A stretch of DNA of 64,000 bases. It comes from a virus (taxonomy: Duplodnaviria; Caudoviricetes). The stretch lies in IMG/VR virus record IMGVR_UViG_2940228231_000002, positions 1 to 64,000 of that record. The stretch is one strand, 5' to 3'. The notes under the pieces were generated by a model, which made no database searches, was not told where the DNA came from, and worked only from the letters and a program-made list of their open reading frames with translations. Positions 1 to 64,000 of this stretch are shown here, piece after piece (within the stretch, counting starts at the first letter, position 1; each line of letters opens with the position of its first letter). The position numbers were made by a program, and so were the translations under genes.

Positions 1-396
1 CTACTTCTTCTTTGTCTTTTTCGCCACTGGTTTTTCATCTTCAGTAGTTCTCTGGCTTAATGCTCTCTTAAGCATATTATCCCCGCCCACCGCTAAAGAA
101 ACGCTCTCCAGTGTCTTATTTAATTTATCTTCAATTTTTTCAAGATGCTTTATATACCCCTCAAGAGTACCGCACCTATTCTTCCTGCCCTCAAGTTCGA
201 CTAGCTTGATTAAGCACCGAGATACCGTGTCGCAATTCGCTACAGTAACCTCATATGTGCCGTCATCATTAACATCGACTTCTGACACTGTGCCACCGTC
301 ATCATCCTTTGGCTGTTTGGTTTTAATCTCCCGTAAAAAGTAATTGTATGCATCGCTCTTAATAACATATTTATCGTCCCAAATTTTAATATTCAT
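1..396 (-). CDS. hypothetical phage protein
   Basis: 131-aa ORF, coupled to the upstream gene; no recognisable motif. Confidence 0.6.
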   Translation of the reverse strand: MNIKIWDDKYVIKSDAYNYFLREIKTKQPKDDDGGTVSEVDVNDDGTYEVTVANCDTVSRCLIKLVELEGRKNRCGTLEGYIKHLEKIEDKLNKTLESVSLAVGGDNMLKRALSQRTTEDEKPVAKKTKKK

Positions 397-764
397 TACT
401 CACTATCACCTGCCCATTTTTTCAATACTTCGTTGAAGTTTCCTTTGTTACCTAGTATTTTCTTCATAAAGCAAAGTGCGAGCCCTTTTTCTTTATCAAA
501 TATCTCATCGCCTTGACACTTAACAGTTGTTTTCGTGCCATCTTCCCAGAGTACAATTGTGGCAGGATTATTGAAGACGACCTTTTTTATGACAGGAGTT
601 CTTCCCTCCAAATATCTTCCCATATTCGCCTCGTCTATCAATAACCAACGAGGTTCGGTTGCTAATGTAGGAAGCAATTGAATCATCTCGTCCATTGCGC
701 CGTAAGACCTATATTTTCCATATTCTTTCCCACCGTCTGAATTTGACCATTTCATTTTACACAT
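396..764 (-). CDS. conserved phage hypothetical protein
   Basis: KKVVFNNPATIVLWEDGTKTTVKC...FDKEKGL, a motif I recall from Bacillota phage proteins. Confidence 0.6.
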   Translation of the reverse strand: MCKMKWSNSDGGKEYGKYRSYGAMDEMIQLLPTLATEPRWLLIDEANMGRYLEGRTPVIKKVVFNNPATIVLWEDGTKTTVKCQGDEIFDKEKGLALCFMKKILGNKGNFNEVLKKWAGDSE

Positions 765-779
765 TTATTTTTCCCTTTC

Positions 780-1295
780 TTATTTCCCAGAGCTGCCAAG
801 TTTCCCGTCTCCACGTTCACTTGCCTCTGACTGTATTTCCTCTTTACTTACTTCCATAATATCTACTTTTGGCACTGGCACTAGAATTGCCTGAGCTATG
901 GCCTTATGATATGGGTGCACGATGCACTGCTTACCGCAGATTGCTGCTTCTGTCAAAACATCGCCCTCTAATTTTCCGATTAGCAAATATCCATCACTGT
1001 GGTTTGTAATCGGCACAAGCCATTCGCCACGATACCCGCTATCAATAACGCCCGACCTTTGCCCAATACCTTTTGTTCCTGTACTACCCCTCTCTTTTAA
1101 GATAAATACATAATCACTGTCAAAAGAACTGCATATCCCAGTTGGAATCATTGCCGTCTCTCCTGGCTTTAGTAATATATGTAATTTGTCAAATGCAGGG
1201 TAAATGTCATACCCGCCGTCTTCATCCCTCTTACTCGGAATGACCGCATCTTTGTGTAGTTTTGCAAACTTTACTATCTTTTTTTCTTCTTTCAA
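780..1295 (-). CDS. dut: trimeric dUTPase
   Basis: Motifs GYDI, ERGS, GVIDSGYRGE, IAQ and RGDGKLGSSG. Confidence 0.95.
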   Translation of the reverse strand: MKEEKKIVKFAKLHKDAVIPSKRDEDGGYDIYPAFDKLHILLKPGETAMIPTGICSSFDSDYVFILKERGSTGTKGIGQRSGVIDSGYRGEWLVPITNHSDGYLLIGKLEGDVLTEAAICGKQCIVHPYHKAIAQAILVPVPKVDIMEVSKEEIQSEASERGDGKLGSSGK

Positions 1296-1307
1296 TATAT
1301 CTCCCCC

Positions 1308-1514
1308 TTAGTAATAAGCTATTAATTTATCTATTAAAATCCCTATAATTGCAAATATGTTGTAACAACTTACTCCAATGAATGCTCCCACAAGCGCCCC
1401 ATAGGAGAAAGGTACTTCTGTATCTTTATACTCTTTGAAGATCTTAATCCACAAATAAGCTGTATGGCATGATAATAGAATCGCTAAAATTGGTATCAAT
1501 ATAACTATGCTCAT
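1308..1514 (-). CDS. small membrane protein
   Basis: Two hydrophobic segments; RBS AAGGAG upstream. Confidence 0.6.
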   Translation of the reverse strand: MSIVILIPILAILLSCHTAYLWIKIFKEYKDTEVPFSYGALVGAFIGVSCYNIFAIIGILIDKLIAYY

Positions 1515-1534
1515 TTATTCTTCTCTCCTTTTTA

Positions 1535-1726
1535 CTATTTTTTCATAGAAATTATAAATATAGGAATTGCTATTACTAGAACTGCCAACACTGAAATCCA
1601 TATAGGTGAAAGCACCCAAAACCAGCTCCAGTCAATTTTTCCTAAAAGTTTTAAGACAATGAATACTATGCTCAACACTCCCATGTAGCTTATTCTACCG
1701 TTGTTGCTATTGTTGTTTTTATCCAT
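1535..1726 (-). CDS. small membrane protein (start corrected to MDKNN)
   Basis: LSIVFIVLKLLGKIDWSWFWVLSPIW; RBS GGGAG before ATG at 1726. Confidence 0.65.
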   Translation of the reverse strand: MDKNNNSNNGRISYMGVLSIVFIVLKLLGKIDWSWFWVLSPIWISVLAVLVIAIPIFIISMKK

Positions 1727-1805
1727 TCTTTTAATCTCCCTTCTTAAGTAGCCATTAGGGCTCGTGAGAGCCCTTTCTGGCGATTTCAATCCAACATCGG
1801 AATAA

Positions 1806-1979
1806 CTACTTGTCTTCACCTTCCACTTTCGCAAAGTGAATACCAAACCCGAATCCAAGCCATTGAAATGAGATAAGTAAATTATCATCATCTGCCTCAA
1901 TCACAATCGTAGGTATCACTACATATCTTACGCTGTCATCTTGCAGTGTAACGAACTGCAAGGAATCGTCTCTTCTCAT
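1806..1979 (-). CDS. hypothetical protein (start at MRRDD)
   Basis: RBS GAGGG upstream of ATG 1979; fits operon packing. Confidence 0.5.
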   Translation of the reverse strand: MRRDDSLQFVTLQDDSVRYVVIPTIVIEADDDNLLISFQWLGFGFGIHFAKVEGEDK

Positions 1980-1992
1980 ATTTGTCCCCTCT

Positions 1993-4900
1993 CTAGTCGC
2001 ATTTTGACCAACCACAGTATTTGCAAACGACACAACCACCTTCGTAGCTGATATCCTCATGACACTCTGGACACTCACCTGACGATGCTTCCTCCGACAC
2101 TTTTATTTCATCTTCAAATTCTTCGTATAGCTCAGAGTGGCTACAAGAGTCGCATGTTTCAATGTTGTCATAGGTTTCGGCGACACCCTCTTCAAAATAC
2201 TGTTCGATTTCTGAGTCATCAGTGAATACCATGTCTTGTGCCTTTTCATATAGGTCTTTCAGTGCCCAACCAATTGCCGACGGACATGAAGTTCCTTTTG
2301 ATGTATCACCGACAGTTTTCGCTCTAAGCATATATGTACTGCACGGTCTGATAGATTGTGCTTGATCGAAAATGAATTCCACAGGCACACCCGCTCTTAA
2401 ACACCCAGACATAAGTCTTGAAATAAACTGGCAGTTTCTTTCACAACCTCCGCTGCTTCCAATATTGATAAATGTCTCAAGTGGCTGACCGTTTGACTCG
2501 TCGCAGTATGCTTCAAGATGTAGTGTTCCACATCCAGTGGTCAATTTGCGTTTATATCCAACTAAGTCTTCCATCACATCTAAGATGTCCCCACGTTGTA
2601 GTTTTGCAGGAGAGTTAATCATGTCAGTGCTCTTGTTCTCTTCTTCCGTGTCGCAAGTAGTTAAAATGCCCTCTCTTTTGCAACCAGCTCTGTAGATGGT
2701 GAGTCCTTTAAGTCCTTTTAACCAAGCACTCATATATAAATCTTCAATTTGTTCTACTGTCGTTTCTTTTGGCAGATTGATTGTGGAGCTAATGCTTGCG
2801 TCTATATGTTCCTGCCATGTAGCCTGCATTCCAGTTCTGCCCTCTAAATTAATTTGAGAAGATGTAACAAAATACTCTGGAAGTTGAGGATTTTCTCTGT
2901 CTAAGTTATTTGCAGTAATATATTCTTCTACTATTGGAGTGAAGATTTTATAATGCACGTCCTCTCCATGTAGTGACTCTGTTTTTCTTGTGTAGTAGTT
3001 TTCAAATATAGGCTCGATACCACCACTCACGCCAAGCATTGTTGAGATAGTGCCAGTTGGTGCAATTGTTAACAACTGTGAATTCCTAAGTCCATATTTT
3101 TCAATTTCGTCTAAAACATGCTGTTCTATATAAGGAGCAAGGAATAGATTTTTCGCAAGAAGTTCATTATCACATTTTGGAAAAGCCCCATCTCTCTTTG
3201 CTAATACTAAAGATTGTTGCACTGCACTTCGCTGCATTTCCATCGCAATGTCAAAACACATATTGATTGACTCATTTGACCCATAAGTGACACCGAGTTT
3301 AATCAACATGTCAGCCAGTCCAAATATCCCAAGTCCAATTTGTCTCCAATCATGTGCACTCTGCCCCTGAGCTTCTAACGGGTGGCGTGCTATACCCTCA
3401 TCAAGCACTTCGTTTAATGCATTAACCCCTACGGAAACCGCATATCTAAAACCATCAAAGTCAAACTCTGCTTGCTCAGTAAACGGATTTTCCACGAATT
3501 CTGAAAGGTTGATACTACCAAGCAGGCAAGCACCATTCGCAATCAATGGCTCTTCAGCACAATTATGAACCACCATGCCCTCAACAATTCCCCAGTGTCT
3601 TTCTGGTTCAGTGAAATCATACACTTTCGTTTTTCCCTTTTGAGTAATATTGGTCACCAAAGGTGCCTTTCTTAAAAGCAACTGAGAAAGTTGTTCTCTT
3701 TTGTATTGCTGATAAAATCCAATCTGAGATAAAAATTTAGTTAGATTCTTAACAGTCCCAATGTTGATATCATAACTCTCTTTACATTGATATTTCCCAT
3801 TATCAAATTCTACTTGTTTGGATTTATTTGTTGTTATGTAGCTGTCTATACGGAAATCATTTAATAGCGTGGATTTAAGCTCTTCTGCGAACTGTCTACA
3901 TGTCGTCTTATATGAAACTCTTCCTTTTTTTATTACGCATCCATTTGCTGAGTAACATCCCTGTAAAAAAGACGCTTTTTCTTTGATGTTCCATTGTGAA
4001 TATGTCGATGGAAAACATCTTTCTGGTAGAGTGTTTTCTGAAAATCCCAAAGCTTTCATTTTTTCAAAATATCCATGAACATTAATAACCCTATCAGATT
4101 GAACAGTAAAATCATTATCTGCGAAAAGTGATCTTATGTCGTTATCTTTATTGCCAACATTTACTTCAATTCTTTTGTGTGTAGTGCTACGCAGTCTAGA
4201 TAAATTCCCATCTCCTTGCATAAACCCAAGCTTAACAAATTCTTTATCAATATCCTCATTGATAATATGACATGGCATAATTCTCTTGCCTTTTAAATCC
4301 TTTGCAGCACACTCATTTCCATCTACAGTCATAAAAATATGGTCAGGCGTACATATGATACTATTGTTGCTTAATTTCACTTCTATAACTTCTTTTTCTC
4401 CACTGCACCATACCTTGCTCTTTACTTTATTTCCATTGACATTATAGATGTATGGATCAGTATCGCACAACGATTCAAATGTCTTATATCCATCTACTGT
4501 CAGTAACTCCATATCTCCGCTAAAACACGGATTCACCCCTGCATATGAAAAATCTTCTCTATTGCTCATCATGTGTGCATCTTCAATTCGATCCCAGAAT
4601 AAAACTCCTGGCTCTGCGTAATCATAATTCGCTTCGCAAATTTTTCTAAATATATCTTTTGCTCTTACTTCTTTTTCAATTTTTTCACCAGTAGATTCAA
4701 CTTTGAATTCCAGTTTATACATAAGATCATTATTAACAGCTGCCATAAATTCATCTGTTATTCTAATTGATATATTTGCCTTAGTGACTTTATCTAAGTC
4801 GGATTTAACACTAATGAACTCCTCAATGTCTGGGTGATTGCATGGAATTGAAATCATTAAGGCCCCACGTCTTCCGTTTTGACTTATCGTATCTGTTACG

Positions 4901-5322
4901 TTTGAGTACATGTCCATAAAAGATACTGCTCCCGTGGATTTCTCGGCAGCATTATGCACTTCTGAACTCCTCGGTCTTAGTTTTCCAATATCTACACCAC
5001 ATCCACCACCGTAACTAAATGTCCGTGCAAGCTGTTTAGCACATTCAAATATTGATTCTATATTATCTTCTGGTGGCTCCATTACATAGCAATTAGATAG
5101 CGAAACTTTTCTATTGTGGTCATACAATCCCCTGTTTGATAATATTCTTCCACCAAATAAGAATTTCTTATCTACAATCAATTGCTTGACTAAATCATTT
5201 CCACCAGAAATTCTGTCAAGCCACTGCTCAAAGTTCTCTCCGTTTTGTCGGTATTTTTTATTCCAAATATCAATACCAATTTTATTGTTTTCCCCTAGCC
5301 AATCTCTTTCTGTTATTCCCAT
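1993..5322 (-). CDS. nrdJ: class II (adenosylcobalamin-dependent) ribonucleotide reductase with intein
   Basis: FLFGGRIL, SLSNCY, RRGALM, NPC..E split by an intein, ACLLGSINL, TIAPTGT, C-terminal CxxC zinc ribbon; no beta subunit in the window. Confidence 0.9.
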   Translation of the reverse strand: MGITERDWLGENNKIGIDIWNKKYRQNGENFEQWLDRISGGNDLVKQLIVDKKFLFGGRILSNRGLYDHNRKVSLSNCYVMEPPEDNIESIFECAKQLARTFSYGGGCGVDIGKLRPRSSEVHNAAEKSTGAVSFMDMYSNVTDTISQNGRRGALMISIPCNHPDIEEFISVKSDLDKVTKANISIRITDEFMAAVNNDLMYKLEFKVESTGEKIEKEVRAKDIFRKICEANYDYAEPGVLFWDRIEDAHMMSNREDFSYAGVNPCFSGDMELLTVDGYKTFESLCDTDPYIYNVNGNKVKSKVWCSGEKEVIEVKLSNNSIICTPDHIFMTVDGNECAAKDLKGKRIMPCHIINEDIDKEFVKLGFMQGDGNLSRLRSTTHKRIEVNVGNKDNDIRSLFADNDFTVQSDRVINVHGYFEKMKALGFSENTLPERCFPSTYSQWNIKEKASFLQGCYSANGCVIKKGRVSYKTTCRQFAEELKSTLLNDFRIDSYITTNKSKQVEFDNGKYQCKESYDINIGTVKNLTKFLSQIGFYQQYKREQLSQLLLRKAPLVTNITQKGKTKVYDFTEPERHWGIVEGMVVHNCAEEPLIANGACLLGSINLSEFVENPFTEQAEFDFDGFRYAVSVGVNALNEVLDEGIARHPLEAQGQSAHDWRQIGLGIFGLADMLIKLGVTYGSNESINMCFDIAMEMQRSAVQQSLVLAKRDGAFPKCDNELLAKNLFLAPYIEQHVLDEIEKYGLRNSQLLTIAPTGTISTMLGVSGGIEPIFENYYTRKTESLHGEDVHYKIFTPIVEEYITANNLDRENPQLPEYFVTSSQINLEGRTGMQATWQEHIDASISSTINLPKETTVEQIEDLYMSAWLKGLKGLTIYRAGCKREGILTTCDTEEENKSTDMINSPAKLQRGDILDVMEDLVGYKRKLTTGCGTLHLEAYCDESNGQPLETFINIGSSGGCERNCQFISRLMSGCLRAGVPVEFIFDQAQSIRPCSTYMLRAKTVGDTSKGTSCPSAIGWALKDLYEKAQDMVFTDDSEIEQYFEEGVAETYDNIETCDSCSHSELYEEFEDEIKVSEEASSGECPECHEDISYEGGCVVCKYCGWSKCD
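3562..4527 (-). mobile_element. intein (322 aa) with LAGLIDADG homing endonuclease domain
   Basis: Starts CFSGD after GVNP and ends VVHN before the catalytic CAEE; TPDH block B; LGFMQGDG and FLQGCYSANG LAGLIDADG-like blocks. Confidence 0.93.
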
Positions 5323-5341
5323 TCTTTCTCCCTTCTCATTC

Positions 5342-6154
5342 TTAAGAATTAACTTCCTCTTTGAAATGCTTTTTCATAATTTCCACAATCACTTGGTTGA
5401 ATATTTCATCAAGCTCATGGTCTACACGCAATTCATTCTCTTTCATATATTTTGTTTTTGTCGCATAAATTCTGTCGGATAATTCCTGACTCTTCTGCAC
5501 TGCCTCTTCAAGTGTTAATTCTTGATTGCGCTTCACCTTTTTAATAAAATTCCCAATATCCGACTTGAGACATTCTTCATACGAAACTTCTGCGATCCAC
5601 TTGTTCATAAATTCTTCTAGTCTGTAGATATGACTAATTTGTTTGCCATCATATCCGTATTTTTCAATTTTATCTGCAATAGATGGATATGGGTGACACA
5701 GTGCTTTGTTCTTTTCCATTGCCATTCCAGCGATACAATTTAGTGTTGCGTAATTGTTATAATGCCCAATCCTCTCCCTGTTTTCTAATAACTTATTGAA
5801 CGCACTTGCGTATTTTGGATTTATCACGAAATACTCAGTGAACAATATTTCCACAAAATTCACGTTTTGTTTTTTGAAACACTCGACATATAGACGTAAA
5901 TCTTTTATATCAATGTGTTCATCATTGTCGGTAATATGCGTATACGACACTGGCTTTTTATTTAGGCAAAAGTCGTTAAACGACGGAATTACCAAGCATT
6001 TAGTATCTACATCTGATTCTTCATCACTAACTCCATCACCATAATTCCAACTTCCTTGAAGAAAAGTCCCAACTACTTCGTGCCCAAGCTCTTGAGCGAT
6101 TAGATGATGATCCATGACTCTATCCATGACTCCTTCTTTTGTTTTGTATCCCAT
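5342..6154 (-). CDS. Pol-beta superfamily nucleotidyltransferase
   Basis: GSWNYG...SDVD (hGS...DxD) motif. Confidence 0.7.
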   Translation of the reverse strand: MGYKTKEGVMDRVMDHHLIAQELGHEVVGTFLQGSWNYGDGVSDEESDVDTKCLVIPSFNDFCLNKKPVSYTHITDNDEHIDIKDLRLYVECFKKQNVNFVEILFTEYFVINPKYASAFNKLLENRERIGHYNNYATLNCIAGMAMEKNKALCHPYPSIADKIEKYGYDGKQISHIYRLEEFMNKWIAEVSYEECLKSDIGNFIKKVKRNQELTLEEAVQKSQELSDRIYATKTKYMKENELRVDHELDEIFNQVIVEIMKKHFKEEVNS

Positions 6155-6163
6155 ATCTCCCCC

Positions 6164-6727
6164 TTATACTATTAGTTTTTCTATTTTATCTACAGCAGAA
6201 CTTAGCGAGTCACATCTCTCAATTCCGTACTGACTGTTATTAAAATCTCTATTGTATAGATGATCAATCAATATGCCTTTGCACGTCTTTTTGTTTTCCA
6301 AGTGCACTAAGTTTTTGTGATAGTCATCAATAATAAAATCAACATCTAACATATCTTTTCTATGTATCAATACAATCTGCCTACTATCTAAATTCGGAAG
6401 TAGTTCCAGTAAGCGATTAATCTTATGAAGTGCGTTTTCCGTAGCTGTAGCGGTTGCGATTACCAAATCTACTTTAGGATTGTCTAGCAGTCTATTTACA
6501 GCCTCTTCAGAGTCCTCATATAAATCGACACACTCCCAGAAAGACGGCATCTCTAATATGTAATACAACAGTTCTTCGTGCCTTCCCTCAATATAGTCGG
6601 CAATATTATATGTTTTAATATCTTCTTCTTTTAGACTGTCTCCAGAAACCTTGTTGTAATGCTCAATCCATGGGGTTGTCAGATTCCATATCGTATTGTC
6701 TAAATCAATTGCCACTTTATACATCAT
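6164..6727 (-). CDS. HAD-family 5'(3')-deoxyribonucleotidase
   Basis: IDLDNT motif I, K...IIDD motif, YNR near C-terminus. Confidence 0.85.
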   Translation of the reverse strand: MMYKVAIDLDNTIWNLTTPWIEHYNKVSGDSLKEEDIKTYNIADYIEGRHEELLYYILEMPSFWECVDLYEDSEEAVNRLLDNPKVDLVIATATATENALHKINRLLELLPNLDSRQIVLIHRKDMLDVDFIIDDYHKNLVHLENKKTCKGILIDHLYNRDFNNSQYGIERCDSLSSAVDKIEKLIV

Positions 6728-7290
6728 TGCATCACCTCTCTTTGTTTTTTATCTTCTAAGATTTTTAACGCAACATACTCCAGAGTCACAGACTCATCAA
6801 TATCAATACATAGTGCGTCTAAATCTATTTTTCTTAATCTCTTTCTCATATTTCTAAATGCCTTTTGGTCGTGCTTAAACCGTCTCCATGTGCTTTCTGG
6901 ATTGTCACCTCTCTTGGTCATGTTAATAATTGAATCTCTGTCTGATATGTCTAGCATCACAATGACTGGTTCTCTTTCTCCCTTATAGTGTTTTAGAAAA
7001 TAATCAACTCCTGCGGGATCGATAATGTAGATATCAGATTCATCTACTTGTTTAGTTGAGGCACAATACTCGTGGCCATCAAACATTGTATATGCACATT
7101 TATCTTCAATCTTGTCAAATTCCTCTTTAGTGCAGAATACATGACCTGTTTCTCCCTTATATCTTGGCAATCTTGTTGTGTAGGAATCTAAAGCTTTCCA
7201 TCCATATGTATTAACCAGAATATCTGTTACTGTGGTTTTTCCAGAGCCAGACACCCCTACTATTAAATAAATAAATTTCTTTTCTCCCAT
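6724..7290 (-). CDS. guanylate kinase-like P-loop kinase
   Basis: GVSGSGKT Walker A; SYTTRLPR. Confidence 0.85.
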   Translation of the reverse strand: MGEKKFIYLIVGVSGSGKTTVTDILVNTYGWKALDSYTTRLPRYKGETGHVFCTKEEFDKIEDKCAYTMFDGHEYCASTKQVDESDIYIIDPAGVDYFLKHYKGEREPVIVMLDISDRDSIINMTKRGDNPESTWRRFKHDQKAFRNMRKRLRKIDLDALCIDIDESVTLEYVALKILEDKKQREVMQ

Positions 7291-7306
7291 TTAATCCCCT
7301 TTCTTT

Positions 7307-8728
7307 CTATATGTTAATTTTCGTATCTTGGTTTACACAGATTACTCTGCTTGCCCTATTTGCTTTAGATAGTGCCGTTTTTAATTCTTCGGCAAATTGT
7401 ATTTTCGACTTTGCCTCTGAATGTACTAGTGCGATTTTGTTATATTTCACTTCTGTGTAATAATCCAGTAGCTCATCATGGTCTGCATGAGACGAGAACG
7501 AGTTTAATATAGATACTTGTGCATTATTTTTAGTTGGCTTCCCATCTATTTTTACTTGTTTATTATCTTTCTGGTTTTTAATCTGAGAGGCTAAACTTCT
7601 CTCGCTTGTGAAACCGCAAAAGACAATATGATTTTTATGATGTGGCAATAATGCATGTGCCCATCCTACTGCCCTGCCTGCCGTCAACATTCCACCAGAG
7701 CTTAGTACTATCATTGCCCCGTCAATTTGTTGCCATGCGACAGACTCTTTATATGTGTCTGGCTTTTGAATGTTTTTCCAGTTCCAAACTTTGTGCCAAT
7801 ATTCCACATCTTTTTCTATGGTCGTTTCCCATGCGTCAGCTATGCTCGTGCCCAGTGGTGTGTCTACAATGATTGGGATTTTTAAATCAGAATCATGATA
7901 GGTGTCATACAACACGCTCAACACTTCCTCTAGCCTATTAAGGCTGAACACTGGAATAAGTATCTTGCTCTTATCATGTAAACATCTGGTTACTATGGCT
8001 TGAATCTTATCTATGTCTTTATTTCTATCTTTTTTCTTATGTGTCCGTAGGTTTGTGGCATATGTGCACTCACCTATCAGTAGGTCAACTTGGTCGATTG
8101 GTTCAAATTGCTCAATAAATGGTTTTTCAAACCTTGGCGAACCAATGTCTCCTGTATAGCCAACTTTTTTAATCGCAGTGCCATCATTAATCTCCAACAT
8201 TATTTGTGTGGCATTAATAATATGATTTGCTGAAATCAACTTAAATTTAATGTCCTCATTGACCTTGTGCTTGGAATTGACGGTTACTTCTTTTACATAT
8301 TTCATCATAGTGTCCACATCATGTTTGCTGTAGATCGGGTGCATAGATACGTTATTTCGTTTGTTATATCGTTCGCAATCTCGTTCCATAATATTTACAC
8401 TGTCCATTAACATAATTCTCAAAAGCCTCTTGCTCTTTTTTGAAATGAAAATTGGTGCGGTGCAGCCGTCTCTATATAGAGATGGCAACAATCCAATATG
8501 ATCAGCATGAATGTGGCTGACAAATATGTAGTCAATATCCTTCGGTTTTATATCCTTGTGCCTTGCCTTGTTTATCTTGTAGTCTTCTATGGGGTCATTA
8601 GTTTGATACATTCCATAGTCTAATAAAATCGTATAATCTTTGAAGCGAATCAAATGGCAGCTCCCCGTCACATCATGTGAAGAGTGCCCAATCGCTTTGT
8701 AATATGCGTGTTTTAATTCTCTAGCCAT
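7307..8728 (-). CDS. metallo-beta-lactamase/beta-CASP nuclease
   Basis: VTGSCH, SHIHADH, YTGD, ECTY, SGGMLTAGR, FSSHAD, LVH. Confidence 0.9.
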   Translation of the reverse strand: MARELKHAYYKAIGHSSHDVTGSCHLIRFKDYTILLDYGMYQTNDPIEDYKINKARHKDIKPKDIDYIFVSHIHADHIGLLPSLYRDGCTAPIFISKKSKRLLRIMLMDSVNIMERDCERYNKRNNVSMHPIYSKHDVDTMMKYVKEVTVNSKHKVNEDIKFKLISANHIINATQIMLEINDGTAIKKVGYTGDIGSPRFEKPFIEQFEPIDQVDLLIGECTYATNLRTHKKKDRNKDIDKIQAIVTRCLHDKSKILIPVFSLNRLEEVLSVLYDTYHDSDLKIPIIVDTPLGTSIADAWETTIEKDVEYWHKVWNWKNIQKPDTYKESVAWQQIDGAMIVLSSGGMLTAGRAVGWAHALLPHHKNHIVFCGFTSERSLASQIKNQKDNKQVKIDGKPTKNNAQVSILNSFSSHADHDELLDYYTEVKYNKIALVHSEAKSKIQFAEELKTALSKANRASRVICVNQDTKINI

Positions 8729-9391
8729 TTATTGTTCTTCCTCTCTGTCGTACAGGAATAATTCTTTGAAGTGTGGAAGATTTTCTGCCCACCTGCAAAA
8801 GAACTCCCATTCAGACAATTTGTGGTTTTTTCTTTGGTTATACATATTCCATACATTCTCATAGTTCATTGTTATGGTTCTAGTTTGAAGCCAAGATTCT
8901 GGCAATAACCTGATCAACTCCTTCCAATATCTCTTGTCTTTAGTCTCTATGTAACTTTTTCTCAAAGATTCTAAAACCTCAATCAGTGTTGTCATAAAAG
9001 ATTGTATCTCGACTTTGCAATAAGTTTCGCCCGCATAAACGAGATAGTCTACCAGAATATCTCCTGAAAAATCCTCAGTTTCAAAACAATCAATCGTAAT
9101 TGGTTTGCTTGTGATTTTATGCATGGTGCTTGTGCTATTTGCAGTTGTCCCGACTTTATAGGTGTCAAACTCTTTCCACCAGTAGAGTGGTGCCTCGATG
9201 TCTACACTAATCATTATTTGTCTGAGGAATTTTCTATGCTCACTCCCCGCTCTTATCAGTCGCCTACAGAGGCTCAAATCATTCTCACCCAAACAATCTG
9301 TCGTGTCGCTCCTATCCCAGCTCTCCATAGGGTTTCTCATGCCTCTGACGGCACCTGTAAGGTTAAACACCTCTGTTTTGTCAATTCTCAT
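8729..9391 (-). CDS. ThyX-like flavin-dependent thymidylate synthase (divergent phage type)
   Basis: HRKFLRQI...APLYWWKEFDTYK...STSTMH...LLPESW...NY...RKNHKL pattern; nucleotide-metabolism context. Confidence 0.65.
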   Translation of the reverse strand: MRIDKTEVFNLTGAVRGMRNPMESWDRSDTTDCLGENDLSLCRRLIRAGSEHRKFLRQIMISVDIEAPLYWWKEFDTYKVGTTANSTSTMHKITSKPITIDCFETEDFSGDILVDYLVYAGETYCKVEIQSFMTTLIEVLESLRKSYIETKDKRYWKELIRLLPESWLQTRTITMNYENVWNMYNQRKNHKLSEWEFFCRWAENLPHFKELFLYDREEEQ

Positions 9392-9400
9392 TCGCTCTCC

Positions 9401-9640
9401 TTATTTGTCTTTATTCTTTTCTAGTTCTAACTCCAATTCATCAATAGCTTCTTTTAGTGTTTTTATTTTTATCTCTATCTCTCCTTTGTCGCCAACTAAC
9501 TCCACTTTTCCATGCGGCCAGATTGGCAAGACTGCCACATTAAGCCCCAAGAGTTGTTGTATTGTTCTACAATAATCCGTAAGAACTTCAAACCCCACTT
9601 CTTGCTCTGGGTCACTAATAACTAATAGTTGTTTTAACAT
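9401..9640 (-). CDS. hypothetical protein
   Basis: 79-aa ORF, coupled to its neighbour. Confidence 0.55.
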   Translation of the reverse strand: MLKQLLVISDPEQEVGFEVLTDYCRTIQQLLGLNVAVLPIWPHGKVELVGDKGEIEIKIKTLKEAIDELELELEKNKDK

Positions 9641-10260
9641 TATTCAATCTCCTCTATTCTTATAATATTTCCTTTGAAGATATCGCCAGGGGTGTAGTTT
9701 ACGTCGCCCATAGTTTTTACTATGCTGGGCAACATATCATCCTGAACGATAAACTCAACAATATTCAACCTACTACCTACATCTATAAATCTATTTGAGG
9801 AATCGGTATGTATGTTTGCTTTTTGGTCTGCTAAAATTCCAAGAAACTCAACTCCTGTGTCGAGTGTAATTTTAAACTTACTGCCCAAAGCTGAGCTGAA
9901 GCCAGAGCCAAGTGCAATGCAGTAATAATCACCGATTTTTCTCATTCCATTTTCGTCTGTATATGCCCCTAGTTGCATGGCCCATTGCTTGCTGCTAGTG
10001 TCTGTTATGCACCTGTAATCCATATAGGCTTTGAAATAATTATCCTTATGAAACGGAACAGAATGTTGTATATATTTTGTAATAACTGCATCGCCTTTAT
10101 CTATAACTAATTTTTCTCTCACATAATCTCTATCTTCTTCATTGTTCCCGCCTAATAATATAGGCAGGACACTATCTTCATCACTATTCACCACTAAAAA
10201 AGGCATCAACGAAGATGCCAAAATTAGTAGTAAGATTATAATTATTGCTCTTAATCTAAT
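9640..10260 (-). CDS. secreted/membrane-anchored protein, possibly a cell-wall hydrolase-like fold; probable ATT start
   Basis: In-frame extension IRLRAIIIILLLILASS gives a signal peptide; GGGGG RBS 8 nt before ATT at 10260; YMDYRCIT...IALGS...ADQK core. Confidence 0.55.
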   Translation of the reverse strand: MRLRAIIIILLLILASSLMPFLVVNSDEDSVLPILLGGNNEEDRDYVREKLVIDKGDAVITKYIQHSVPFHKDNYFKAYMDYRCITDTSSKQWAMQLGAYTDENGMRKIGDYYCIALGSGFSSALGSKFKITLDTGVEFLGILADQKANIHTDSSNRFIDVGSRLNIVEFIVQDDMLPSIVKTMGDVNYTPGDIFKGNIIRIEEIE

Positions 10261-10274
10261 ATCATTGTCCCCCT

Positions 10275-10658
10275 TTATAAATCCAATTTCATATGTAGAA
10301 TTTTTCTAATTCTATATCTATATTTTTGATAAGTGGCGTGTTCGTCGTAATACACCTGTGGCATAAATTTCATGAATAAATCAAATAATTGTTTCTCATA
10401 TCTAAATGTTTCCATTGTCATTTCTGAGCCTCTATAATATTCACGAATAATGTCACATCTCCAAAAGTCCTCTAGTTTCACTTGAGGCATTTTCTTCTTC
10501 ACCCACTTATTTACCTTCCGCATACAGTCATCACAAAGATTGAACTTTATAACCTCATCCTCATAAAGTGTCATAAATAGACTTCCATATCCGATGACTG
10601 GTAATTTGAATTTTTTAACATTGTCTTTTTCTCTCTTGCAACAACTGCATTTCTCCAT
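10275..10658 (-). CDS. hypothetical protein with CxxC pairs
   Basis: CSCC and LCDDC. Confidence 0.55.
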   Translation of the reverse strand: MEKCSCCKREKDNVKKFKLPVIGYGSLFMTLYEDEVIKFNLCDDCMRKVNKWVKKKMPQVKLEDFWRCDIIREYYRGSEMTMETFRYEKQLFDLFMKFMPQVYYDEHATYQKYRYRIRKILHMKLDL

Positions 10659-10668
10659 ATTATTTCTC

Positions 10669-11199
10669 CTATCTAATTAAATTTCTTAAGTAATAAAAAA
10701 ATGTTCCATATAGCCACATACCTGAATATGTATCATCTTTCATAAAAGTAACTTCCCAATTATATCTGTGGTTAAAAGTATGAAGTGTACTGAGATATGA
10801 TTTAACCGCAAGTTTGCTGCGATAATTATTTTCAGCTATATCGTTATAGTTTGTGTTTTCTAATAGCAGGTATTTCTTGCCACCAAAAGTAGCAAGCTCC
10901 TCTTCTAATCTTGTTCTATGTGCAGTGAAATTCGTGGCGAGTTCATCTAAGTTTCTTTTTCGCTCAACCATAATTTCCCTGTCGAAGTACAAGTCTCTAG
11001 GTATATTTAATTCTTCGTTTTTAGGAATGTAGAAGCTATAATCTCCATTTGACATGGCTTTCTTTTTCCATTTGATCTTTTTCTTGTCAAACCAATCTGT
11101 AATATGATCATTCTTCTGCTCTCTGGTATCAACCAGAACCACAATGGATTTACATATTGCTTCTACTTCCTTATCTGTGTAGTGAAATTTTTCTAACAT
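10669..11199 (-). CDS. ERCC4-domain nuclease (putative resolvase)
   Basis: VDTREQ, GDY, VERK...EL. Confidence 0.85.
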   Translation of the reverse strand: MLEKFHYTDKEVEAICKSIVVLVDTREQKNDHITDWFDKKKIKWKKKAMSNGDYSFYIPKNEELNIPRDLYFDREIMVERKRNLDELATNFTAHRTRLEEELATFGGKKYLLLENTNYNDIAENNYRSKLAVKSYLSTLHTFNHRYNWEVTFMKDDTYSGMWLYGTFFYYLRNLIR

Positions 11200-14100
11200 T
11201 CAACATTACTCCATTTGTATAATATTGTCTCCAGTTCATCAATTCTATAAAAACCACCTTCTCCGTCTGGTTTCCACTTCCTTTCCTTTTTTGCATCTGT
11301 TGTTTTAATTACAGTACGCTCTTTTACGGGATTTTTTTCAAACATATTTCCCTTGATTTTTACAAATTCATTCTCACCAGTATCTAACCGATGAAGCTTC
11401 ACCACTCTGTTTTTGTATTTGTCATTAACATTGAGCACATATGCAAATTCTGGTCTGGTGTTAATTCTTGTTTTGATGAATCCGAAGATTTCCATTTCAT
11501 AGTTTAATTTTTCCAAAGCGGTAAAATCGCTGTCATCTTCCGAGATTTCATTCCATAGTGTTTTTAATGCAGACTCACTATCGAAGTTCTTGTAAAGACC
11601 TTCTGTTTCAGTCGTGTATGGCGGAATAACCAGTTCTTTATATTGGTTGATTAATTCAATGTCTGTGTTTTTATTAAACTGACTTCTTCCATATAAAGTG
11701 TTTGCGTGATCGATAAAAGTTAATATTTGCTTAATATTTCCAAACTCTTGAAAATAATTTATCTTGGCGAGTTTTTCAATATGCGATTTATTTATCCCGC
11801 TAGTTTTTGTAAGTGCAATCCATAAGTCTGGAAAATTATCAATCTTTTCTTTTTCATAAATACTGTAGATTTTATCTGCACACTTTTGACTTACACCTTT
11901 TAGACTCAACAAAGATGGAATTATTTGATGGTTTTCTTTATCTGCCCTAAATCTTCTGTTATCTACTCCCCATCTATAATCTCCTTCTTTAATGCCAAAT
12001 CCTTTTTCCATTTCGTATTTCAGTTCAGACACTTTATCTTTTTCGCCTTGCTCTGAATAGAACTGCAAATACACTTCGTAGAACTCATATGGATGATGGG
12101 ACTTTTGCCATGCTCCATACAGGCTGTCCAGAGCCATAGCGTAAGCATGTGCCGAGTTAAATCCATAACTGGTGCTGTCGTATATAATTTGCCAAACTCT
12201 CTCAGCCATGTCCTCTGCCTCTTCATCTGTTTCACAGTCTGGTCGTATTTTGCTTGCAAAACCAGATAGGAAATCGTTCTTCAATGGCAGAACTTTTTCA
12301 GGGTGCTTTTTGGCAATATCTTTAATAATCTGATAACATTGCCCCATTGGAAATCCTGCATAATTCAAAGCAGTCATTAGCTGTTCTTGATAAAGAATAA
12401 AAGAATATGGAAATTCTTCAGTCTGAATTAAATCATCAAATGGTTTAATATCATATGAAAAAGGTGCTCTGGACTCAAATGTCTCATACATAGATTTAAA
12501 TCCTGGCCGTATAGCTGCAATAAATGCTGCCAACTCTGAAACATTTTTAGGTTTGTACCTTACAATCTTATTCTTTGTAGACTGTCTTTCGCATTGGTTG
12601 ATGCCAACTGTTAATGCGTTTGCATATATATCCCAGACTTTTTCATTTCCTGACACTTCTTGAGATAGTTGCGTAACATCATGAGGTGCAATTCCTATTC
12701 TTTTATATACGAGATCTGTTAGCAAAACTGTGTTTACTTTAAGCAGGTCGTTTTTAAGGAATTTATAATTTTCAGCGATAGCTCCATCTATGACCGCAGT
12801 GATATATTCTTTCTTTGTGGTCTCACTTTTACATTTAAGTAAGCCAATCTCGCTTTTAATATCTCCGTCATATAACAGAAACGCACATGGTGCTCGCTTT
12901 TTATTATCAATAATCCCCCAATATGACTTACTCTGTTTGATGTAGTCGTGATATTTTTCATCAACATATTCAAATATATCTATCAAATGCTTGTCATCAT
13001 CATCTGCATATTTCAGGGCAGTTTCATAATCCTCAATTTGCTTCGATATATTGTTTGCTAAATCAAAGTCGAGATTTTTAGCACGAGCGTACATCTTAAA
13101 CGCTGCTTTTTTACGAAGAGTTCCAAAAGCTATCATTGGATAAGAATGACCCTCTCCCATAATTTCAGCCTGTGCTTCTTCAAATATCTCTGGCGTGCCC
13201 AAATTCATATCAATATCTGGCAAGGACTGAGTTTCTAAAATTCTCGTTTCACTCATGAACCTCTCTGGATATAGTTTTATGGGCGAAGCAAGTCTGTCGA
13301 TTTTACTAAACCCACATAATGTATTTGTAAGGAATCCTGGAGCAGAGCCTCTTCCAGTGGAAGTTACAACTCCGCCTTTTTCAATTCCTCTTTTAATGAT
13401 TTCATAGTCAATCAGTGGATAGTCACACATACCTGTATTTTTATATGTGAATACTTCTTCTCTCACTGCATTTACATATGCATCAAACATTTCTTTTGGT
13501 TTGTCGGCTAAAAACTCTTTCAGTTTCGCAGTAATCAGTCTGCTATAGATATCCGCCCTTTCTTCTTTTGTCTTGTCTTTATAAGATGGAGGAACTGGCA
13601 TTTTAATATCTTTAGTGAAAGTGATGTCATCGAATTTAAGAAGAATGTCTGTATTCTTCATTGCTTTGTCAATTTGCTCTTCTGTAAAACAACCTTGTTG
13701 CAAAAATCTCCTTTTAGTTTCTTCATCATCAGGATAATCCATATACCATCCATCCTCTTCTGGATATTTAATCCCTTTTCCTTCTAGCAAATAGTCTCTA
13801 TCCTCTTTCTGATCTGGGGTGATATAATGACTGTCCATCCCTACAATGAGCCGAATCTTGTGTTGTTCGTGTAGTTTCTGAATGTAATAGTTGATTAGTT
13901 TTTGCTTATCTGTATTGTGGTATTGGATTTCCAACATAAAACTATTGCCAAAATGCCTATGTATGGTTTTTACTATTTGATCCATGTCTTCGTATGCCCA
14001 AAACCCAACGCAAGCACTTGTAACTAGCACATTATCTGGATTGAGTTGCAACAGTAGTTCTAAATCAATTCTCGGCTTGTAGTAATAGCCTGTTATATTT

Positions 14101-14411
14101 CCCTCGGAAAGAATTGTATTGATTTCTCTCCTTCCTGCCTCATTTCTGGCGAGAAGAATTATATGGGCATTTGTTCTGTCCTTTTCAAATCTGTCTTTCA
14201 CCCAATATGCTTCTGCACCAAAGATGAATTTCAATCCATATTTTTGAGCTAGCTCAAATGTCTCGTAGTAGTAGCCCTGCCATCCATGTTCTACGCTACT
14301 CAGTACTTTATGTCCTAATTCAACCGCTCTTTTTGCATAGTCCTCATTTGATACGGCTGAATCTGGTGTCATAATATTTGAGTAAGATGTGTGTCTATGG
14401 TAATTTTGCAT
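11193..14411 (-). CDS. dnaE: DNA polymerase III alpha subunit (DnaE type, PHP domain)
   Basis: HRHTSYS PHP, DSHY, GRGSA, LPDIDM, KNDLL, IRPG, LYQEQ, YGFNSAHA. Confidence 0.95.
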   Translation of the reverse strand: MQNYHRHTSYSNIMTPDSAVSNEDYAKRAVELGHKVLSSVEHGWQGYYYETFELAQKYGLKFIFGAEAYWVKDRFEKDRTNAHIILLARNEAGRREINTILSEGNITGYYYKPRIDLELLLQLNPDNVLVTSACVGFWAYEDMDQIVKTIHRHFGNSFMLEIQYHNTDKQKLINYYIQKLHEQHKIRLIVGMDSHYITPDQKEDRDYLLEGKGIKYPEEDGWYMDYPDDEETKRRFLQQGCFTEEQIDKAMKNTDILLKFDDITFTKDIKMPVPPSYKDKTKEERADIYSRLITAKLKEFLADKPKEMFDAYVNAVREEVFTYKNTGMCDYPLIDYEIIKRGIEKGGVVTSTGRGSAPGFLTNTLCGFSKIDRLASPIKLYPERFMSETRILETQSLPDIDMNLGTPEIFEEAQAEIMGEGHSYPMIAFGTLRKKAAFKMYARAKNLDFDLANNISKQIEDYETALKYADDDDKHLIDIFEYVDEKYHDYIKQSKSYWGIIDNKKRAPCAFLLYDGDIKSEIGLLKCKSETTKKEYITAVIDGAIAENYKFLKNDLLKVNTVLLTDLVYKRIGIAPHDVTQLSQEVSGNEKVWDIYANALTVGINQCERQSTKNKIVRYKPKNVSELAAFIAAIRPGFKSMYETFESRAPFSYDIKPFDDLIQTEEFPYSFILYQEQLMTALNYAGFPMGQCYQIIKDIAKKHPEKVLPLKNDFLSGFASKIRPDCETDEEAEDMAERVWQIIYDSTSYGFNSAHAYAMALDSLYGAWQKSHHPYEFYEVYLQFYSEQGEKDKVSELKYEMEKGFGIKEGDYRWGVDNRRFRADKENHQIIPSLLSLKGVSQKCADKIYSIYEKEKIDNFPDLWIALTKTSGINKSHIEKLAKINYFQEFGNIKQILTFIDHANTLYGRSQFNKNTDIELINQYKELVIPPYTTETEGLYKNFDSESALKTLWNEISEDDSDFTALEKLNYEMEIFGFIKTRINTRPEFAYVLNVNDKYKNRVVKLHRLDTGENEFVKIKGNMFEKNPVKERTVIKTTDAKKERKWKPDGEGGFYRIDELETILYKWSNVEC

Positions 14412-14427
14412 ATCATTCCCCCTTTTC

Positions 14428-15522
14428 TTAAAATAAATCGTCTAATTCGTCGTCTCCAAGTGACAGAGAAAGATTGTATTCTTTGACTGCCTCACATTCA
14501 TATCTATGGGAGCATAAATTGTTGCAGTAGAAAGATTGTCCTTTGTCAATCTTAACTGGCTTCCATTTTTCTTTTCCCTCATCCCATAATTCTTCAAATT
14601 TATCAATTTGTTTGTTTACATACTGCATAGCCTCTTCTTTAGTTGCTTCGCTGTATTCATAGTCTCTAATATACTGCTCAATCGTAAACTGCTTTTGCAC
14701 TTCTTCTGGCAGCACTTCTATTGAATTAGTTTCTTTGAATTTTGAAAGAAAAATATCAATGTCTATTTCTCCATATCCAAGTTTCTCCATTTTGTTTTCA
14801 ACGGCGAAAGATAGCTCTTTGGCAATTTTATTTCTTTGCACTATTTTAGTTATTTCTTTCTCCGTTTTAGACCCAACTCTTGCATAGCCCGTATATGAAA
14901 CTTTGACATATTTCAGCATAATCCATGCTATTTTATTTACTGTATATCCTTCCTGCTCTTTTGCCATTCCATATACAACTAGCTGCCTGCCGTGATGTTT
15001 CAAGTCATCTTTTTTGAAATCACTACTTGTCTTAAAGTCATATATTTCAATAATTTTATTTTTATTGTCAATAAACTGTATCAAGTCAATGTAGCCAATT
15101 AAATATCTGTCGTTTGGCATTTCAAACACAAATAGTTCTTCAGTAGCAAATTCTCCTTCCATTTTTTCAAATGTGTTGCAAAAGTTTTCAATGTCCGCAA
15201 CCCAATTTTCCTTTATTTTGTCACTACCATCGAAACTCTTAGGGAACGAAATTCCCATCATATCTGCCTCTGACAGCGATTTCTTTACAGCAGGGAAAAG
15301 GTCTTGCTGTCCTAGTTCTTCGTTATATATACCTTCAAGAACATCATGTACAGCGCCACCTAATATTCCATAGATATTGTTTGTCCCCCTGAATTCTTTT
15401 TTATATGTGTAATACGCCTCCCTTAAGCATCCGTCTATTGTATTCAATCTACTGATACTGTATGGTCGTATTCCTTGTGCTTTTAATTCTTCTATTCTGT
15501 TATCTTTTTGTCTTTTCCCCAA
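14428..15522 (-). CDS. PD-(D/E)XK (RecB/Cas4-like) exonuclease
   Basis: SISRL...C, G..VH, GYIDLI, DFKTS, QL..Y, C-terminal C..LC....C. Confidence 0.85.
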   Translation of the reverse strand: MGKRQKDNRIEELKAQGIRPYSISRLNTIDGCLREAYYTYKKEFRGTNNIYGILGGAVHDVLEGIYNEELGQQDLFPAVKKSLSEADMMGISFPKSFDGSDKIKENWVADIENFCNTFEKMEGEFATEELFVFEMPNDRYLIGYIDLIQFIDNKNKIIEIYDFKTSSDFKKDDLKHHGRQLVVYGMAKEQEGYTVNKIAWIMLKYVKVSYTGYARVGSKTEKEITKIVQRNKIAKELSFAVENKMEKLGYGEIDIDIFLSKFKETNSIEVLPEEVQKQFTIEQYIRDYEYSEATKEEAMQYVNKQIDKFEELWDEGKEKWKPVKIDKGQSFYCNNLCSHRYECEAVKEYNLSLSLGDDELDDLF

Positions 15523-15557
15523 TCGCTATCTCCCTTCTTGTAATCTAACTAATTTTT

Positions 15558-16580
15558 CTATAGCCATTTAATATAGTTCCGCATCAGCTCTTGGAAGCAT
15601 TGCTTACCTAAGTCTGTTGGAGAGTCTTTTTTATTTTTATTCAAAATCTCACCATCTTTATCATAGATATATCCAACTTTATTTTTGTAGATTGCATTAT
15701 CAACAATTAACTTTGATGCTTCATATCTAATTAAATCCTCACTCATTCCCTGATCATATGCCACAACGATTTTGTCAACCATCAAGGCTTTGATGTATTT
15801 TTCCTGCGTTGTTGATATATGGTTTGTGCATGTTGCAAGTCCATAGTTATATCCCATGGAAGACATCTGCATTACCCCTTTTTCACTTTCTGATATAATA
15901 CATAACTGTTGCTGTTGGATTTTTGAATAATTCTGGTGATAGCCAAATATTGTGTATCCTCTACTACATGGTATTATTGGCAGCCAGCGATATTCATCTG
16001 GAACATCATTAATATTTGACCGTCCCATTATGCCGACCAGCTCGCCAGAAAAGCTCCACTGTGGGACTGTTATTCTGTCCGTTATTACGTCGTATCCCAA
16101 GTGGAATTTTTCCTGCGTAGTAAAGTCGATTCCATCTTTTGCGAATCGCATATTTCCTACAGAACCGTACTGCTTTAGAATTTCTATATCGTATGTTTCC
16201 ATATTCAACTCTGGCTCTTTAGAAGAACGGATTAGGTCTTTGTAGAAACCACCAAACGGTAGTTCAATTTTTCTTGACAATTGTTGTTTATCTATTCCTA
16301 GAACATCTGCAACATAATGCAATGCCTGTGGGAACGATATCCCCATTTTATACATCACCAAGTTATATATTGTTCCGCCCTCATTGGTGGAAAAACATTT
16401 GAATTTTAAATTTTCTACATCGACCAGAACTCCCGTAGGGTTCTTTCCTTCTTCCCTACTGCATCTAATCTCATTTCTTTGTGAATTGTAGGATATGTTC
16501 GCACATCCTACACTTTCTAATATTTGTTCGATGGCGTTTTTATTGCCAAATAAGTGTTCGTTTAGTTGGATTACATTCAC
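15558..16580 (-). CDS. DNA primase (Toprim)
   Basis: N-terminal Zn-like RC...KCF, RITVP, GR, ESEK, AYD; adjacent to helicase. Confidence 0.8.
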   Translation of the reverse strand: MNVIQLNEHLFGNKNAIEQILESVGCANISYNSQRNEIRCSREEGKNPTGVLVDVENLKFKCFSTNEGGTIYNLVMYKMGISFPQALHYVADVLGIDKQQLSRKIELPFGGFYKDLIRSSKEPELNMETYDIEILKQYGSVGNMRFAKDGIDFTTQEKFHLGYDVITDRITVPQWSFSGELVGIMGRSNINDVPDEYRWLPIIPCSRGYTIFGYHQNYSKIQQQQLCIISESEKGVMQMSSMGYNYGLATCTNHISTTQEKYIKALMVDKIVVAYDQGMSEDLIRYEASKLIVDNAIYKNKVGYIYDKDGEILNKNKKDSPTDLGKQCFQELMRNYIKWL

Positions 16581-16597
16581 GCCATCTCCCCTTTCTA

Positions 16598-18061
16598 TTA
16601 TCTTCTTGCTCCAAAACCATCATAATTAATGAATGTTTGTCCAATCTCGTTTAGAGTATTCCATGCCATATTTCTCTCGTAGACGATTTGTGGCTGAGTA
16701 TCTCCAAATCTGTTTTTTGGTGTAAACAGAATGATGTAGTCTTTGTCTGGATCGATTTTTACATTATCACGAACATTTGTGAACTTCCCAGTCTTCTCAT
16801 CTTTATGTAGTCTGAATACCTTAAGTGATTCTTTTTCTTCACTTGACACTCTCCTAAACATGACAACTTGAGTCGCTGTTTCTGCAATGGCCCTAGATTT
16901 TCCCACGCACGACAAGTCTAAGTATCTCCTAGACATTGACTCTGCCGATAATTGAGCCGTAGCAATAATTGCAACATCTTCTTTTTTTGCTATCATAAAC
17001 AACTCTTTTGCCGTCTCAGAAAAGTCTGCCCAAGCATTCATTGAGTTTTCCAACTCTGGTTTAAGCGTGTCAAATATGAATAGTCCATAGCCCACCTTAC
17101 TGTATTTTCTTACTATCTTTTTAACATTGCCTACGGAGTAATCTCTTGTTTCAATAAATATAATTTTCCCCTCTTGATTTTTTAACCACTCCTGTGCCAT
17201 CTTAATATGCTCTCTGGCTTCTTCTGTGAAGCCACCTTGAATAAATCTTTGTCGATTTATTTTTGTATATTTGATTTTGTTAAAAAGTACTGTTGATAAA
17301 ATCATTTGTCTGAATTCCTCAACTCCCTGCTCGTTTGCAATGATGCAAACATTTTCCCCTTTTTCAATAGCAGGAAGGATGTAGAATAATATAGAAGATG
17401 TTGTTTTGCCTTCTCCTATATGAGCTAGGTGCAATAGTAGGTTTTTCCGATGCACACCAGCCAATCTATAATTAAGAATGGGATATCCAATGTTAAATCC
17501 TTTCATTGCTCCCTTATCCCACTCGTCAATATAGTCATCATATCCGTCAGATAAGTCGTCCACTTTCAACTTATCAATTTTATCAACGAATATATTATTG
17601 ATTTTATAATCTATGTAATCATACACTTCGTCAGATCTCATGGTGTTGAACTTATCAATATTGTCATCAGACAGCATTCCCTCATCACATAGTGCTAAGA
17701 GGGAGTTATTTTTTATTAAATCGTCATAGTAAGACTCGATATTATCCTTGTTGATCAAGGACAGAATTTCATCTACTGTTTGATATCCACCTCTTTTTTG
17801 AAAACCATCTTCGAGCGTTTTTTTGTCTGATAAAAATGTATGCACCGTTATGTTGTCAAAATCTCTGTAGCCAAGTTTATACATTTGCTGTGCTATCCCA
17901 AAGTAGAACATGCCGTCTTCCGTTATGATATCCTGCCCGTTAACCACATTTGTATAAGTCCCAAAACTTTCTGGGTCTTTCCACATTGAAAGCACAAAAT
18001 TACATTCGATTTCTTTTCTGTTTTTTATTAATTTCTCTGGATATTTTTTTAATTCTCTTAT
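16598..18061 (-). CDS. replicative DnaB-like helicase; probable ATA start
   Basis: AHIGEGKT Walker A, FIFDTLK, ATAQL, KNRFG; frame open to ATA 18061, 8 nt after RBS GGGGGAG. Confidence 0.85.
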   Translation of the reverse strand: MRELKKYPEKLIKNRKEIECNFVLSMWKDPESFGTYTNVVNGQDIITEDGMFYFGIAQQMYKLGYRDFDNITVHTFLSDKKTLEDGFQKRGGYQTVDEILSLINKDNIESYYDDLIKNNSLLALCDEGMLSDDNIDKFNTMRSDEVYDYIDYKINNIFVDKIDKLKVDDLSDGYDDYIDEWDKGAMKGFNIGYPILNYRLAGVHRKNLLLHLAHIGEGKTTSSILFYILPAIEKGENVCIIANEQGVEEFRQMILSTVLFNKIKYTKINRQRFIQGGFTEEAREHIKMAQEWLKNQEGKIIFIETRDYSVGNVKKIVRKYSKVGYGLFIFDTLKPELENSMNAWADFSETAKELFMIAKKEDVAIIATAQLSAESMSRRYLDLSCVGKSRAIAETATQVVMFRRVSSEEKESLKVFRLHKDEKTGKFTNVRDNVKIDPDKDYIILFTPKNRFGDTQPQIVYERNMAWNTLNEIGQTFINYDGFGARR

Positions 18062-18076
18062 TGCTTAATCTCCCCC

Positions 18077-18589
18077 TTATAATAGTCTAGTAATGTCCAC
18101 ATTATATTTAGAAGGGGGCGAATCTTCATTTTGTTCATTGAATACTTCTGCCATGTCGTCAAAGCTAGGTGATGCAACTATTTTGTCGCTCAGCTCTTTC
18201 TGCTGTTGGACTTTTTTATTTACTTCATTTGCATTGTTTACTATTGCTGAAAACACATATGAGATTTTTCCGTATTCAGTGTCAAAATTTTTATTCTTCA
18301 AGAATTGCAATAAAGAATCTCTAACTTTCTTCACAGTGCATAGGATTACATAGTTTGAGTAATATGACAGTTCACTATATTTTTTCTGAACCGATGTAGG
18401 AAACGGCTGCCCTTTTTTGTAATCTAGGAAGTCATACAATATTATTTCTATCGCCTGTTTCTTATATTCTTTTTCTTTCATATATTCTTCATAATGTTTT
18501 TGCGACTTATAATACGAGCTTCCTATTTTTACAAATACGTCAGACCCACCATACTCTCCAGTGGCCTTGCACTTAACTCTTCTTGCCAA
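18077..18589 (-). CDS. hypothetical replication-module protein
   Basis: Lies between Sak4-like ATPase and helicase; RBS GGGGGTG. Confidence 0.55.
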   Translation of the reverse strand: MARRVKCKATGEYGGSDVFVKIGSSYYKSQKHYEEYMKEKEYKKQAIEIILYDFLDYKKGQPFPTSVQKKYSELSYYSNYVILCTVKKVRDSLLQFLKNKNFDTEYGKISYVFSAIVNNANEVNKKVQQQKELSDKIVASPSFDDMAEVFNEQNEDSPPSKYNVDITRLL

Positions 18590-18610
18590 TATTTTTCACC
18601 CCCTTACTTG

Positions 18611-19729
18611 TTATTGTGTTAAAATGCCTACAATTTTTTCCAATCCTTCAGTTGAAATCTCTAGCGATTTGAAATTTTTGATTCCGTATTTTTCCATCTC
18701 CTGCTTTACTTTATCTTTAACTTCACCTTCGGCATCAGCAAACGTGTCTTTAATAACCTCAATCAAATCTTCGTTCTTCTCAATGTCAAACTTGTTTTGT
18801 TTTTTTGTCTCACTGTATTCCTTAGCAGCCTTATCTGCCTCTTTGTTGATCTTCTTTTCATTTTTCTCAAACTCAGAAATATCTTTACCGCTCTTCTTCT
18901 GTTCTGCTAGGATTGCATCTTGCATAGCTTCAATGAATTCATCAGCACCAAACGGAATTTTGTCGATGATATCTGCGAATCTCGATTTTCCATCTACGCT
19001 GTATGTATCGTCTCTGAAATTAATCACTCTGCTCTCAGTTGCAACTTTTCCTTTGTAGATAAAGTTTCCATCTTTGTCCTTTTTCTTGGTTTTCTCTTTG
19101 ACAATTTCTCTATCAATATAAGCAAGACCTAAGAAATGAAGTTTGGTTTTGATTGCATTAAAGTATTTTTGCGTCACATTACTGGTTAAAACAGAATACT
19201 GCTCTTCAGTAGTTACATCATCTAAGTCTTTTTTCTTAGTGTGGGCAACAAGAATAAATCCTACATTAACTCTTTTTAATTCCCATAACTTATCTAACAT
19301 CAACTCAATAGCTTTATCTAAACCTTTTCCATAGCCACCCCATGCTGCATTAATCGTATCAACTTTCTTATCTGACTTTCTATTGTGTTGTCTAATCGCC
19401 TCTTTTTCTGCGAGAATACAAAGTTCATCATAAGTATCGATAACTACTGTTTTTAATTTTGGATAATCACTGTCCTTGTTTTCAATAATGTCGTCTATTA
19501 CCTCAGCGAATTTTGCCCAGTCTGGAATTGACTCAGATACAATCCCCTGAATTGCTCCATGGCCGTCTTCCCTACCAATGTCTAATGCTATGTAGCCATC
19601 CTTTCCTACTAGTTTCTCACACACCTCTTTGGCGAGTGTACTTTTTCCGATACCACTTTCGCCTAAAATTCCAATGTTATACGCAAGCGGATCTAATCGA
19701 ACATCATTAACTTTTCCAAATTTCCCCAT
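18611..19729 (-). CDS. AAA_24/Sak4-like ATPase
   Basis: GESGIGKS, VVIDT, GGYGKG, VAH, KSR. Confidence 0.8.
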   Translation of the reverse strand: MGKFGKVNDVRLDPLAYNIGILGESGIGKSTLAKEVCEKLVGKDGYIALDIGREDGHGAIQGIVSESIPDWAKFAEVIDDIIENKDSDYPKLKTVVIDTYDELCILAEKEAIRQHNRKSDKKVDTINAAWGGYGKGLDKAIELMLDKLWELKRVNVGFILVAHTKKKDLDDVTTEEQYSVLTSNVTQKYFNAIKTKLHFLGLAYIDREIVKEKTKKKDKDGNFIYKGKVATESRVINFRDDTYSVDGKSRFADIIDKIPFGADEFIEAMQDAILAEQKKSGKDISEFEKNEKKINKEADKAAKEYSETKKQNKFDIEKNEDLIEVIKDTFADAEGEVKDKVKQEMEKYGIKNFKSLEISTEGLEKIVGILTQ

Positions 19730-19755
19730 ATATTTAATCTCTCTCTTTCTCTGAA

Positions 19756-20874
19756 TTATTGATTAAACCAATCAAGTTCTTCATCTTCAACTACAACATT
19801 TTCCTTCAGAATGTCTTTTACATCATCGTCGTCTGCTTTCTTCTTTTTATCTTTGTACTCTAATTTTTCAGGCTGTGCGAAAGTATATATTTTTTCTTCA
19901 AACTCAGACATAGTATCATCTAATTCAACAATTCCATCTACGAACTCTCCCTTCAGCACTGGGTCAAACAAGCGAATCTCATACACTCTTTCTCCGTATA
20001 CTCCACCTGCTGGTGCAAAATCAGACGCTTTTCTAATCCCCAAAGAGATTTGTTCTTTCTGAGAATCCGTCAAAACTGACTCGTCAAACTCAACTTCTTG
20101 GGCACCATTGATTAGGCGACTTTCCCATTGAATGTGATGATATTTTTTCTTAGGCAATCCAGTTAAATACTTTTTCTTGTAATCCCAGATTTTTTTATGG
20201 TCTTCATTTTTCATGTCGTACTGCTCGCAGCTTAAGATGGCTGTTTGCGGAATATATCTACTGCCCGTATCTTTGTCTATATACTGCTCGACATATCCAT
20301 TTACATAGATTTTTGATTGAGACTTAAAGTCTGTAGCGTCGATAGAGTCGGCGTTGTAAATGAAGTCCATTGTTAGTTGAAGCTTAGACTTTCTATCGTC
20401 TTCAACCGCATACACGCTTCCGATTTCAAATCTATCCGCAAATCTTTCTTTATATGGGTTCTTTTTCCACTCCCCATTCACCATTACTTTTCCGTTGTAA
20501 TTTGGCAGATTTTCTTCAAGATACTCAATCATGTCATATGTTGAAATAAACTCCTGTCTGCCACCAAAATCTTCTCCGAGATTCACAAAGTGCTTTCTGC
20601 TGCCTGAGACGTTTGCTAGAACATCTTCATCGAACCTCTCTTCATATGGCACTTCAAGTTTTTTGAAGTTTTTGTCCATAGTGAAAATAGTGTCCATTTT
20701 CGTTCCCATGGCTCGAACAAATCCCTTGTTTGTCTTTCCATCTCTCACTGCAAAATCAATGGAGATAAGTGGCAATTTTCCTGATTTCCCCCCTTTCCAT
20801 TTCTTAACGAATTTTTCTTTGTCGTTGGAAATATGTAAATCTCCAACAAAACTAAATCTTGATCTGATAGCCAA
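19756..20874 (-). CDS. putative ssDNA-binding protein
   Basis: Beta-rich, acidic C-terminal tail (EDEELDWFNQ), first gene of the replication block. Confidence 0.45.
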   Translation of the reverse strand: MAIRSRFSFVGDLHISNDKEKFVKKWKGGKSGKLPLISIDFAVRDGKTNKGFVRAMGTKMDTIFTMDKNFKKLEVPYEERFDEDVLANVSGSRKHFVNLGEDFGGRQEFISTYDMIEYLEENLPNYNGKVMVNGEWKKNPYKERFADRFEIGSVYAVEDDRKSKLQLTMDFIYNADSIDATDFKSQSKIYVNGYVEQYIDKDTGSRYIPQTAILSCEQYDMKNEDHKKIWDYKKKYLTGLPKKKYHHIQWESRLINGAQEVEFDESVLTDSQKEQISLGIRKASDFAPAGGVYGERVYEIRLFDPVLKGEFVDGIVELDDTMSEFEEKIYTFAQPEKLEYKDKKKKADDDDVKDILKENVVVEDEELDWFNQ

Positions 20875-20960
20875 TATTTTTCTCCTTTCTATTTTTTTCT
20901 TTACATTAGCTTTTTAATTTATATATATGCATTTGCAATATATTCTACGTTTATTTTTAT

Positions 20961-21071
20961 TACTTATTTTTGAATTGTTTTCTATTATTTTAGATAAAAA
21001 CAATGGTAATCGATGACGAATACCTAATTTTCCTATCTTTCTTCTTTGTTTTATAACTTATTTTTGAATTG
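20961..21071 (-). promoter_or_regulatory. two copies of the recurrent motif CAA(T/A)TCAAAAATAAGT
   Basis: acttatttttgaattg at 20962-20977 and 21056-21071, upstream of the replication block. Confidence 0.5.
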
Positions 21072-21109
21072 TAATCTATGTACATGACTGCATATAGCAG
21101 CCATGATTT

Positions 21110-22288
21110 CTACTCTTTATGATCGCCGAGTAATATTTTTTCAAACTCATCTAGATCGACGTTGATATGAAAATCTTCTTCCTTTTCTGGAGTTTCCACA
21201 GGTTCTTCATTTGATGGATATTTCGGCTCTTCCTTATCATTCATAGCTTTCATGTGTCTTTCATATTGCCTGTACACTTCCAAGGACTTGTAGACGCTCT
21301 TAATCTCAGACCCTGTAATTGTTTGATATAATTTGGCAGTATCGTTCTTGTTTTCACATATTATGTCATGCTTTTTTGAAATTTTACACATTCTATGAAT
21401 TGTTCCATGAAACTCGATCAAAGAAAGTGTCATTGCATCTCCATATCCTGAGTCTATTTTATCTCTAGCGAATTTATTATAAAATTTTCTTGATCTTCTC
21501 TTAACTTGTGCCTCTGTCTCATCCTCATCAAAAGCCAACATATAATCTATATTTGCCCACTTTTCAGACACTGCGTTATTAGTGCCTTTCTCAATTATAC
21601 GAGCGCCAATTACTTTTTTTATCAAGTAAAAAGTGTCTCCTTCGATTTCATATTTCTTGTCTTCCAAGTAAATAGTTACCATGAGTGATTCTGGCTCATT
21701 AAAATGGACATTTTTTCTTAGTATCATAGAGCATTTATTCTTATCTACGCCAAAGTAAATTAACATAATATAAAGCAGAACCATCTCATCAAGGGTAATC
21801 ACTTGATAATCTCTCATTTTTCCGTCATCGTCTTCCATTGCTTTTCTATATGGCACACTATCAAATGCATACAGGTTCTTTGTTAAGAAACTAAACAACT
21901 CATCAGGTGATAATAAAATATCTCCATTGTTTTTCTTTTTTTGATACTTAGCGAATTTGTCAAAAATATCATCCATTGTGATAGTATCAGAAAACACATC
22001 GACACTTCCAAAGAATATAATAGGGTCTATTTGGTGTTCCCTGTAACAATAGTCCCTATAATGCAAAAGCTTTTTATACAATATACGTGCATATGTTAAT
22101 TTTTTCGGATTGACTGCTTCAAAAATAATATCCAAATACTCATGTGGATTTATATTACATATATCAGTTTTTGCTTCTTCTTCATATGGCTCTATTTTTT
22201 CAAATACAACAGTCATATCATGAACAAGTTCATCCGACATATAACTAATATGTTCCAAGTATTTTCTTTTCAATTTCTCATTGTACAT
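21110..22288 (-). CDS. hypothetical protein, possibly a catalytically dead tyrosine-recombinase-fold regulator
   Basis: MYNEKLKRKYL...FEKIEPYEE...DI N-terminus resembles integrase SAM-like domains; no intact RHRY set seen. Confidence 0.4.
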   Translation of the reverse strand: MYNEKLKRKYLEHISYMSDELVHDMTVVFEKIEPYEEEAKTDICNINPHEYLDIIFEAVNPKKLTYARILYKKLLHYRDYCYREHQIDPIIFFGSVDVFSDTITMDDIFDKFAKYQKKKNNGDILLSPDELFSFLTKNLYAFDSVPYRKAMEDDDGKMRDYQVITLDEMVLLYIMLIYFGVDKNKCSMILRKNVHFNEPESLMVTIYLEDKKYEIEGDTFYLIKKVIGARIIEKGTNNAVSEKWANIDYMLAFDEDETEAQVKRRSRKFYNKFARDKIDSGYGDAMTLSLIEFHGTIHRMCKISKKHDIICENKNDTAKLYQTITGSEIKSVYKSLEVYRQYERHMKAMNDKEEPKYPSNEEPVETPEKEEDFHINVDLDEFEKILLGDHKE

Positions 22289-22376
22289 CTCATTTTCCCT
22301 CCTTGCATATTATGTATGACAAAGGTATATAAATAAGTCTACAACATTTTTTTGAAACGGTCAAGAAAAAATAGCT

Positions 22377-22772
22377 TTAGCAGGCGATTTTAGAACACAT
22401 CATGTCAATTTCTGAGTAGGTCAAATATGCTAGATAGGGGGTGTTTATTAAACAACACCTCGCAATCTTACCCATAGTTTTATCGTCTACAGTCCCAATA
22501 TAGTCTCCTATATCTGTTTTATTCACTGGTCTCTGACCTTCGCATTGAACGATACTATCTTTCGCAAGTCCAAACGCTCCAGCTCTGATATTTACATGTG
22601 TTGGCAGTTTAGACTTTTTTCTTGATGTGAGTGGCACAATAACTACAGTGTCGCTATATTTGTTTCCTATGTTATTCTGCACTACAACTCCAGGGTGCCA
22701 ACCGTTTTGTAAGCTACCACTTCCCTCTAGTTTGATCCAATAAATTTCCCCAGTATGAATTCTTCCTTTCAT
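22377..22772 (-). CDS. MazF/PemK-family endoribonuclease
   Basis: GEIYW..L...GS.Q.G.HP.VVVQNNIGNKYS.TV.IVPLTS...LPTHV...DS..QCE. Confidence 0.85.
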   Translation of the reverse strand: MKGRIHTGEIYWIKLEGSGSLQNGWHPGVVVQNNIGNKYSDTVVIVPLTSRKKSKLPTHVNIRAGAFGLAKDSIVQCEGQRPVNKTDIGDYIGTVDDKTMGKIARCCLINTPYLAYLTYSEIDMMCSKIAC

Positions 22773-22831
22773 TTTTAATTTCCCCCTTACAAATCATTAA
22801 TTAAATAAGATACTTTTTTTTGATTTGCCTC

Positions 22832-22860
22832 ATTATAGCATACCTTATTGTATTTGTAAA
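22832..22860 (-). promoter_or_regulatory. sigma-A promoter for the mazF-like gene
   Basis: TTTACA-17 bp-TATAAT with extended TG. Confidence 0.75.
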
Positions 22861-22877
22861 GGGGTTTTTGAAAAAAA

Positions 22878-22903
22878 GTAGACCGACTTTGAAATCGGTC
22901 TAC
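22878..22903 (-). terminator. intrinsic terminator
   Basis: GTAGACCGA-N-TCGGTCTAC hairpin followed by a T-tract on the minus strand. Confidence 0.7.
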
Positions 22904-23166
22904 TTATGAGCATATACTATATACTCTCTTTCGTCCTCTAACGTAAAATACAGGACATCGATTGATTCACTTCCGTACCCAATTCTCAACGATGAAGTGG
23001 AAATATTAAACACTAGCATACACACTGGCATCATCATTTCACCAGTATAAAAGCGTATAATATCATCGTGAGATGACGCTGCACATTTTTGAAATCTGCA
23101 CAGAATACTTGGGGACGGCAACTGAAAATCGAAAAAACGATAACTACATAACTTGCTAAAATCCAT
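22900..23166 (-). CDS. hypothetical protein, predicted SOS-regulated
   Basis: RBS AAGGAG; downstream of a LexA-box promoter. Confidence 0.55.
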   Translation of the reverse strand: MDFSKLCSYRFFDFQLPSPSILCRFQKCAASSHDDIIRFYTGEMMMPVCMLVFNISTSSLRIGYGSESIDVLYFTLEDEREYIVYAHK

Positions 23167-23210
23167 TTTTATTTTTTCTCCTTTGTATGCTAGAAAGGTG
23201 AGCTAATATT

Positions 23211-23239
23211 ATAATAGTACGAACATCTGTTCGTGTCAA
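23211..23239 (-). promoter_or_regulatory. sigma-A promoter with overlapping LexA/DinR SOS box
   Basis: TTGACA-17-TATTAT; spacer contains CGAACAGATGTTCG (23220-23233), matching the Bacillota CGAAC-N4-GTTCG box. Confidence 0.8.
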
Positions 23240-23248
23240 TAGTTATGT

Positions 23249-23473
23249 TTACATTTCTGATATTTCATCTATGATGTCATTTATTTCTTCCACAATGTCT
23301 TCCAATCTGTCTGCATTATTTTCCATCGCAATGCTTCTGTCGGAGTTCTGCAATGACTCTGGTGTAAGGTCAAACGCCATTCTCTCTGCCTCTGCTACGT
23401 TTTCTAGAGACCCACCAATATCCTTCAGTCGTTCCGCACATTGCTTTATTTTTCTTCTTCTAGATTCGTTCAT
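23249..23473 (-). CDS. conserved phage hypothetical protein
   Basis: MNESRRRKI...E..AFD..PESLQ.S.R...ME. Confidence 0.65.
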   Translation of the reverse strand: MNESRRRKIKQCAERLKDIGGSLENVAEAERMAFDLTPESLQNSDRSIAMENNADRLEDIVEEINDIIDEISEM

Positions 23474-24014
23474 TTTGTATTACCTCCTTGAGTTTTTCAT
23501 CAGATAATCTGAACTCTCTTTGAAATGCTCGATATGGATTCAAAGTATAATCAAAGCCCCAAAATCCTGGTGGTTTATACTCTGCCTGTTCCTTTGGTGG
23601 CTCTAATTTTTTTAAGGCCCTTTCTTTGAAATTTTCCACTCTGCATTCAGTAGTGATAAAGAAATCTAAATCATATCCATCTGTATTAAACGGACTCGAT
23701 CTGTCGTAATCAAATCCAAAGAGCTCAGTAAAATATTTTGTGACTCCCATTGACATAATTGTTTCTCTCATTGCCGTAGACGCATATGGATATCTCTCTT
23801 CTATGACTTTATCCATTTTAAATTTATCAAACCCTCCAAAACCATTGCAAGTTCTCGCTGCACTCTCCATGTTTGATTTCAGTAAATACGGCGGATAATT
23901 CTTACTTCTGTACTCTGCATTGATTGCATCAATTTTCGCAGTTTCTGACAAATGCATTCCCCCTGCAACTGTCAGTGCTGCTAAGCCAAATAGAAAACTT
24001 ATTGGGCCTGCCAT
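23460..24014 (-). CDS. membrane-anchored hypothetical protein
   Basis: N-terminal hydrophobic helix; RBS AGGAAG. Confidence 0.55.
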   Translation of the reverse strand: MAGPISFLFGLAALTVAGGMHLSETAKIDAINAEYRSKNYPPYLLKSNMESAARTCNGFGGFDKFKMDKVIEERYPYASTAMRETIMSMGVTKYFTELFGFDYDRSSPFNTDGYDLDFFITTECRVENFKERALKKLEPPKEQAEYKPPGFWGFDYTLNPYRAFQREFRLSDEKLKEVIQNERI

Positions 24015-24044
24015 AACATCACTTCCTTTCTCACATTATTGGGT

Positions 24045-24650
24045 TTAAATTTGTTCTTTGAGCATTTTTTCTTGTCTTTCGTAGTCATCGCTTGCCTCCC
24101 TTTCCATATTATCAGTGATTTCTTGTGTGGTCGAATCTGTAATCTCCTCAAAAGAATATGTTTTAAGCATTCGACATGGATAATAGTTGGTCATCACTCC
24201 CTGTCCATAGCGATTTTCCTCTTGTGGAGACCGTTGGAATCCAATCCAAAATTCAAGACACTTTTTATCTATGTTTATAACATAGGCATATTCGCAAAAC
24301 AAGCTATCTTTAATGAATTCAGCAGAATCAACCATATATGGTAGTCCCTGCTTATACACTTCTGGCTCTCCTTGTGTTTTTCTCAACAATACATACCAGT
24401 TGTCTAATCGTCCATCGTCTACAGATTGGTCGGCCCATTTTTTCAATTGTGCAATATTTTCCTCTGTAGGCGTTGACTCCTCATCAACAAGTTGAATGTT
24501 ATTGAAAATCTCAGTCATTTCATCTACATCTGTAGATTTAATAAAACTTAAAACTCTCTCCCCTAATGCATCTGGATTGCTGTCAAAATGATTATACGCT
24601 AGTTTGTCAACATCATCTTTCCTAAATCCCCAAAGTCCTCGTGTTCCCAT
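24045..24650 (-). CDS. conserved phage hypothetical protein
   Basis: MGTRG...YNHFDS.P..LG and DSLFCEYAYVIN motifs. Confidence 0.65.
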   Translation of the reverse strand: MGTRGLWGFRKDDVDKLAYNHFDSNPDALGERVLSFIKSTDVDEMTEIFNNIQLVDEESTPTEENIAQLKKWADQSVDDGRLDNWYVLLRKTQGEPEVYKQGLPYMVDSAEFIKDSLFCEYAYVINIDKKCLEFWIGFQRSPQEENRYGQGVMTNYYPCRMLKTYSFEEITDSTTQEITDNMEREASDDYERQEKMLKEQI

Positions 24651-24687
24651 TATCTTTTCCTCCTAATTTTATCTTTCATTAATGTAA

Positions 24688-25083
24688 TTATCTTGTTTTA
24701 ACCTCAAATGGAATTATCATATCTGGATTGAAAATCAGTGTGAATTTTGTTGTGCTCACATCTGTTCCAGTGATATCCACAAGAGTGTACGATGTGAATT
24801 GTGATCTTCCCGCAAAGTGCTTCTTATACACCACTTTTCCGTTCTTATCGACATCTTTAGATGTGATTTCTAGTTGAGTTCCATCTTCTTCTATGCTCAT
24901 ATATCCAGTTGCACTGAACATAATCTCTCCAGTAAAGTCGTCCATAACAGTCAGTTCTCTCAAAACCTCGAAATTGTCTGCCTCTTTACTGATATTATAA
25001 GATACTCTAGCTGCTTCTCTACATCCTGCCATAGCCATTGCGAAGACAAGCAGTGTCATCATTAAAACAATTTTCTTTTTCAT
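24688..25083 (-). CDS. lipoprotein
   Basis: Signal peptide with lipobox AMAGC. Confidence 0.75.
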   Translation of the reverse strand: MKKKIVLMMTLLVFAMAMAGCREAARVSYNISKEADNFEVLRELTVMDDFTGEIMFSATGYMSIEEDGTQLEITSKDVDKNGKVVYKKHFAGRSQFTSYTLVDITGTDVSTTKFTLIFNPDMIIPFEVKTR

Positions 25084-25094
25084 TTTATTCTCCT

Positions 25095-25352
25095 TTACTC
25101 ATCCTTTGCCTCTCTAAGAAGTTTATCAATATTTTTCTGCATATATTCAGACACTTTGATATATCCTTCTGTATTATTTTCTTCACTAAATCCTCTAAAT
25201 TTACATCTACACGGGAAAACGTCTATGATCGCATCATCGCTAACAGTATAAGCAATCACCCATCCAAATATATGCAAGATGGTATTAATAAACCATAGCA
25301 ATCCAGTTTCTTGAAATTCCCTCCATTCTTTTTGATCAAGCATGTCATTCAT
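25095..25352 (-). CDS. conserved phage hypothetical protein
   Basis: W.EF..TGLLWFIN.ILH.FGW...FRGF.E. Confidence 0.65.
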   Translation of the reverse strand: MNDMLDQKEWREFQETGLLWFINTILHIFGWVIAYTVSDDAIIDVFPCRCKFRGFSEENNTEGYIKVSEYMQKNIDKLLREAKDE

Positions 25353-25596
25353 TACTTCTCACCTTTCTCATATCTTTATCTAACTTTCGTTTCTTTTGCC
25401 ATAAAGTCTGCGTACATGTCTATAAGTTCATCCCAAGAAATTTCTTCGCTACAATAAACCATTTGCAATGCACCCCATATTAGTGCAGATTTTATTTCTA
25501 TTGGTTTGTTTGATTCTCTTATAACTTTCTCAAAGCCATAAAATGACTCCGTTATTTTCTGATTAACTTTTTGTCTTTCTAATTCTGTTGACACCA

Positions 25597-25851
25597 TTAT
25601 TCTACCTCCAATCTCTGCCCACAAGCATGACAATAACAGTCTTCAACACGTCCTTCATCTGCGCCATTTTCTGAGTAGCAACTTGGGCAAAAGTATTCGT
25701 GCAAATAAATTTCTTCAACCTCTAATGGTATTTGTTTTTCTAACGCATCTATTGCCACATCTATTGCTCGATTTTCTTCTTCGCTCCATTCATATGTTTC
25801 TTTTAATGATTCAAGCAAGTCTATTGCCATTTGTTCTATGAAATTTTCCAT
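25597..25851 (-). CDS. zinc-ribbon protein
   Basis: ALEKQIP, CPSC, YCHACGQRL. Confidence 0.65.
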   Translation of the reverse strand: MENFIEQMAIDLLESLKETYEWSEEENRAIDVAIDALEKQIPLEVEEIYLHEYFCPSCYSENGADEGRVEDCYCHACGQRLEVE

Positions 25852-26312
25852 CACTCTATCTCCAACTTTAACAGCTCTTCCACGCTCCAAGGTTCTTCGT
25901 CTTTCCAAATGATAAATGGGAACAACTTGTCAGTCGTATCGATGATGTCATTAAGACATGAAGCCCCATTAAGTGAATAACGCCAATTATTATATTCATC
26001 TCTATGTGGTTTGTGTTTTGGAAAAAACCAGGGATGGTCTAACGAGTCACGTCTCATAATCCACCCTGTTTCTGCAAACTCGCAAAACGCTCTTTCTCGT
26101 TTGGTTAGTTTTGGTTTTTCGACGTATTCGGATGTTAGCCAGTCAAGAGTATCTTCGTTACACATGTCTATATCAATTTCATCTAAACCAAATGCACATT
26201 CACAACAATCAATCGTTCCACATCCTACCACTGCTCCTGTTTTTTCGTCTACAGCAATATCATCTATTCCTATTTCTCTAATTTCTTCTTTGTATTTTTC
26301 TATGTTCAACAT
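25851..26312 (-). CDS. hypothetical protein (mosaic paralog)
   Basis: N-terminus resembles 34866-35054; C-terminus resembles 32106-32513. Confidence 0.6.
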   Translation of the reverse strand: MLNIEKYKEEIREIGIDDIAVDEKTGAVVGCGTIDCCECAFGLDEIDIDMCNEDTLDWLTSEYVEKPKLTKRERAFCEFAETGWIMRRDSLDHPWFFPKHKPHRDEYNNWRYSLNGASCLNDIIDTTDKLFPFIIWKDEEPWSVEELLKLEIE

Positions 26313-26322
26313 CTATCCACCT

Positions 26323-26889
26323 CTAATATTCCATTTCTTTATATGTCGGGATTTTTTCATACCCGTCAAATTCATAGAGCACGATATCATCCTCATCAGC
26401 ACCAAGATACATAGCTATGTCTTCTCTAATCTTGCTCGGTAACACTTCTACGCTATATACACTATGGCCCCATATATCATTAGGGCAATCTTCGTCTGGG
26501 TCATAGTCTTCCTCTGCTACAATCCACTCTGTCCCAGTGTTAAAATACATTGCACTGATATCTAAAATGTCTTTTTGAGAGTATTTACCAACAGGGTAAT
26601 ATATATAATTCCAATCTGACTGGCAACTCCCACAAATCCCTTGGCACATCCAGTGCTCTCCTGTTTTAATATATAGTGCTGTGCAGTTTTTTTGCTGCTC
26701 TGAATACTGTTCATACTCTTCTCCAAGCTCTTCTGCAATTTCTAAGGCCTCAGTAAAATCTTCATTTACATGTCCGTAGAATCTGTCATTTCCGTGTATG
26801 ACTACATCATCATACAATTCTTCAAAATCTTCTCTACTTAATGGAGATTCTTGTTTTTCTGGGTCAACCTGTGCTAAGTAATATTTCAT
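26323..26889 (-). CDS. acidic hypothetical protein
   Basis: RBS GGAGG; 188 aa. Confidence 0.6.
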   Translation of the reverse strand: MKYYLAQVDPEKQESPLSREDFEELYDDVVIHGNDRFYGHVNEDFTEALEIAEELGEEYEQYSEQQKNCTALYIKTGEHWMCQGICGSCQSDWNYIYYPVGKYSQKDILDISAMYFNTGTEWIVAEEDYDPDEDCPNDIWGHSVYSVEVLPSKIREDIAMYLGADEDDIVLYEFDGYEKIPTYKEMEY

Positions 26890-26890
26890 T

Positions 26891-27121
26891 TTAATACCTC
26901 CCTTGAATAATCCATTTTAATTTTTTATTTACATTTTCTAAATCTGCTGCTATTGATTTCAAGTATCGTCTATCTGCCATTTCTAATTTTTTCTCATCGG
27001 ACTTTATAAGGTCTATATTTTCCTCTATATAGTCCAATATGTATCGCCGTAAGTTTTCATTGTCAACCAAGTCATAATTGCTCGTCTTCGCCTTATGGAT
27101 TTTCATTCTTATTTCCTCCAA
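26891..27121 (-). CDS. hypothetical protein
   Basis: Fits operon packing. Confidence 0.5.
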   Translation of the reverse strand: MEEIRMKIHKAKTSNYDLVDNENLRRYILDYIEENIDLIKSDEKKLEMADRRYLKSIAADLENVNKKLKWIIQGRY

Positions 27122-27124
27122 TTC

Positions 27125-28291
27125 TTATATAAATAAACTCCAGTTTTCATCTCGCACCTGAAATGCGTCTCCTAGCTGAATAATGTCTGGATAGTTCGAT
27201 TTTGAAATCTCAACCGCATATTTGTCGATTTCGTAAGCGTAGTATTCCACGTTTTCAAACCCCATTTTATCCAAGCAATATCGTCCTGTCCCAATTCCAT
27301 CATACATTGATAGTACGATTATTCTCTCATCTCTTGGAACGCCACCAAGAGCGTGTGTGAGCAGGTGTATAATCACCTCAGCCGTCCAACCATTTCCTAG
27401 CCCTTGATAGCCACGTGTGGCTGCTACAGCCCTACAATAGTCGTCTGGCAAAGTCTGTAGCCTACAGCACTCCTTCACTGTCAGTTTTCTAATTATGTAA
27501 TACCCATCTTCAAGTTTAATCGGATAACTAGCTCCACGGATTCCTATTCGCCCATCTTTTACTTTGTAGACTCTATATTGCTTCCCATCCACTGAGCTGA
27601 TGATATGAGTCGGCATTTCTCCGTCTGAACAAATAGGAATCGTATATAACCCCGTTTTAGCACCGAGACCACCGCCATTTGCTGTGAGGTTTACTGATTT
27701 TGCATTTATATCATATAGCCTCATTCCTTGACTGTTTTTTAATGTCCCGTCTGGACTGGGAAAGCAGCCAACCTTACTTGACCTCAACTTTTGTGCAATC
27801 ATATTATCCTTCTGTACTGTGGTGAGAACATTAGTCTTGCCATCTAACCTAGGTTCGTAATGTTGTATAATTTCACTTCCGTGGTAGCGACCTCTTTGTG
27901 CGACGCAGATTCCGTCATTGCCCCAAAGGTCATCCTCTAAAACGTCTCTTAATAATATGCCTCTATCTTTTGGTTGCTCAATGTCTTCAAAGTTAGTGAT
28001 ATAGAATCTTTCCCTGTTTTGTGCAGAGACCAACGAAGAATTAATATATGTAAATCTGACATTTGGATCTAAACCCACTCCTAATTCTTGAGACACCTGC
28101 TCTTTAATAGAAGGAGCTGCTGACTTGTTGTTTTCATATAGAAAAAGGTCTGGTTGGAATTTTTCTTTAGCTATCAGATAATTTTCAAATAGCTCCCAAC
28201 CTAGACCTTCTGCTTTAGTCTCTCTATTTTTCTTCTGTGCCACGCTCCAGTGGGTGCATGGCGACCCACCTATAAGTAATTTTATCGTCAT
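27125..28291 (-). CDS. circularly permuted C5 DNA cytosine methyltransferase
   Basis: Order is IV (GGSPC), VI (YENN), VIII (QNRER), TRD, IX (RKLT..EC.RLQ), X (LGNGW), then I (LSMYDGIG), II (AYEID), III (GD) at the C-terminus. Confidence 0.88.
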   Translation of the reverse strand: MTIKLLIGGSPCTHWSVAQKKNRETKAEGLGWELFENYLIAKEKFQPDLFLYENNKSAAPSIKEQVSQELGVGLDPNVRFTYINSSLVSAQNRERFYITNFEDIEQPKDRGILLRDVLEDDLWGNDGICVAQRGRYHGSEIIQHYEPRLDGKTNVLTTVQKDNMIAQKLRSSKVGCFPSPDGTLKNSQGMRLYDINAKSVNLTANGGGLGAKTGLYTIPICSDGEMPTHIISSVDGKQYRVYKVKDGRIGIRGASYPIKLEDGYYIIRKLTVKECCRLQTLPDDYCRAVAATRGYQGLGNGWTAEVIIHLLTHALGGVPRDERIIVLSMYDGIGTGRYCLDKMGFENVEYYAYEIDKYAVEISKSNYPDIIQLGDAFQVRDENWSLFI

Positions 28292-28350
28292 TGATCTCCT
28301 TTCTTGCAAACAAAAAAACACCAGATATACTGGTGCTTCATTTTTAATTC

Positions 28351-28896
28351 TTATTCTTTTTTCTTTGGGATAAACACAACCCCTCTTACTTTTCTAGCAG
28401 AAACAGCCCTTTCTTTCCAGTCATCTAACCATTCATACTGACTCCACTGTTCTACACTCTTTAACTCCATTTTTTCATATCCGTCTATCTCATATTCATT
28501 CAGTAAATATTCTCTTGCTTTCACATAATTAGCTGTTAAATAGCGAGATTTCCTATCATATTTCCTTCCAAAATAATAACCTCTAAGGTGAAAAAGGTTG
28601 CTTATGCTCAGCGTTATTCCTCCTACATCGCTAATTACAAACGGCTCGTCTGGTGAACATAAAACAGGAATGAACTTGATTAATAAACAATCAATACATT
28701 TCTTCGCTCTCTTTTCATTCCACCTTCTAATTATCTGTTTTTCAACTAAATATGGAATGAATTTTTCTTTAACTTTCATATATATTACCAGTGGAAAAAG
28801 AATTATCATCCATAAAGAGCTTGGTTTTTTATTACGCTTTTTCTCAAGCTTTTCGTGTTTTTTCTGTCTCTTGTCAAACGCTTTTTCTAAATTCAT
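28351..28896 (-). CDS. hypothetical membrane-associated protein
   Basis: One hydrophobic segment; RBS AAGGAG. Confidence 0.55.
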   Translation of the reverse strand: MNLEKAFDKRQKKHEKLEKKRNKKPSSLWMIILFPLVIYMKVKEKFIPYLVEKQIIRRWNEKRAKKCIDCLLIKFIPVLCSPDEPFVISDVGGITLSISNLFHLRGYYFGRKYDRKSRYLTANYVKAREYLLNEYEIDGYEKMELKSVEQWSQYEWLDDWKERAVSARKVRGVVFIPKKKE

Positions 28897-28906
28897 TTTT
28901 CACTCC

Positions 28907-29365
28907 TTAGTCCCAAAGATTCCAAAACCACTTCCCCAAAAGTTCAAGCCCTCTTTCAATATCCCCTCCTCTAACTTTGTCTAAGTGCATTTCTTCCTCA
29001 AACCATTTCTCATTCTCATCACTTCCAAATGGGGCAAAAAGCTCATTTTCATTCTTATAGAACCCATTCTCTTCTATACCCCTATAAAAGCAATCCGAAA
29101 TTTCCTCTAAAATCTCACTCCATTCCTCGTCTGTTATACTACAAGGATACCCAGCGCGGCCTTCATTAAATTCTTTTACTCCATTAGAGATAATTTTCGC
29201 AAGATAACTATCAAAATTATATAAATCCCCATACGAATATCCATAAAGTCCTCTTTCAAAGAATTTCCGAACCTTTCTCCACTCATATCCCAAGTAACGA
29301 AGTGGCGCTCTCCAAAAACAGTAGATATTACCTTTGTCAATTCTTTCTTTCTTTCTCTCTTTCAT
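28907..29365 (-). CDS. conserved phage hypothetical protein
   Basis: D.YN.D.YLA.II...GYP...EW..IL...LWD ending. Confidence 0.65.
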   Translation of the reverse strand: MKERKKERIDKGNIYCFWRAPLRYLGYEWRKVRKFFERGLYGYSYGDLYNFDSYLAKIISNGVKEFNEGRAGYPCSITDEEWSEILEEISDCFYRGIEENGFYKNENELFAPFGSDENEKWFEEEMHLDKVRGGDIERGLELLGKWFWNLWD

Positions 29366-29408
29366 TGAACTCCACCTTTCTTCTCTCCCTTAGCTCTATT
29401 CGCTTTCT

Positions 29409-29849
29409 TTAATAATTCCAATATTTCCATTTCCCCTTTCCACCATTAACTGATTCGCAATCTGCACAACCTCTGTCATACTCATGTAAGACACACAGGT
29501 CTCTTGAGCAGTAAATTGTCTCTTCCTCTTTTATTTTTTCTTTCTCTTTTTTAGCTCTTTCTAGCATTTTTATCCTATAGTCTAATGATTTCACTCCTAG
29601 TTCCTCTAAGGCTTTTTCATTTCTAGGAAACCTATCCAATTCTTCTACTTTTACTGTTTTGCTATTATCATAATAGTTCTCACCACAAACAGGACAGTAG
29701 TTATAAACTTTAGTTATTTCTACACTAAACTTTCCGTTTGACGTATCCACAGAACTACAGCCATACTCAAATCCACATTCAGGACATATTGCATAGTAAC
29801 CCATATTTCCCTCTACTTTATAAAAAATCCAAGTCATTTTATCTTCCAT
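29409..29849 (-). CDS. zinc-ribbon hypothetical protein
   Basis: CPECG and YCPVCG. Confidence 0.6.
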   Translation of the reverse strand: MEDKMTWIFYKVEGNMGYYAICPECGFEYGCSSVDTSNGKFSVEITKVYNYCPVCGENYYDNSKTVKVEELDRFPRNEKALEELGVKSLDYRIKMLERAKKEKEKIKEEETIYCSRDLCVLHEYDRGCADCESVNGGKGKWKYWNY

Positions 29850-30696
29850 TTTTTCCTCCTTTAGTGCGTGTAACGAAACTAATCATATATCCATCATTCA
29901 AATATTCACAATGTTCGCAGCCCTTACAGTTTCTACAATTAGAACAATGTTTACAACTAACACATTCAAAACAATTTGTACAGTGTAGACAGTTTGTACA
30001 ATTCTCACAATTAATCAATGATGAACTAAAGAGGAATGCTTTATTTTCAGAAAAATATATACTATCCCATTTATTTCCTCTACTATCAGTCCAGTATCCA
30101 TTTATTAATTCCATCATCTTCCTCTTATTCCTCTTGCTCTCCCTCTTCTCTCATATATAGTGGAACTAACTTATATTTATAGGTTTGATGTTCACAGTCC
30201 TCATTGTCTATACATTCCTTAGAGTTGCAACAATTCGTACAACCATTACACCCAAAACAATTTATGCAGTTGAGGCAGTTCGTACAATTCTCGCAATTGA
30301 TTAATGTTGAGCTAAAGAAAAGTGCTTCACTTTCAGAATAGTATTCACTATCCCATTTATTTCCTCTATCATCTACCCAGTATCCGTTTACTAATTCTAT
30401 CTTCTCCTCTTCTCCTTCTTCCTCTTCCATCTTTATCTACCTTTAGTATTTATACTAAAACGAAGCATATATTTATTTTTATGGTATTCACAATACTCAC
30501 AAGCTTCGCACCCTCTACAATTAGAACAATTTTTACAGTCTACACAGTCAAAACAATTTGTACAGTTGAAACAGTCGATACAATTTTCGCAATTAACCAA
30601 TGACGAGCTAAAAAGAAATGCTTTACTTTCAGAAAAATATATGCTGTCCCATCTATTATTATTTCCATCTACCCAGTATCCGTTTATTAACTCCAT
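29839..30696 (-). repeat. three tandem paralogous Cys-rich (CxxC)n repeat genes (29839-30117, 30125-30430, 30433-30696)
   Basis: All begin EL(I/V)NGYWxD..N.WDS.Y.SE..A..FSS.L.NCENC and continue with CxxC triplets. Confidence 0.85.
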
Positions 30697-30896
30697 TTTT
30701 CTTCTCCTATATTCCACTCCTCCATTGCTTTATCTTCCTTTCTCCTGCTTCTTGTTCTATGCCCACAATTTTGGCAACAAACAATGTAGTTTAATTGATT
30801 TGCAACTCCCTTGATATAGTAACTGTATAATGTTGCATCTCCACCACAGATGCACTTTTTCAGCTCTGTTGTCTGTATCTCTTGCCACTTTCCCAT
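30687..30896 (-). CDS. Lar-like restriction alleviation zinc-ribbon protein
   Basis: LKKCICGG...VCCQNCG..T....A.EEWN. Confidence 0.6.
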   Translation of the reverse strand: MGKWQEIQTTELKKCICGGDATLYSYYIKGVANQLNYIVCCQNCGHRTRSRRKEDKAMEEWNIGEEKWS

Positions 30897-31073
30897 TTTA
30901 TAACCTCTGCTATGTGTATTTTCATCTCTGTTCACCCTCCTCTATGATTTCCTCAAACTTAACATGTTTATTTGTTTCGACCTGACCACAGTTATAAGCC
31001 TCTTCCGCTTCTTCTAGGCTTCGACACCATATTGTTACTTCTCCATAGTCTGTTATTCTAACTTTCATTCCTC

Positions 31074-31397
31074 TCACGCTCCTTTATACCGTTCTGGATA
31101 TGGCATCCATGCTTTGGCTTTATCAATATTCCCACTCTCTAACCATACTCCTAAACAACAATGCTTCCAAATGTCAGTCCATACATTGTAACCATCAGTA
31201 ACTAAAATTTTTTGGTTCTTTTCTGGTAATACCCACATAGAACATTCTTCGTCATTCCATTTAAACGGTATCCATCCTCCTACTTTTGGTTGTTTTTTAA
31301 CAACTTCTATTGCTTGTTTTAGCACATCTGCTGTAACAATATTTTCTAGTGGTATACTATTAAGCTCTTCAATTAGTTTCTTTTCGTCTATCATCAT
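31074..31397 (-). CDS. DUF551-like phage protein
   Basis: GWIP...LPE...ILVTDG...AWMPYPE. Confidence 0.6.
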   Translation of the reverse strand: MMIDEKKLIEELNSIPLENIVTADVLKQAIEVVKKQPKVGGWIPFKWNDEECSMWVLPEKNQKILVTDGYNVWTDIWKHCCLGVWLESGNIDKAKAWMPYPERYKGA

Positions 31398-32109
31398 TTC
31401 ACCTCCTCGTTCCAATACTCTACTTTACAATTAAAACAACTGCCATACTTTTTAACTCTATCACAAAAACTATTGCAATCTAAACCAAGCAGCGTATCAT
31501 CTAAGTAGCATGGTGCTAAAAAGAGTGTCCCATTGTCAAGTTTAGAATTCGGAAACTGCTCCAAAAACACATCTTGTCTTGTTTTTGAGGGGTGGTCTTT
31601 TAGCCAGTTTTCTACTGCGGTTGAAAGGGCAATATCATTTCTTTTTTGTGGGTTTACTATACAATAACCTTCTGCAAGACATTCCTCACAATTGTGTTCG
31701 TTGTAAATGCACATTCTTTTCCACGTTTTCAAAAATTTCTCTACATCCATTACTCTACCTCCTCGTTCCAATATACTACCGTGCAGTCCCTACAACTACC
31801 ATACTTCTTATTTCTAATGCAAACCAGGTCGCAATCCATAACCCGTAATGTAGTATCTAAATCGCACGGCTCTAAAAGGATTATCCCATTGTCAAGTTCT
31901 ACATTGGGAAACTGTTCCAAAAACACATCTTGTCTTGTTTTTGGTGGGTGGTCTTTGAGCCAGCTTTCTACTGCCTCTAAATAATAGGTATCGTCTCTAT
32001 CTTGTGGATTTTTTAGACAATAGTCTATCATATAGCATCTCTCACAATCGTGGTCTGCAGCAATACACATTCTTTCACACGTCTCTAAAAATTTCTTCGC
32101 ATCCATCAT
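31394..32109 (-). repeat. two tandem paralogous genes (31394-31750, 31750-32109)
   Basis: Shared KFL.T..RMC, WLKDHP.KTRQDVFLEQFPN..LDNG, KKYGSC..C...YWNEEV. Confidence 0.85.
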
Positions 32110-32513
32110 TCCGCCTCTACCTCCAACTTTAACAGCTCTTCCACGCTCCATGGTTCATCTTCCCATTTAATAAATTGGAATACATTTCGATTTCTTGTGT
32201 TTCGAGGATTCACCAACTGAAGCGAGTTATCGGAATTTATCCAAATCTTGTCATGTTTTTCTGGCTTTGTATAGCCATATAAAACATTTCCATCTTTTTC
32301 TCTAACAAGCCACCCAGTTTCCATGAATACACAAAATGCCCACTCTTTCATTGTAAGAACAACCTCATCACGTACTACCATAGACTGAAACATGGGTTCT
32401 CCATCGTAGTACACTTTTTCTATATCTTGAACTATAAAACTTTTTTCTTTTACACCCACTGCCTTTAAAAGATCTTCTTTCTCTTTTCTAGTCCATATAC
32501 ACCATTCTCTCAT
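32106..32513 (-). CDS. hypothetical protein (paralog of the 25851-26312 C-terminus)
   Basis: AFC.F.ETGW..R and EPWSVEELLKLE. Confidence 0.6.
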   Translation of the reverse strand: MREWCIWTRKEKEDLLKAVGVKEKSFIVQDIEKVYYDGEPMFQSMVVRDEVVLTMKEWAFCVFMETGWLVREKDGNVLYGYTKPEKHDKIWINSDNSLQLVNPRNTRNRNVFQFIKWEDEPWSVEELLKLEVEAE

Positions 32514-32576
32514 TTATTGCCTCTCCGTTCTTTCTTAAATGCAACCAAAACCCACTCCTTCTAAACTATTTGACTC

Positions 32577-33539
32577 CTAACATCGAATACAATCAAAAGT
32601 AGGAACAATTTCTCCATCTACTAATCGATAAAAAGTATTTTCCTTATAAATCTCTCCATCTATATAAACTACTTTCACATCTTTAATCAGACGATAAAAA
32701 TTTTTACCATCTTTACTAATACGTTCTCCTCGCTCTACCAAAACCAAATAACTTCCAATGCTCCCTTTCGCAAGACTGTTATATCCAAGAGCGCAAGCTA
32801 TTGAGTGTTCTCCTTCTACAGAAGCACTGCTAAAATCGCCATGAGAAGCAGCCGCTACTGCTTCCCCTACTGCTTGCGCTGAGGATTCAATACCCATTAC
32901 TTGCGCGGCCGATGACATACCTTGTACATATGCGGCTGAATAATTTCCAGTAGACTGAGCTAGACAGTTCATGCCTTCCACATACACACCTGAAAAAATT
33001 CCACTCGTTTGTCCTGCTGACGAGTTCCCAACTACTTCTGCCGCAGAAAATTCCCCACTTATCTGACCAGCAGATTTATCGCCTATTACTTGAATACCTT
33101 TGCAGTTAAATATAGATTGCCCTGCCGAGCCACGCCCTTGCACTCTTACACTACGTCGACCTAGTGTACCTTGACCACTATCACTGCGCTGATCTGAGTC
33201 AACTCCATAACTAGTTTGATATTTAATTCTAGCTCTATCAAAATGACGCATTATTGTTTGCTTTATAATTCCTTTCACACCAATTTCTTCAAGCAATTTA
33301 ATCTTCTTCGATACTTTCTTAGTATCTCCTTTAGTTTCATCAGATACCTCATCTATTTTTGTCAAAAAATAACGACTGAACGAAGGACTATAATAAATAA
33401 AAGTATTAATAGGGTCTTCACAACTGTGGAAACCTCTATTACAAAGTTCGGTATCCCCTTGCATTTCTTCTTGTTTTCCCAACTTGAATTGATAACCTCG
33501 ACATCTCATATTTATATCTGTTCCTTTATATGTATACAT
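32577..33539 (-). CDS. phage protein with YKG..CRG.Q/GFH.C N-terminal domain and Gly/Ser/Ala beta-helix-like repeats
   Basis: YKGTD.NMRCRGYQ, GFHSCEDP, ~9-residue small-residue repeats; paralog of 35077-35997. Confidence 0.75.
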   Translation of the reverse strand: MYTYKGTDINMRCRGYQFKLGKQEEMQGDTELCNRGFHSCEDPINTFIYYSPSFSRYFLTKIDEVSDETKGDTKKVSKKIKLLEEIGVKGIIKQTIMRHFDRARIKYQTSYGVDSDQRSDSGQGTLGRRSVRVQGRGSAGQSIFNCKGIQVIGDKSAGQISGEFSAAEVVGNSSAGQTSGIFSGVYVEGMNCLAQSTGNYSAAYVQGMSSAAQVMGIESSAQAVGEAVAAASHGDFSSASVEGEHSIACALGYNSLAKGSIGSYLVLVERGERISKDGKNFYRLIKDVKVVYIDGEIYKENTFYRLVDGEIVPTFDCIRC

Positions 33540-33559
33540 TTTATTTCTTCCTCTCTTTC

Positions 33560-33898
33560 TTAAATGCAACCACCACAAGAGCCGCTCCTCCAGTCCTCTT
33601 CTTGAAAAGCTAGAAATATATCTTCCATTTCGCTCTTGTGTGTAGTTATTTTAGACAACCACTCAAAATTCTCCTCTACCCACTCCTGACAATTTAATCC
33701 ATCTACATAATCAGAAAACTGTTCTTGCCAATCAATGAATTCCCATTGAGAATATTCCCCAAATGTATACATTGGACTATTTCTCAAATCCTCTGGAATC
33801 ATTTTTGAAATATCTATTCCATCTTCCTCTAGTGTCCATTCTCCAGCACATAAAGCAGGATAGCACCCAGTCCACTCAGCCACATATTTTTTCTTCAT
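33560..33898 (-). CDS. conserved phage hypothetical protein
   Basis: WTG.YP.LC.GEW...DWR.GSCGGCI. Confidence 0.65.
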   Translation of the reverse strand: MKKKYVAEWTGCYPALCAGEWTLEEDGIDISKMIPEDLRNSPMYTFGEYSQWEFIDWQEQFSDYVDGLNCQEWVEENFEWLSKITTHKSEMEDIFLAFQEEDWRSGSCGGCI

Positions 33899-34652
33899 CT
33901 TTCAATTTCCTTTCTGTGTTTTCAACATTTTCCAACATTTTTAAGAAAGTGCTTTCATCTTTTTCCACTAAAATAGGTCTTCTACCAGTCAACATAGCAG
34001 CTATTCCTGTACTACCACTCCCCGCAAACTGGTCTAAGACCACTTCTCCCTCTAATGTTAATGCTTCAATAACCTCAATTAAAAGCCCAACTGGTTTTTC
34101 TGCCTGATGAATTCTCTCCGCCCTCGATGGAGGCTGATGATCAAACGCCGTGGGCAGCATCTTTCTACTCCCTGACATAAAATGTGCCTCATTTGGATTT
34201 GCTTTGTTCTTTTTCACATCTGGCTTCAGACATCTAGCCTTTCCTTTAGTGAAAATAATAATATCCTCGCTGTTTTTTGCCTTTCTTCCAGTGTTCGCCA
34301 CGAAATTCCCTTTCTTCCAAGGAACTTTTGTGTAATACTCAAAACCTGCACTTTGGGCCATTTTTTTGATTTCATACAAATAGTCAAAATTTGTCGAACT
34401 TTCCTCTGGCAGGAATTCTACTAAAAAACATCCGTCTTTCAGCACTCTCGCCTTTTCTTTGAAGTCGTTCTCTTCATACCGAAAGCAGTCATAGTCGGCA
34501 AATGAACGATTTCCGCCCTTATGTGCTGCGCTATCTTGATACGGATGGTCAGTTAGAATTAAATCTACAGTGCCGTCTTCTATCATTGTTAACTTGCGAC
34601 CATCTGTATTTAGAGTATCGCAATATTTATTTGTTTCTGTGTTTTCCATCAT
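33876..34652 (-). CDS. beta-class N6A/N4C DNA methyltransferase
   Basis: LILTDHPY (DPPY variant), HQAEKP, VLDQFAGSGST. Confidence 0.85.
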   Translation of the reverse strand: MMENTETNKYCDTLNTDGRKLTMIEDGTVDLILTDHPYQDSAAHKGGNRSFADYDCFRYEENDFKEKARVLKDGCFLVEFLPEESSTNFDYLYEIKKMAQSAGFEYYTKVPWKKGNFVANTGRKAKNSEDIIIFTKGKARCLKPDVKKNKANPNEAHFMSGSRKMLPTAFDHQPPSRAERIHQAEKPVGLLIEVIEALTLEGEVVLDQFAGSGSTGIAAMLTGRRPILVEKDESTFLKMLENVENTERKLKDEEKICG

Positions 34653-34678
34653 TTTTTCTCCTATGTATTTTGTTTCTC

Positions 34679-34847
34679 TCTACTAACCTAAAATTTGTGA
34701 GTGTTACATTGAAATTTTATTCTGTGCTGGCGCATGAATAAAATTTTCCATGTAACACTTGAAAAATTCCTCCAGGTCTTCAACTTCGTGAAAATACAGG
34801 TTACACCTATACCGCACTTTATGTATTGTAGTGCTATTCGTTAGTAG
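34679..34847 (-). ncRNA. retron msr/msd-like element B (predicted)
   Basis: Terminal IR CTACTAAC/GTTAGTAG, unpaired G at 34839, two short stem-loops, ~60-nt long hairpin (34700-34759); ends shared with element A. Confidence 0.7.
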
Positions 34848-34865
34848 GTTATTTCCCCGTGTTCT

Positions 34866-35054
34866 TTAATCCGACCCTAAAAGCCAGTCAATGAACACAT
34901 CATTATCTTTACAAAAATATTCTGCTCCGTCTAGTAAACAGTCCTCGCAGTCTAATTTTACACATACTTCTGGCTCTAGTGTGTGTTTATTTATTGCCAA
35001 AGAACTAATACCTATGTCATTTATTTCGTTTCTAAATTTTTCAAGATTTGTCAT
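34866..35054 (-). CDS. small Cys-containing protein
   Basis: MTNLEKF..EI..IGI; paralog of the 25851-26312 N-terminus. Confidence 0.55.
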   Translation of the reverse strand: MTNLEKFRNEINDIGISSLAINKHTLEPEVCVKLDCEDCLLDGAEYFCKDNDVFIDWLLGSD

Positions 35055-35076
35055 TATTCCTCTCCTTTTTTTTATT

Positions 35077-35997
35077 TTATTTGATAGCGGGAACTACTTC
35101 TCCGTCTACTAGTTGATAGAGAGTGTTTTCTTTGTACTTCTCACCATCAATTTGTATTACTTTCACAGTTTTAATTGGGCGGCACTCACCGTCATATTCT
35201 CCACGTTCTGTTAAGACTAAATAATTTCCCAAAGTCCCCTGTGCTGTGCAGTTATATCCAAAAGCACAAGCTATTGAATGCTCTCCCTTTACCGATGCAC
35301 TACTAAAATTTCCACAGGATATGGCTACCACTCTTTTTCCAATCGCCTGTGCTAAAGATTGTTGACCTATTGTTTGTGCTGTGCTACAGTCACCTGTTAC
35401 CTGTGCTACCGATTGTTGACTTATTGTTTGTGACGCCGTGTAATTCCCTATCGCCTGTGCCACCGAAGAGATGCCCACTGATTGAGCCCCTGAACATAAA
35501 CCTATTGCTTTTGCTATTGAAAAAGGAGCCGTTGTCTGTGCAGACGAGAAGGTGCCTGTTGTATGTGCCAGTGAATAGTTTCCAATTTCCTGCGCCGATG
35601 AATAATTGCCTGTGGCATATGCCACTGACGCACTATCGTTCTCCTGTGCCATAAAGCATCGCTCATTAGTATTATTTTTTTCATTAAAATCTGTTTGTTT
35701 GAGACGTAATGATAGTCCAGCCTCTATAATTCCATTTATTCCAATCTCCTTAAGAAATTTTATTTTTTTTGACACTCGTTTTGCCATACGTGTTTCATCA
35801 GAGATATCGTCTGTTTTCGTTTCAAAATATCGACTGTCTGATGGTGGATAATAAAAGAAAACTTCAATGGGGTCTTCGCAACTATGAAAACCTCGGCCAC
35901 AAAGCTTAACATCTCCTTCTATTTCTTCTTGCTTACCTAGCTCGTATTGATAGCCACGACATCTCATATTCATATCTGTCCCTTTATATGTAATCAT
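35077..35997 (-). CDS. paralog of 32577-33539 (repeat-containing phage protein)
   Basis: YKGTDMNMRCRGYQ, GFHSCEDP, AQTIG-type repeats, IDGEKYKENT.Y.LVDGE. Confidence 0.75.
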   Translation of the reverse strand: MITYKGTDMNMRCRGYQYELGKQEEIEGDVKLCGRGFHSCEDPIEVFFYYPPSDSRYFETKTDDISDETRMAKRVSKKIKFLKEIGINGIIEAGLSLRLKQTDFNEKNNTNERCFMAQENDSASVAYATGNYSSAQEIGNYSLAHTTGTFSSAQTTAPFSIAKAIGLCSGAQSVGISSVAQAIGNYTASQTISQQSVAQVTGDCSTAQTIGQQSLAQAIGKRVVAISCGNFSSASVKGEHSIACAFGYNCTAQGTLGNYLVLTERGEYDGECRPIKTVKVIQIDGEKYKENTLYQLVDGEVVPAIK

Positions 35998-36437
35998 TAT
36001 TCTTCTCCTTCTCTCATTTCTTCGTATTCGTTTTTCATCCATTCATCAAAGCACACATAGCACTCTCCACCATTAATACCAATCTCTTCGTCTACATCTT
36101 CTGGTTTAACACCTCTCTGCTCGCACCACTCTTTAACATATTGATTGTATAGTTCACGGCACGCTTTTTTCTTTGCTGCTTCCATCGCTTGTTCCATCAC
36201 ACTCCAGTAAGCTTCAAAATATGAGTCGCTGGTCATGAGCATTGCGACAAATATATTTGCGATTGCTTCCACATCTTTTTCGATGATTTCTACTTCTTGA
36301 TCTATATAATCATCGCTATTTTCTAAATAGATACACATGTCATCTACTATATTAGCACGCTCAACTTTTTCATAAATATATCTTCTCTCCTCTGCTGTTA
36401 GCTGCTCATATAGAGCCTCTTTTGATAATTCTTTCAT
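35997..36437 (-). CDS. hypothetical protein; its RBS is displaced by the IscB element
   Basis: ATG 36437 abuts the element end; C-terminal GECYVCFDEW..NEY. Confidence 0.6.
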   Translation of the reverse strand: MKELSKEALYEQLTAEERRYIYEKVERANIVDDMCIYLENSDDYIDQEVEIIEKDVEAIANIFVAMLMTSDSYFEAYWSVMEQAMEAAKKKACRELYNQYVKEWCEQRGVKPEDVDEEIGINGGECYVCFDEWMKNEYEEMREGEE

Positions 36438-36444
36438 CAAATCA

Positions 36445-37713
36445 TTAGGCTACGGAAACCCCCTGCTTTAGCTGTGGGGAGGAAGTAGCCATTCTCCTTT
36501 CTGTTAATATGGTTTTTCTCTTTTGTAACTGCTTCAGTTTTTTGTAACTGACGCCCTTTGATATGCTTGTACCATCTAATTGTCTAATGTCAAAACTGCC
36601 AGAAGAACGTCTGCCAAAGACAAAGCCCTCTTGCTTGCCGCATTTTACTTGATCAAACAACTGATAGCCAAATACATATTTCGGTGCTTGGTTTCGCTTT
36701 CTGATGCCACCTTTATTTATGGTTGCTTTATGCAGCTGCCGATTATGACGGCGTACACACTTTTGATGAAAGTAATAACCTAGCGGAACGGCCTTTGGAT
36801 TGCCACTGATACACCTTGCGTCCACTGCATGGGTTTTTTCAAGCCCTGCACCAATACGCACATGCTTTGTGATATACCCGAAAGTCATTTCTACGTTTTG
36901 ATACATTTCTTTAAGGTGTTCGTAAAGCGCCCAACGCATAATACCCATGAAGGCTGCATCTTTGTAGGATGCGCCTCTCTTTACTTTTAAGTCTATTTTT
37001 CCTCTGTGATAAGCATTATGACAGGTTTCGCATAAGGTAATGAGGTTTGTTGGCGCATCACCACCAGTCTTACGACTTTCTATGTGATGCACATTCAATA
37101 CAGCATCCTTAGACTTATCCTTACAATGTTGACATACATGATTGTCTCGGAACAGCACGTACTCACGCACATTCCAAAACCCTAGTTGCTCACCTTGTTG
37201 ATATGCTTCTCCTGCGATTAGACTATCTTTTAATTTCTGTGTATCAAAGGATGCCGTTTCTACGATCACCTTTGCTACTGGAAGCAGTTTATGTAGTTCC
37301 TTTATTAGTTTTTCGTGGGATGCAATCTTTTGCTTTATACTTGGCGCTAACCAACCCTTATCTCTTTTTCGATTAGAAAACCTTGCGGCTCTATATCTGG
37401 TCTTTCGATGCCTCCTACCTCTTCGTTGTTCTCTACGGCTTGCAAGCAATCCTACAATATCTGTTCTTAACTGTGTTTCTGATGCATAGAGTTCTTCTTT
37501 TTCAGTGGTTGCTGAAAGTCCAACGACTTTGCTACCAGCATCTACACCTAAGATGACTTCTTGTACGATTGTTGTTGTTTCATAGAGCAACTGGATGGTA
37601 AATGGGCATCGGCTTATTACTTTTGCCTTTTTGTTTTTTAACAGCCTTCTTACCTTGCCTTGCCGTTTGGTTGGCATAAGCGGTTCTCCGTCTTTACTTA
37701 TGATATATACCAT
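36445..37713 (-). CDS. iscB: IscB RNA-guided endonuclease
   Basis: PLMP domain, RuvC-I GVDAG, Arg-rich RRxRR bridge helix, RuvC-II VE, HNH with CxxC pairs, RuvC-III HAVDA. Confidence 0.93.
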   Translation of the reverse strand: MVYIISKDGEPLMPTKRQGKVRRLLKNKKAKVISRCPFTIQLLYETTTIVQEVILGVDAGSKVVGLSATTEKEELYASETQLRTDIVGLLASRREQRRGRRHRKTRYRAARFSNRKRDKGWLAPSIKQKIASHEKLIKELHKLLPVAKVIVETASFDTQKLKDSLIAGEAYQQGEQLGFWNVREYVLFRDNHVCQHCKDKSKDAVLNVHHIESRKTGGDAPTNLITLCETCHNAYHRGKIDLKVKRGASYKDAAFMGIMRWALYEHLKEMYQNVEMTFGYITKHVRIGAGLEKTHAVDARCISGNPKAVPLGYYFHQKCVRRHNRQLHKATINKGGIRKRNQAPKYVFGYQLFDQVKCGKQEGFVFGRRSSGSFDIRQLDGTSISKGVSYKKLKQLQKRKTILTERRMATSSPQLKQGVSVA

Positions 37714-37729
37714 TTCTGCTCCTTTTTGC

Positions 37730-37977
37730 TTGCATACTTCTTTGCTGTAAGCCTCTTGTATGCTAGAGTTTGTTACCCATCGCCAATGTTATGGAAAGGT
37801 TTTCACAAGCAGCACTATCTTTTCCCCATAAAGATTGTTTAACCACTTGCCGCAGAGTCTGAGGCTTGGATTGACACCTCAGAGTGCCTATATATTCTTT
37901 CCTAACGTAGTTTTCACTTTGGCTAGTCAGTAAGGGGACTTTTTCAAGCCCCCTGCTTTAGCTGTGGGGTTACTGAC
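37730..37977 (-). ncRNA. omegaRNA (HEARO) scaffold; guide predicted from the flank 37978-~37997
   Basis: GTCAGTAACCCC...GGGGCTTG start, GACTAGCC, CTACGTT, GTTAAACA, AACATTGGCGATGG segments typical of IscB leaders; 3' boundary approximate. Confidence 0.85.
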
Positions 37978-37982
37978 ACGTG

Positions 37983-38382
37983 TTCTCCTTTCAATTTTTG
38001 TTTTTTGCAATCTATATGATGTTATTAGCTCGATCGGAAGATGGGTGATGGATTTGGTTTTCCCGAAATTTAGGTGGGTTTTTGTATTTGTTTTAATTTC
38101 CGACTTGGGTTTAGCTAAAGTTTTTGATTCGTCAGAGGATATTTATTTTATTTATTTAATTTTCTTAGGTCAGCACCATTCAACTGCATACTCGAGATGA
38201 TTTCTTGATGCCATTTTTCCAGAGGTGTTGATGCGGATTTTAACGGCGTTTTTAGCTCGGGTAGCCTCATCTGTTTCTTCCCCCACGATGTGGTCGTGTT
38301 GAGAACCTCAACACGTTATTCTTTTAGAATAAAATGCATTGCAAAAAAAATACGCACTCTTAAAATGCGTCTACTTCAAAAT
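37983..38382. repeat. 400-bp direct repeat, copy 1
   Basis: Identical by eye to 39733-40132 (offset 1750). Confidence 0.95.
38001..38348 (-). ncRNA. retron msr/msd-like element C, copy 1 (downstream of RT)
   Basis: 11-bp IR TTTTTTGCAAT/ATTGCAAAAAA, G at 38337, stem-loops TTATTCT/AGAATAA and CGTGTTGAG-GTT-CTCAACACG. Confidence 0.7.
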
Positions 38383-38383
38383 A

Positions 38384-39727
38384 TTAATTTATGTTTACAT
38401 TCAAACACTCCTTCATGGTGTCTAATACATTAGCGTTAAACTTCTTGTTGTATTTTTCTATGATTTGCTCACAGCTCTTAGGCTCAACTGATTTAAGATA
38501 TGAGATATTTCCCATCATAACCTGAATATCTTTCACGTCCCAAAAGTTTCCATTTTGTACATCCATCATGAAATTCGTAATCATTGCTTGAATTCTCTTC
38601 TTCTCTTTGTGCCCAATAGTAATGCCATAGTCTTGGTTGTACATAAGGCCCAAAATCCAGTTACTTCCCGCAATAGAGCCATATCTGGTTTTCTTGGTAT
38701 TCAATTTAAACGGTGCCTGCTCCTCTTCTAGCACTGAGTTGATGTACTCAATCACTGAAGAATACTTGAAGCCACGGTGCCCGCCGATGAACAAATCATC
38801 TGCATATCTTGTATAGAGCAGTTTGAAGTTCTGCTCTCCATCATCTTTATCAAATTCCGTCACAGATTTCGCATCAGTCAGTAATTTATTATAGATTTTG
38901 AAGTCTATTGGAATCATCAATATATTAGTCAGAAGCGGTGAGATTGGCGTACCTTGTGGCAATCTCCCATCCAAGAAACACAATCTAAGGCAATTATATA
39001 AAGCCCTCTCGCCTCCGTACATTGAGCAAATTTCACTAAACGGAAATATTTGCTTCATTTGTCTCATTGTGAAATCAATATCTATGCTACCAAAGAAATT
39101 GCTAAAGTCTAATTTCAAAATCCATCTACTTTTATTCTTTTGTAGTTTTCGCACAAGGTCTTGTGTGCATCTGCCAGGAATGTAAGCATATGCTGCTGTA
39201 TGATATGTATTTCCTTTCATAAATTCTTCAAGCATCAGCTTCAATTCAGTCAGTGCTGCTTTTAGTTCTGGATGAGGAGCGTCAATTTGACGCAGTCCAC
39301 TTCCAGACCTCTTAGGTAGGAAAAACGTATAGTAGTTTGGATTATATTTCTTGCCAGTCGATTCTAATATTTCCTTAGTTTTTTCGTTGACTTCTTCTTC
39401 ATCTGATAATCCACAACTAAATTTCGCATCTCGTTGTGCTTTTACTTGATCAGCATAACAGTAGTCATCATCAAATGAAATATCTAGGTTTTTATGCATA
39501 TCATAAAATTTTTCTAGTTGTCTAACCATATCGCTAACCACGTACTCTTTTTTCATTCCAGTCAGCACTTTGCTTGTGTCTTTAGCCACTATTGTTTTGG
39601 TTGAATTAATTTTTACGTTTGTTTTTCTATATTTTCCGATTGAATCCTCATCAATCAATCCGAATAGCACGTCTTCAAAAGACATTGTTTCGGTTCTTTT
39701 TGTTTGTTTTGTAATAATATAAGTCAT
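38384..39727 (-). CDS. retron-like reverse transcriptase (447 aa from MTYII)
   Basis: Y..F..PKRSG.LRQI.AP, AYAY..GR, LKLDFSNFFGSI, LPQGTPISP, YTRYADD, LN.KKT, ILGL; NAxxH and VTG signatures degenerate; ~130-aa N-terminal extension. Confidence 0.9.
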   Translation of the reverse strand: MTYIITKQTKRTETMSFEDVLFGLIDEDSIGKYRKTNVKINSTKTIVAKDTSKVLTGMKKEYVVSDMVRQLEKFYDMHKNLDISFDDDYCYADQVKAQRDAKFSCGLSDEEEVNEKTKEILESTGKKYNPNYYTFFLPKRSGSGLRQIDAPHPELKAALTELKLMLEEFMKGNTYHTAAYAYIPGRCTQDLVRKLQKNKSRWILKLDFSNFFGSIDIDFTMRQMKQIFPFSEICSMYGGERALYNCLRLCFLDGRLPQGTPISPLLTNILMIPIDFKIYNKLLTDAKSVTEFDKDDGEQNFKLLYTRYADDLFIGGHRGFKYSSVIEYINSVLEEEQAPFKLNTKKTRYGSIAGSNWILGLMYNQDYGITIGHKEKKRIQAMITNFMMDVQNGNFWDVKDIQVMMGNISYLKSVEPKSCEQIIEKYNKKFNANVLDTMKECLNVNIN

Positions 39728-39732
39728 TTCTT

Positions 39733-40132
39733 TTCTCCTTTCAATTTTTGTTTTTTGCAATCTATATGATGTTATTAGCTCGATCGGAAGATGGGTGATG
39801 GATTTGGTTTTCCCGAAATTTAGGTGGGTTTTTGTATTTGTTTTAATTTCCGACTTGGGTTTAGCTAAAGTTTTTGATTCGTCAGAGGATATTTATTTTA
39901 TTTATTTAATTTTCTTAGGTCAGCACCATTCAACTGCATACTCGAGATGATTTCTTGATGCCATTTTTCCAGAGGTGTTGATGCGGATTTTAACGGCGTT
40001 TTTAGCTCGGGTAGCCTCATCTGTTTCTTCCCCCACGATGTGGTCGTGTTGAGAACCTCAACACGTTATTCTTTTAGAATAAAATGCATTGCAAAAAAAA
40101 TACGCACTCTTAAAATGCGTCTACTTCAAAAT
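39733..40132. repeat. 400-bp direct repeat, copy 2
   Basis: Runs from the last 23 nt of the ThiF gene to the RT RBS. Confidence 0.95.
39751..40098 (-). ncRNA. retron msr/msd-like element C, copy 2 (upstream of RT)
   Basis: Canonical retron position just 5' of RT; IR 39751-39761/40088-40098, candidate branching G at 40087. Confidence 0.75.
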
Positions 40133-40793
40133 TTCTTGTGTTTACTAAAATCATTTTCTTGAATTCATCGTTTCTGCCTAACACTACATTGATGAAATTA
40201 TCAATTGTGAAATTGCATACTGCCCTCACTGTAGATACAAGTGATAGTGTCGTATTGCATGCTGAAACTGGTGTGTCGGCATCTGCTTCCTCGTCTGTAA
40301 AATTCATAGATTTAAGCAGATTATCTTTTTCTTTATAATCATGCCATCTTGCACCATATGCCTGAGCATCTGTCAATCGAATTCTGTTGTCAAATACAGC
40401 CTTTATATTGACATTGTTAAAATTCGTCTGGCATATTGTTTTTCTGACTGAGATTTTATCTACGGCCATGAAGACATATCCATTGAGCATTTGATTTTCA
40501 TATCGTTCAACGAACTGAATGTCAACATCTGGGTTTATCTCTCGCATAATACCTGCCAGTGCCTCTGTTTTCTTTCGCCCAATATCTTTTTGTCTAAACA
40601 TCTGATTTGAGATATTGTGTGGCTCTACAGTATCAAAGTCATACAGTGTGAACTTCGTCAGTCCAATTCTCACTAAGAGCTCAGCAGTCGAAGACCCGAC
40701 TGCACCACAGCCTATAATATGTATCCTATCCCTGCATTTTTCTGGCTGAAAATATTCGTAAAATTTACTTGTGTCCATTTTTTCCTCCTTCAT
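40110..40793 (-). CDS. ThiF/E1-like ubiquitin-activating enzyme
   Basis: IIGCGAVGS, D.D.VE.HN.SNQ, K, AVD...R, candidate catalytic Cys in PVSAC. Confidence 0.9.
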   Translation of the reverse strand: MKEEKMDTSKFYEYFQPEKCRDRIHIIGCGAVGSSTAELLVRIGLTKFTLYDFDTVEPHNISNQMFRQKDIGRKKTEALAGIMREINPDVDIQFVERYENQMLNGYVFMAVDKISVRKTICQTNFNNVNIKAVFDNRIRLTDAQAYGARWHDYKEKDNLLKSMNFTDEEADADTPVSACNTTLSLVSTVRAVCNFTIDNFINVVLGRNDEFKKMILVNTRNFEVDAF

Positions 40794-41367
40794 TTTTTAC
40801 TTTTGGGTCTACCATTTCCAGATATTCTTCATAAATATCACGTAGCCCACCATCTGATGTGCCAATGTAGATATTTTCACTGTTATATAGTAGCCCGTCT
40901 TCTCTGTCTGCAATCCTAAAAAAGAAATCGAACCTCTTATTTAGAATTATAAAGATGTAGAAACTATCCTCTTGTAGCATTTCTATAGTGTCGTATTGAT
41001 AATCCAAATCAACTCCAGACGGTGATGTTTGCATGTTAACATGGGAATGTCCATATAAACATAGGTTATCAAGCCTCTCATCTTCTTCGAGCGCCATTTT
41101 TTCCAACCACTGCCCATATAGGTTATCAATACATTGCACGGTTACTGGAGACGTTTTGTGCGGATAGAGGAACACATCATCAATCTGATATTCACCCTTC
41201 CCGATCTTTCGCCCACTTCCGTGCCATGCAATTTCGTTTTGATGGAACATTGTCAGGAAAAGCATTTTCGACATTGCTTTTGGGTCAAACAGCACTTTCG
41301 CCTTATCATCTGTTTTTTCAAGCGACGCCACAACAATGCTTTTATCTTTCACATCGTTCTTATTCAT
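40765..41367 (-). CDS. JAB/JAMM metallopeptidase (deubiquitinase-like)
   Basis: E(IAWHG) ... HSHVNM..SPSGVD matches E-HxH-x7-S-x2-D. Confidence 0.88.
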   Translation of the reverse strand: MNKNDVKDKSIVVASLEKTDDKAKVLFDPKAMSKMLFLTMFHQNEIAWHGSGRKIGKGEYQIDDVFLYPHKTSPVTVQCIDNLYGQWLEKMALEEDERLDNLCLYGHSHVNMQTSPSGVDLDYQYDTIEMLQEDSFYIFIILNKRFDFFFRIADREDGLLYNSENIYIGTSDGGLRDIYEEYLEMVDPKVKNEGGKNGHK

Positions 41368-42697
41368 TGCTCTCCTCCTTATAGAAATTCTCGATAATAT
41401 AGCGGCCACTGTGCAGCTCACCCGACTCATCCATTATGCATTCACAAGCCATAATTTCATCGAGGAAACGCATGGCAACTGTGGGGTCGAGCCAATTGAT
41501 ATTCTGCGTTAGCGATATTGTCGCCTGTATTGCACTAATTAAATCGCCGTTTTCCATAGCTTGATTCCAAAGCATTTCAAATCCTCCATTGCATTTATAC
41601 ATAGCTGCATGTGGAGCTGGCAAGCCTTCGTAATCCTCTCTCAACCTATGTTCATCTGATACATTTCTCATATAGCTTTGGACATCAAAAGTGATTGCAA
41701 ATGTAGCACTTCCCATAATTTTATACTTGTAATTAACAAAGATTTCATCTAATAGCCATTTCGCCGCTTTTTTCTTATCATTATGCATACCGCCATATAT
41801 ACATACCCTGTCCAAGTCCTCAGTTGCCTTTTGGAATCCATCTTGGTCAAAATAAACTATAGGAGCGACAACATCATAAAACACCTCTGTTCCCCGTGTT
41901 TGTATGTTTTTTATTAGCTGATTTCCGACAAGAAAATCAATGAGCTCTTTATCTCTTTCATTAGTTCCTGCCTCGTTTTCAATTCCAGATAGTATTAACA
42001 TATCGTAATTATTCGCTTCTATGTTCCTTCTATACTCTTGCATAAATGACTCATTCTCTCTATTGCGCTCGTCTATTCTATTTGCAGCAGTTTTCCTTCT
42101 CTGTTTATTCATAATCTGAAGACCATGTATAATAGCATCTTTTTGAATTTGCACCTCAAGTTTTTCGACATCGAATGTAGAGGCAGCCAAGGCCATCTCG
42201 AATGCCTTAGTGCTATCTGACTTTGCAACTTCTTTTAACCAATTAACTTTTTTCCCAATGGTTTTAACATCAATAAGCCCATTTGCAAGTCTTGGCAATA
42301 ATCCCGCTATTACGTGCACAGTTTTTTTGATTACAAAATCTCCCATAGCTCTATTTTTGCCTTTAATAAGGATAATCTTTGTATTGTCTACTTCGTATAT
42401 ATTCACAACCATTGGAAAACCGCAAGACTTAGTAAGATATTCAGATGTGATTACGTCCTCTTTTCCCATGAGTTCATCTAAACTATCGTTGATAAATGAA
42501 AATATATAATCGTATTTAGTTTCTTGTTCAGGATTTAAAGGATTATAATCTCTACGCATGCACACTGACTTTTCAAGCTTTTCTCCACTGGATAAAACAT
42601 TAAGAACAAGCCCCATAGTGAGCAGATCGTCGCTTTTCACATGTATGTTTTGCATTTCTAATTCTTCTATGATTTTCCTTTTTACCGATCCATTCAT
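41360..42697 (-). CDS. putative E2-like conjugating protein with coiled-coil N-terminal region
   Basis: C-terminal LPAPHAAMYKCNGGF resembles the prokaryotic E2 PH-x5-C-x-G signature; sits between Ubl and JAB/E1. Confidence 0.55.
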   Translation of the reverse strand: MNGSVKRKIIEELEMQNIHVKSDDLLTMGLVLNVLSSGEKLEKSVCMRRDYNPLNPEQETKYDYIFSFINDSLDELMGKEDVITSEYLTKSCGFPMVVNIYEVDNTKIILIKGKNRAMGDFVIKKTVHVIAGLLPRLANGLIDVKTIGKKVNWLKEVAKSDSTKAFEMALAASTFDVEKLEVQIQKDAIIHGLQIMNKQRRKTAANRIDERNRENESFMQEYRRNIEANNYDMLILSGIENEAGTNERDKELIDFLVGNQLIKNIQTRGTEVFYDVVAPIVYFDQDGFQKATEDLDRVCIYGGMHNDKKKAAKWLLDEIFVNYKYKIMGSATFAITFDVQSYMRNVSDEHRLREDYEGLPAPHAAMYKCNGGFEMLWNQAMENGDLISAIQATISLTQNINWLDPTVAMRFLDEIMACECIMDESGELHSGRYIIENFYKEESNE

Positions 42698-42726
42698 TGT
42701 TTTTCTCCTTTCTATGTTTTTTATTA

Positions 42727-42910
42727 TCTACTAACCTAAAATTTGTTTTCCGTGACTGAAGCAGACTGGCGCTATGGGCAAGGAAGGCTTCAGGGATTGA
42801 AAAGCGAATTATCACTGCTGCTCGTTATTGCAGCAGTAATCCGACTCGATGTGATAACACAAGTAACACTTGTACTGCATTTAATTACTTTAATGCCATT
42901 CGTTAGTAGA
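42727..42910 (-). ncRNA. retron msr/msd-like element A (predicted)
   Basis: 9-bp IR TCTACTAAC/GTTAGTAGA, G at 42901, stems GCATT/AATGC and TACAAGT-GTT-ACTTGTG, internal hairpins. Confidence 0.7.
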
Positions 42911-42923
42911 CTCTATGTATTAT

Positions 42924-43169
42924 TTACATAGCACCATTTGCGTTTTTGATCGCAGACAGGATATTGGTTTCTTCTTTATATCCTTCTAATTGATTTAGCG
43001 GAGTCGTCATTTCTGCCTCAGTCAAATATCCACCATTTAAGGTGAACTGATTTCCTACTAAGATTCCACAAAATTCTTCCATTTCTGTTACATCTACGAA
43101 TGTGCTATTCTCATCAATAATTGCTGATTTTCTTGCTCCTGTTGAGTTCATTACGATTAATTTAGTCAT
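42924..43169 (-). CDS. ubiquitin-like (beta-grasp) protein
   Basis: 81 aa, beta-beta-alpha pattern, TLNG..L....L..L, C-terminal KNANG-AM; upstream of E2/JAB/E1. Confidence 0.6.
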   Translation of the reverse strand: MTKLIVMNSTGARKSAIIDENSTFVDVTEMEEFCGILVGNQFTLNGGYLTEAEMTTPLNQLEGYKEETNILSAIKNANGAM

Positions 43170-43244
43170 TTTTATTCTCCTTTTCTCTTCAATAAAATAA
43201 GGCAGCGACTTTTATCACTGCCATCCAATTTTCACTATATCTTT

Positions 43245-43631
43245 TTACAACAAAACACTAACTGATTGCTCAACACTGTCAATTTCTTCTTTGATAACTG
43301 ACAATGCCTGCTCGATGCCCTCTTCAACTGCATTTGCGTTGATCATGACATAAGTGTAGCGTTCTGCAAAATATCGTTTCTTTTCAGCCTCTGTTTCGCC
43401 ACACACTACAACCTTAGTGGCCGCCTTACCATCGCTGGTTGTTTTGCCAAATGCAATTCCATGGCTAAACACACCATTTTCTCCATCACATTTGTACACA
43501 AAATCAACATCGCCGTTTTCGTCATACAATTTTAACACTTCTGGCTTGTACTTTTGAACAGTCTTCAAATCTTCCGTTGTGTAGTCACTTACAATAATTG
43601 CCTCGTTCATCATAATTTTTACTTCTAACAT
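43245..43631 (-). CDS. hypothetical protein upstream of Ubl
   Basis: 128 aa; RBS AAGGAG. Confidence 0.6.
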   Translation of the reverse strand: MLEVKIMMNEAIIVSDYTTEDLKTVQKYKPEVLKLYDENGDVDFVYKCDGENGVFSHGIAFGKTTSDGKAATKVVVCGETEAEKKRYFAERYTYVMINANAVEEGIEQALSVIKEEIDSVEQSVSVLL

Positions 43632-43855
43632 TTTTCTTCTCCTTTTAATCTAAATATTTAACTTTAATTGTTCTCCAATAAATGGACAGAACGCCACATT
43701 TTCAAACTCCACCATACTAACCTTTGTCGGTTCGGGCTTAATTTCTGTGCCACTAAATATGTATGCTAGTTGCCTGTGGTGTCCTTGCTCTACTACGCAG
43801 AAACCAGTGGGGTCTCTCGCACATTTTGCTTTACTCTTTTTCATTTTTTCCTCCT

Positions 43856-44570
43856 TTAATAATTGCTTAGTAATATTTTTTCAAACTCATCTCCATCTGG
43901 ATCGAATTCAGGTTTTAAGTGAGTCAAGTCCATAAATTCCTGAAATGATATCTCATACGGAAGACTTATAAAACGATCCGCACGATTCCCATATATCATT
44001 CCCCCATCTACACACAAGCGGTAAAATGTATTTTCTCGATAATAATTCCAATATGTTTCTTTATCATCATCATCGCACCAATGAAAACCAATCGAGTAGA
44101 CATACTCTATGAATTCTTTAGCTTCATTTTCCGTTAGACATTCTATCATTGGTCTTCCATCAAAAATATCAAATATGTCATCAACTGTTAGGTTCATATA
44201 ACTCCTCCTCTTCATAATTTCCCAGTAATATTTTTTCAAATTCATCAGGGTCTACTTCAATTTTGAAGTAAAGAGCAAAATTGATCAAATCCATGAATTC
44301 CTGAAATGACATTCGTTTCTGTAAATATTGTGCATTTGCTTTTAGATAATCAACGCCTGCATATTGTATCTTTCCATTGCCTCGCAATGAATAGTGAGTA
44401 TTTTCCTTCTGATAAATCCACAGTCGTATTTCACCTGCAATATCACTTTCCACTCCAAACCCAATAGAATGAATAAATTTTATAAACGCTCTTGCTTCAT
44501 CTCTAGTTTTACAATTAATCCACGTATTTTCACCTATAATGTCTATTACGTCTGTAATTGTTGGCTTCAT
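43856..44570 (-). repeat. two tandem paralogous genes (43856-44197, 44181-44570)
   Basis: I.C.T..EA..FI....SIGF, ENT.Y.L, SFQEFMDL, DEFEKILL.NY. Confidence 0.8.
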
Positions 44571-44584
44571 ATTTTCTCCTTTCA

Positions 44585-44676
44585 GTGTGCTTTACTATCT
44601 ACTCAGACTTTATAATCTACCATGAAAAAGAATAAGCAATTAACGTCTGCATATCTGAGTAGATAACAAAACACAC
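44585..44676 (-). ncRNA. small structured RNA candidate
   Basis: 24-bp terminal stem whose non-Watson-Crick pairs are all G-U on the minus strand. Confidence 0.5.
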
Positions 44677-44696
44677 CTGTTGTTATTTAGTGCGTT

Positions 44697-45299
44697 TCAT
44701 ATTTTTTCTTCCAGTGGCCATGTAAACTCGTCCAATTTTCCATAATCTCCAAACCACCAAAAATCCTCTTCTTCGTCATCTTGGTTAATCCAGATTTTCC
44801 CGTTGTTCTCTTCTTTAGCAAGTGACATCACGTCAAAATCTGCAATGATTGAGCCGAAGAAATTAACAAGCACATCTCTTGCGATTTGGTATGGCGTTCC
44901 GTCACAGCCACCGTCTCTGAGTTCAAATAGGTGCAGCCCATCTGGTATGGTGTTTCTGTTAATTCTCATATCTGAGAAAAGAAACAAGTGGTCTTTGCCG
45001 TCAATTGTGCAGCCTACTAGGTCGAAACTCTCTTTTGTTGCATTTATTTGATTATTGCAATATTTACTATCCATGCAATTCGTGCAGTTATTGCAATCGA
45101 TACAATCACTACAATCCACGCAGTATGAGCAGTTTATGCAATTTCTACAATCAATACACTCTGTACAATTCTCACAGTCTATACAGTTTTCACAGTCAGT
45201 CAATGAATTGCTATTCGTTTCGGCATCTATCTCACTGTAATATCTTGAATTCCACTTGTTATTGTTCTCATCTACCCAAAATCCATTTATTAGTTTCAT
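44697..45299 (-). CDS. Cys-repeat protein fused to an LPD28-like domain
   Basis: MKLINGFWVD...(CxxC)n then LF...RI.R.TIPDGL..FELR...VLVNFFGSII. Confidence 0.6.
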   Translation of the reverse strand: MKLINGFWVDENNNKWNSRYYSEIDAETNSNSLTDCENCIDCENCTECIDCRNCINCSYCVDCSDCIDCNNCTNCMDSKYCNNQINATKESFDLVGCTIDGKDHLFLFSDMRINRNTIPDGLHLFELRDGGCDGTPYQIARDVLVNFFGSIIADFDVMSLAKEENNGKIWINQDDEEEDFWWFGDYGKLDEFTWPLEEKI

Positions 45300-45301
45300 T
45301 T

Positions 45302-45862
45302 TTATTCTCCTTTTTCACCGATTTCAAATAATGCTTTTACTTTCTCAATTTCTGCTTTATATTGTTTGCCGTACTCATTATCTCCGTGTGTTTTTTCAAC
45401 TGCCTCTTCAAATTCTTTCAGGTTTCCATAAAAACAACCACATATCACTTGCAATGATTTTCCGTTTTTTATTTTTCCATTATAGAAATATGTTATCTCA
45501 TTACGACTACCAATATGTTTAGTAGAATATAATTGTGGCTGTTCTGTATAATTCTCGCAACATCTGCAATGTAAACACTTTGAACAACCATCACAGCAAC
45601 TGCAACTCCTACAATTTTTACACTTTCGACAACCTGTACAATTTGCGCAGCTTATACAATCTCTACAGCCTCTGCAATGTAAGCATTTTGTGCAATTTTT
45701 ACAATCAAAACAATTTTTACAATCAAAACAATTTTCACAGTTTGTGCAATCTCTACAATCAACTAGTGTTTTGCTACAAGCCTCAGCTTCATCTTCACTG
45801 CAAAGCCCATCACCCCATCTGTTATTTCTATCATCTACCCAAAATCCATTCACATGTTTCAT
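45302..45862 (-). CDS. Cys-repeat protein
   Basis: NGFWVD head, (CxxC)n, IGSR...CGCF.G.L.EFE..V..THGDN tail. Confidence 0.75.
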   Translation of the reverse strand: MKHVNGFWVDDRNNRWGDGLCSEDEAEACSKTLVDCRDCTNCENCFDCKNCFDCKNCTKCLHCRGCRDCISCANCTGCRKCKNCRSCSCCDGCSKCLHCRCCENYTEQPQLYSTKHIGSRNEITYFYNGKIKNGKSLQVICGCFYGNLKEFEEAVEKTHGDNEYGKQYKAEIEKVKALFEIGEKGE

Positions 45863-46046
45863 AATTTTCTCCTACATTCTAAAAAAGACAGCCGTTCTAT
45901 AGTCTGTCATTTTTCCCGTTCTAATATAGCTTTCAATTTGGCTCTCATAGTCTCTCACATCTTCTTCTGCCTCGTGATAATTGTCGGCAGTGGAGATAAG
46001 CCGTTTTCCGTGATATACTTCGTAGTACCCACGGTTTTGCTTAATT

Positions 46047-47372
46047 TCAAATTCGTAATTTTGCGCCCACATCATAATATCCCCCTCCAAATCTTGCACC
46101 AAAAAACCAGTAGGTATCTTCTTCAGGTATCTCTACTGGTTCCATGTATTCTTTGTTTAGGTTGCTTTTCTGAACTTCTTCCTCAGTGTATAATTCGTTT
46201 GCTATGTATATCCATATATCTTCAACATCTTCTCCGTAGAAAACCTGCTTATTATCATACTCTGGTTTTACCTTATAGTATTTCATTTTCCTCACTCCAT
46301 TTCTAAATTTAGAAACTCTCCTTTGTTCAGTCCACAGAACGCCTTAATGTGACTCCCTGTGGTTGCACTCCAACCATCCCACAATCTGATCAGATCACCA
46401 TTGGTTTTCCGCTTCACTATCGGCGTGAGATAGCTATAAAGTGTTTTATTTCCGTCGCTATCAATTTCTACAACAGCCTTGTGATTAAAGCTCTTTCGCC
46501 CATTGTTGGGTATTAATTCGTACCTTTCCATTCTTTCACCTGATTAATAAACCTTTCAATTAAAATATCAATCCTTCTGTTCTGCTCCTCTGTGGAGATG
46601 TCATAATTATGTACAATTTTTTCTGCCATCTGATCATACTCTCTGCACAATTCATACGGTGCTTTTAAGTTGCCAAATGGTGCATATCCTGTGGCAATTG
46701 CTGTGCCCTCAAAAGGATAAATATCGGCTCCCCACCCTTCAATTCTTGTGGTGTATGCTACTGGAGTTTTTCTGTTGAGCAGATATTGAATATTGCAATA
46801 TCCCACTGCAATTACATCAGCATAATTTTCCTTTACTGCCACTTTTGTTGTATGAAATTTCATCTTTTACCTACCTTTCTGCTCTCGCAACTGGCTTTGC
46901 CAACGCACTCGCTGGCCACACAAATTTGCCCTCATCAATATTAATCTTATAGCCGTCCTCAACTGCCTCTACAATTTCCGCAGCCTTGTAGTTATATTTT
47001 CTACGCTCCGCAGATTTTGTTAGATAACTTGCCTGAAGAGGCATATTTACTATTACTTTTTGTCCAATTTCTACATTATGCATATTCATCCTCCACATAT
47101 TCTTCCCATCCGTAATTTATAGCACCCATTTTTCACACTCCAATCCTAATGCACTCATCAAGTGGCACTTTATATCCATGCAGCATCACATACGGTCTAT
47201 CTCCATAGTGAATTTTTAATCTATGTGTTTTTTGCTTTGATGGTGAAGTCCACGCACCAGAAACGCAAATCAAATAGTCTTCAATTCCGTATTCAATACT
47301 TTTAATTTCCAGACCACTGAATCCGCTGTAATATGCAACGCTATCCATTGCTAAAACTTCTGCTTTTTTCAT
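46047..47372 (-). CDS. cluster of five small hypothetical early genes (46047-46295, 46292-46531, 46513-46863, 46871-47098, 47133-47372)
   Basis: Closely packed co-directional ORFs with RBSs. Confidence 0.55.
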
Positions 47373-47408
47373 TTTAATACCTCCTTATTATCCTCATAGA
47401 AAATTCTC

Positions 47409-48182
47409 CTATCCTTTCAACTCAAATTTGCACACCATTTCTAAGTCGGTCAATTTTCCACTCATGCCATCTTTCATCTCTTCAGCTGATGCCCAATTTT
47501 CAAACAAGACTCTGAGCACAGCATTTTGCTCCTCTTGTTCTAATTGGCAAACGTATTCTTCCATTTTCACCACATAGATAATGGGCAATTCTGGTTCTTC
47601 AGATAGTTCAAACAATACTTTGACTTTTTCAATTTCCGCTTTGTATTGTTGAGCGTAGTGATTATCTCCATGCGTTTCTTGGATTGTATCTTCAAATTCT
47701 GCAAGACTTCCTCGGAAATCTCCGCAGATAATTTGCAATGATTGTCCATTTTTTATTTGACCATAATAGAATTTCGCTATATCATCATAAATACCAATTT
47801 TTCCTGTTATGTATAATCTAGGTTGTTTTACATAACACTCACAATCCTGACAACTTATACAATCTAAGCATTCCTCACAGTTTATACAGCGTTCGCAATT
47901 TTCGCAGTCCGAACAGTCTACACAAACATGGCAATGGCTACAGTATTCACAAGCATCGCAGCTATGACAACGAACGCACCCTATACAGTTTTTGCAATGC
48001 ATACACCTCTCACAATCACTACAACGATTGCAAAATCCACAACCCGTACAGTTTTTACAATCTATGCATCCATCACAATCAACTAAGCTTAGACTCCATT
48101 TTTCTGCTTCTTCCTTAGAATATAGACTCTGACTCCACTGATTTCCTCTACTATCCGTCCAATATTTATCTATTAATTCCAT
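47409..48182 (-). CDS. Cys-repeat protein (longest paralog)
   Basis: MELIDKYWTDSRGN head, long CxxC-repeat tract, same THGDN/QYKAEIEKVK tail as 45302-45862. Confidence 0.75.
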   Translation of the reverse strand: MELIDKYWTDSRGNQWSQSLYSKEEAEKWSLSLVDCDGCIDCKNCTGCGFCNRCSDCERCMHCKNCIGCVRCHSCDACEYCSHCHVCVDCSDCENCERCINCEECLDCISCQDCECYVKQPRLYITGKIGIYDDIAKFYYGQIKNGQSLQIICGDFRGSLAEFEDTIQETHGDNHYAQQYKAEIEKVKVLFELSEEPELPIIYVVKMEEYVCQLEQEEQNAVLRVLFENWASAEEMKDGMSGKLTDLEMVCKFELKG

Positions 48183-48415
48183 AATTTCCTCCTTACATAA
48201 TTTGTGCAGTCACCAGAAATTGCTAATTCCGCCCTTTGCGTGTTTCTGTAAGCCGACTTTTCGGCTCATGTATCACAATTTCCGCTACACTATTTTACTT
48301 ATTTTTGATTTGCAAACCATATTTCAGAGCAAACTATTGCAATTCACACGTTTCTCCGTGGCTTATACATTTTTGCCCTTTGTTTTGTTTTACTTATTTT
48401 TGATTTGCTACTATA

Positions 48416-48444
48416 TTTATAGCACAGAATTTTTGCCCTGTCAA
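48416..48444 (-). promoter_or_regulatory. sigma-A promoter followed by two copies of GCAAATCAAAAATAAGTA
   Basis: TTGACA-17-TATAAA with TG; motif at 48391-48408 and 48296-48313. Confidence 0.75.
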
Positions 48445-48533
48445 CACTCATTTTTCACTTCTACAATTTACTCACTTTGTTTTAGGGCATAAAAATAGGG
48501 CACGATTTGTGCCCACTGCTTGTATTTTTCACG

Positions 48534-49258
48534 TTATAATTTTTCACTATTAAAGTAATCATCGTCCCAGTCAAGACTGCTGGCTGATGCCCACTCAATA
48601 TTTCCCTCTTCATCTTTTTCACAATCTGCCTCATCTACTATTGCGACAAAGACAGTTCGCTCTTTCTGTTCTCTAACCACAAGATGCTCCCACTGATTTT
48701 CTGCCTCAGCGTTCGCCTCTTCAAGCGTATCAAAGAACTGTTGGAACACGTCGCCGTTCCCATCTTTTCTGCCATCAATTACTGTGTATTTTTTCATTTC
48801 ACTTACCTCACTATTTCCTTTGAGTTCTATTTTTTGCGACTTCCACAGTCATCGCCCATTTGGCGTATATTCATTGTATTTTCTACTCTTTATTTTTTTG
48901 CCTCTCCTATAATATAGCAGTAAACTGCCTATTATTCAATAGTTTATATTTTCTCCCACTACTAATCCTCCCAAAATACACCAATACTATGCGTATTAAA
49001 GCCGTCCAATTCTGGTCTGATCAAACGTGCAGTTTCCCAGTCGATATTCTGATCCTCATCTAATAGGCAATCATTTGAGTCGGCGGAAAATACTTGAATA
49101 TTTAAGTCCCTGCCAAATTCTGTGCCATGCATTGTCCACACATGTGTTGCCACACTATTCGCCTCATCGAGCGTATCATATACACCATGGAAATTCTTCT
49201 TCGTCTTAAACCATGTTTCGTCCATTTCCCACACGACATATTTTCTCATATTTTTCAC
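48534..49258 (-). repeat. two paralogous small genes (48534-48797, 48962-49258)
   Basis: KY.V, DTL.EAN..A...W, DC..DE..NI.W..A. Confidence 0.65.
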
Positions 49259-49519
49259 CTCATTTAATACTTCCTATATTGTGTACATCTCATATGTTTC
49301 TTTATCCATGTACAAATCTCGCCCATTAAAATCATAATCTGTGCCAATATATATAGTGTTCAATTTTTGCAGCTCTGCTTGGGTTATCTGTGTAGCACAT
49401 TCAGTAATTCCACAAACTTCTTCTGGTAAGCTTTTCCTTTCCATCTTAAACCTCCTTTTTGGCACTAAAAGAGGGCACGGCAATTTTCGCATCATGCCCC
49501 CTTCTACTTCGTGCCTCTA

Positions 49520-49897
49520 TTAGCGTGCTATCCTTACAATTTCCGCCTCACTTACTTCAATGTTTAACTCTTCTGCCTCTTCCAACATATCCGCAATTTC
49601 TGGGTACTCATCTAAATGATCAATCACTTCTTGATATTCTTCCCAGTATAGAGCGTCGCCTATTTCCATTACGAGTCCGTCAAGGATGCCCTCGTGCTGC
49701 AATGCCCTCACGACAAACTCTTTTTGCACGCCATCAAACTGCTCGCAATTTTCGGCACATTCTTCAATCAATTCTTGCCTCAGATATGGGTCATATAATA
49801 TTTCCAGTATATCTTCCGCATCTTCCACCAATGTTTCCACTGCAAGCGACAGATTATCGAGCATTTCCGTGCTCCCCAAATATTCCTTCATATTCAT
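49520..49897 (-). CDS. highly acidic protein (possible DNA mimic)
   Basis: Very Glu/Asp-rich 125 aa in the early region. Confidence 0.5.
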   Translation of the reverse strand: MNMKEYLGSTEMLDNLSLAVETLVEDAEDILEILYDPYLRQELIEECAENCEQFDGVQKEFVVRALQHEGILDGLVMEIGDALYWEEYQEVIDHLDEYPEIADMLEEAEELNIEVSEAEIVRIAR

Positions 49898-50043
49898 TTT
49901 TTGCCTTTCCTTTCAATCAAAAAAGTGGGCACATTTTTCGCCCACCTTTTACGCAGCATTTCGCCATTTTCAATTTTTGCGTTATATTTTACACCTTTTG
50001 ATTTTCCATTTTTTCGGTATTATTCATATGTATATATAGTGTT

Positions 50044-50331
50044 CTATTTTTCGGTCTTATGCTTAATCACGTCGATAATCTCATCATCGTATATATCGGC
50101 AGTTCCCATGTTGTTATACACAAGCGTATATTTCGCCCCTACTTCAAATTCCCCATATACGCCCCACCATCCACCTTCTTCATTGTCAAAGGTAAATTCC
50201 GTGGTAATTTTGCCACCTTCCACGTGGTTGCCCACTGCCGTTGCCCCTGCAAAACGGATATTCTGCAATGGAATAATGGCACTACTGCCAATAAAAATGC
50301 TCATAGTTATTGCGATTAATTTAATCTTCAT
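50044..50331 (-). CDS. small secreted protein
   Basis: Signal peptide; NNMGT.DIYDDEI. Confidence 0.6.
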   Translation of the reverse strand: MKIKLIAITMSIFIGSSAIIPLQNIRFAGATAVGNHVEGGKITTEFTFDNEEGGWWGVYGEFEVGAKYTLVYNNMGTADIYDDEIIDVIKHKTEK

Positions 50332-50344
50332 GGTGCTCACTCTC

Positions 50345-50851
50345 CTAATATATATACTTGCCACGTTGTTCGTCGGCAATCTGCTCTAATGTTCTGTGCC
50401 CCACTACAATTTCAATTGTGGATTTTGGGTAATGGTTCGCCTGATACTTGCGTGCCTCATATTTCACTTCGCCAAACGCAGGACGCAAATCGCCCTTCTT
50501 AGCTATCTTGTGGGCTAAATCGCCCCATGATACTTGGCACTCCTCTTCATGCTCATAATACATATTGAGTATGCAGTCACTCGTCTTTGATGCCTCTATG
50601 CACTTCTGCCACGGTGTCCAATTTGCGTGCCCACCACTCTTTGTTGGGTCAGATACTACTGGTCGGTAAATTGCCAGTCGTGGTCTGCCCTTGTAGTAGC
50701 CATTTTTGCCCTTAACTTTATAGTCCATGCAATAAAATACGCCCTTCTCGTCTTGCCCATAGATCGCCCCTTTGGGTAGTTCTCGCTCATGATATTTGAA
50801 GCCATGTGCCTTGACTATTTTTAGTCGCACTGGGTATTTGCGTGTGTTCAT
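50345..50851 (-). CDS. hypothetical protein
   Basis: RBS AGGAGGTG; 168 aa. Confidence 0.55.
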   Translation of the reverse strand: MNTRKYPVRLKIVKAHGFKYHERELPKGAIYGQDEKGVFYCMDYKVKGKNGYYKGRPRLAIYRPVVSDPTKSGGHANWTPWQKCIEASKTSDCILNMYYEHEEECQVSWGDLAHKIAKKGDLRPAFGEVKYEARKYQANHYPKSTIEIVVGHRTLEQIADEQRGKYIY

Positions 50852-51410
50852 TTTCTCACACCTCCTGCTGTTGGACTCTTGATTGGTACAGCAATAAGCT
50901 TGCCAGTTCTTTCATCTCGCACTGCCCTAACAAATGCACACTGCATCTGGGCAGACTGATTGCGTTTCTGTTCGTCATTCTTCATTTTCGCCACCTCCTA
51001 CATTGGTGCAATGCCGTATTCGTGCAGTTTGCCACTAAGCCATACTAAAACTAGTGCCGTGCCTAGTACGCACTTCACAGAAAAAACGATTATTTGTTTC
51101 GTGGTGAGTTCTTCACTAGACCACTTGGCGTACGCCTCTTCAAAGTTATATTTCATGATTGGTTCTTCCCTTCTTTGCCACTTAAAAATGGGCAGACTGA
51201 TTGCGTCACTGCCCACTTATTTTTTCGCCCACGTATGACGCTTGCCACGGTGTATCGGCTGATTGCCAATTATTGCACACGCAAGGCATAAATATTGCGT
51301 TACGGCACACTTATTGCGTATATTTTGCGTGCTGTTTGCCGTTTATAAACCTACTTATGATAAATTCGCTTATTATAAGCCTACAATATAAGGTTTGTTT
51401 GTACACTAAA

Positions 51411-51476
51411 AAAGCAAGGCAAGTGCCTTGCTTTCCGTTCCCATATTAAAAAGGCAAGGGAAATACTCCCTTGCCT
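51411..51476 (-). terminator. tandem intrinsic terminators
   Basis: AAAGCAAGGC/GCCTTGCTTT and AGGCAAGGGA/TCCCTTGCCT hairpins with T-tracts on the minus strand. Confidence 0.75.
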
Positions 51477-51485
51477 ATATGATGC

Positions 51486-52322
51486 CTATGCAGTCTTAAC
51501 CTGTGCTTTGGCTTTCGCTTCTACGGTTGAAACCTTGCTCTTCTCATGCTCTTCAATCGCTGACTTCAAACCGTCCTTGTCTGCCTTTGCTACGTATGAT
51601 TGTATGATACTCTTCTTAAGTCCAGACTTGCTAGCTCTACGTTGTAGCCGTTGCCATGACTTCGTTGCAGTCTGTTCGGCTGAAGTAACAAAGTCCTTGT
51701 GGGTCTTCAAGCCAATCAATTGATAAGCTATATACTGCTCTACTTGTTTACGGAATGCATTGGCATTCACTTGACTATACATTGTGGTGGTGTATATCGG
51801 CTCTTCCCTTCTCACTCTTGCACGCTCTACCTGTATCTCTTCAATCTTGCTTGCCTTGACTGTATCGGATAAACGCTTGTTCTGTTCGATTTTTTCTACT
51901 TCATCGGCAAACTTCTTCATAATTGCCTTGCCCTCTTCGGTCAATTCTCTTCTATGAGCCTTCGGTAACAAGGCTTTGTGATTGCCCAAAGTCTTGACGA
52001 TTGCTTGTTGTTCGGCTGTCGGAATGCCCAACATTGATAGAATCGCCTTGAATGAGATGTCTAAACCTGTGCCAGTGCCACCATTAAAAGCCTTGAAAAG
52101 TGCTTTTTGATAGTCTTCAACCTTTAGCTTGTAATCAACAAATGCAATGGCTGAGCCTGTAGCATCCCACTGTTTTTTGTCAAACGGTAGATAAGCCTTG
52201 CCGTCTGCACAAGCTGTTGCCTTTGCTTTTAGCTGTTCGGTTAGGTTATTGGCTGTTGCCAATGGTGTTGCCTTTGGTTCTGCCTTTGCTGTAGCGTTCG
52301 TTTTTAGATTGTTCTTTTTCAT
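51486..52322 (-). CDS. basic Ala/Lys-rich hypothetical protein, first gene of the leftward arm
   Basis: 278 aa; RBS AAGGA. Confidence 0.7.
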   Translation of the reverse strand: MKKNNLKTNATAKAEPKATPLATANNLTEQLKAKATACADGKAYLPFDKKQWDATGSAIAFVDYKLKVEDYQKALFKAFNGGTGTGLDISFKAILSMLGIPTAEQQAIVKTLGNHKALLPKAHRRELTEEGKAIMKKFADEVEKIEQNKRLSDTVKASKIEEIQVERARVRREEPIYTTTMYSQVNANAFRKQVEQYIAYQLIGLKTHKDFVTSAEQTATKSWQRLQRRASKSGLKKSIIQSYVAKADKDGLKSAIEEHEKSKVSTVEAKAKAQVKTA

Positions 52323-53107
52323 GGTTTCCTTCTCCTTCTCCGTCTACTGACGGTTAACAAATGTATTCAAGTGGGATTGTCCCACTTGCTCAAAACAACC
52401 AGTAGTAGATTGGCTTAAGCAAGTGCCTAACCTGTAGGCACTTGAATATAAAAACGTACGTTGTACGGTCAAAGTCATGTTGTGATATATATGGGATTGC
52501 TCCCTTGTCCATAACCGTCACATTCCTGTGCTGACTATCTCTAGCCGTCACGGTTAGTTGCCCTTGTGGGTAAGACTCTATATATATTTGTTAAGGTTCA
52601 ATCTAGTTATGCCATTTCCGTCGCTGTCGATATGTCAACTAAAGCATTAATTCAAAAATAAAGCAAGCGAAAAAATGAAAAAAGGCTAAAAAAGATATAC
52701 GGAAACCTTATAACCGTTGGAATACCAACATTTATAAAGAGTTTTAACTAATGTTAAAAGTTAAAACTGGGGGGTAGGTTTTTCCCAAAGCCTTGCAATC
52801 ACTGGATTAGATCCGGTTAGGGGGTATCAAAAGCACGTAATTTAACCCCCGAAACCACCGATTCTGACCCTTTTTTCTATCGAACGTAACTTCGGTAAAA
52901 CCCCCTAAACTAGCATTATCAACGCTCCTACGCCCCCTGTATAATTCCGTTGCAAATGCAACGAAACTACAAATAGAGGTGCAAATCCCCCAAGGAAAGC
53001 CACTTTATAGCCGAATGTGTATATATCGCACTGCGATACATGTGCAGCAGAAGCCCCCGTTTGCAGTCCCCCGCCCAAAAACTTTTCAAATAAATGTAAC
53101 AAAAAGC

Positions 53108-53136
53108 TTGCATTTCCCCCTCAAATGTGCTATAAT
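53108..53136 (+). promoter_or_regulatory. sigma-A promoter for the recombinase
   Basis: TTGCAT-17-TATAAT with TG. Confidence 0.7.
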
Positions 53137-53340
53137 GTAGAAAATGGATAAGAAGCCTGCTGCGGGAAACCGAAGAATGCGCCAGTTGTTGCAAATTGGG
53201 CATTTATAAGCAACAAGCGAGTGAGACATGTGCTGCATGCCGTGTCTTAAGTTATCGGGCTGCTTTTCAAAAATAAGTAATAAAAGGGATATAAGGGGCA
53301 CACATTCGCCCCGAGGAGAGCTAATAAAGGGGGAGATAAA

Positions 53341-54207
53341 ATGTTAGCAAATAAATACAATTATGAGGACTATTACAAGGCGAATAAGACGCACACAGAG
53401 GAAGGGGCAACTTACGAGGATACACAGATACTGCCCTTCCCCACTATGAGGGAGCAGGAAGAGGAGCAGGGGCAAGAAGTAGCCACCCCCCTCCCACTAC
53501 AAAAAGGAGCAGAGGGAGAACACAACCCCTCCCCTTCACGTAGTGACATATATAGAAAGCCTACCACCACCCAGTACAAGTCAGACGGCATATTAAAGCC
53601 AACCGCTGCCGATCCCATCAGGGATGCCAGTGACGTGCAAAAGATGTTAACATACTTTCTTGACAAAGGTAAGGTACGGGACTATACATTTTTGACGCTT
53701 GGTATATCGTTTGCCCTAAGAGCGGGCGATCTACTGTCGCTTAAGATAGAGGACGTATTTAACTTAGATGGCACAGTGAAGAGCCACTTTGTCATTTACG
53801 AGGATAAGACAAACAAGAGGCAGAAGGTGCACATCAATGAGAAGTGCAAGGAAGCCCTGTCCCTTTATCTAGACTCACTGGATGACGTATACAGCACTGA
53901 CCCACTGTTTATGAGTAGGCAGCGCGATCAGTGGGGCAACAAAAAGGCGATTACCATTCAGCAGGCAATCACGGTGCTAAAGAAGGCGGCCAAGGAGTGT
54001 GGCGTTAAGGGGCACATTAGCAGTCATAGTATGAGGAAGACATTCGCCTACCACACGATAAAGAACAATGAGGGCAATCAAGAGGTGTTACTGATGTTAC
54101 AGCACATGTACAAGCACACGGACATAAAGACCACATTCAGGTACTGCGGGATTGAAGAGGAGCAGATTGACGCACTGAGAGAAGATATAGGCGGGATTTT
54201 ACTATGA
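53341..54207 (+). CDS. tyrosine recombinase/integrase
   Basis: RD...LRAGDLL, KT, HSMRKTF, H...TFRY catalytic set. Confidence 0.92.
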   Translation: MLANKYNYEDYYKANKTHTEEGATYEDTQILPFPTMREQEEEQGQEVATPLPLQKGAEGEHNPSPSRSDIYRKPTTTQYKSDGILKPTAADPIRDASDVQKMLTYFLDKGKVRDYTFLTLGISFALRAGDLLSLKIEDVFNLDGTVKSHFVIYEDKTNKRQKVHINEKCKEALSLYLDSLDDVYSTDPLFMSRQRDQWGNKKAITIQQAITVLKKAAKECGVKGHISSHSMRKTFAYHTIKNNEGNQEVLLMLQHMYKHTDIKTTFRYCGIEEEQIDALREDIGGILL

Positions 54208-54822
54208 GGCGGCGAGTAAGGAGCGAAGTACAGTGTCCCTATAGAGCGAGGAAAGGATTTAGGCAAGCAACTTATCAAGTGGCGAGTAAAAGTAGCCACA
54301 TACGTCGCTCAAGAGTCTGTACGGTGTCATATGGGGCAAGGGTCGGTATGCAGATAGGCATAGAAGCAGTGGCCCACATTACAGGGCAAGAGAAGAGAGA
54401 GCCACCATGAGGCTGGAACAGTAAGGGGCGGGATAAGACACAGAAGTCCACATCCCCCTTCCCCACCACAGGGGCAAGTAAGTAGTAGTGATAGTAAGCA
54501 GTGAGGGGCGTGACTTGCAAGTAGCGATGGAGACACACAGTAGGAGGCAAAGAGGAGTAGCGAGGGAGAGAGGGAGGCAGGGGTATGGCGCAAGCCACAC
54601 GAGCGTAAGCGAAGCATAAGCGATTGCTGAAAAGCAAGAGCGCCCTAAAATCTACTTATTGTATTAAAATACAATATTAATTTAAGGATTCAGAAAATAC
54701 ATATTTTGGGTGACGGTAAACTATATGTGTATCCCATAGTGTTACCACCAAACGGTGATTTTCTGATAGTCATGCTAAAATTGAAAAACTACAAAAAAAC
54801 ACGAAAAATTAGAGGAGAAAAA

Positions 54823-55665
54823 ATGATAGAAAAAGATAAAAAAAAGATCAGAAAAGATGATCAGCGAAGATATATAATTGTGCCTTCAGAAATTTGGGAG
54901 AAGAGAAATGAATATAGACTTCTTCTGCCGATATTTGTTTTCTTACAAACTCACAGGAGATTTGATGAAAAAGTAACGGCAAATATGCAAATGTTAATGG
55001 GAGCATGTGGGTTCTCATACGAAAATAAGCATAATAGAAAGAAAAATATTGAGGAAATTTGCACCACATTAGACTATTTGAAAGAGACCTATCACATTGA
55101 AAAGTTCACAGCTATTGATAATACGACAGAGGTAGATATTAGATGTATTATGCCGTCGGCAGTGTTTATCATAGAGATGAATATTTTAATTACAAACTTC
55201 AGACAAGATGACAAGTTGTTTATCAAAATATGGGTGGAAGACTATGTTGCCATCTGCAATCATTTTTCAAAAAACAATAGGACGCAACTTAGAGGTGCAT
55301 TAATGTTATATGCTTATGTTGTTCGTAGCATGTTTTGGAAGAGCTCTAGGAGTTTTGATACAGAGGAAGAACTTTGTATGTATATAGATGAAAACCCTGA
55401 GTACTTTAGAAAAGATATACAGTCCATCGCAGATGATCTCAACATGAGTGGAATGTCTAAATCAACCATAGGACGTCTGCTTAAGCTCTTAGAAAGTGCA
55501 GGAGCCCTACACCACAGGACTGGATATGTGATAACTAAAAAAGGTACGGTGTCTAATGTAGGAACAGTTATGGTGCGCCACACGCCCTATTGGGAAAGAG
55601 AATTAGATTCTGCACTGCATAAGGAATTAAATAAGAGAAGGAGATATAAAAATGCGGAAAATTGA
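54823..55665 (+). CDS. putative winged-helix replication/regulatory protein
   Basis: SIADDLNMSGMSKSTIGRLLKLLE HTH-like segment; RBS AGGAG. Confidence 0.5.
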   Translation: MIEKDKKKIRKDDQRRYIIVPSEIWEKRNEYRLLLPIFVFLQTHRRFDEKVTANMQMLMGACGFSYENKHNRKKNIEEICTTLDYLKETYHIEKFTAIDNTTEVDIRCIMPSAVFIIEMNILITNFRQDDKLFIKIWVEDYVAICNHFSKNNRTQLRGALMLYAYVVRSMFWKSSRSFDTEEELCMYIDENPEYFRKDIQSIADDLNMSGMSKSTIGRLLKLLESAGALHHRTGYVITKKGTVSNVGTVMVRHTPYWERELDSALHKELNKRRRYKNAEN

Positions 55666-56431
55666 AGACAAACTCTTTATTCAGATTCCAAAAGACATTT
55701 TTGTTGTCGCACGAAGAAATAAGCTAATATTGCCTCTGTTTATAGAGATAAAATCATCTCCAAACAATTATGAAACTCAGAAATTAGACTTAAATAAAGT
55801 GGTTGAAAAAATTGGCACTCCTGAATCACATTTGTTAGATGAGTTGAAATATATAGAACTTGTCAACAGTGCGATTGATAAGATGAGATGTTATGGAGAT
55901 ATTAAATATGCGAAATTTAAGAAGAGCGGAGAATTTTCCGTAAATAGCTCCGTATCATTTGTCCCACAAACATCTTATTTGAAATATAAAGAACGCCCTT
56001 ATGTTGTTGGATATTATGAGGATTTTAGGGCGATTATTAACTACTGTGAGGCAAATGAAGTGCCTATAATTGGTGAAATGTGCGTGATGTACACTTATAT
56101 TAAGAAAGCAATTTTTAATGCATCATATAGCTTAGACTTTGCAGACCCCAGCGATTGGTCTGCATATGTTGTGGAGAATCCTGAATATCGGGTGTTGAGC
56201 ATTAATACGATTTATAACGGAATAAAGCCTGCAATGGACAAGGAGCAGATAGATACAGTAATAAAAGCCCTTGATGATTGCGAAGCCCTCCACTATCGAA
56301 AGCTAGAGGACGGGAGATACTTATTTGTAAATGACTCAGTTTACTGGGAATTAGAAATGGATAGTGCTATTAAGAAAGAGCGAGAATTAGAGGACTCTCG
56401 CGCGAAAGAAGAAGAAAGGAGTTCTAGTTAA
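55652..56431 (+). CDS. distant paralog of 54823-55665
   Basis: Shared FI..P..I, LLP.F, ED..AI, Y..ENPEY, ALH.R, YWE.E.DSA. Confidence 0.6.
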   Translation: MRKIEDKLFIQIPKDIFVVARRNKLILPLFIEIKSSPNNYETQKLDLNKVVEKIGTPESHLLDELKYIELVNSAIDKMRCYGDIKYAKFKKSGEFSVNSSVSFVPQTSYLKYKERPYVVGYYEDFRAIINYCEANEVPIIGEMCVMYTYIKKAIFNASYSLDFADPSDWSAYVVENPEYRVLSINTIYNGIKPAMDKEQIDTVIKALDDCEALHYRKLEDGRYLFVNDSVYWELEMDSAIKKERELEDSRAKEEERSSS

Positions 56432-56452
56432 ATTGACGGCTAGTAAAAGTGA

Positions 56453-56653
56453 ATGACAGAAAGGATTAGAGATTTATTCACCTGTAAGAACTGCCAATGG
56501 AGTACGCAGTGTGGTGATAGCAACGGGGAAATTTGTGAGTGGTACGACTCACTATGCGAGTTAGAGGGCGAAGTTGAAGAGCGCCTAATAGTTGAAGCCA
56601 ATCGCCTAAAATATGGGCACGATTGGGAGATTTATATAAAAGAAGACAATTAG
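56453..56653 (+). CDS. small Cys-containing protein
   Basis: CKNC.W..QC...IC. Confidence 0.55.
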   Translation: MTERIRDLFTCKNCQWSTQCGDSNGEICEWYDSLCELEGEVEERLIVEANRLKYGHDWEIYIKEDN

Positions 56654-56674
56654 AGATTAAATTAAGGGGGAAAT

Positions 56675-56779
56675 ATGAAAAATATTGTAAAAGCGTTCAA
56701 AAATGAACAATTTGGAGAAGTTAGAACTATAAATGATAATGATGACTTGGGCGTAGAAAGTGAGGTTCGTATTGTTTGA
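56675..56779 (+). pseudogene. truncated BRO-N antirepressor fragment
   Basis: MKNIVKAFKNEQFGEVRTI... stops after 34 codons; RBS AAGGGGG. Confidence 0.65.
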
Positions 56780-56818
56780 TACACAGCAGAAAATGACTAG
56801 AGATTGCGGGGTGGTTTA

Positions 56819-59800
56819 ATGTTTGCACCTAAACTATACTCTGTTTACAAAATATCTTTGCGGGATATTGTGGCGGCTGACTATAGGCTGAGTGGTACTA
56901 ACGACGAGCTGAGAAAATATCGAGTGCGTCAGCAAGATGGTGGCATATTACGGCAAATACGCCTCATCACTGGAGACGACGGAAAGTTCAATCCATATAT
57001 TGTGTTCGTCATGTTAGATAAAAAAGACAAAGAGATTATTGCCCAAATAATCAGGAACGGCTTTTATATCAACGAGACCCACTTCACATTTAGTGAGAGG
57101 TCGGCATCTATGACAAGGAGCGGAATGTTAAGTTTTGTAGATACGACAATTATTGACGAACTTAATGAGCGTGTGAATATGGACATTGCAGATACTAAAA
57201 CGGTACTCAGCAAGAAATATGCATACCGAGGATTGTTCCTAAGCTCCAGTCATATGCTTGAGGGATTCTTCCCCAAGATGATTGTAGTGCCAGACTACTT
57301 CCCCACTATAAAAGACCAGCACATCAAATATGCTTATGATGATACGCTGCACTTTGTAGATAAAGAAGGTCGGGAACGCACGTGGACACAAAAGAATATC
57401 GCCGAGGGAATTAGGGATATTGAAATAAATGCTTTTGACGGGAGCGGGATTTGTCACCCTGCTATCTCAAGACAGATAGAGCAATTATTGGGAAGCCCTA
57501 CCCCTGTCAGCAGTTATATTATCCGCGCACCTTACATTAAGGGCCTTGTACATGAAATTGATTATGAGTCGTTTTTCTTAGAGCGAGGCATCACACAAAT
57601 CAAAGATATATGGGGCATATATCACGATTTCTCGGAGCCAATGATTATTATGACTGAGGGCATGTATAAGGGGCTTGGATATTTCAAGACCTACGGCGAT
57701 GAGCGAGATTGGGAGCTTTATTGGGAGAAATTTCATAAGTATGAGCATTGCATAGGCATTACAAAGTGGAACTTCACCGCCGATGAAGAGCCTGTGTATA
57801 CCAGAGCAAATTATCAGATACTGCAAGATTTGAAATTGTCTTATGAGGACTTTAGGAGCTTGTCGGACTACAGTATTGAATGGGCGGATAAAATTATCCA
57901 CGGAGATCCATTTTATACATACTCCTTCCTCGGAATGTACGCCGATAGTCATAAGGCAAAGAATGACTACATCGCTGCTATTCTTAAAGACCCAGAGATG
58001 TTAAAGGAGCAGAGCGTGAAAAAATACTTGCTGAACTCACTGACAAAATATCGCAATGATATGAAGTGTGGCAAGTTATGGCTTAAGTCAACATTTAAGT
58101 TCTTGGCTCCAGATTTAATTATGCTTATGGAATGGATTGGCGGGCTTGACCCTGTAGGCTCTTTGGAGAGTGACGAATTTTATTCTCATAGTAAAGACGG
58201 GGCTTATGAGGGAGAGTTCTTAATTGAACGGAACCCGCACATCTGCCATAGTGAACATACTATATTGACTGGTGTTCAAAATGAAGTAATCAACACATAT
58301 TGTTCTCATCTTGATAACGTGTGTATGATCAACTGTAAAAGTATTGTTCCTCAAAAAATAAACGGGGCCGATTACCCCTTAAAAAGTCCACCCTTGCAGG
58401 AATGCAAGGTGTGCAACGGTGTGAACTGCTTATCGGCAGGTGTGGTGGAAGCACATTGTATTGAGCAGGAAATGGCTCATTAATTCCGCTGCTAACTGGG
58501 GAGGTATGAATGTCGTGTTCATAATAATCCAGTGCTACACTTTAAGCAAATAAGCTTAAAGAAAGTCTAGAGACTATGGGTGATGAGTGTAGCCCAGTAC
58601 CTGCCCTATTGATACGGGTTTGGGAAGCGTACCGCCACCAGAACGGTGGAAGATATAGTCCCTATATATCAATATAGGTTTGATGGAGACCTGATTCTCC
58701 TGATTGATAATGAAATGATGATGCGAGGTGTTGACAGAGATGCTCCAGTGGTTATGGACATCGAAGACAAAATTACAGCCCTCGCTGAAGAGGATACAAT
58801 AGATAACCGAGTTAACCTAGTGTTACGCACAATAAACTCCTTAATTGGAGAAACGAGTAAATATTTGCTCCTTTGTATGGCGACATATAATAGCAAACCT
58901 CTTTAATTGCTGGAAACCCCTTAGAGCGTTTCTAACTACAACATAATCAGAAATGATAAGTGTGAATGTGTAAAAATAGAAACGATTGGGCAATCAGCAG
59001 CCAAGCTCCTTAAACGGAAAAGGTTCAACGACTATCGCATGTGCGAGTACATTCAAGCGAATGGAAACGGGAGGCATCTCCATGAGATGAAGATATAGTC
59101 TGTACATCTACGGAAACGTAGAGAGATGATATTAGCGACATCATCGTAACAAAGTAGAATTGTGCAACAGGTTATCACAATAAGCAACCACGAGACGAGG
59201 AAACAAGAAAGAAATACGAGTCTTATGTGGATTTATTAAGCATAATTAACGGAAAGGTGATAAATGCGTAGGCTGTCACCCTATGTGGCGACACATAGAA
59301 AACAAGTTGGTGAACTCGTAAATGCGAGGTGTGCATCTTACAGTTGGAATCGCAGGAAATGGCGATTTGAAGATGTGCTAACAGGGAAAAAGATTATCTC
59401 AATCCTGTGCCAAGCCTGAGCAGAGATGCTCTTGAAGGTCAAGAGACTAAGATACACGGGCTTTTTAAGTCTATGAAATCTGTACATGGTGAGTGAAATT
59501 CTCTCCGTGGAAGCGCCAACCTCTCACACTTGTGAGATGAAGATATAGTCCAAATGAGACTACGCCAAAACTGGAGTGTTGTACAACATTCCAAAACACA
59601 TTGCAAAATATAGTAAGCCCCTGCCCTACTTCATGAAATATGCGTCTGAGTATTATAAGGGATTGAATACTTTTTCAAACGCAAACAGCAACATGAATAG
59701 ACTTTGTAAAGATATTGAGAAATGGAGCAAGAAACAGAGATACACTGGGCTAGATAGAAACTTCGACTACAAAATAATGATAGACGATTCTATTGATATA

Positions 59801-60214
59801 GAGCCAGAGCTCCAAGAAGAAATAAATAAATTGTATTTAGAATTCTGTAAAGAAATGGCGGACTTGCACCATGACCAGACAAGCGTCAGAAAACGTGGAG
59901 ACGAGTCCTTGTCTAAGTATAATGCTATGAACTTTACAATTAACTGGGGATATTACTATGACACATATCGTGAAAGAAGCGAGAAAATTTGTGGGGATAA
60001 GAAAAAATTAGCAAACATGGCTGTTCGTGCCTGCTATGAATTTCACCCGCAAAAGAAGAACTCAAAATTTGCTTGGTGCGTCGCTGGAGATGGTATTGTT
60101 GAGAACTTAAAACAACGGTCTCACCCACTCCCGCTTAGAGACGATGACGGCGAATATGAGTATCTTGGGAAAAGATATACAATGAAACAAATAGAGGGGG
60201 TTGATGAAGAATAA
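56819..60214 (+). CDS. YonO-like single-subunit (RdRP-fold) RNA polymerase; exons 56819-58372, 58679-58858, 59158-59261, 59557-60214 (831 aa spliced)
   Basis: SASMTR, FDGSG, IRAPYIKG, RNPH; splicing restores NGADFDGD, IGETSN and VIDYAKTG; upstream of phosphoesterase and HU as in SPbeta-like phages. Confidence 0.88.
58373..58678 (+). ncRNA. group I intron 1 (306 nt, no ORF)
   Basis: 5' exon ends in U, intron ends in G; AATCCAGTGC, AGAGACTA, AAGATATAGTCC. Confidence 0.9.
58859..59157 (+). ncRNA. group I intron 2 (299 nt, no ORF)
   Basis: P1 GAGT/GCTC; AATTGCTGGAAA, AATCAGCAG, GTTCAACGACTA, AAGATATAGTC; terminal G. Confidence 0.92.
59262..59556 (+). ncRNA. group I intron 3 (295 nt, no ORF)
   Basis: P1 GGTGAT/GTCACC; AATCCTGTGCC, AGAGACTA, AAGATATAGTCC; terminal G. 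Confidence 0.9.
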
Positions 60215-61068
60215 TCAATGAAAGGGTTGAAGTATTAGGATATTTAAGAGGAGAAAATCTACATAGGGATATCGAGTATCGGATTTGCTTATTGCTCGCA
60301 AAGTGGTTTTACGAGAATGGGGCGAAAACGGTATTAGATATAAGAAACAAGCTCAAGGAATGGGCGACAGAAAATGATTTCTATTTAACGGTGGCTATGA
60401 ATCCAGTAGCCACCAGAGTAATAACTGGGGACATGAAATTGCTTGGCACCTCCCCCATCTACATAAACGATGAGGATGTCAAGCTTATTAAAAACAGATT
60501 CGACACTGAAAAAGAAAGGCTTGTGGCATTGTCCATCCTGTGCTATGCGAAGGCATACGCAGACAAGAAGAAAGAATTCAGATTGTCGAAGAACGCATTC
60601 TCATTATGGGTTGGCATTGATAAGAAAACGACGAGAAAGTATATCAATGAAGCTATAGATGTGGAGTATATTACTCTTTGCGATAAGGGTTCAATTAACT
60701 CATGGTATCAAACTACTGTAGTGAGTCAGCTTGGCACATATAAGATTGAGGCCCCGCTAGAAAATAGTGGGCAGTATGAACTTGTGGATAATAATATCTA
60801 TGAATTGTACGATTTAATATTTGAGGGCATTGATCAGACGCAAGAAGTTTGGTATGGCATACCAGAATATAATGACTGGTATCAGATTAGTAATATGGGG
60901 AGAGTAAAAGTTTGCGAGCGAATAGTTGGCGATAGAGTTTTTAAGTCGAAAATTCTTAAGCCATATAAAAGTAGCAGCGGAAAAGAATATATTTATATGT
61001 ATTCTGATCAAAAAAAGCAAGAAAGGGTCTGCCTCGAAAAACTAAAGCGAGTAATTGCAACGGATTAA
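60211..61068 (+). CDS. hypothetical protein with C-terminal NUMOD4 motif; probable ATA start
   Basis: EVW..IPEY..WYQISNMGRVK...KILKP; frame open from ATA 60211 after GAGGGGG. Confidence 0.65.
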   Translation: MINERVEVLGYLRGENLHRDIEYRICLLLAKWFYENGAKTVLDIRNKLKEWATENDFYLTVAMNPVATRVITGDMKLLGTSPIYINDEDVKLIKNRFDTEKERLVALSILCYAKAYADKKKEFRLSKNAFSLWVGIDKKTTRKYINEAIDVEYITLCDKGSINSWYQTTVVSQLGTYKIEAPLENSGQYELVDNNIYELYDLIFEGIDQTQEVWYGIPEYNDWYQISNMGRVKVCERIVGDRVFKSKILKPYKSSSGKEYIYMYSDQKKQERVCLEKLKRVIATD

Positions 61069-61152
61069 AGGGTATATGTGAAATCTAAGTATGAAAGTAA
61101 AAATAAAAGGGGAAAAAAGCAAGAAAGGATTTCAATACGATACAAGGAGAAT

Positions 61153-61335
61153 GGGATTAATATGATACTAATTACAAAAGACGAAGCGGAATTTATTAGA
61201 AAAAACTCTAAGAATTGTCGCATCGTCACAACTGGGAAATCAAAAAACAAACGTCAAAAGAAACGGTACGTTGATGAGATTTCCGAAACATATAAGTTAC
61301 TTCGCAAGTTTCACAAGAAGAAGAAAGTGAGGTAA
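61153..61335 (+). CDS. small basic hypothetical protein
   Basis: ILITKDEAEFIRK...KKRYV.E; start uncertain (likely 61160). Confidence 0.45.
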   Translation, partial: GINMILITKDEAEFIRKNSKNCRIVTTGKSKNKRQKKRYVDEISETYKLLRKFHKKKKVR

Positions 61336-61340
61336 TATAT

Positions 61341-62540
61341 ATGGAAAACTTTAAACGCAAAGTTGGAGAGCCAGAAGATGCTTACATCTATAGAATCTGC
61401 TCAGACAAGAGTTCCATTGGTACATGGGAAGATGTTGCTTCCTTATTAAATGCGGAATTGGAACACAACTGGACTGAGTCAGCATATAGGAAGAAATATC
61501 AAGCTGGCATAAATTACATAATCACCAACCAAGATGAGTTGTTTAACAGTGAAGGATATCTACAAAAGATCAAAGATGAGCGAGACGCTCTAGAGAAAGA
61601 GAGATATAAACTTGCCACTGAAAAATTGGAAAGAAATCGTTGGTTGCGCGAAGAAGCTCGTGATGAATTGTTTCAGGAAAAAGTTCTTGAGGCGATTGAT
61701 AGAAATGTTGGGAACTCTAAACCGCCTTGCAGATTGCAGCTCAAGAGAGATGAAAGATGTGGAATTCTTGCTCTTGCAGATATGCACTTTGGGGCAGACT
61801 TTAAGATTTACGGCATTAATGAAGAAACGCTGAATGAATATAGTCCAGAGATATTCTTTTTCACAATGGAGAAGTTATTTACTGAACTTTTGGATTACAT
61901 CGCACTTCAAAGGCTAGATTATTTGAAGATATTCAATCTAGGAGATAGTTTAGATGGATTCTTAAGACATTCTCAAATATGGACACTGAGATACGGTGTC
62001 GTGGACTCTGCTATTATTCTCGGAGACTATTTAGCCAACTGGCTAAGGGAGTTATCAAGACATGTGGGCATTGAATACTACCAAACCAACGGAAACCACG
62101 GTGAGCTAAGATTGTTGGATGGCCGTAAAGGTGCACATACGCATGAAAACATTGAAAAAATAGTTGAAGACATAATTGAGAGAGAAAACAAAGACAATTG
62201 TAATCTTGAGATTGTCAGAAACAAGTCTGGATTTATATTTACAGAAGCAGTGGGCTTCAACATACTCGGTATTCATGGCGAGGTCAAAAAGTTGACAGAT
62301 GCCATTAAAGATTATACCGATATATATGATACTAGAATTGACTATCTTATCGCAGGACACAAGCACCACACAGAATTTACTAACTGTGGTACTCGTAAAG
62401 GCTGTATAGGAGTTGGGTCTATTATCGGCAGTGATGATTATTCGCTGTCATTGAGAAAGACGGCTGATGCAACAGCATCTCTCGTCATATTTGAAAAAAA
62501 CAAAGGAAAAACGGATGAGCACACATTTGTGCTTAATTAG
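61341..62540 (+). CDS. calcineurin-like metallophosphoesterase
   Basis: DMHFG, LGD, GNHGE, HG, GHKHH. Confidence 0.88.
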   Translation: MENFKRKVGEPEDAYIYRICSDKSSIGTWEDVASLLNAELEHNWTESAYRKKYQAGINYIITNQDELFNSEGYLQKIKDERDALEKERYKLATEKLERNRWLREEARDELFQEKVLEAIDRNVGNSKPPCRLQLKRDERCGILALADMHFGADFKIYGINEETLNEYSPEIFFFTMEKLFTELLDYIALQRLDYLKIFNLGDSLDGFLRHSQIWTLRYGVVDSAIILGDYLANWLRELSRHVGIEYYQTNGNHGELRLLDGRKGAHTHENIEKIVEDIIERENKDNCNLEIVRNKSGFIFTEAVGFNILGIHGEVKKLTDAIKDYTDIYDTRIDYLIAGHKHHTEFTNCGTRKGCIGVGSIIGSDDYSLSLRKTADATASLVIFEKNKGKTDEHTFVLN

Positions 62541-62561
62541 AAATGAAAAGAGGATGAGAAA

Positions 62562-62831
62562 ATGAAAGAATTGATTAACAAAGTCGCTGAGGCTAATGGA
62601 ATCAGTAAACAGCTATCAAAGGAAGTATGCAAGTCTGTATTTGAAATTCTTGCTGAGGAGCTTGCTGTTGGAAATACAGTCAAGATTAATAAGTTTGGAA
62701 TCTTTGAAGTTCGTGTCAGAGAAGCAAGACAGGGATTCAATCCAAATACAAGAGAAAAATTAGAGCTTCCAGAGAAAAAGTATCCATGGTTTAAGTCAGC
62801 AAAAGCACTTAAAGATATTGTCAGCGATTAA
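62562..62831 (+). CDS. hup: HU family DNA-binding protein
   Basis: KELI..VA, V.I..FG.FEV..R.AR.G.NP.T.E. Confidence 0.92.
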   Translation: MKELINKVAEANGISKQLSKEVCKSVFEILAEELAVGNTVKINKFGIFEVRVREARQGFNPNTREKLELPEKKYPWFKSAKALKDIVSD

Positions 62832-62908
62832 TTTCGCTACATATACAATGATGTCACTTCGTTGCGCCTACCCCCTTGTGCGATAGTGCGGAGTGGCATC
62901 AAATTCAT

Positions 62909-62982
62909 AGCGGTGTTGAGAAGTGGTATCTCATGGGACTCATTATCCCAAATCGGGTGTTCGACTCACCCCACCGCAACCA
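62909..62982 (+). tRNA. tRNA with CAT anticodon (Met, or Ile2)
   Basis: Cloverleaf, TGGGA-CTCATTA-TCCCA anticodon arm, TTCGA loop, encoded CCA, A1:A72 mismatch. Confidence 0.85.
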
Positions 62983-63162
62983 TTACTCGTCTACCATGTT
63001 GTAGAATGAGAAATCGGGCTTCGTAATGCGATTTCCGAATTTTGTAAAGTCAACATTAAATAAGGCATTAAAAGATAATATCTTTATTATAGAGAGCACC
63101 TGTGCTGTCCGTATTTATAGGCTGTTGAGAGTTCAGCTTGCTTTAGCCTAGAAGTTTAATAC

Positions 63163-63239
63163 GCTGGTATAGTTCAGTTAGGTAGAATACTTGTTTTGTA
63201 CTCAAGATGTCTGAGGTTCAAATCCTCATGCCAGCTCCA
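63163..63239 (+). tRNA. tRNA-Thr(TGT)
   Basis: GCTGGTA/TGCCAGC acceptor, anticodon loop TT-TGT-AC, GGTTCAAATCC, TCCA end. Confidence 0.85.
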
Positions 63240-63283
63240 AAATAAAACGATGATGGAGGCAGAGCCTTCTACCCTTTCCCCAT

Positions 63284-63370
63284 TTGTTGAAGTAGCTCAA
63301 TGGTGGAGCAACTGACAAACTGGCAGAAGAACAGTCGGCAGGATTTCTCCTAAGCCTGTATCCAAAACGG
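63284..63370 (+). pseudogene. degenerate tRNA-like sequence
   Basis: Intact D-arm TAGCTCAATGGTGGAGCA; expanded anticodon and T loops; poor acceptor pairing. Confidence 0.45.
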
Positions 63371-63376
63371 AGATAT

Positions 63377-63977
63377 AAGTACCTATAAAAATATATACTA
63401 AAGTAACTCAGTGCAAACATCACTAGTTAGGTGGTGCTGAGGCATACTGGTTGAGTCAGTTATGTAAAAGACGGATACGTCTTTTCTGTAGCTGCGCGTC
63501 TTTAAGCGATTTCTGACGTGTAGGCAAAACCGAAACTCAAGGTATGGCACTGCGTTTACTGCAATCAAACGCACGAGATGAATGGGCAACGCAATAGAAA
63601 GAGTGGTTAAAAGCCACTCCGAATCCAAGTTAGGTTTTAGTTGGTGACTGTAGCAAACCTTGGAAATACCAACAAGTTGTTTCCCAGTGAAAGAGAGAAA
63701 TCTCTGTATAACATTCGTCGAAGTACGAGTAGGGTGGGGATTTTATAATATTGCTTTATCAAACGAATATAAGCACAAAATAAAATTTTCTGAATTAATC
63801 CTGAAAGTTGAGGGTAAGCAACCCCTCCAAAGTTTAGCTCTTTGATGGGCGTGGTAAAGAAGTCACTAGGGTAGCTCCCTTAGGCTCAGACTTTATCTCC
63901 TTTGTGGCAGAATATGGTTGAAAGTAAGCAACAGCAGGCTGAAAAGACACTTTCTGTATATATTTTTATAGGTACTT
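63377..63977 (+). ncRNA. large structured RNA candidate (ROOL/GOLLD-like)
   Basis: 601 nt closed by a perfect 22-bp IR (63377-63398/63956-63977), many internal hairpins, inside a tRNA cluster. Confidence 0.6.
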
Positions 63978-63981
63978 TTGA

Positions 63982-64000
63982 AGCAGGGTGGAGCAGTGGT
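63982..64000 (+). tRNA. 5' end of a tRNA (cut by window edge)
   Basis: AGCAGGGTGGAGCAGTGGT matches an acceptor plus D-arm start. Confidence 0.5.

Follow-up and report, generated by a model that had tools for sequence, protein, structure and literature searches.

Organization of the RT locus

The window analysed here, a 64,000-nt stretch of prophage DNA (positions 1 to 64,000 of IMGVR_UViG_2940228231_000002), carries on its minus strand a gene (38384..39727) for a reverse transcriptase (RT) of 447 aa counted from the ATG, featuring a YADD motif and an N-terminal extension of ~125 aa. Upstream of the RT lies a conserved operon on the same strand (40110..43169), composed of an 81-aa Ubl-like gene (42924-43169), the RNA element A described below, a gene for a 445-aa protein (41360-42697), a JAB-like gene (40765-41430; an Atlas lead at 0.96) and a ThiF/E1-like gene (40110-40793; ThiF at 6.9e-23); an assignment to Prok-E2_D within the operon is a weak lead (0.83). 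The synteny of this operon is kept in 7 close loci, and an E1 homologue immediately precedes the RT in 5/5 diverse phages from IMG/VR. The genes downstream of the RT vary among relatives, and the ORF following the RT is not homologous between the window and the related locus L003.

Four intergenic elements, namely A, B and two copies of C, are encoded on the RT strand, as an earlier note on this DNA had described and as was verified part by part. They share one plan: the terminal segments a1 and a2 pair into a closing helix, a1 is followed by an invariant G and by two covarying hairpins (SL1 and SL2), and then come a conserved tail and a variable core, with U-A-G preceding a2. Each of the four lies in an operon leader, closely followed by a ribosome-binding site and a gene, and in A, B and C the ribosome-binding site is not occluded by a2. 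In some elements, a1 includes the U-run of a terminator-like hairpin that comes directly before, an arrangement that counts against the retron-like explanation developed below. Element lengths in the wider family range from 168 to 411 nt, with no conserved small ORF or open frame inside the elements and with cores that are not significantly stop-free on either strand.

Element A (42727..42910, minus strand), a short type with hairpin cargo, is located between the Ubl-like gene and the 445-aa gene. It starts with a1 (42902-42910, TCTACTAAC) and the invariant G (42901), followed by SL1 (42877-42896), SL2 with a GTT loop (42858-42874), two cargo hairpins (~42747-42848), TAG (UAG in the RNA, 42736-42738) and a2 (42727-42735). 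Its covariance-model scores are 38.9 bits (model R1) and 31.2 bits (model R2), and orthologues occupy the same position in the loci L003, L005, L007, L008, L009, L010 and L011. Element B (34680..34847, minus strand), also of the short type, precedes an N6/N4 DNA methylase gene and comprises a1 (34840-34847), G (34839), SL1 (34814-34834), SL2 with a GTA loop (34793-34813), a long cargo hairpin (34700-34759), TAG (UAG, 34688-34690) and a2 (34680-34687), scoring 48.2 bits with R1 and 37.8 bits with R2.

Element C is of the long type, with an A/C-rich and weakly structured cargo. Copy 1 (39751..40098, minus strand; 66.2 bits with R1) fills the gap separating the RT from the E1 (ThiF) gene, a gap also filled by an element in relatives, and consists of a1 (40088-40098, TTTTTTGCAAT), G (40087), SL1 (40066-40082), SL2 with a GTT loop (40045-40065), the cargo, TAG (UAG, 39762-39764) and a2 (39751-39761). 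Copy 2 (38001..38348, minus strand), identical to copy 1 with all parts 1750 nt lower, is located directly downstream of the RT, a common layout in relatives. Both copies are embedded in an exact 400-bp direct repeat on the minus strand (37983..38382 and 39733..40132; 400/400 identical), each unit of which encloses element C together with a terminator-like hairpin and a ribosome-binding site. Copy 2 provides the next gene with its ribosome-binding site, and that gene is now interrupted by an IscB element.

A structured RNA family with a variable core

A, B and both C copies belong to one structured-RNA family. As noticed earlier, A and B are identical over 20 nt at their 3' ends and over 12 nt at their 5' ends, and A and C have CACATCG in common; the latter is the form in this phage (CACAUCG) of a handle tail whose consensus in the family is GUAACAAnUUGAU. 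Minimum free energy folding recovered the closing helix and both hairpins in A, B and C, with z-scores of -3.7, -6.1 and -1.65, respectively. The low structure of long-type cargos such as that of C, unlike the classical msd hairpin, counts against a retron-like explanation.

Covariation of the stems, claimed at first from the window alone, was borne out in homologues. Across 27 homologous elements, SL1 and SL2 were paired in 94.7% of cells, versus 35-43% when the partner column was slid, with 130 double-sided changes, and the observed values were reached by 0 of 500 shuffles, so that the pairing is far beyond chance. Both hairpins contain many G-U pairs when read on one strand but not on the other (two base pairs, for instance, are G-U in 11 and 10 of 27 elements), which points to the RT-sense strand as the folding strand.

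The a1/a2 helix, which is not part of the covariance model, was scored with swap controls for comparison. At least 8 contiguous Watson-Crick pairs were formed in 78% of 114 R1 matches and 77% of 137 R2 matches, versus 1.7-1.9% in the swap controls, and 51 distinct a1 8-mers were represented. The G after a1 was present in 27/27 and 150/150 aligned elements, and the base preceding a2 was G in 111 of 112 cases. Inverted repeats that close the RNA and a conserved candidate priming G at the 3' end of a1, both features of retron ncRNAs, are hence found in this family; in ~20% of model matches the helix falls short of 7 clean bp, which counts against the retron-like explanation.

The cores evolve in a different manner from the rest. 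Between near-identical phages with RT genes 97% identical, identity fell to 59% in the cargo but stayed at ~93-99% in the handle and flanks. The core keeps a similar length with a turnover much faster than that of neighbouring genes, and the substitutions between related cargos show no adenine bias. Such very fast turnover fits an arms-race role.

Distribution and linkage to the RT

A covariance model of the two hairpins only gave 4 matches in the 2.17-Mb genome, which were A, B and the two copies of C, all within 5 kb of the RT. In RT-anchored loci, R1 found 119 matches, every one on the RT strand, and after rebuilding, the model (R2) recovered 269 copies from 88 loci, again with no exception to the RT strand. 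In the closest relatives, the RT-anchored stretches (~15-21 kb each) contain 1-7 elements, with four in the window and 2-5 in many other loci, and some relatives possess tandem arrays downstream of the RT. In whole phage records (77-137 kb), 3-4 copies each were confined to ~16 kb around the RT, and the tight clustering persists even where the RTs are only 36-57% identical. Handle similarity is somewhat higher within a phage than between phages (0.58 versus 0.47).

Elements regularly found in phages lacking this RT had been named beforehand as a result that would speak against the proposal. Two RT-independent motif scans of IMG/VR uncovered 11 further element-bearing contigs, 10 of which encode the RT, the sole exception being a 39%-complete fragment. 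Most of the evidence for co-occurrence as a whole stems from phages related to one another rather than from independent samples, which counts against the retron-like explanation. Neither the RNA element nor the RT was present in 150 genomes of the same bacterial family. The family is restricted to RT-bearing phages, and the combination of this RT with element copies recurs across hundreds of large gut phages. Several elements for a single RT, first suspected from this one locus, are the rule across the phage RT clade.

Affiliation of the RT

The RT matched Pfam RVT_1 at 1.5e-20 and the PADLOC retron model RT_II-A at 5.7e-47, and its best PDB match was the Ec83 retron RT (8e-13). The NCBIfam model retron_St85_RT gave 170.9 bits, below its curated cut-off of 235, and retron HMMs scored far above the Drt2 and Drt3 models, with only 34 bits for Drt2. 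In total, 3084 homologues were found, and matches at 1e-10 or better occurred in only 19 of 50,697 GenBank phage records. The YADD motif is invariant across 30 members of the RT clade.

NAxxH and VTG are retron-specific RT motifs. In the alignment with Ec83, DNAKIH stands opposite DLVRKL and VTG opposite ILG, and the clade consensus reads D-x-V-x-K-H and x-L-G with the G invariant, so that the motifs in this RT are related to those of retrons but degenerate. This degeneracy and the NCBIfam score under the cut-off both weigh against the retron-like explanation. As far as sequence comparison goes, the enzyme appears to be retron-like, closest to retron RTs in three libraries (PADLOC, NCBIfam and PDB), in agreement with its initial designation.

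Proposed mechanism and alternative explanations

A, B and C are best interpreted as an undescribed family of retron-like ncRNAs serving one phage-encoded retron-type RT, an explanation to which a probability of roughly 65% is assigned. One RT probably copies several different RNAs into DNA, a multi-template use undescribed for retrons. Each element would be transcribed within a phage early polycistronic RNA, followed by pairing of a1 with a2, and the RT would recognise the shared handle, made up of SL1, SL2 (GU(A/U) loop) and the tail, and would make single-stranded DNA from the enclosed variable core. Among sequencing runs, this DNA occurs only in one stored as contigs, probably the source assembly, and in no RNA run, a blank result only. 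Synthesis is predicted to start beside the invariant G preceding a2, with CTA as the first bases or one base further in, and priming may proceed, by analogy with retrons, from the 2'-OH of the invariant G after a1. The cDNA products of the one RT, acting in trans, would be hairpin-forming from A and B, and long and T/G-rich from C.

As to function, a role in counter-defence, as decoys, or in controlling either the downstream operons or the neighbouring Ubl/E1/JAB system is a guess, as are the decoy and regulator roles proposed in the earlier note, whose interpretation as a whole is partly supported. It is conceivable, albeit doubtful, that this is a retron-derived multi-template system used offensively, in which fast-evolving cargos would give rise to a changing panel of branched ssDNAs acting with the adjacent and invariably linked Ubl/E1/JAB conjugation operon. 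If so, host DNA-sensing defences might, for example, meet these ssDNAs as decoys or sponges, or the conjugation system might use them as nucleic-acid partners or be regulated by them, and such offensive use by a phage would invert the usual role of retrons in bacterial defence.

The RT might instead copy the RNAs in a non-retron manner, with unbranched synthesis that starts on a 3'-OH, a protein or some other primer and covers only part of the core, as in UG27, the a1/a2 helix and the G serving only for recognition. The degenerate NAxxH and VTG motifs and the tandem arrays downstream of the RT in some relatives are compatible with this, as is the finding that arrays of UG27 phage RTs yield short free cDNA hairpins from the central stem. 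It is nevertheless unlikely, as the RT finds its best counterparts among HMMs and PDB structures in retron RTs rather than class 2 UG RTs, the UG27 RNA motif is absent, and an invariant G exactly ending a covarying closing helix is the layout of retrons.

A further explanation regards the elements as cis-acting leaders of phage early operons, governing processing, stability, antitermination or translation and unrelated to reverse transcription, which would travel with the RT through a shared early region. It accounts for the placement of all copies immediately 5' of a ribosome-binding site and a gene, for the terminator-like hairpins preceding several of them, and for their occurrence in mutually related phages. 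It does not readily account for clustering around RTs so divergent from one another, and a core that keeps its length yet turns over faster than its neighbours would be odd for a leader. Together with the exposed ribosome-binding sites and the closing helix, invariant G and conserved handle, which form the layout of an RT template RNA, these observations render a purely leader function quite unlikely.

Far less probable is that the elements act as DNA, whether as recombination or cassette-exchange boundaries like attC, as origins, or as miniature inverted-repeat transposons (MITEs), although terminal inverted repeats do flank a variable core, the elements sit between gene blocks that differ among relatives, and the cargo looks swapped between near-identical phages. 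Frequent G-U pairs on one strand only and the co-orientation of 269/269 copies with transcription and the RT argue for RNA. Moreover, neither a linked integrase or transposase nor target-site duplications were seen, the elements do not match the attC core consensus, and inverted repeats that vary between copies beside a conserved 5' structural module are not the pattern of MITEs. The notion of a mobile RT cassette with the two C copies as its LTR-like ends, suggested by the exact repeat bracketing the RT gene, is scarcely credible, since the elements flanking the RT in relatives differ from one another in sequence, so that the flanking layout is ancestral and only the identity of the C copies recent (by duplication or gene conversion), and since copy 2 supplies a ribosome-binding site to the next, IscB-interrupted gene.

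Comparison with known systems

Diversity-generating retroelements of phages likewise combine an RT with a nearby repeated sequence; this candidate was rejected because the C copies are 400/400 identical and intergenic, with no variable repeat in a target gene and no adenine bias. A group II intron was rejected as well, with no Rfam intron match at E up to 10 and 72.6 bits against the group II RT model (cut-off 300). In DRT2 (UG2), an ncRNA is copied by rolling-circle reverse transcription. The resemblance lies in an RT beside a structured ncRNA that folds its two ends together; the poor Drt2 score of this RT and the cores that are not significantly stop-free set the two apart.

Retrons consist of an msr-msd ncRNA and an RT, with Ec86 as the textbook case, and usually function in bacterial defence. 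The St85/Ec83/Ec78 group is closest to this RT by sequence, and the elements resemble retron ncRNAs in the a1/a2 helix, the invariant G immediately 3' of a1, the short handle hairpins, the enclosed template region and the placement of an RNA upstream of the RT in the same orientation. Whereas a retron pairs one ncRNA and an effector with its RT as a defence unit in bacterial defence islands, several different RNAs per RT, dispersed or arrayed, are carried here by large phages, with the conserved Ubl, JAB-like and E1 operon in place of a classical effector. Degenerate motifs together with the 125-aa N-terminal extension of the RT, and many long and unstructured cargos, are further differences. 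In the type VI retron Retron-Vpa2, a hybrid RNA places the RT template in an mRNA leader, and cDNA synthesis alters the expression of a downstream or embedded ORF (bioRxiv 10.1101/2025.10.22.683967). Each element here also lies in an operon leader, but with no conserved small ORF or open frame inside it, no sequestration of ribosome-binding sites by a2, multiple elements and a phage carrier.

A conceptual precedent is UG27 of gut phages, in which ncRNA-array units of phage RTs were each experimentally shown to template cDNA (10.64898/2026.09.22.753630, Minerva preprint, September 2026), and which is counted in favour of the multi-template explanation. The remark in the earlier note that no comparable system was known is no longer fully accurate, given these variable ncRNA arrays templating cDNA hairpins; their RT appears to be of another group, and their RNA is a different one. 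Both systems feature a phage-borne RT of 380-450 aa with several ncRNA units, conserved in structure and diverse in sequence, that are gained, lost or altered between close relatives. UG27 is a class 2 UG/Abi RT with YSDD that needs two partner proteins without known domains, and its ncRNA units of 135-167 nt contain a pseudoknot and the motifs UUYA and AUC-N7-UANAG (Mestre et al. 2022, PMC9226505; 10.64898/2026.09.22.753630). The UG27 unit architecture was not recovered here, the 3' motif AUC-N7-UANAG matching 1 of 93 elements, and counterparts of the partner proteins sORF and bORF next to the RT were rejected, as the ORF after the RT is not conserved. In contrast to the published description of UG27, the present RT has YADD and its best matches among retron HMMs, its units of 168-411 nt are built from an a1/a2 helix, a G and two hairpins, and its conserved neighbours are E1, JAB-like and Ubl-like genes upstream of the RT. 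Judged by these sequence features, the present system departs from UG27 in its RT motif, its RNA motifs, the size of its units and its partner genes.

Elements and gene order

The phages described here carry a retron-like reverse transcriptase (RT) together with several template-like RNAs, whose variable cores change much faster than the surrounding genes. Because the window sits inside a contig (428 kb) of a bacterial genome of 2.17 Mb, the phage-like region is a prophage. Its relatives in IMG/VR are phage contigs of 60-148 kb, some of them classed as proviruses. A near-identity DNA search of GenBank phages gave no match. Every gene between 30 and 48 kb is encoded on the minus strand, along which the order is an 81-aa Ubl-like gene, element A (42727-42910), a 445-aa protein, a JAB-like protein, a ThiF/E1-like protein, the first copy of element C (39751-40098), the RT (38384-39727), a second identical C (38001-38348), IscB with its HEARO omega RNA, a 147-aa ORF, a DUF7666 protein, a 62-aa ORF, element B (34680-34847) and a DNA methylase.

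Several other features were recorded in the window. The IscB gene (36445-37713, minus), with RRXRR and HNH domains, and its HEARO omega RNA (37768-37977, minus, 141 bits) form a unit (36438-37977, minus) inserted between the ribosome-binding site of the second C copy and the ATG of the 147-aa ORF, and the omega RNA scaffold opens with 24 nt that are repeated at the opposite end of the IscB element (36456-36479 versus 37946-37969). In parallel, a TnpB (OrfB_IS605) gene lies just 3' of the RT in the relative L010 (L010:11669-12793). Two DUF7666 paralogues (32577-33578 and 35077-36042, minus) share a 223-nt stretch with 75% identity (33334-33556 versus 35792-36014), and the plus strand bears a group I intron (58849-59123), a tRNA (63163-63236) and a ROOL RNA (63383-63968, 299 bits).

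The reverse transcriptase

The RT matches RVT_1 in Pfam, and its best hits are retron RT_II-A in PADLOC (5.7e-47), the Ec83 retron RT in PDB (8e-13) and retron_St85_RT in NCBIfam (170.9 bits, short of the curated 235-bit cut-off). YADD is invariant throughout the clade, and the two signature motifs of retron RTs are degenerate. The protein lacks a maturase, endonuclease or RNase H tail; at its N-terminus it has an extension of about 125 aa, which is absent from a sister group of about 380-aa RTs. The single RT protein found nothing as a locus query in viral and genome collections, so that RT-anchored loci were collected with an alignment of RT homologues as the query. The RT is represented by 3084 homologues or protein clusters and by 289 IMG/VR contigs, with mostly gut Clostridia as hosts, judged from the titles of RT-bearing MAGs. 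By these numbers, large gut phages of a widespread group carry the retron-like RT as a stable component.

A conserved RNA family

The element parts described in the earlier note, namely the closing helix a1/a2, an invariant G after a1, the hairpins SL1 and SL2 with a tail (together the handle), the variable core (the cargo) and a UAG before a2, were all present at their positions in A, B and both C copies, and energy folding returned the closing helix and both small hairpins of each. None of A, B and C matched an Rfam family, even with E allowed up to 10, and promoter and terminator scans gave no excess over shuffled controls.

Seven contigs bearing the closest RT homologues (45-57% identity) were taken for comparison. 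They keep the gene order of the window and, at the A position, at the C position (except in L011, which lacks this gap) and after the RT, have non-coding gaps of 215-540 nt. These gaps house elements of the same anatomy and different sequences, 1-6 of which were spotted by eye or with a simple inverted-repeat script per 15-21-kb stretch. Across 27 elements, 94.7% of cells in the two hairpins are paired with 130 double-sided compensatory changes, whereas slid controls paired only 35-43% of cells and no shuffle attained the observed values.

A first covariance model (R1) was built on the two hairpins and their flanks. It returned only the four known copies from the whole 2.17-Mb genome, six further copies from the relatives, and 119 copies in 88 RT-anchored loci, where the rebuilt model R2 found 269 copies at E <= 0.01. 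In these loci, all R1 and R2 matches are on the strand of the RT, a bias which serves as a built-in control because false positives are expected on both strands. The closing helix provides an independent test of the family, as it was left out of the model: in 77-78% of distinct matches, the bases immediately before the invariant G can pair with a site 150-400 nt downstream over at least 8 contiguous Watson-Crick pairs, versus 1.7-1.9% when the a1 of one element was tried on another. The a1 8-mers comprise 51 different sequences, demonstrating that the pairing is maintained by compensatory change. Together, the model scan proposed earlier and the alignments show the elements to be a conserved RNA family with covarying stems.

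Turnover of the cargo

The cargo of short elements (A, B and orthologues at the A position) folds into stable hairpins, and long elements such as C are A/C-rich and U-poor, with 11-21% U versus 26% for the loci overall. Within element C, a good ribosome-binding site precedes an ORF of 40 aa (39898-40020, minus, with a duplicate 1750 nt lower), which is conserved in no relative. Coding of a small protein by the cargo was rejected, as 93 elements share no conserved ORF or peptide; so was a DRT2-like endless frame, since stop counts are near those of shuffled sequences on both strands and the cargos are not significantly stop-free.

Between L074 (11216) and L078 (11217), two stretches of relatives, the RT genes are 97% identical, the handle is 93% identical and the flanks are nearly identical in alignment, whereas the cargo is only 59% identical with its length unchanged. 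Other pairs (e.g., L043 and L038) behave alike, with nearly unalignable cargos next to RT genes of 93-97% identity and nearly identical handle, a1/a2 and flanks; orthologous cargos keep their length between close phages despite their divergence. The substitutions show no adenine bias, which rules out DGR-type mutagenesis. Judged from these alignments, the turnover would fit either recombinational replacement at conserved borders or diversifying selection, and it argues against the cargo being a mere spacer.

The sole cargo match to the host genome is an identical stretch of 19 nt in C (39916-39934 and 38166-38184; BLAST E 0.002), which recurs at G000:C1:133817-133835 (L132:4818-4836), where an ORF of 102 aa ends in the tail-fibre region of the prophage. 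The peptide around the identity is similar as well (QLNGADL versus LLNGADL). The match may have arisen by chance, may be a relic, or may reflect a cargo directed at a phage gene.

Candidate templates for several cDNAs

We favour, at a probability of about 0.65, the reading that the RT uses the elements as templates for several different cDNAs. If so, retron-style priming from the G after a1 would be somewhat more probable than not. This G is found in 150 of 150 aligned matches; the base preceding a2 is G in 111 of 112 cases, and before that G stand A in 91% and U in 79%. Copying in an unbranched mode, like that of the UG27 group of phage RTs, is quite improbable; tandem arrays of 2-6 units directly 3' of the RT in some relatives (L066:10909-14545, L093:10990-11724, L085:11402-11747) do resemble the UG27 arrays in layout.

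That the elements are leader RNAs independent of the RT appears slightly less probable still.

As to the link between the elements and the RT, whole phage records carry 3-4 copies per genome within roughly 16 kb around the RT, usually in the gap between E1 and RT and directly after the RT. To avoid circularity, two handle-only sequence motifs were scanned over IMG/VR, with contigs already known from the RT search set aside. Another RT-independent motif, from the L003 lineage, had no matches there. The two handle scans yielded 11 new contigs with true elements by covariance model. Of these, 10 encode the RT; the remaining one is a fragment, 39% complete, and has its elements close to one end. 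In the first of the two handle scans, 9 new contigs without a model match also lacked the RT, as expected of chance matches. A further 150 genomes from this bacterial family contained neither the RNA nor the RT. Elements occurring regularly in phages without this RT, which the earlier note held would speak against its proposal, were thus not encountered in these searches.

Action at the DNA level, as attC-like sites or MITEs, is unlikely and was rejected, frequent G-U pairs in the hairpins identifying the RT-sense strand as the folding strand; the reading of the C copies as LTRs, which do flank the RT and, as had been noted, occur twice, both inside an exact 400-bp repeat, is likewise unlikely and was rejected.

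To return to the templating reading, the conserved handle and defined cargo borders make the cDNA hypothesis directly testable. The Ubl-like gene, the 445-aa protein, the JAB-like protein and the E1 (ThiF) protein form a conserved ubiquitin-like conjugation operon directly upstream of the RT (40110-43631), found in the same position in L003-L011 and five IMG/VR records, and the linkage persists across RTs merely 36-57% identical. In several relatives, N-G-A and a further 1-3 residues close the small Ubl-like protein. A putative role in phage-host conflict is suggested by the rapid change of the cargo, by the constant linkage to this operon and by the phage setting.

Comparison with known systems

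As known so far, retrons defend bacteria against phages and combine a single RT with a single template RNA. A literature search found neither a description of a retron with several natural template RNAs nor an account of the linkage between RT and E1. The initial statement that no such system was known nevertheless needs qualifying, as phage RT arrays of the UG27 group are a close conceptual precedent. A 2022 catalogue (PMC9226505) covers the UG27 RTs of gut phages, and their variable arrays consist of ncRNA units that are each copied into a short cDNA hairpin (September 2026 preprint, 10.64898/2026.09.22.753630).

The UG27 RT belongs to the class 2 UG/Abi group and has the active-site motif YSDD, in contrast to the YADD and the best matches to retron HMMs here. 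Its units of 135-167 nt, compared with about 170-410 nt here, carry the RNA motifs UUYA and AUC-N7-UANAG, the 3' one of which is matched by 1 of 93 elements. The UG27 partner genes are two conserved proteins without known domains, whereas the conserved neighbours here are Ubl-like, JAB-like and E1 genes, and the ORF after the RT was rejected as a partner, not being conserved. UG27 and the present system differ in all features compared, the RTs being set apart by published descriptions rather than by sequences, and the two RT groups may be distantly related. Should the cDNAs prove real, they would show retron chemistry put by phages to uses of their own, and the system would provide a natural scaffold for multiplexed ssDNA production as well as a second, independent case of one RT with many templates, after UG27.

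Follow-up and report, generated by a model that had tools for sequence, protein, structure and literature searches.

A conserved phage cassette joining a retron-like reverse transcriptase to putative ubiquitin-like conjugation genes

Gene content of the locus

The window, i.e. the whole stretch of 64 000 nt that was analysed (positions 1 to 64 000 of IMG/VR record IMGVR_UViG_2940228231_000002; Caudoviricetes), was checked for ORFs. Six co-directional minus-strand ORFs (p128, p81, p445, JAB, ThiF/E1 and RT) were found in the order and at the positions given by the initial annotation. The features of the locus, named from sequence and predicted structure, are as follows.

43245..43631, minus strand: p128, 128 aa
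42924..43169, minus strand: p81, putative ThiS/MoaD-like (beta-grasp) ubiquitin-like protein (Ubl), 81 aa
42728..42909, minus strand: element A, retron-style ncRNA candidate with inverted repeats and two 5' stem-loops
41360..42697, minus strand: p445, three-part protein, 445 aa
40765..41430, minus strand: predicted JAB/JAMM metalloprotease, 221-aa ORF
40110..40793, minus strand: predicted ThiF/MoeB-type minimal E1-like adenylyltransferase, 227 aa, single domain
39752..40097, minus strand: element C, predicted retron-style ncRNA directly upstream of RT, with covariation and a1/a2 repeats
38384..39727, minus strand: retron-type reverse transcriptase (RT) by Pfam, PADLOC and NCBIfam; the ORF extends to 39760
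37983..38382, minus strand: exact second copy, 400 bp, of 39733–40132 (sequence repeat)

For the RT gene, the ATG at 39727, which is preceded by GGAG, is a more probable start than the TTG at 39760. Both of the gene overlaps proposed initially are present, but the first of them (p445/JAB) is shortened to 8 nt by the probable start of JAB at Met22 (41367); between JAB and ThiF the overlap amounts to 14–29 nt, according to the start chosen. The non-coding gaps 42698–42923 and 39728–40109 each hold one RNA-like element between inverted repeats, as had been suggested for the interior of the cluster.

The cassette is placed in the early/replication region of the window phage. Genes for a ribonucleotide reductase, a DNA polymerase, a DnaB helicase and a methyltransferase lie on the same strand of this phage. 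The cassette sits in a prophage within a 428-kb bacterial contig, and an integrase is present in the window. An IscB element adjoins the RT unit.

Reverse transcriptase and RNA elements

The RT is clearly retron-type from its sequence matches, which comprised Pfam RVT_1 (E 1.5e-20), PADLOC RT_II-A (5.7e-47) and 55 retron or related PADLOC models; in NCBIfam the retron St85 RT was matched at 4.2e-50, compared with 7.1e-20 for the group II intron RT. The score was nevertheless below the curated cut-off of NCBIfam NF038233 (St85) (170.7 vs 235 bits). The catalytic YADD and the LPQG motif were intact and were invariant in the alignment of relatives, in agreement with the initial call of a retron-like RT. 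The protein has an N-terminal extension of ~130 aa, and carries NW.LG at the position where retron RTs have VTG.

Element C carries the repeats a1 (TTTTTGCAAT) and a2 (ATTGCAAAAA), then two stem-loops and a conserved TTG.GAGG box. In a 27-sequence alignment of C-type RNAs, compensatory changes were detected in 7/7 pairs of stem 2, while stem 1, which was misaligned by MAFFT, was seen by eye only. Element C scored 47.6 bits (E 1.4e-8) against the C-type model R1. Pairs of a1/a2 repeats of 7–10 nt, lying 250–350 nt apart just upstream of RT, were found both in the window and across many lineages. In almost every copy the base next to a1 is a G, as would be needed for the priming of branched msDNA. 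As judged by these alignments, element C is a covarying retron-style ncRNA bounded by a1/a2 repeats.

Several ncRNAs occur per locus, element C lying before RT and elements A and B nearby. Element A, with a1 (CTACTAAC) and a2 (GTTAGTAG), a pair of 5' stem-loops and a middle part that varies, is placed inside the Ubl operon in the window lineage, in the p81–p445 gap. It gave no match to model R1; its layout was repeated in the matching gap of two related loci (L005 and L006), where the a1/a2 sequences differ. The 400-bp repeat, located right after the RT stop codon, contains the ThiF end, element C and the RT ribosome-binding site, and the second RNA copy was matched by R1 at 38269–38347.

Ubiquitin-like half of the cassette

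The p81 family was aligned with 21 ThiS/MoaD sequences by hhalign at a probability of 80.5 % (P 1.3e-5, 43 columns), with controls at 2.6 % or less, and its profile gave weak in-register matches in the PDB to SAMP2, PF1061 and TtuB (E 0.2–0.75 for SAMP2 and TtuB). With moderate confidence, p81 can be considered a ThiS/MoaD-like beta-grasp Ubl. The initial Ubl call is supported by this beta-grasp match. The C-terminus is mostly Asn-Ala rather than Gly-Gly. The family has a conserved [N/G/S]-[A/G] end followed by a variable tail of 0–4 residues; in the window the protein ends ...ANGA-M (Gly-Ala then Met), and most relatives end ...KADNA plus 0 to 4 residues. Gly-Gly was found at the conserved end in two of the 79 distinct p81 sequences, both with a few extra residues after it, whereas Gly or Gly-Gly ends are described for the Ubls and sulfur carriers covered in PMC10557695 and PMC1779556.

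The companion protein p128 is conserved and always adjoins the Ubl-like gene, and had no match in Pfam, PHROG or PDB. In 16 related loci p81 and p128 are fused, with the Ubl in front and the junction at the motif ...DNA/AK... (slash marking the junction). Since this is exactly the conserved end of the Ubl, a processing protease would be needed.

The JAB protein is clearly a JAMM protease by sequence. Its E...HSHx7SxxD motif was invariant in 44 relatives, E45, H107, H109, S117 and D120 forming a complete predicted JAMM active site, and all 12 PDB matches of the family profile at E up to 1 were to Rpn11/PSMD14 (best E 7.8e-4). The identity of ThiF appears equally clear (Pfam PF00899, 6.9e-23, residues 22–213). 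Its NCBIfam ThiF and PADLOC E1-E2 matches fall in the nucleotide-binding part, the PADLOC match covering ~75 residues only. One domain fills the 227 aa, with neither a second adenylation domain nor an inserted catalytic Cys domain; Cys179, in TPxSAC, was invariant in the family alignment.

Three parts were recognized in p445, comprising a MogA/MoaB-like alpha/beta domain (residues 15–152), a single long helix (177–241) and a UBC-like (E2/RWD) domain (245–445). By sequence, p445 matched none of the E2 families. The model of the C-terminal domain had a UBC-like fold, with structural neighbours that were solely RWD domains and true E2 enzymes, and His363 and Cys369 were invariant in the family alignment. 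This predicted fold and these residues agree with the E2-like function initially proposed for 41360–42697, and p445 is probably the transfer enzyme.

Recurrence of the cassette and linkage of its two halves

The order p128, p81, p445, JAB, ThiF, RT was repeated in 129 other loci at protein identities of 25–70 %, a recurrence that puts it far beyond chance. The carriers, which number well above one hundred, are uncultured gut phages; all those found were phage-like contigs, mostly of 60–150 kb, and a search of 300 genomes from the family of the host did not find the cassette. No description of it was found in the searchable literature.

Loci were sampled from either side, and neighbours in the ThiF-only sample (129 loci in IMG/VR and GTDB genomes) were counted only where the contig was long enough on that side. 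RT was present in 110 of 112 ThiF-sampled loci, a figure obtained with search patterns derived from RT-linked ThiFs, by which an RT-free cassette lineage could be missed; the corresponding counts were 115/115 for p445, 123/124 for JAB, 107/110 for p81 and 108/109 for p128 (by family HMM). In the RT-only sample, consisting of the best 80 of 489 RT relatives, ThiF was found in 74 of 75 loci, JAB in 71 of 73 and p445 in 57 of 58. The sampled loci formed about 60–70 clusters at 70–80 % identity. Four further metagenome contigs, found via p445 relatives alone, showed the identical order with RT included, and a fifth (L007) stops ~400 nt past ThiF, short of any RT position.

RT and ThiF therefore co-occurred in ~98 % of loci whichever of the two was used for sampling, in some 60 or more clusters and at protein identities down to 25 %. 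The joined module proposed initially is borne out by this check for independent assortment, and the linkage evidence is decisive: the cassette is a single conserved phage module rather than a pair of neighbours. That its retron-like and ubiquitin-like halves are also linked in function is highly probable. An ordinary retron next to an unrelated E1/JAB operon, each working independently, would fit the terminator-like hairpin that closes ThiF immediately ahead of element C, because of which the halves may be transcribed separately. It would also fit the extra genes between ThiF and RT in many loci (gaps up to about 2.8 kb, with one outlier of 6.3 kb), and the exact repeat flanking the RT unit and the adjoining IscB element, which hint at local mobility. 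This chance arrangement is nonetheless close to refuted by the co-occurrence, and is opposed by the presence in this lineage of a second retron-style RNA, element A, within the Ubl operon.

Comparison with known systems

Retrons combine an RT, an msr-msd ncRNA and an accessory effector, and 13 types have been distinguished (Mestre et al. 2020, PMC7736814). The cassette resembles them in its RT, which best matches St85/type II-A (E 1e-47 to 1e-50), in an ncRNA with a1/a2 repeats and 5' stem-loops directly upstream of RT, and in accessory genes in fixed synteny. E1, JAB and Ubl belong to none of the 13 types, however, and PMC7736814 makes no mention of ThiF, JAB or ubiquitin. The RT differs in its score under the St85 cut-off, its N-terminal extension and its NW.LG; in addition, each locus has several ncRNAs, the whole is carried by a large phage and the RT-DNA is a prediction. 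No retron-effector match was found by PADLOC for p128, p81, p445 or JAB.

The four roles of BilABCD (PMC10557695), i.e. Ubl, E1, E2-like protein and JAB-type protease, all have predicted counterparts in the cassette. In Bil and Bub the Ubl precursor is processed by the protease of its own operon (PMC10557695, PMC11601596), and the cassette protease would likewise be expected to pre-process the Ubl C-terminus. The Bil E1 has an inactive and an active adenylation domain plus a mobile Cys domain, whereas the cassette E1 has a single domain; the processed Bil Ubl ends in Gly, rather than mostly in Asn-Ala, and the 445-aa E2-like protein of the cassette has two extra parts. Bil is a host defence with neither RT nor ncRNA, whereas the cassette is phage-borne. 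The Bub Ubl (PMC11601596) is a fusion precursor cut by an operon peptidase, which recalls the 16 p81–p128 fusions, and E1 and E2 are diverged in both systems. Bub works through oxyester intermediates without catalytic cysteines, however, whereas the cassette has an invariant cysteine in both p445 (Cys369) and ThiF (Cys179). Bub also has a protease of another family, and has no RT.

PRTRC systems (ParB-related, ThiF-related; Prok-E2_D is 'PRTRC system protein B') share a small ThiF-type E1, an E2-like protein and location on mobile elements, and the cassette ThiF weakly matches TIGR03736. Membership was rejected, as that match reached 28.6 bits where the cut-off is 144.75, the p445 C-terminal domain reached 0.9 % against 12 Prok-E2_D proteins (hhalign) and ParB was absent; PRTRC, moreover, lacks an RT. 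Type II CBASS, an anti-phage system with Cap2/Cap3 (PMC10097602) in which a fused E1-E2 protein adjoins a CD-NTase, was also rejected. The E1 and E2-like genes of the cassette are separate, and no CD-NTase was found there, the Pfam and PADLOC matches being to ThiF and RT only.

The closest relatives of the cassette Ubl are in the ThiS/MoaD-ThiF/MoeB systems with JAMM proteases (CysO/Mec+, QbsE/QbsD) and in archaeal SAMP/UbaA, where the E1 is likewise of minimal type and the JAMM protease takes off C-terminal residues. The cassette differs from this group in its linkage to an RT. Trios of Ubl, E1 and JAB genes also mark sulfur-transfer pathways, and such neighbourhoods are known from sulfur metabolism (PMC1779556). 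As a ThiS/TtuB-like sulfur carrier, p81 would receive a thiocarboxylate from ThiF and be matured or recycled by the JAMM protease as in CysO/Mec+ and QbsE/QbsD, and sulfur would pass to RT-DNA, phage DNA, tRNA or a small molecule, with no protein tagged. The hhalign and profile matches of p81 are in keeping with this, as are the minimal E1, its invariant Cys and its best NCBIfam matches, which were ThiS adenylyltransferases. We nevertheless regard it as quite improbable. At its conserved end p81 has Asn-Ala or Gly-Ala instead of the Gly-Gly of known carriers, and no rhodanese, cysteine desulfurase or sulfur-insertion enzyme was found by Pfam among the six cassette proteins, although a host enzyme could serve. 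In addition, the E2-like domain with its invariant Cys is always there and the p81–p128 fusions better suit a conjugation precursor.

Proposed mechanism and biological role

The best overall explanation, which we hold to be reasonably likely, is a combined retron-like and ubiquitin-like module, for which we infer the biological role as well as each step of the biochemistry. The active-looking RT, with its own a1/a2-bounded template RNAs, is predicted to produce RT-DNA. The ubiquitin-like half would consist of p81, the minimal E1 (ThiF), the JAMM protease, the E2-like p445 and the constant companion p128. The protease would trim the short tail of p81, or cut p81 from p128 in the fusions, to leave an ...N/G-A end; this end would be adenylated by ThiF, and activated p81 would be transferred to Cys369 of p445, possibly via Cys179 of ThiF, and finally joined to a target. 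Protein conjugation is by a small measure the favoured chemistry. The bare 227-aa E1 without a separate Cys domain means that an E2 may be unnecessary. Archaeal sampylation is not known to require an E2. The RT-DNA/RT complex would most likely act as a sensor, scaffold or regulator of conjugation, like msDNA for known retron effectors.

Two roles were weighed for this module. Deep divergence, gene order kept in many large phages and position among early and replication genes together suggest that it serves the phage and is not a sporadic host-protecting moron. A pro-phage role during infection, in takeover or counter-defence, accordingly seems fairly probable, and defence of the lysogen rather unlikely. 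In the latter case the cassette would be a prophage retron of a new type, in which the Ubl machinery is a toxic or phage-blocking effector that is restrained by RT-msDNA and released by superinfection, on the pattern of known retrons and Bil. The prophage setting with its integrase would suit such a role, and many classic retrons reside in prophages. Bil, Bub and CBASS Cap2/Cap3 all act against phages (PMC10557695, PMC11601596, PMC10097602), and a conserved set of RT, ncRNA and accessory genes is the layout of retrons (PMC7736814). The restriction to phage-like contigs with deep divergence and fixed order, however, resembles long vertical inheritance in a phage lineage, the cassette was not found in the 300 genomes searched from the host's family, and recognition by PADLOC is limited to the RT and the nucleotide-binding E1 region.

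It is conceivable, if decidedly doubtful, that the two halves form one machine of an undescribed kind, in which RT-DNA/RT directs the target or timing of Ubl tagging or the Ubl is joined covalently to RT-DNA/RT. Phages would then disarm or rewire the host by RT-DNA-linked Ubl tagging, and the ncRNAs, with their shared 5' part and different middles, would be interchangeable 'programmes' for one enzyme set.

Gene content of the block

Six genes, all uninterrupted, form the block on the minus strand of the window (38384-43631), and the ORF positions of the initial annotation were confirmed for them:

43245-43631, minus strand, p128 (128-aa ORF)
42924-43169, minus strand, p81 (81-aa ORF, ubiquitin-like (Ubl) candidate)
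41360-42697, minus strand, p445 (445-aa ORF, E2-like)
40765-41430, minus strand, JAB (221-aa ORF)
40110-40793, minus strand, ThiF (E1-like)
38384-39727, minus strand, reverse transcriptase (RT), with the ATG at 39727, preceded by GGAG, as likely start

The predicted E1-like protein was unambiguously assigned to ThiF (Pfam, 6.9e-23 over residues 22-213). The RT is retron-type by its model matches, with PADLOC RT_II-A at 5.7e-47 and the NCBIfam St85 RT at 4.2e-50, but under the cut-off of the latter model; the group II intron RT reached only 7e-20. A group II intron reading was dropped, since Rfam shows no intron RNA here and the RT fits the retron models far better. For p128, p81, p445 and JAB no family was found in Pfam, PHROG, NCBIfam or PADLOC. 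The 221-aa protein has an E...HSHx7SxxD motif, and E45, H107, H109, S117 and D120 were invariant when 44 diverse relatives were aligned. Its family profile matched 12 PDB sequences at E values up to 1, all of them Rpn11/PSMD14, and the best of these alignments (7.8e-4) spans the MPN core; on this sequence evidence the predicted identity as JAB is secure.

Linkage of the RT and the ubiquitin-like genes

The conservation of the block was followed in related loci gathered with a ThiF alignment; p445 alone or p445 alignments did not serve for viral contigs. The ThiF alignment retrieved 80 IMG/VR loci, on contigs mostly of 60-150 kb, and 43 loci from GTDB genomes, which were MAGs mostly labelled Clostridia. 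Each locus was scored with purpose-built HMMs and was counted only where the contig was long enough on the side concerned. In this sample p445 was present in 115/115 loci, JAB in 123/124, p81 in 107/110, p128 in 108/109 and the RT in 110/112. Sampling from the opposite side, with the best 80 of 489 IMG/VR relatives of the RT, gave ThiF in 74/75, JAB in 71/73 and p445 in 57/58 loci; the search patterns for these counts were drawn from RT-linked genes, and an RT-less lineage could have escaped them. The loci form approximately 60-70 clusters at 70-80 % identity. The proposed joining of the RT to the ubiquitin-like genes was therefore upheld from both sides: independent assortment of the two sets is clearly not borne out, and chance adjacency was rejected on the same counts.

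Individual loci agreed with this pattern. The GenBank gut phage MT835544.1, in which relatives of p445 and the RT lie 2 kb apart, carries the whole block with its order kept and with 26-47 % identity. Three related contigs (L004, L005 and L006) and a fourth, seen as a gene list only, were reached through p445 relatives alone and have the block order including the RT, and L007 has this order as far as ThiF, the contig ending about 400 nt later.

The E2-like protein

Among 1.8 billion representatives, a full HMMER scan identified 645 relatives of p445, mostly 440-500 aa in length, in which His363 and Cys369 are invariant within the motif PNPHxxxYxCxG. The AF2 model (pLDDT 92.5 with a 110-sequence alignment, 34 from the single sequence) predicts an alpha/beta domain (approximately residues 15-152), a single helix of 65 residues and, at 245-445, a C-terminal domain with the order helix, two strands, two-helix insert, two strands, loop and three helices; His363 and Cys369 are placed on the loop before the final three helices. 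Downstream of Cys369 the protein reads C-x7-W-x2-A-[LM], resembling C-x7-W-S-P-A-L, the E2 active-site segment in UBE2D2.

Sequence methods linked p445 to no described family. The whole model had no Foldseek match in the PDB at E 0.001 or better, and profiles of the whole protein or of the C-terminal domain gave coiled-coil or chance matches only among PDB sequences. Pfam found no family in common among 70 family members, and a word-based homology search returned nothing beyond p445 itself. The hhalign comparison with Prok-E2_D was not significant; a Prok-E2_D search yielded only one locus in 301 genomes, and a Prok-E2_B search none in 401 genomes, with the controls equally empty. In the ESM Atlas the C-terminal domain gave a weak lead, a single cluster (score 0.87) with Prok-E2_D in 11 % of its members. 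The earlier E2 call thus stood as far as the modelled fold and the placing of the conserved residues are concerned, by which p445 is E2-like; p445 falls outside every described E2 family.

The candidate ubiquitin-like protein and p128

The p81 relatives of the related loci (79 distinct sequences) follow the order strand, strand, helix, LxG, DLDKTF and last strand. Their usual C-terminus is K-A-D-N-A with 0-4 variable residues behind it; the lineage of the window ends in ANGA-M or ANGA-C, and G-A, S-A and G-G are rarer ends. With hhalign, the p81 family matched 21 ThiS/MoaD sequences from genomes of the same class with a probability of 80.5 % (P 1.3e-5), compared with 2.6 % or less for six unrelated pairings and one reversed control. 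Among the top eight PDB matches of the p81 profile were SAMP2, PF1061 and two TtuB sequences, in register from residue 1; these were weak (E 0.2-0.75), and the ESM Atlas returned nothing for p81. Together these comparisons make p81 a candidate ThiS/MoaD-like Ubl, as the initial annotation proposed a Ubl here, and its non-glycine end is unusual.

The p128 gene is conserved and always adjoins the Ubl-like gene; the protein has no detectable relatives and its profile had no PDB match. In 16 loci (L011, L023, L024, L028-L030, L036, L039, L040, L045, L051, L056, L057, L100, L108 and L121) Ubl and p128 form a single ORF in swapped order, with Ubl first and its ...DNA end running straight into the second residue of p128, whereas in the remaining loci p128 has an ORF of its own, upstream of Ubl. 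As the fusion lies at the conserved ...DNA end, the precursor would need to be cut exactly there, which would give JAB a job. The fusions have a parallel in Bub operons, which make their Ubl as a fusion that is cleaved (PMC11601596), and the presumed cutting of the precursor has one in the pre-processing of the Bil Ubl (PMC10557695). The chemistry proposed for the block is based on the conserved residues and these Bil and Bub precedents.

Retron-style RNAs

Three retron-style RNAs were considered, none of which has a family in Rfam:

42728-42909, minus strand, element A, retron-style RNA candidate in the p81/p445 gap
39752-40097, minus strand, element C, with a1 TTTTTGCAAT at its start and a2 ATTGCAAAAA at its end, just 5' of the RT ribosome-binding site
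34680-34847, minus strand, element B, third candidate, outside the block, with a1/a2 CTACTAAC/GTTAGTAG as in A

The layout of element C recurs upstream of the RT in many lineages in the order a1, G, short conserved stretch, stem-loop 1, stem-loop 2, TTG.GAGG box, variable body, TTAG and a2, with a1/a2 sequences that differ per lineage. Compensatory changes were found in all seven predicted pairs of stem 2 (27-sequence alignment). The covariance model scored the two element C copies of the window at 47.6 bits (E 1.4e-8) and nothing convincingly in the rest of it. Elements A and B were not detected by this model; their probable kinship with C is judged from the general layout that all three have in common. 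The ends of A and B are 80-87 % identical to each other; B lies approximately 3.5 kb downstream of the RT and has a 5' part as in A and a different middle part.

An A-like element occupies the matching gap in L005 and L006, and in the more distantly related L007 (approximately 4085-4170) this gap holds, by eye, a tRNA-like gene with a CCA end in place of an A-type RNA. In four of the loci inspected only 10-17 nt separate ThiF from the RT, and in those phages the RNA must therefore lie elsewhere. Element B is flanked by two minus-strand phrog_4433 paralogues (32577-33578 and 35077-36042) that share a 223-nt stretch of 75 % identity; the latter, when scanned, matched DUF7666 (Pfam).

Direct repeats and other features around the RT

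The RT lies between two direct repeats, as the 400 bp at 39733-40132 recur without a mismatch at 37983-38382; each copy spans the final 23 nt of ThiF, element C and the RT ribosome-binding site. The repeat may be an assembly artefact. A DGR reading was dropped, as the RT is retron-type and the copies are 100 % identical, without A-specific changes. Were the copies to recombine, the RT would be lost. Neighbouring features were:

43201-43222, minus strand, terminator-like hairpin between p128 and the Ubl gene
40102-40120, minus strand, terminator-like hairpin where ThiF ends, immediately ahead of element C
37768-37977, minus strand, HEARO/omega RNA (Rfam, 141 bits), directly after the second 400-bp copy
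36445-37713, minus strand, IscB gene (NCBIfam guided_IscB, 2.3e-108)

With hairpins at two sites, transcription of the block may be split into more than one unit; terminator-like sites were no more numerous than in shuffled sequence. Immediately 5' of the HEARO scaffold, where presumably the IscB guide would lie, the bases repeat the RT's own ribosome-binding region, and the IscB/HEARO element stops a few bases short of the ATG of the next gene (35997-36440).

Possible significance of the block

Retrons and bacterial ubiquitin-like conjugation, both among the most active phage-host topics, are so far known as systems by which hosts defend themselves. In the present block it is the phage that carries the two as a linked unit, across numerous and varied gut phages. 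Three of its families (p128, the Ubl and the E2-like protein) have no database name, and the Asn-Ala end of the Ubl is unusual. If the two halves cooperate, they would constitute a new type of retron whose partner belongs to a new class, the first phage-encoded E1/E2/Ubl/DUB set and a natural test case for reverse-transcribed DNA controlling an enzyme cascade. In full-text literature searches no RT was described together with E1/JAB/Ubl genes. One paper notes viral clades of retron-like RTs, without reference to an E1, JAB or Ubl partner (PMC13681634).

Genomic setting

The window corresponds to G000:C1:25740-89739, on a contig of approximately 429 kb in a low-GC genome of 2.17 Mb and 27 contigs. 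Almost all genes from 1 to approximately 52,000 are on the minus strand, including a phage-type ribonucleotide reductase, DNA polymerase, DnaB helicase and methyltransferase; together with the integrase, these assign the block to the early/replication region of a large prophage. The bacterial genome holding this copy is near-complete (marker genes, 99 %), and for this version of the block the host is thus known, which should ease experiments compared with metagenomic contigs alone. The cassette was not found among 300 genomes of the host's own family, and megablast of the region against GenBank phages gave no match. Further annotated features were:

53341-54207, integrase
58849-59123, plus strand, group I intron (Rfam, 104.6 bits)
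62909-63239, plus strand, tRNA-Met and tRNA-Thr genes
63383-63968, plus strand, ROOL RNA (Rfam, 299 bits)

Just upstream of the block are two overlapping paralogous minus-strand ORFs of 129 aa (43856-44570), for one of which (43856-44245) no family was found. Adjacent paralogous ORFs of 200 and 186 aa (44697-45862, minus strand, phrog_15341) carry stretches of a repeat with a 9-nt period, which would result in regularly spaced cysteines on the coding strand. In the closest relatives, L004 (6283-8087) and L005 (13586-15329), a NadR-like gene (CTP_transf_like and AAA_28) and a PnuC-like NMN transporter gene, which look like NAD-salvage genes, lie approximately 2 kb downstream of the RT.
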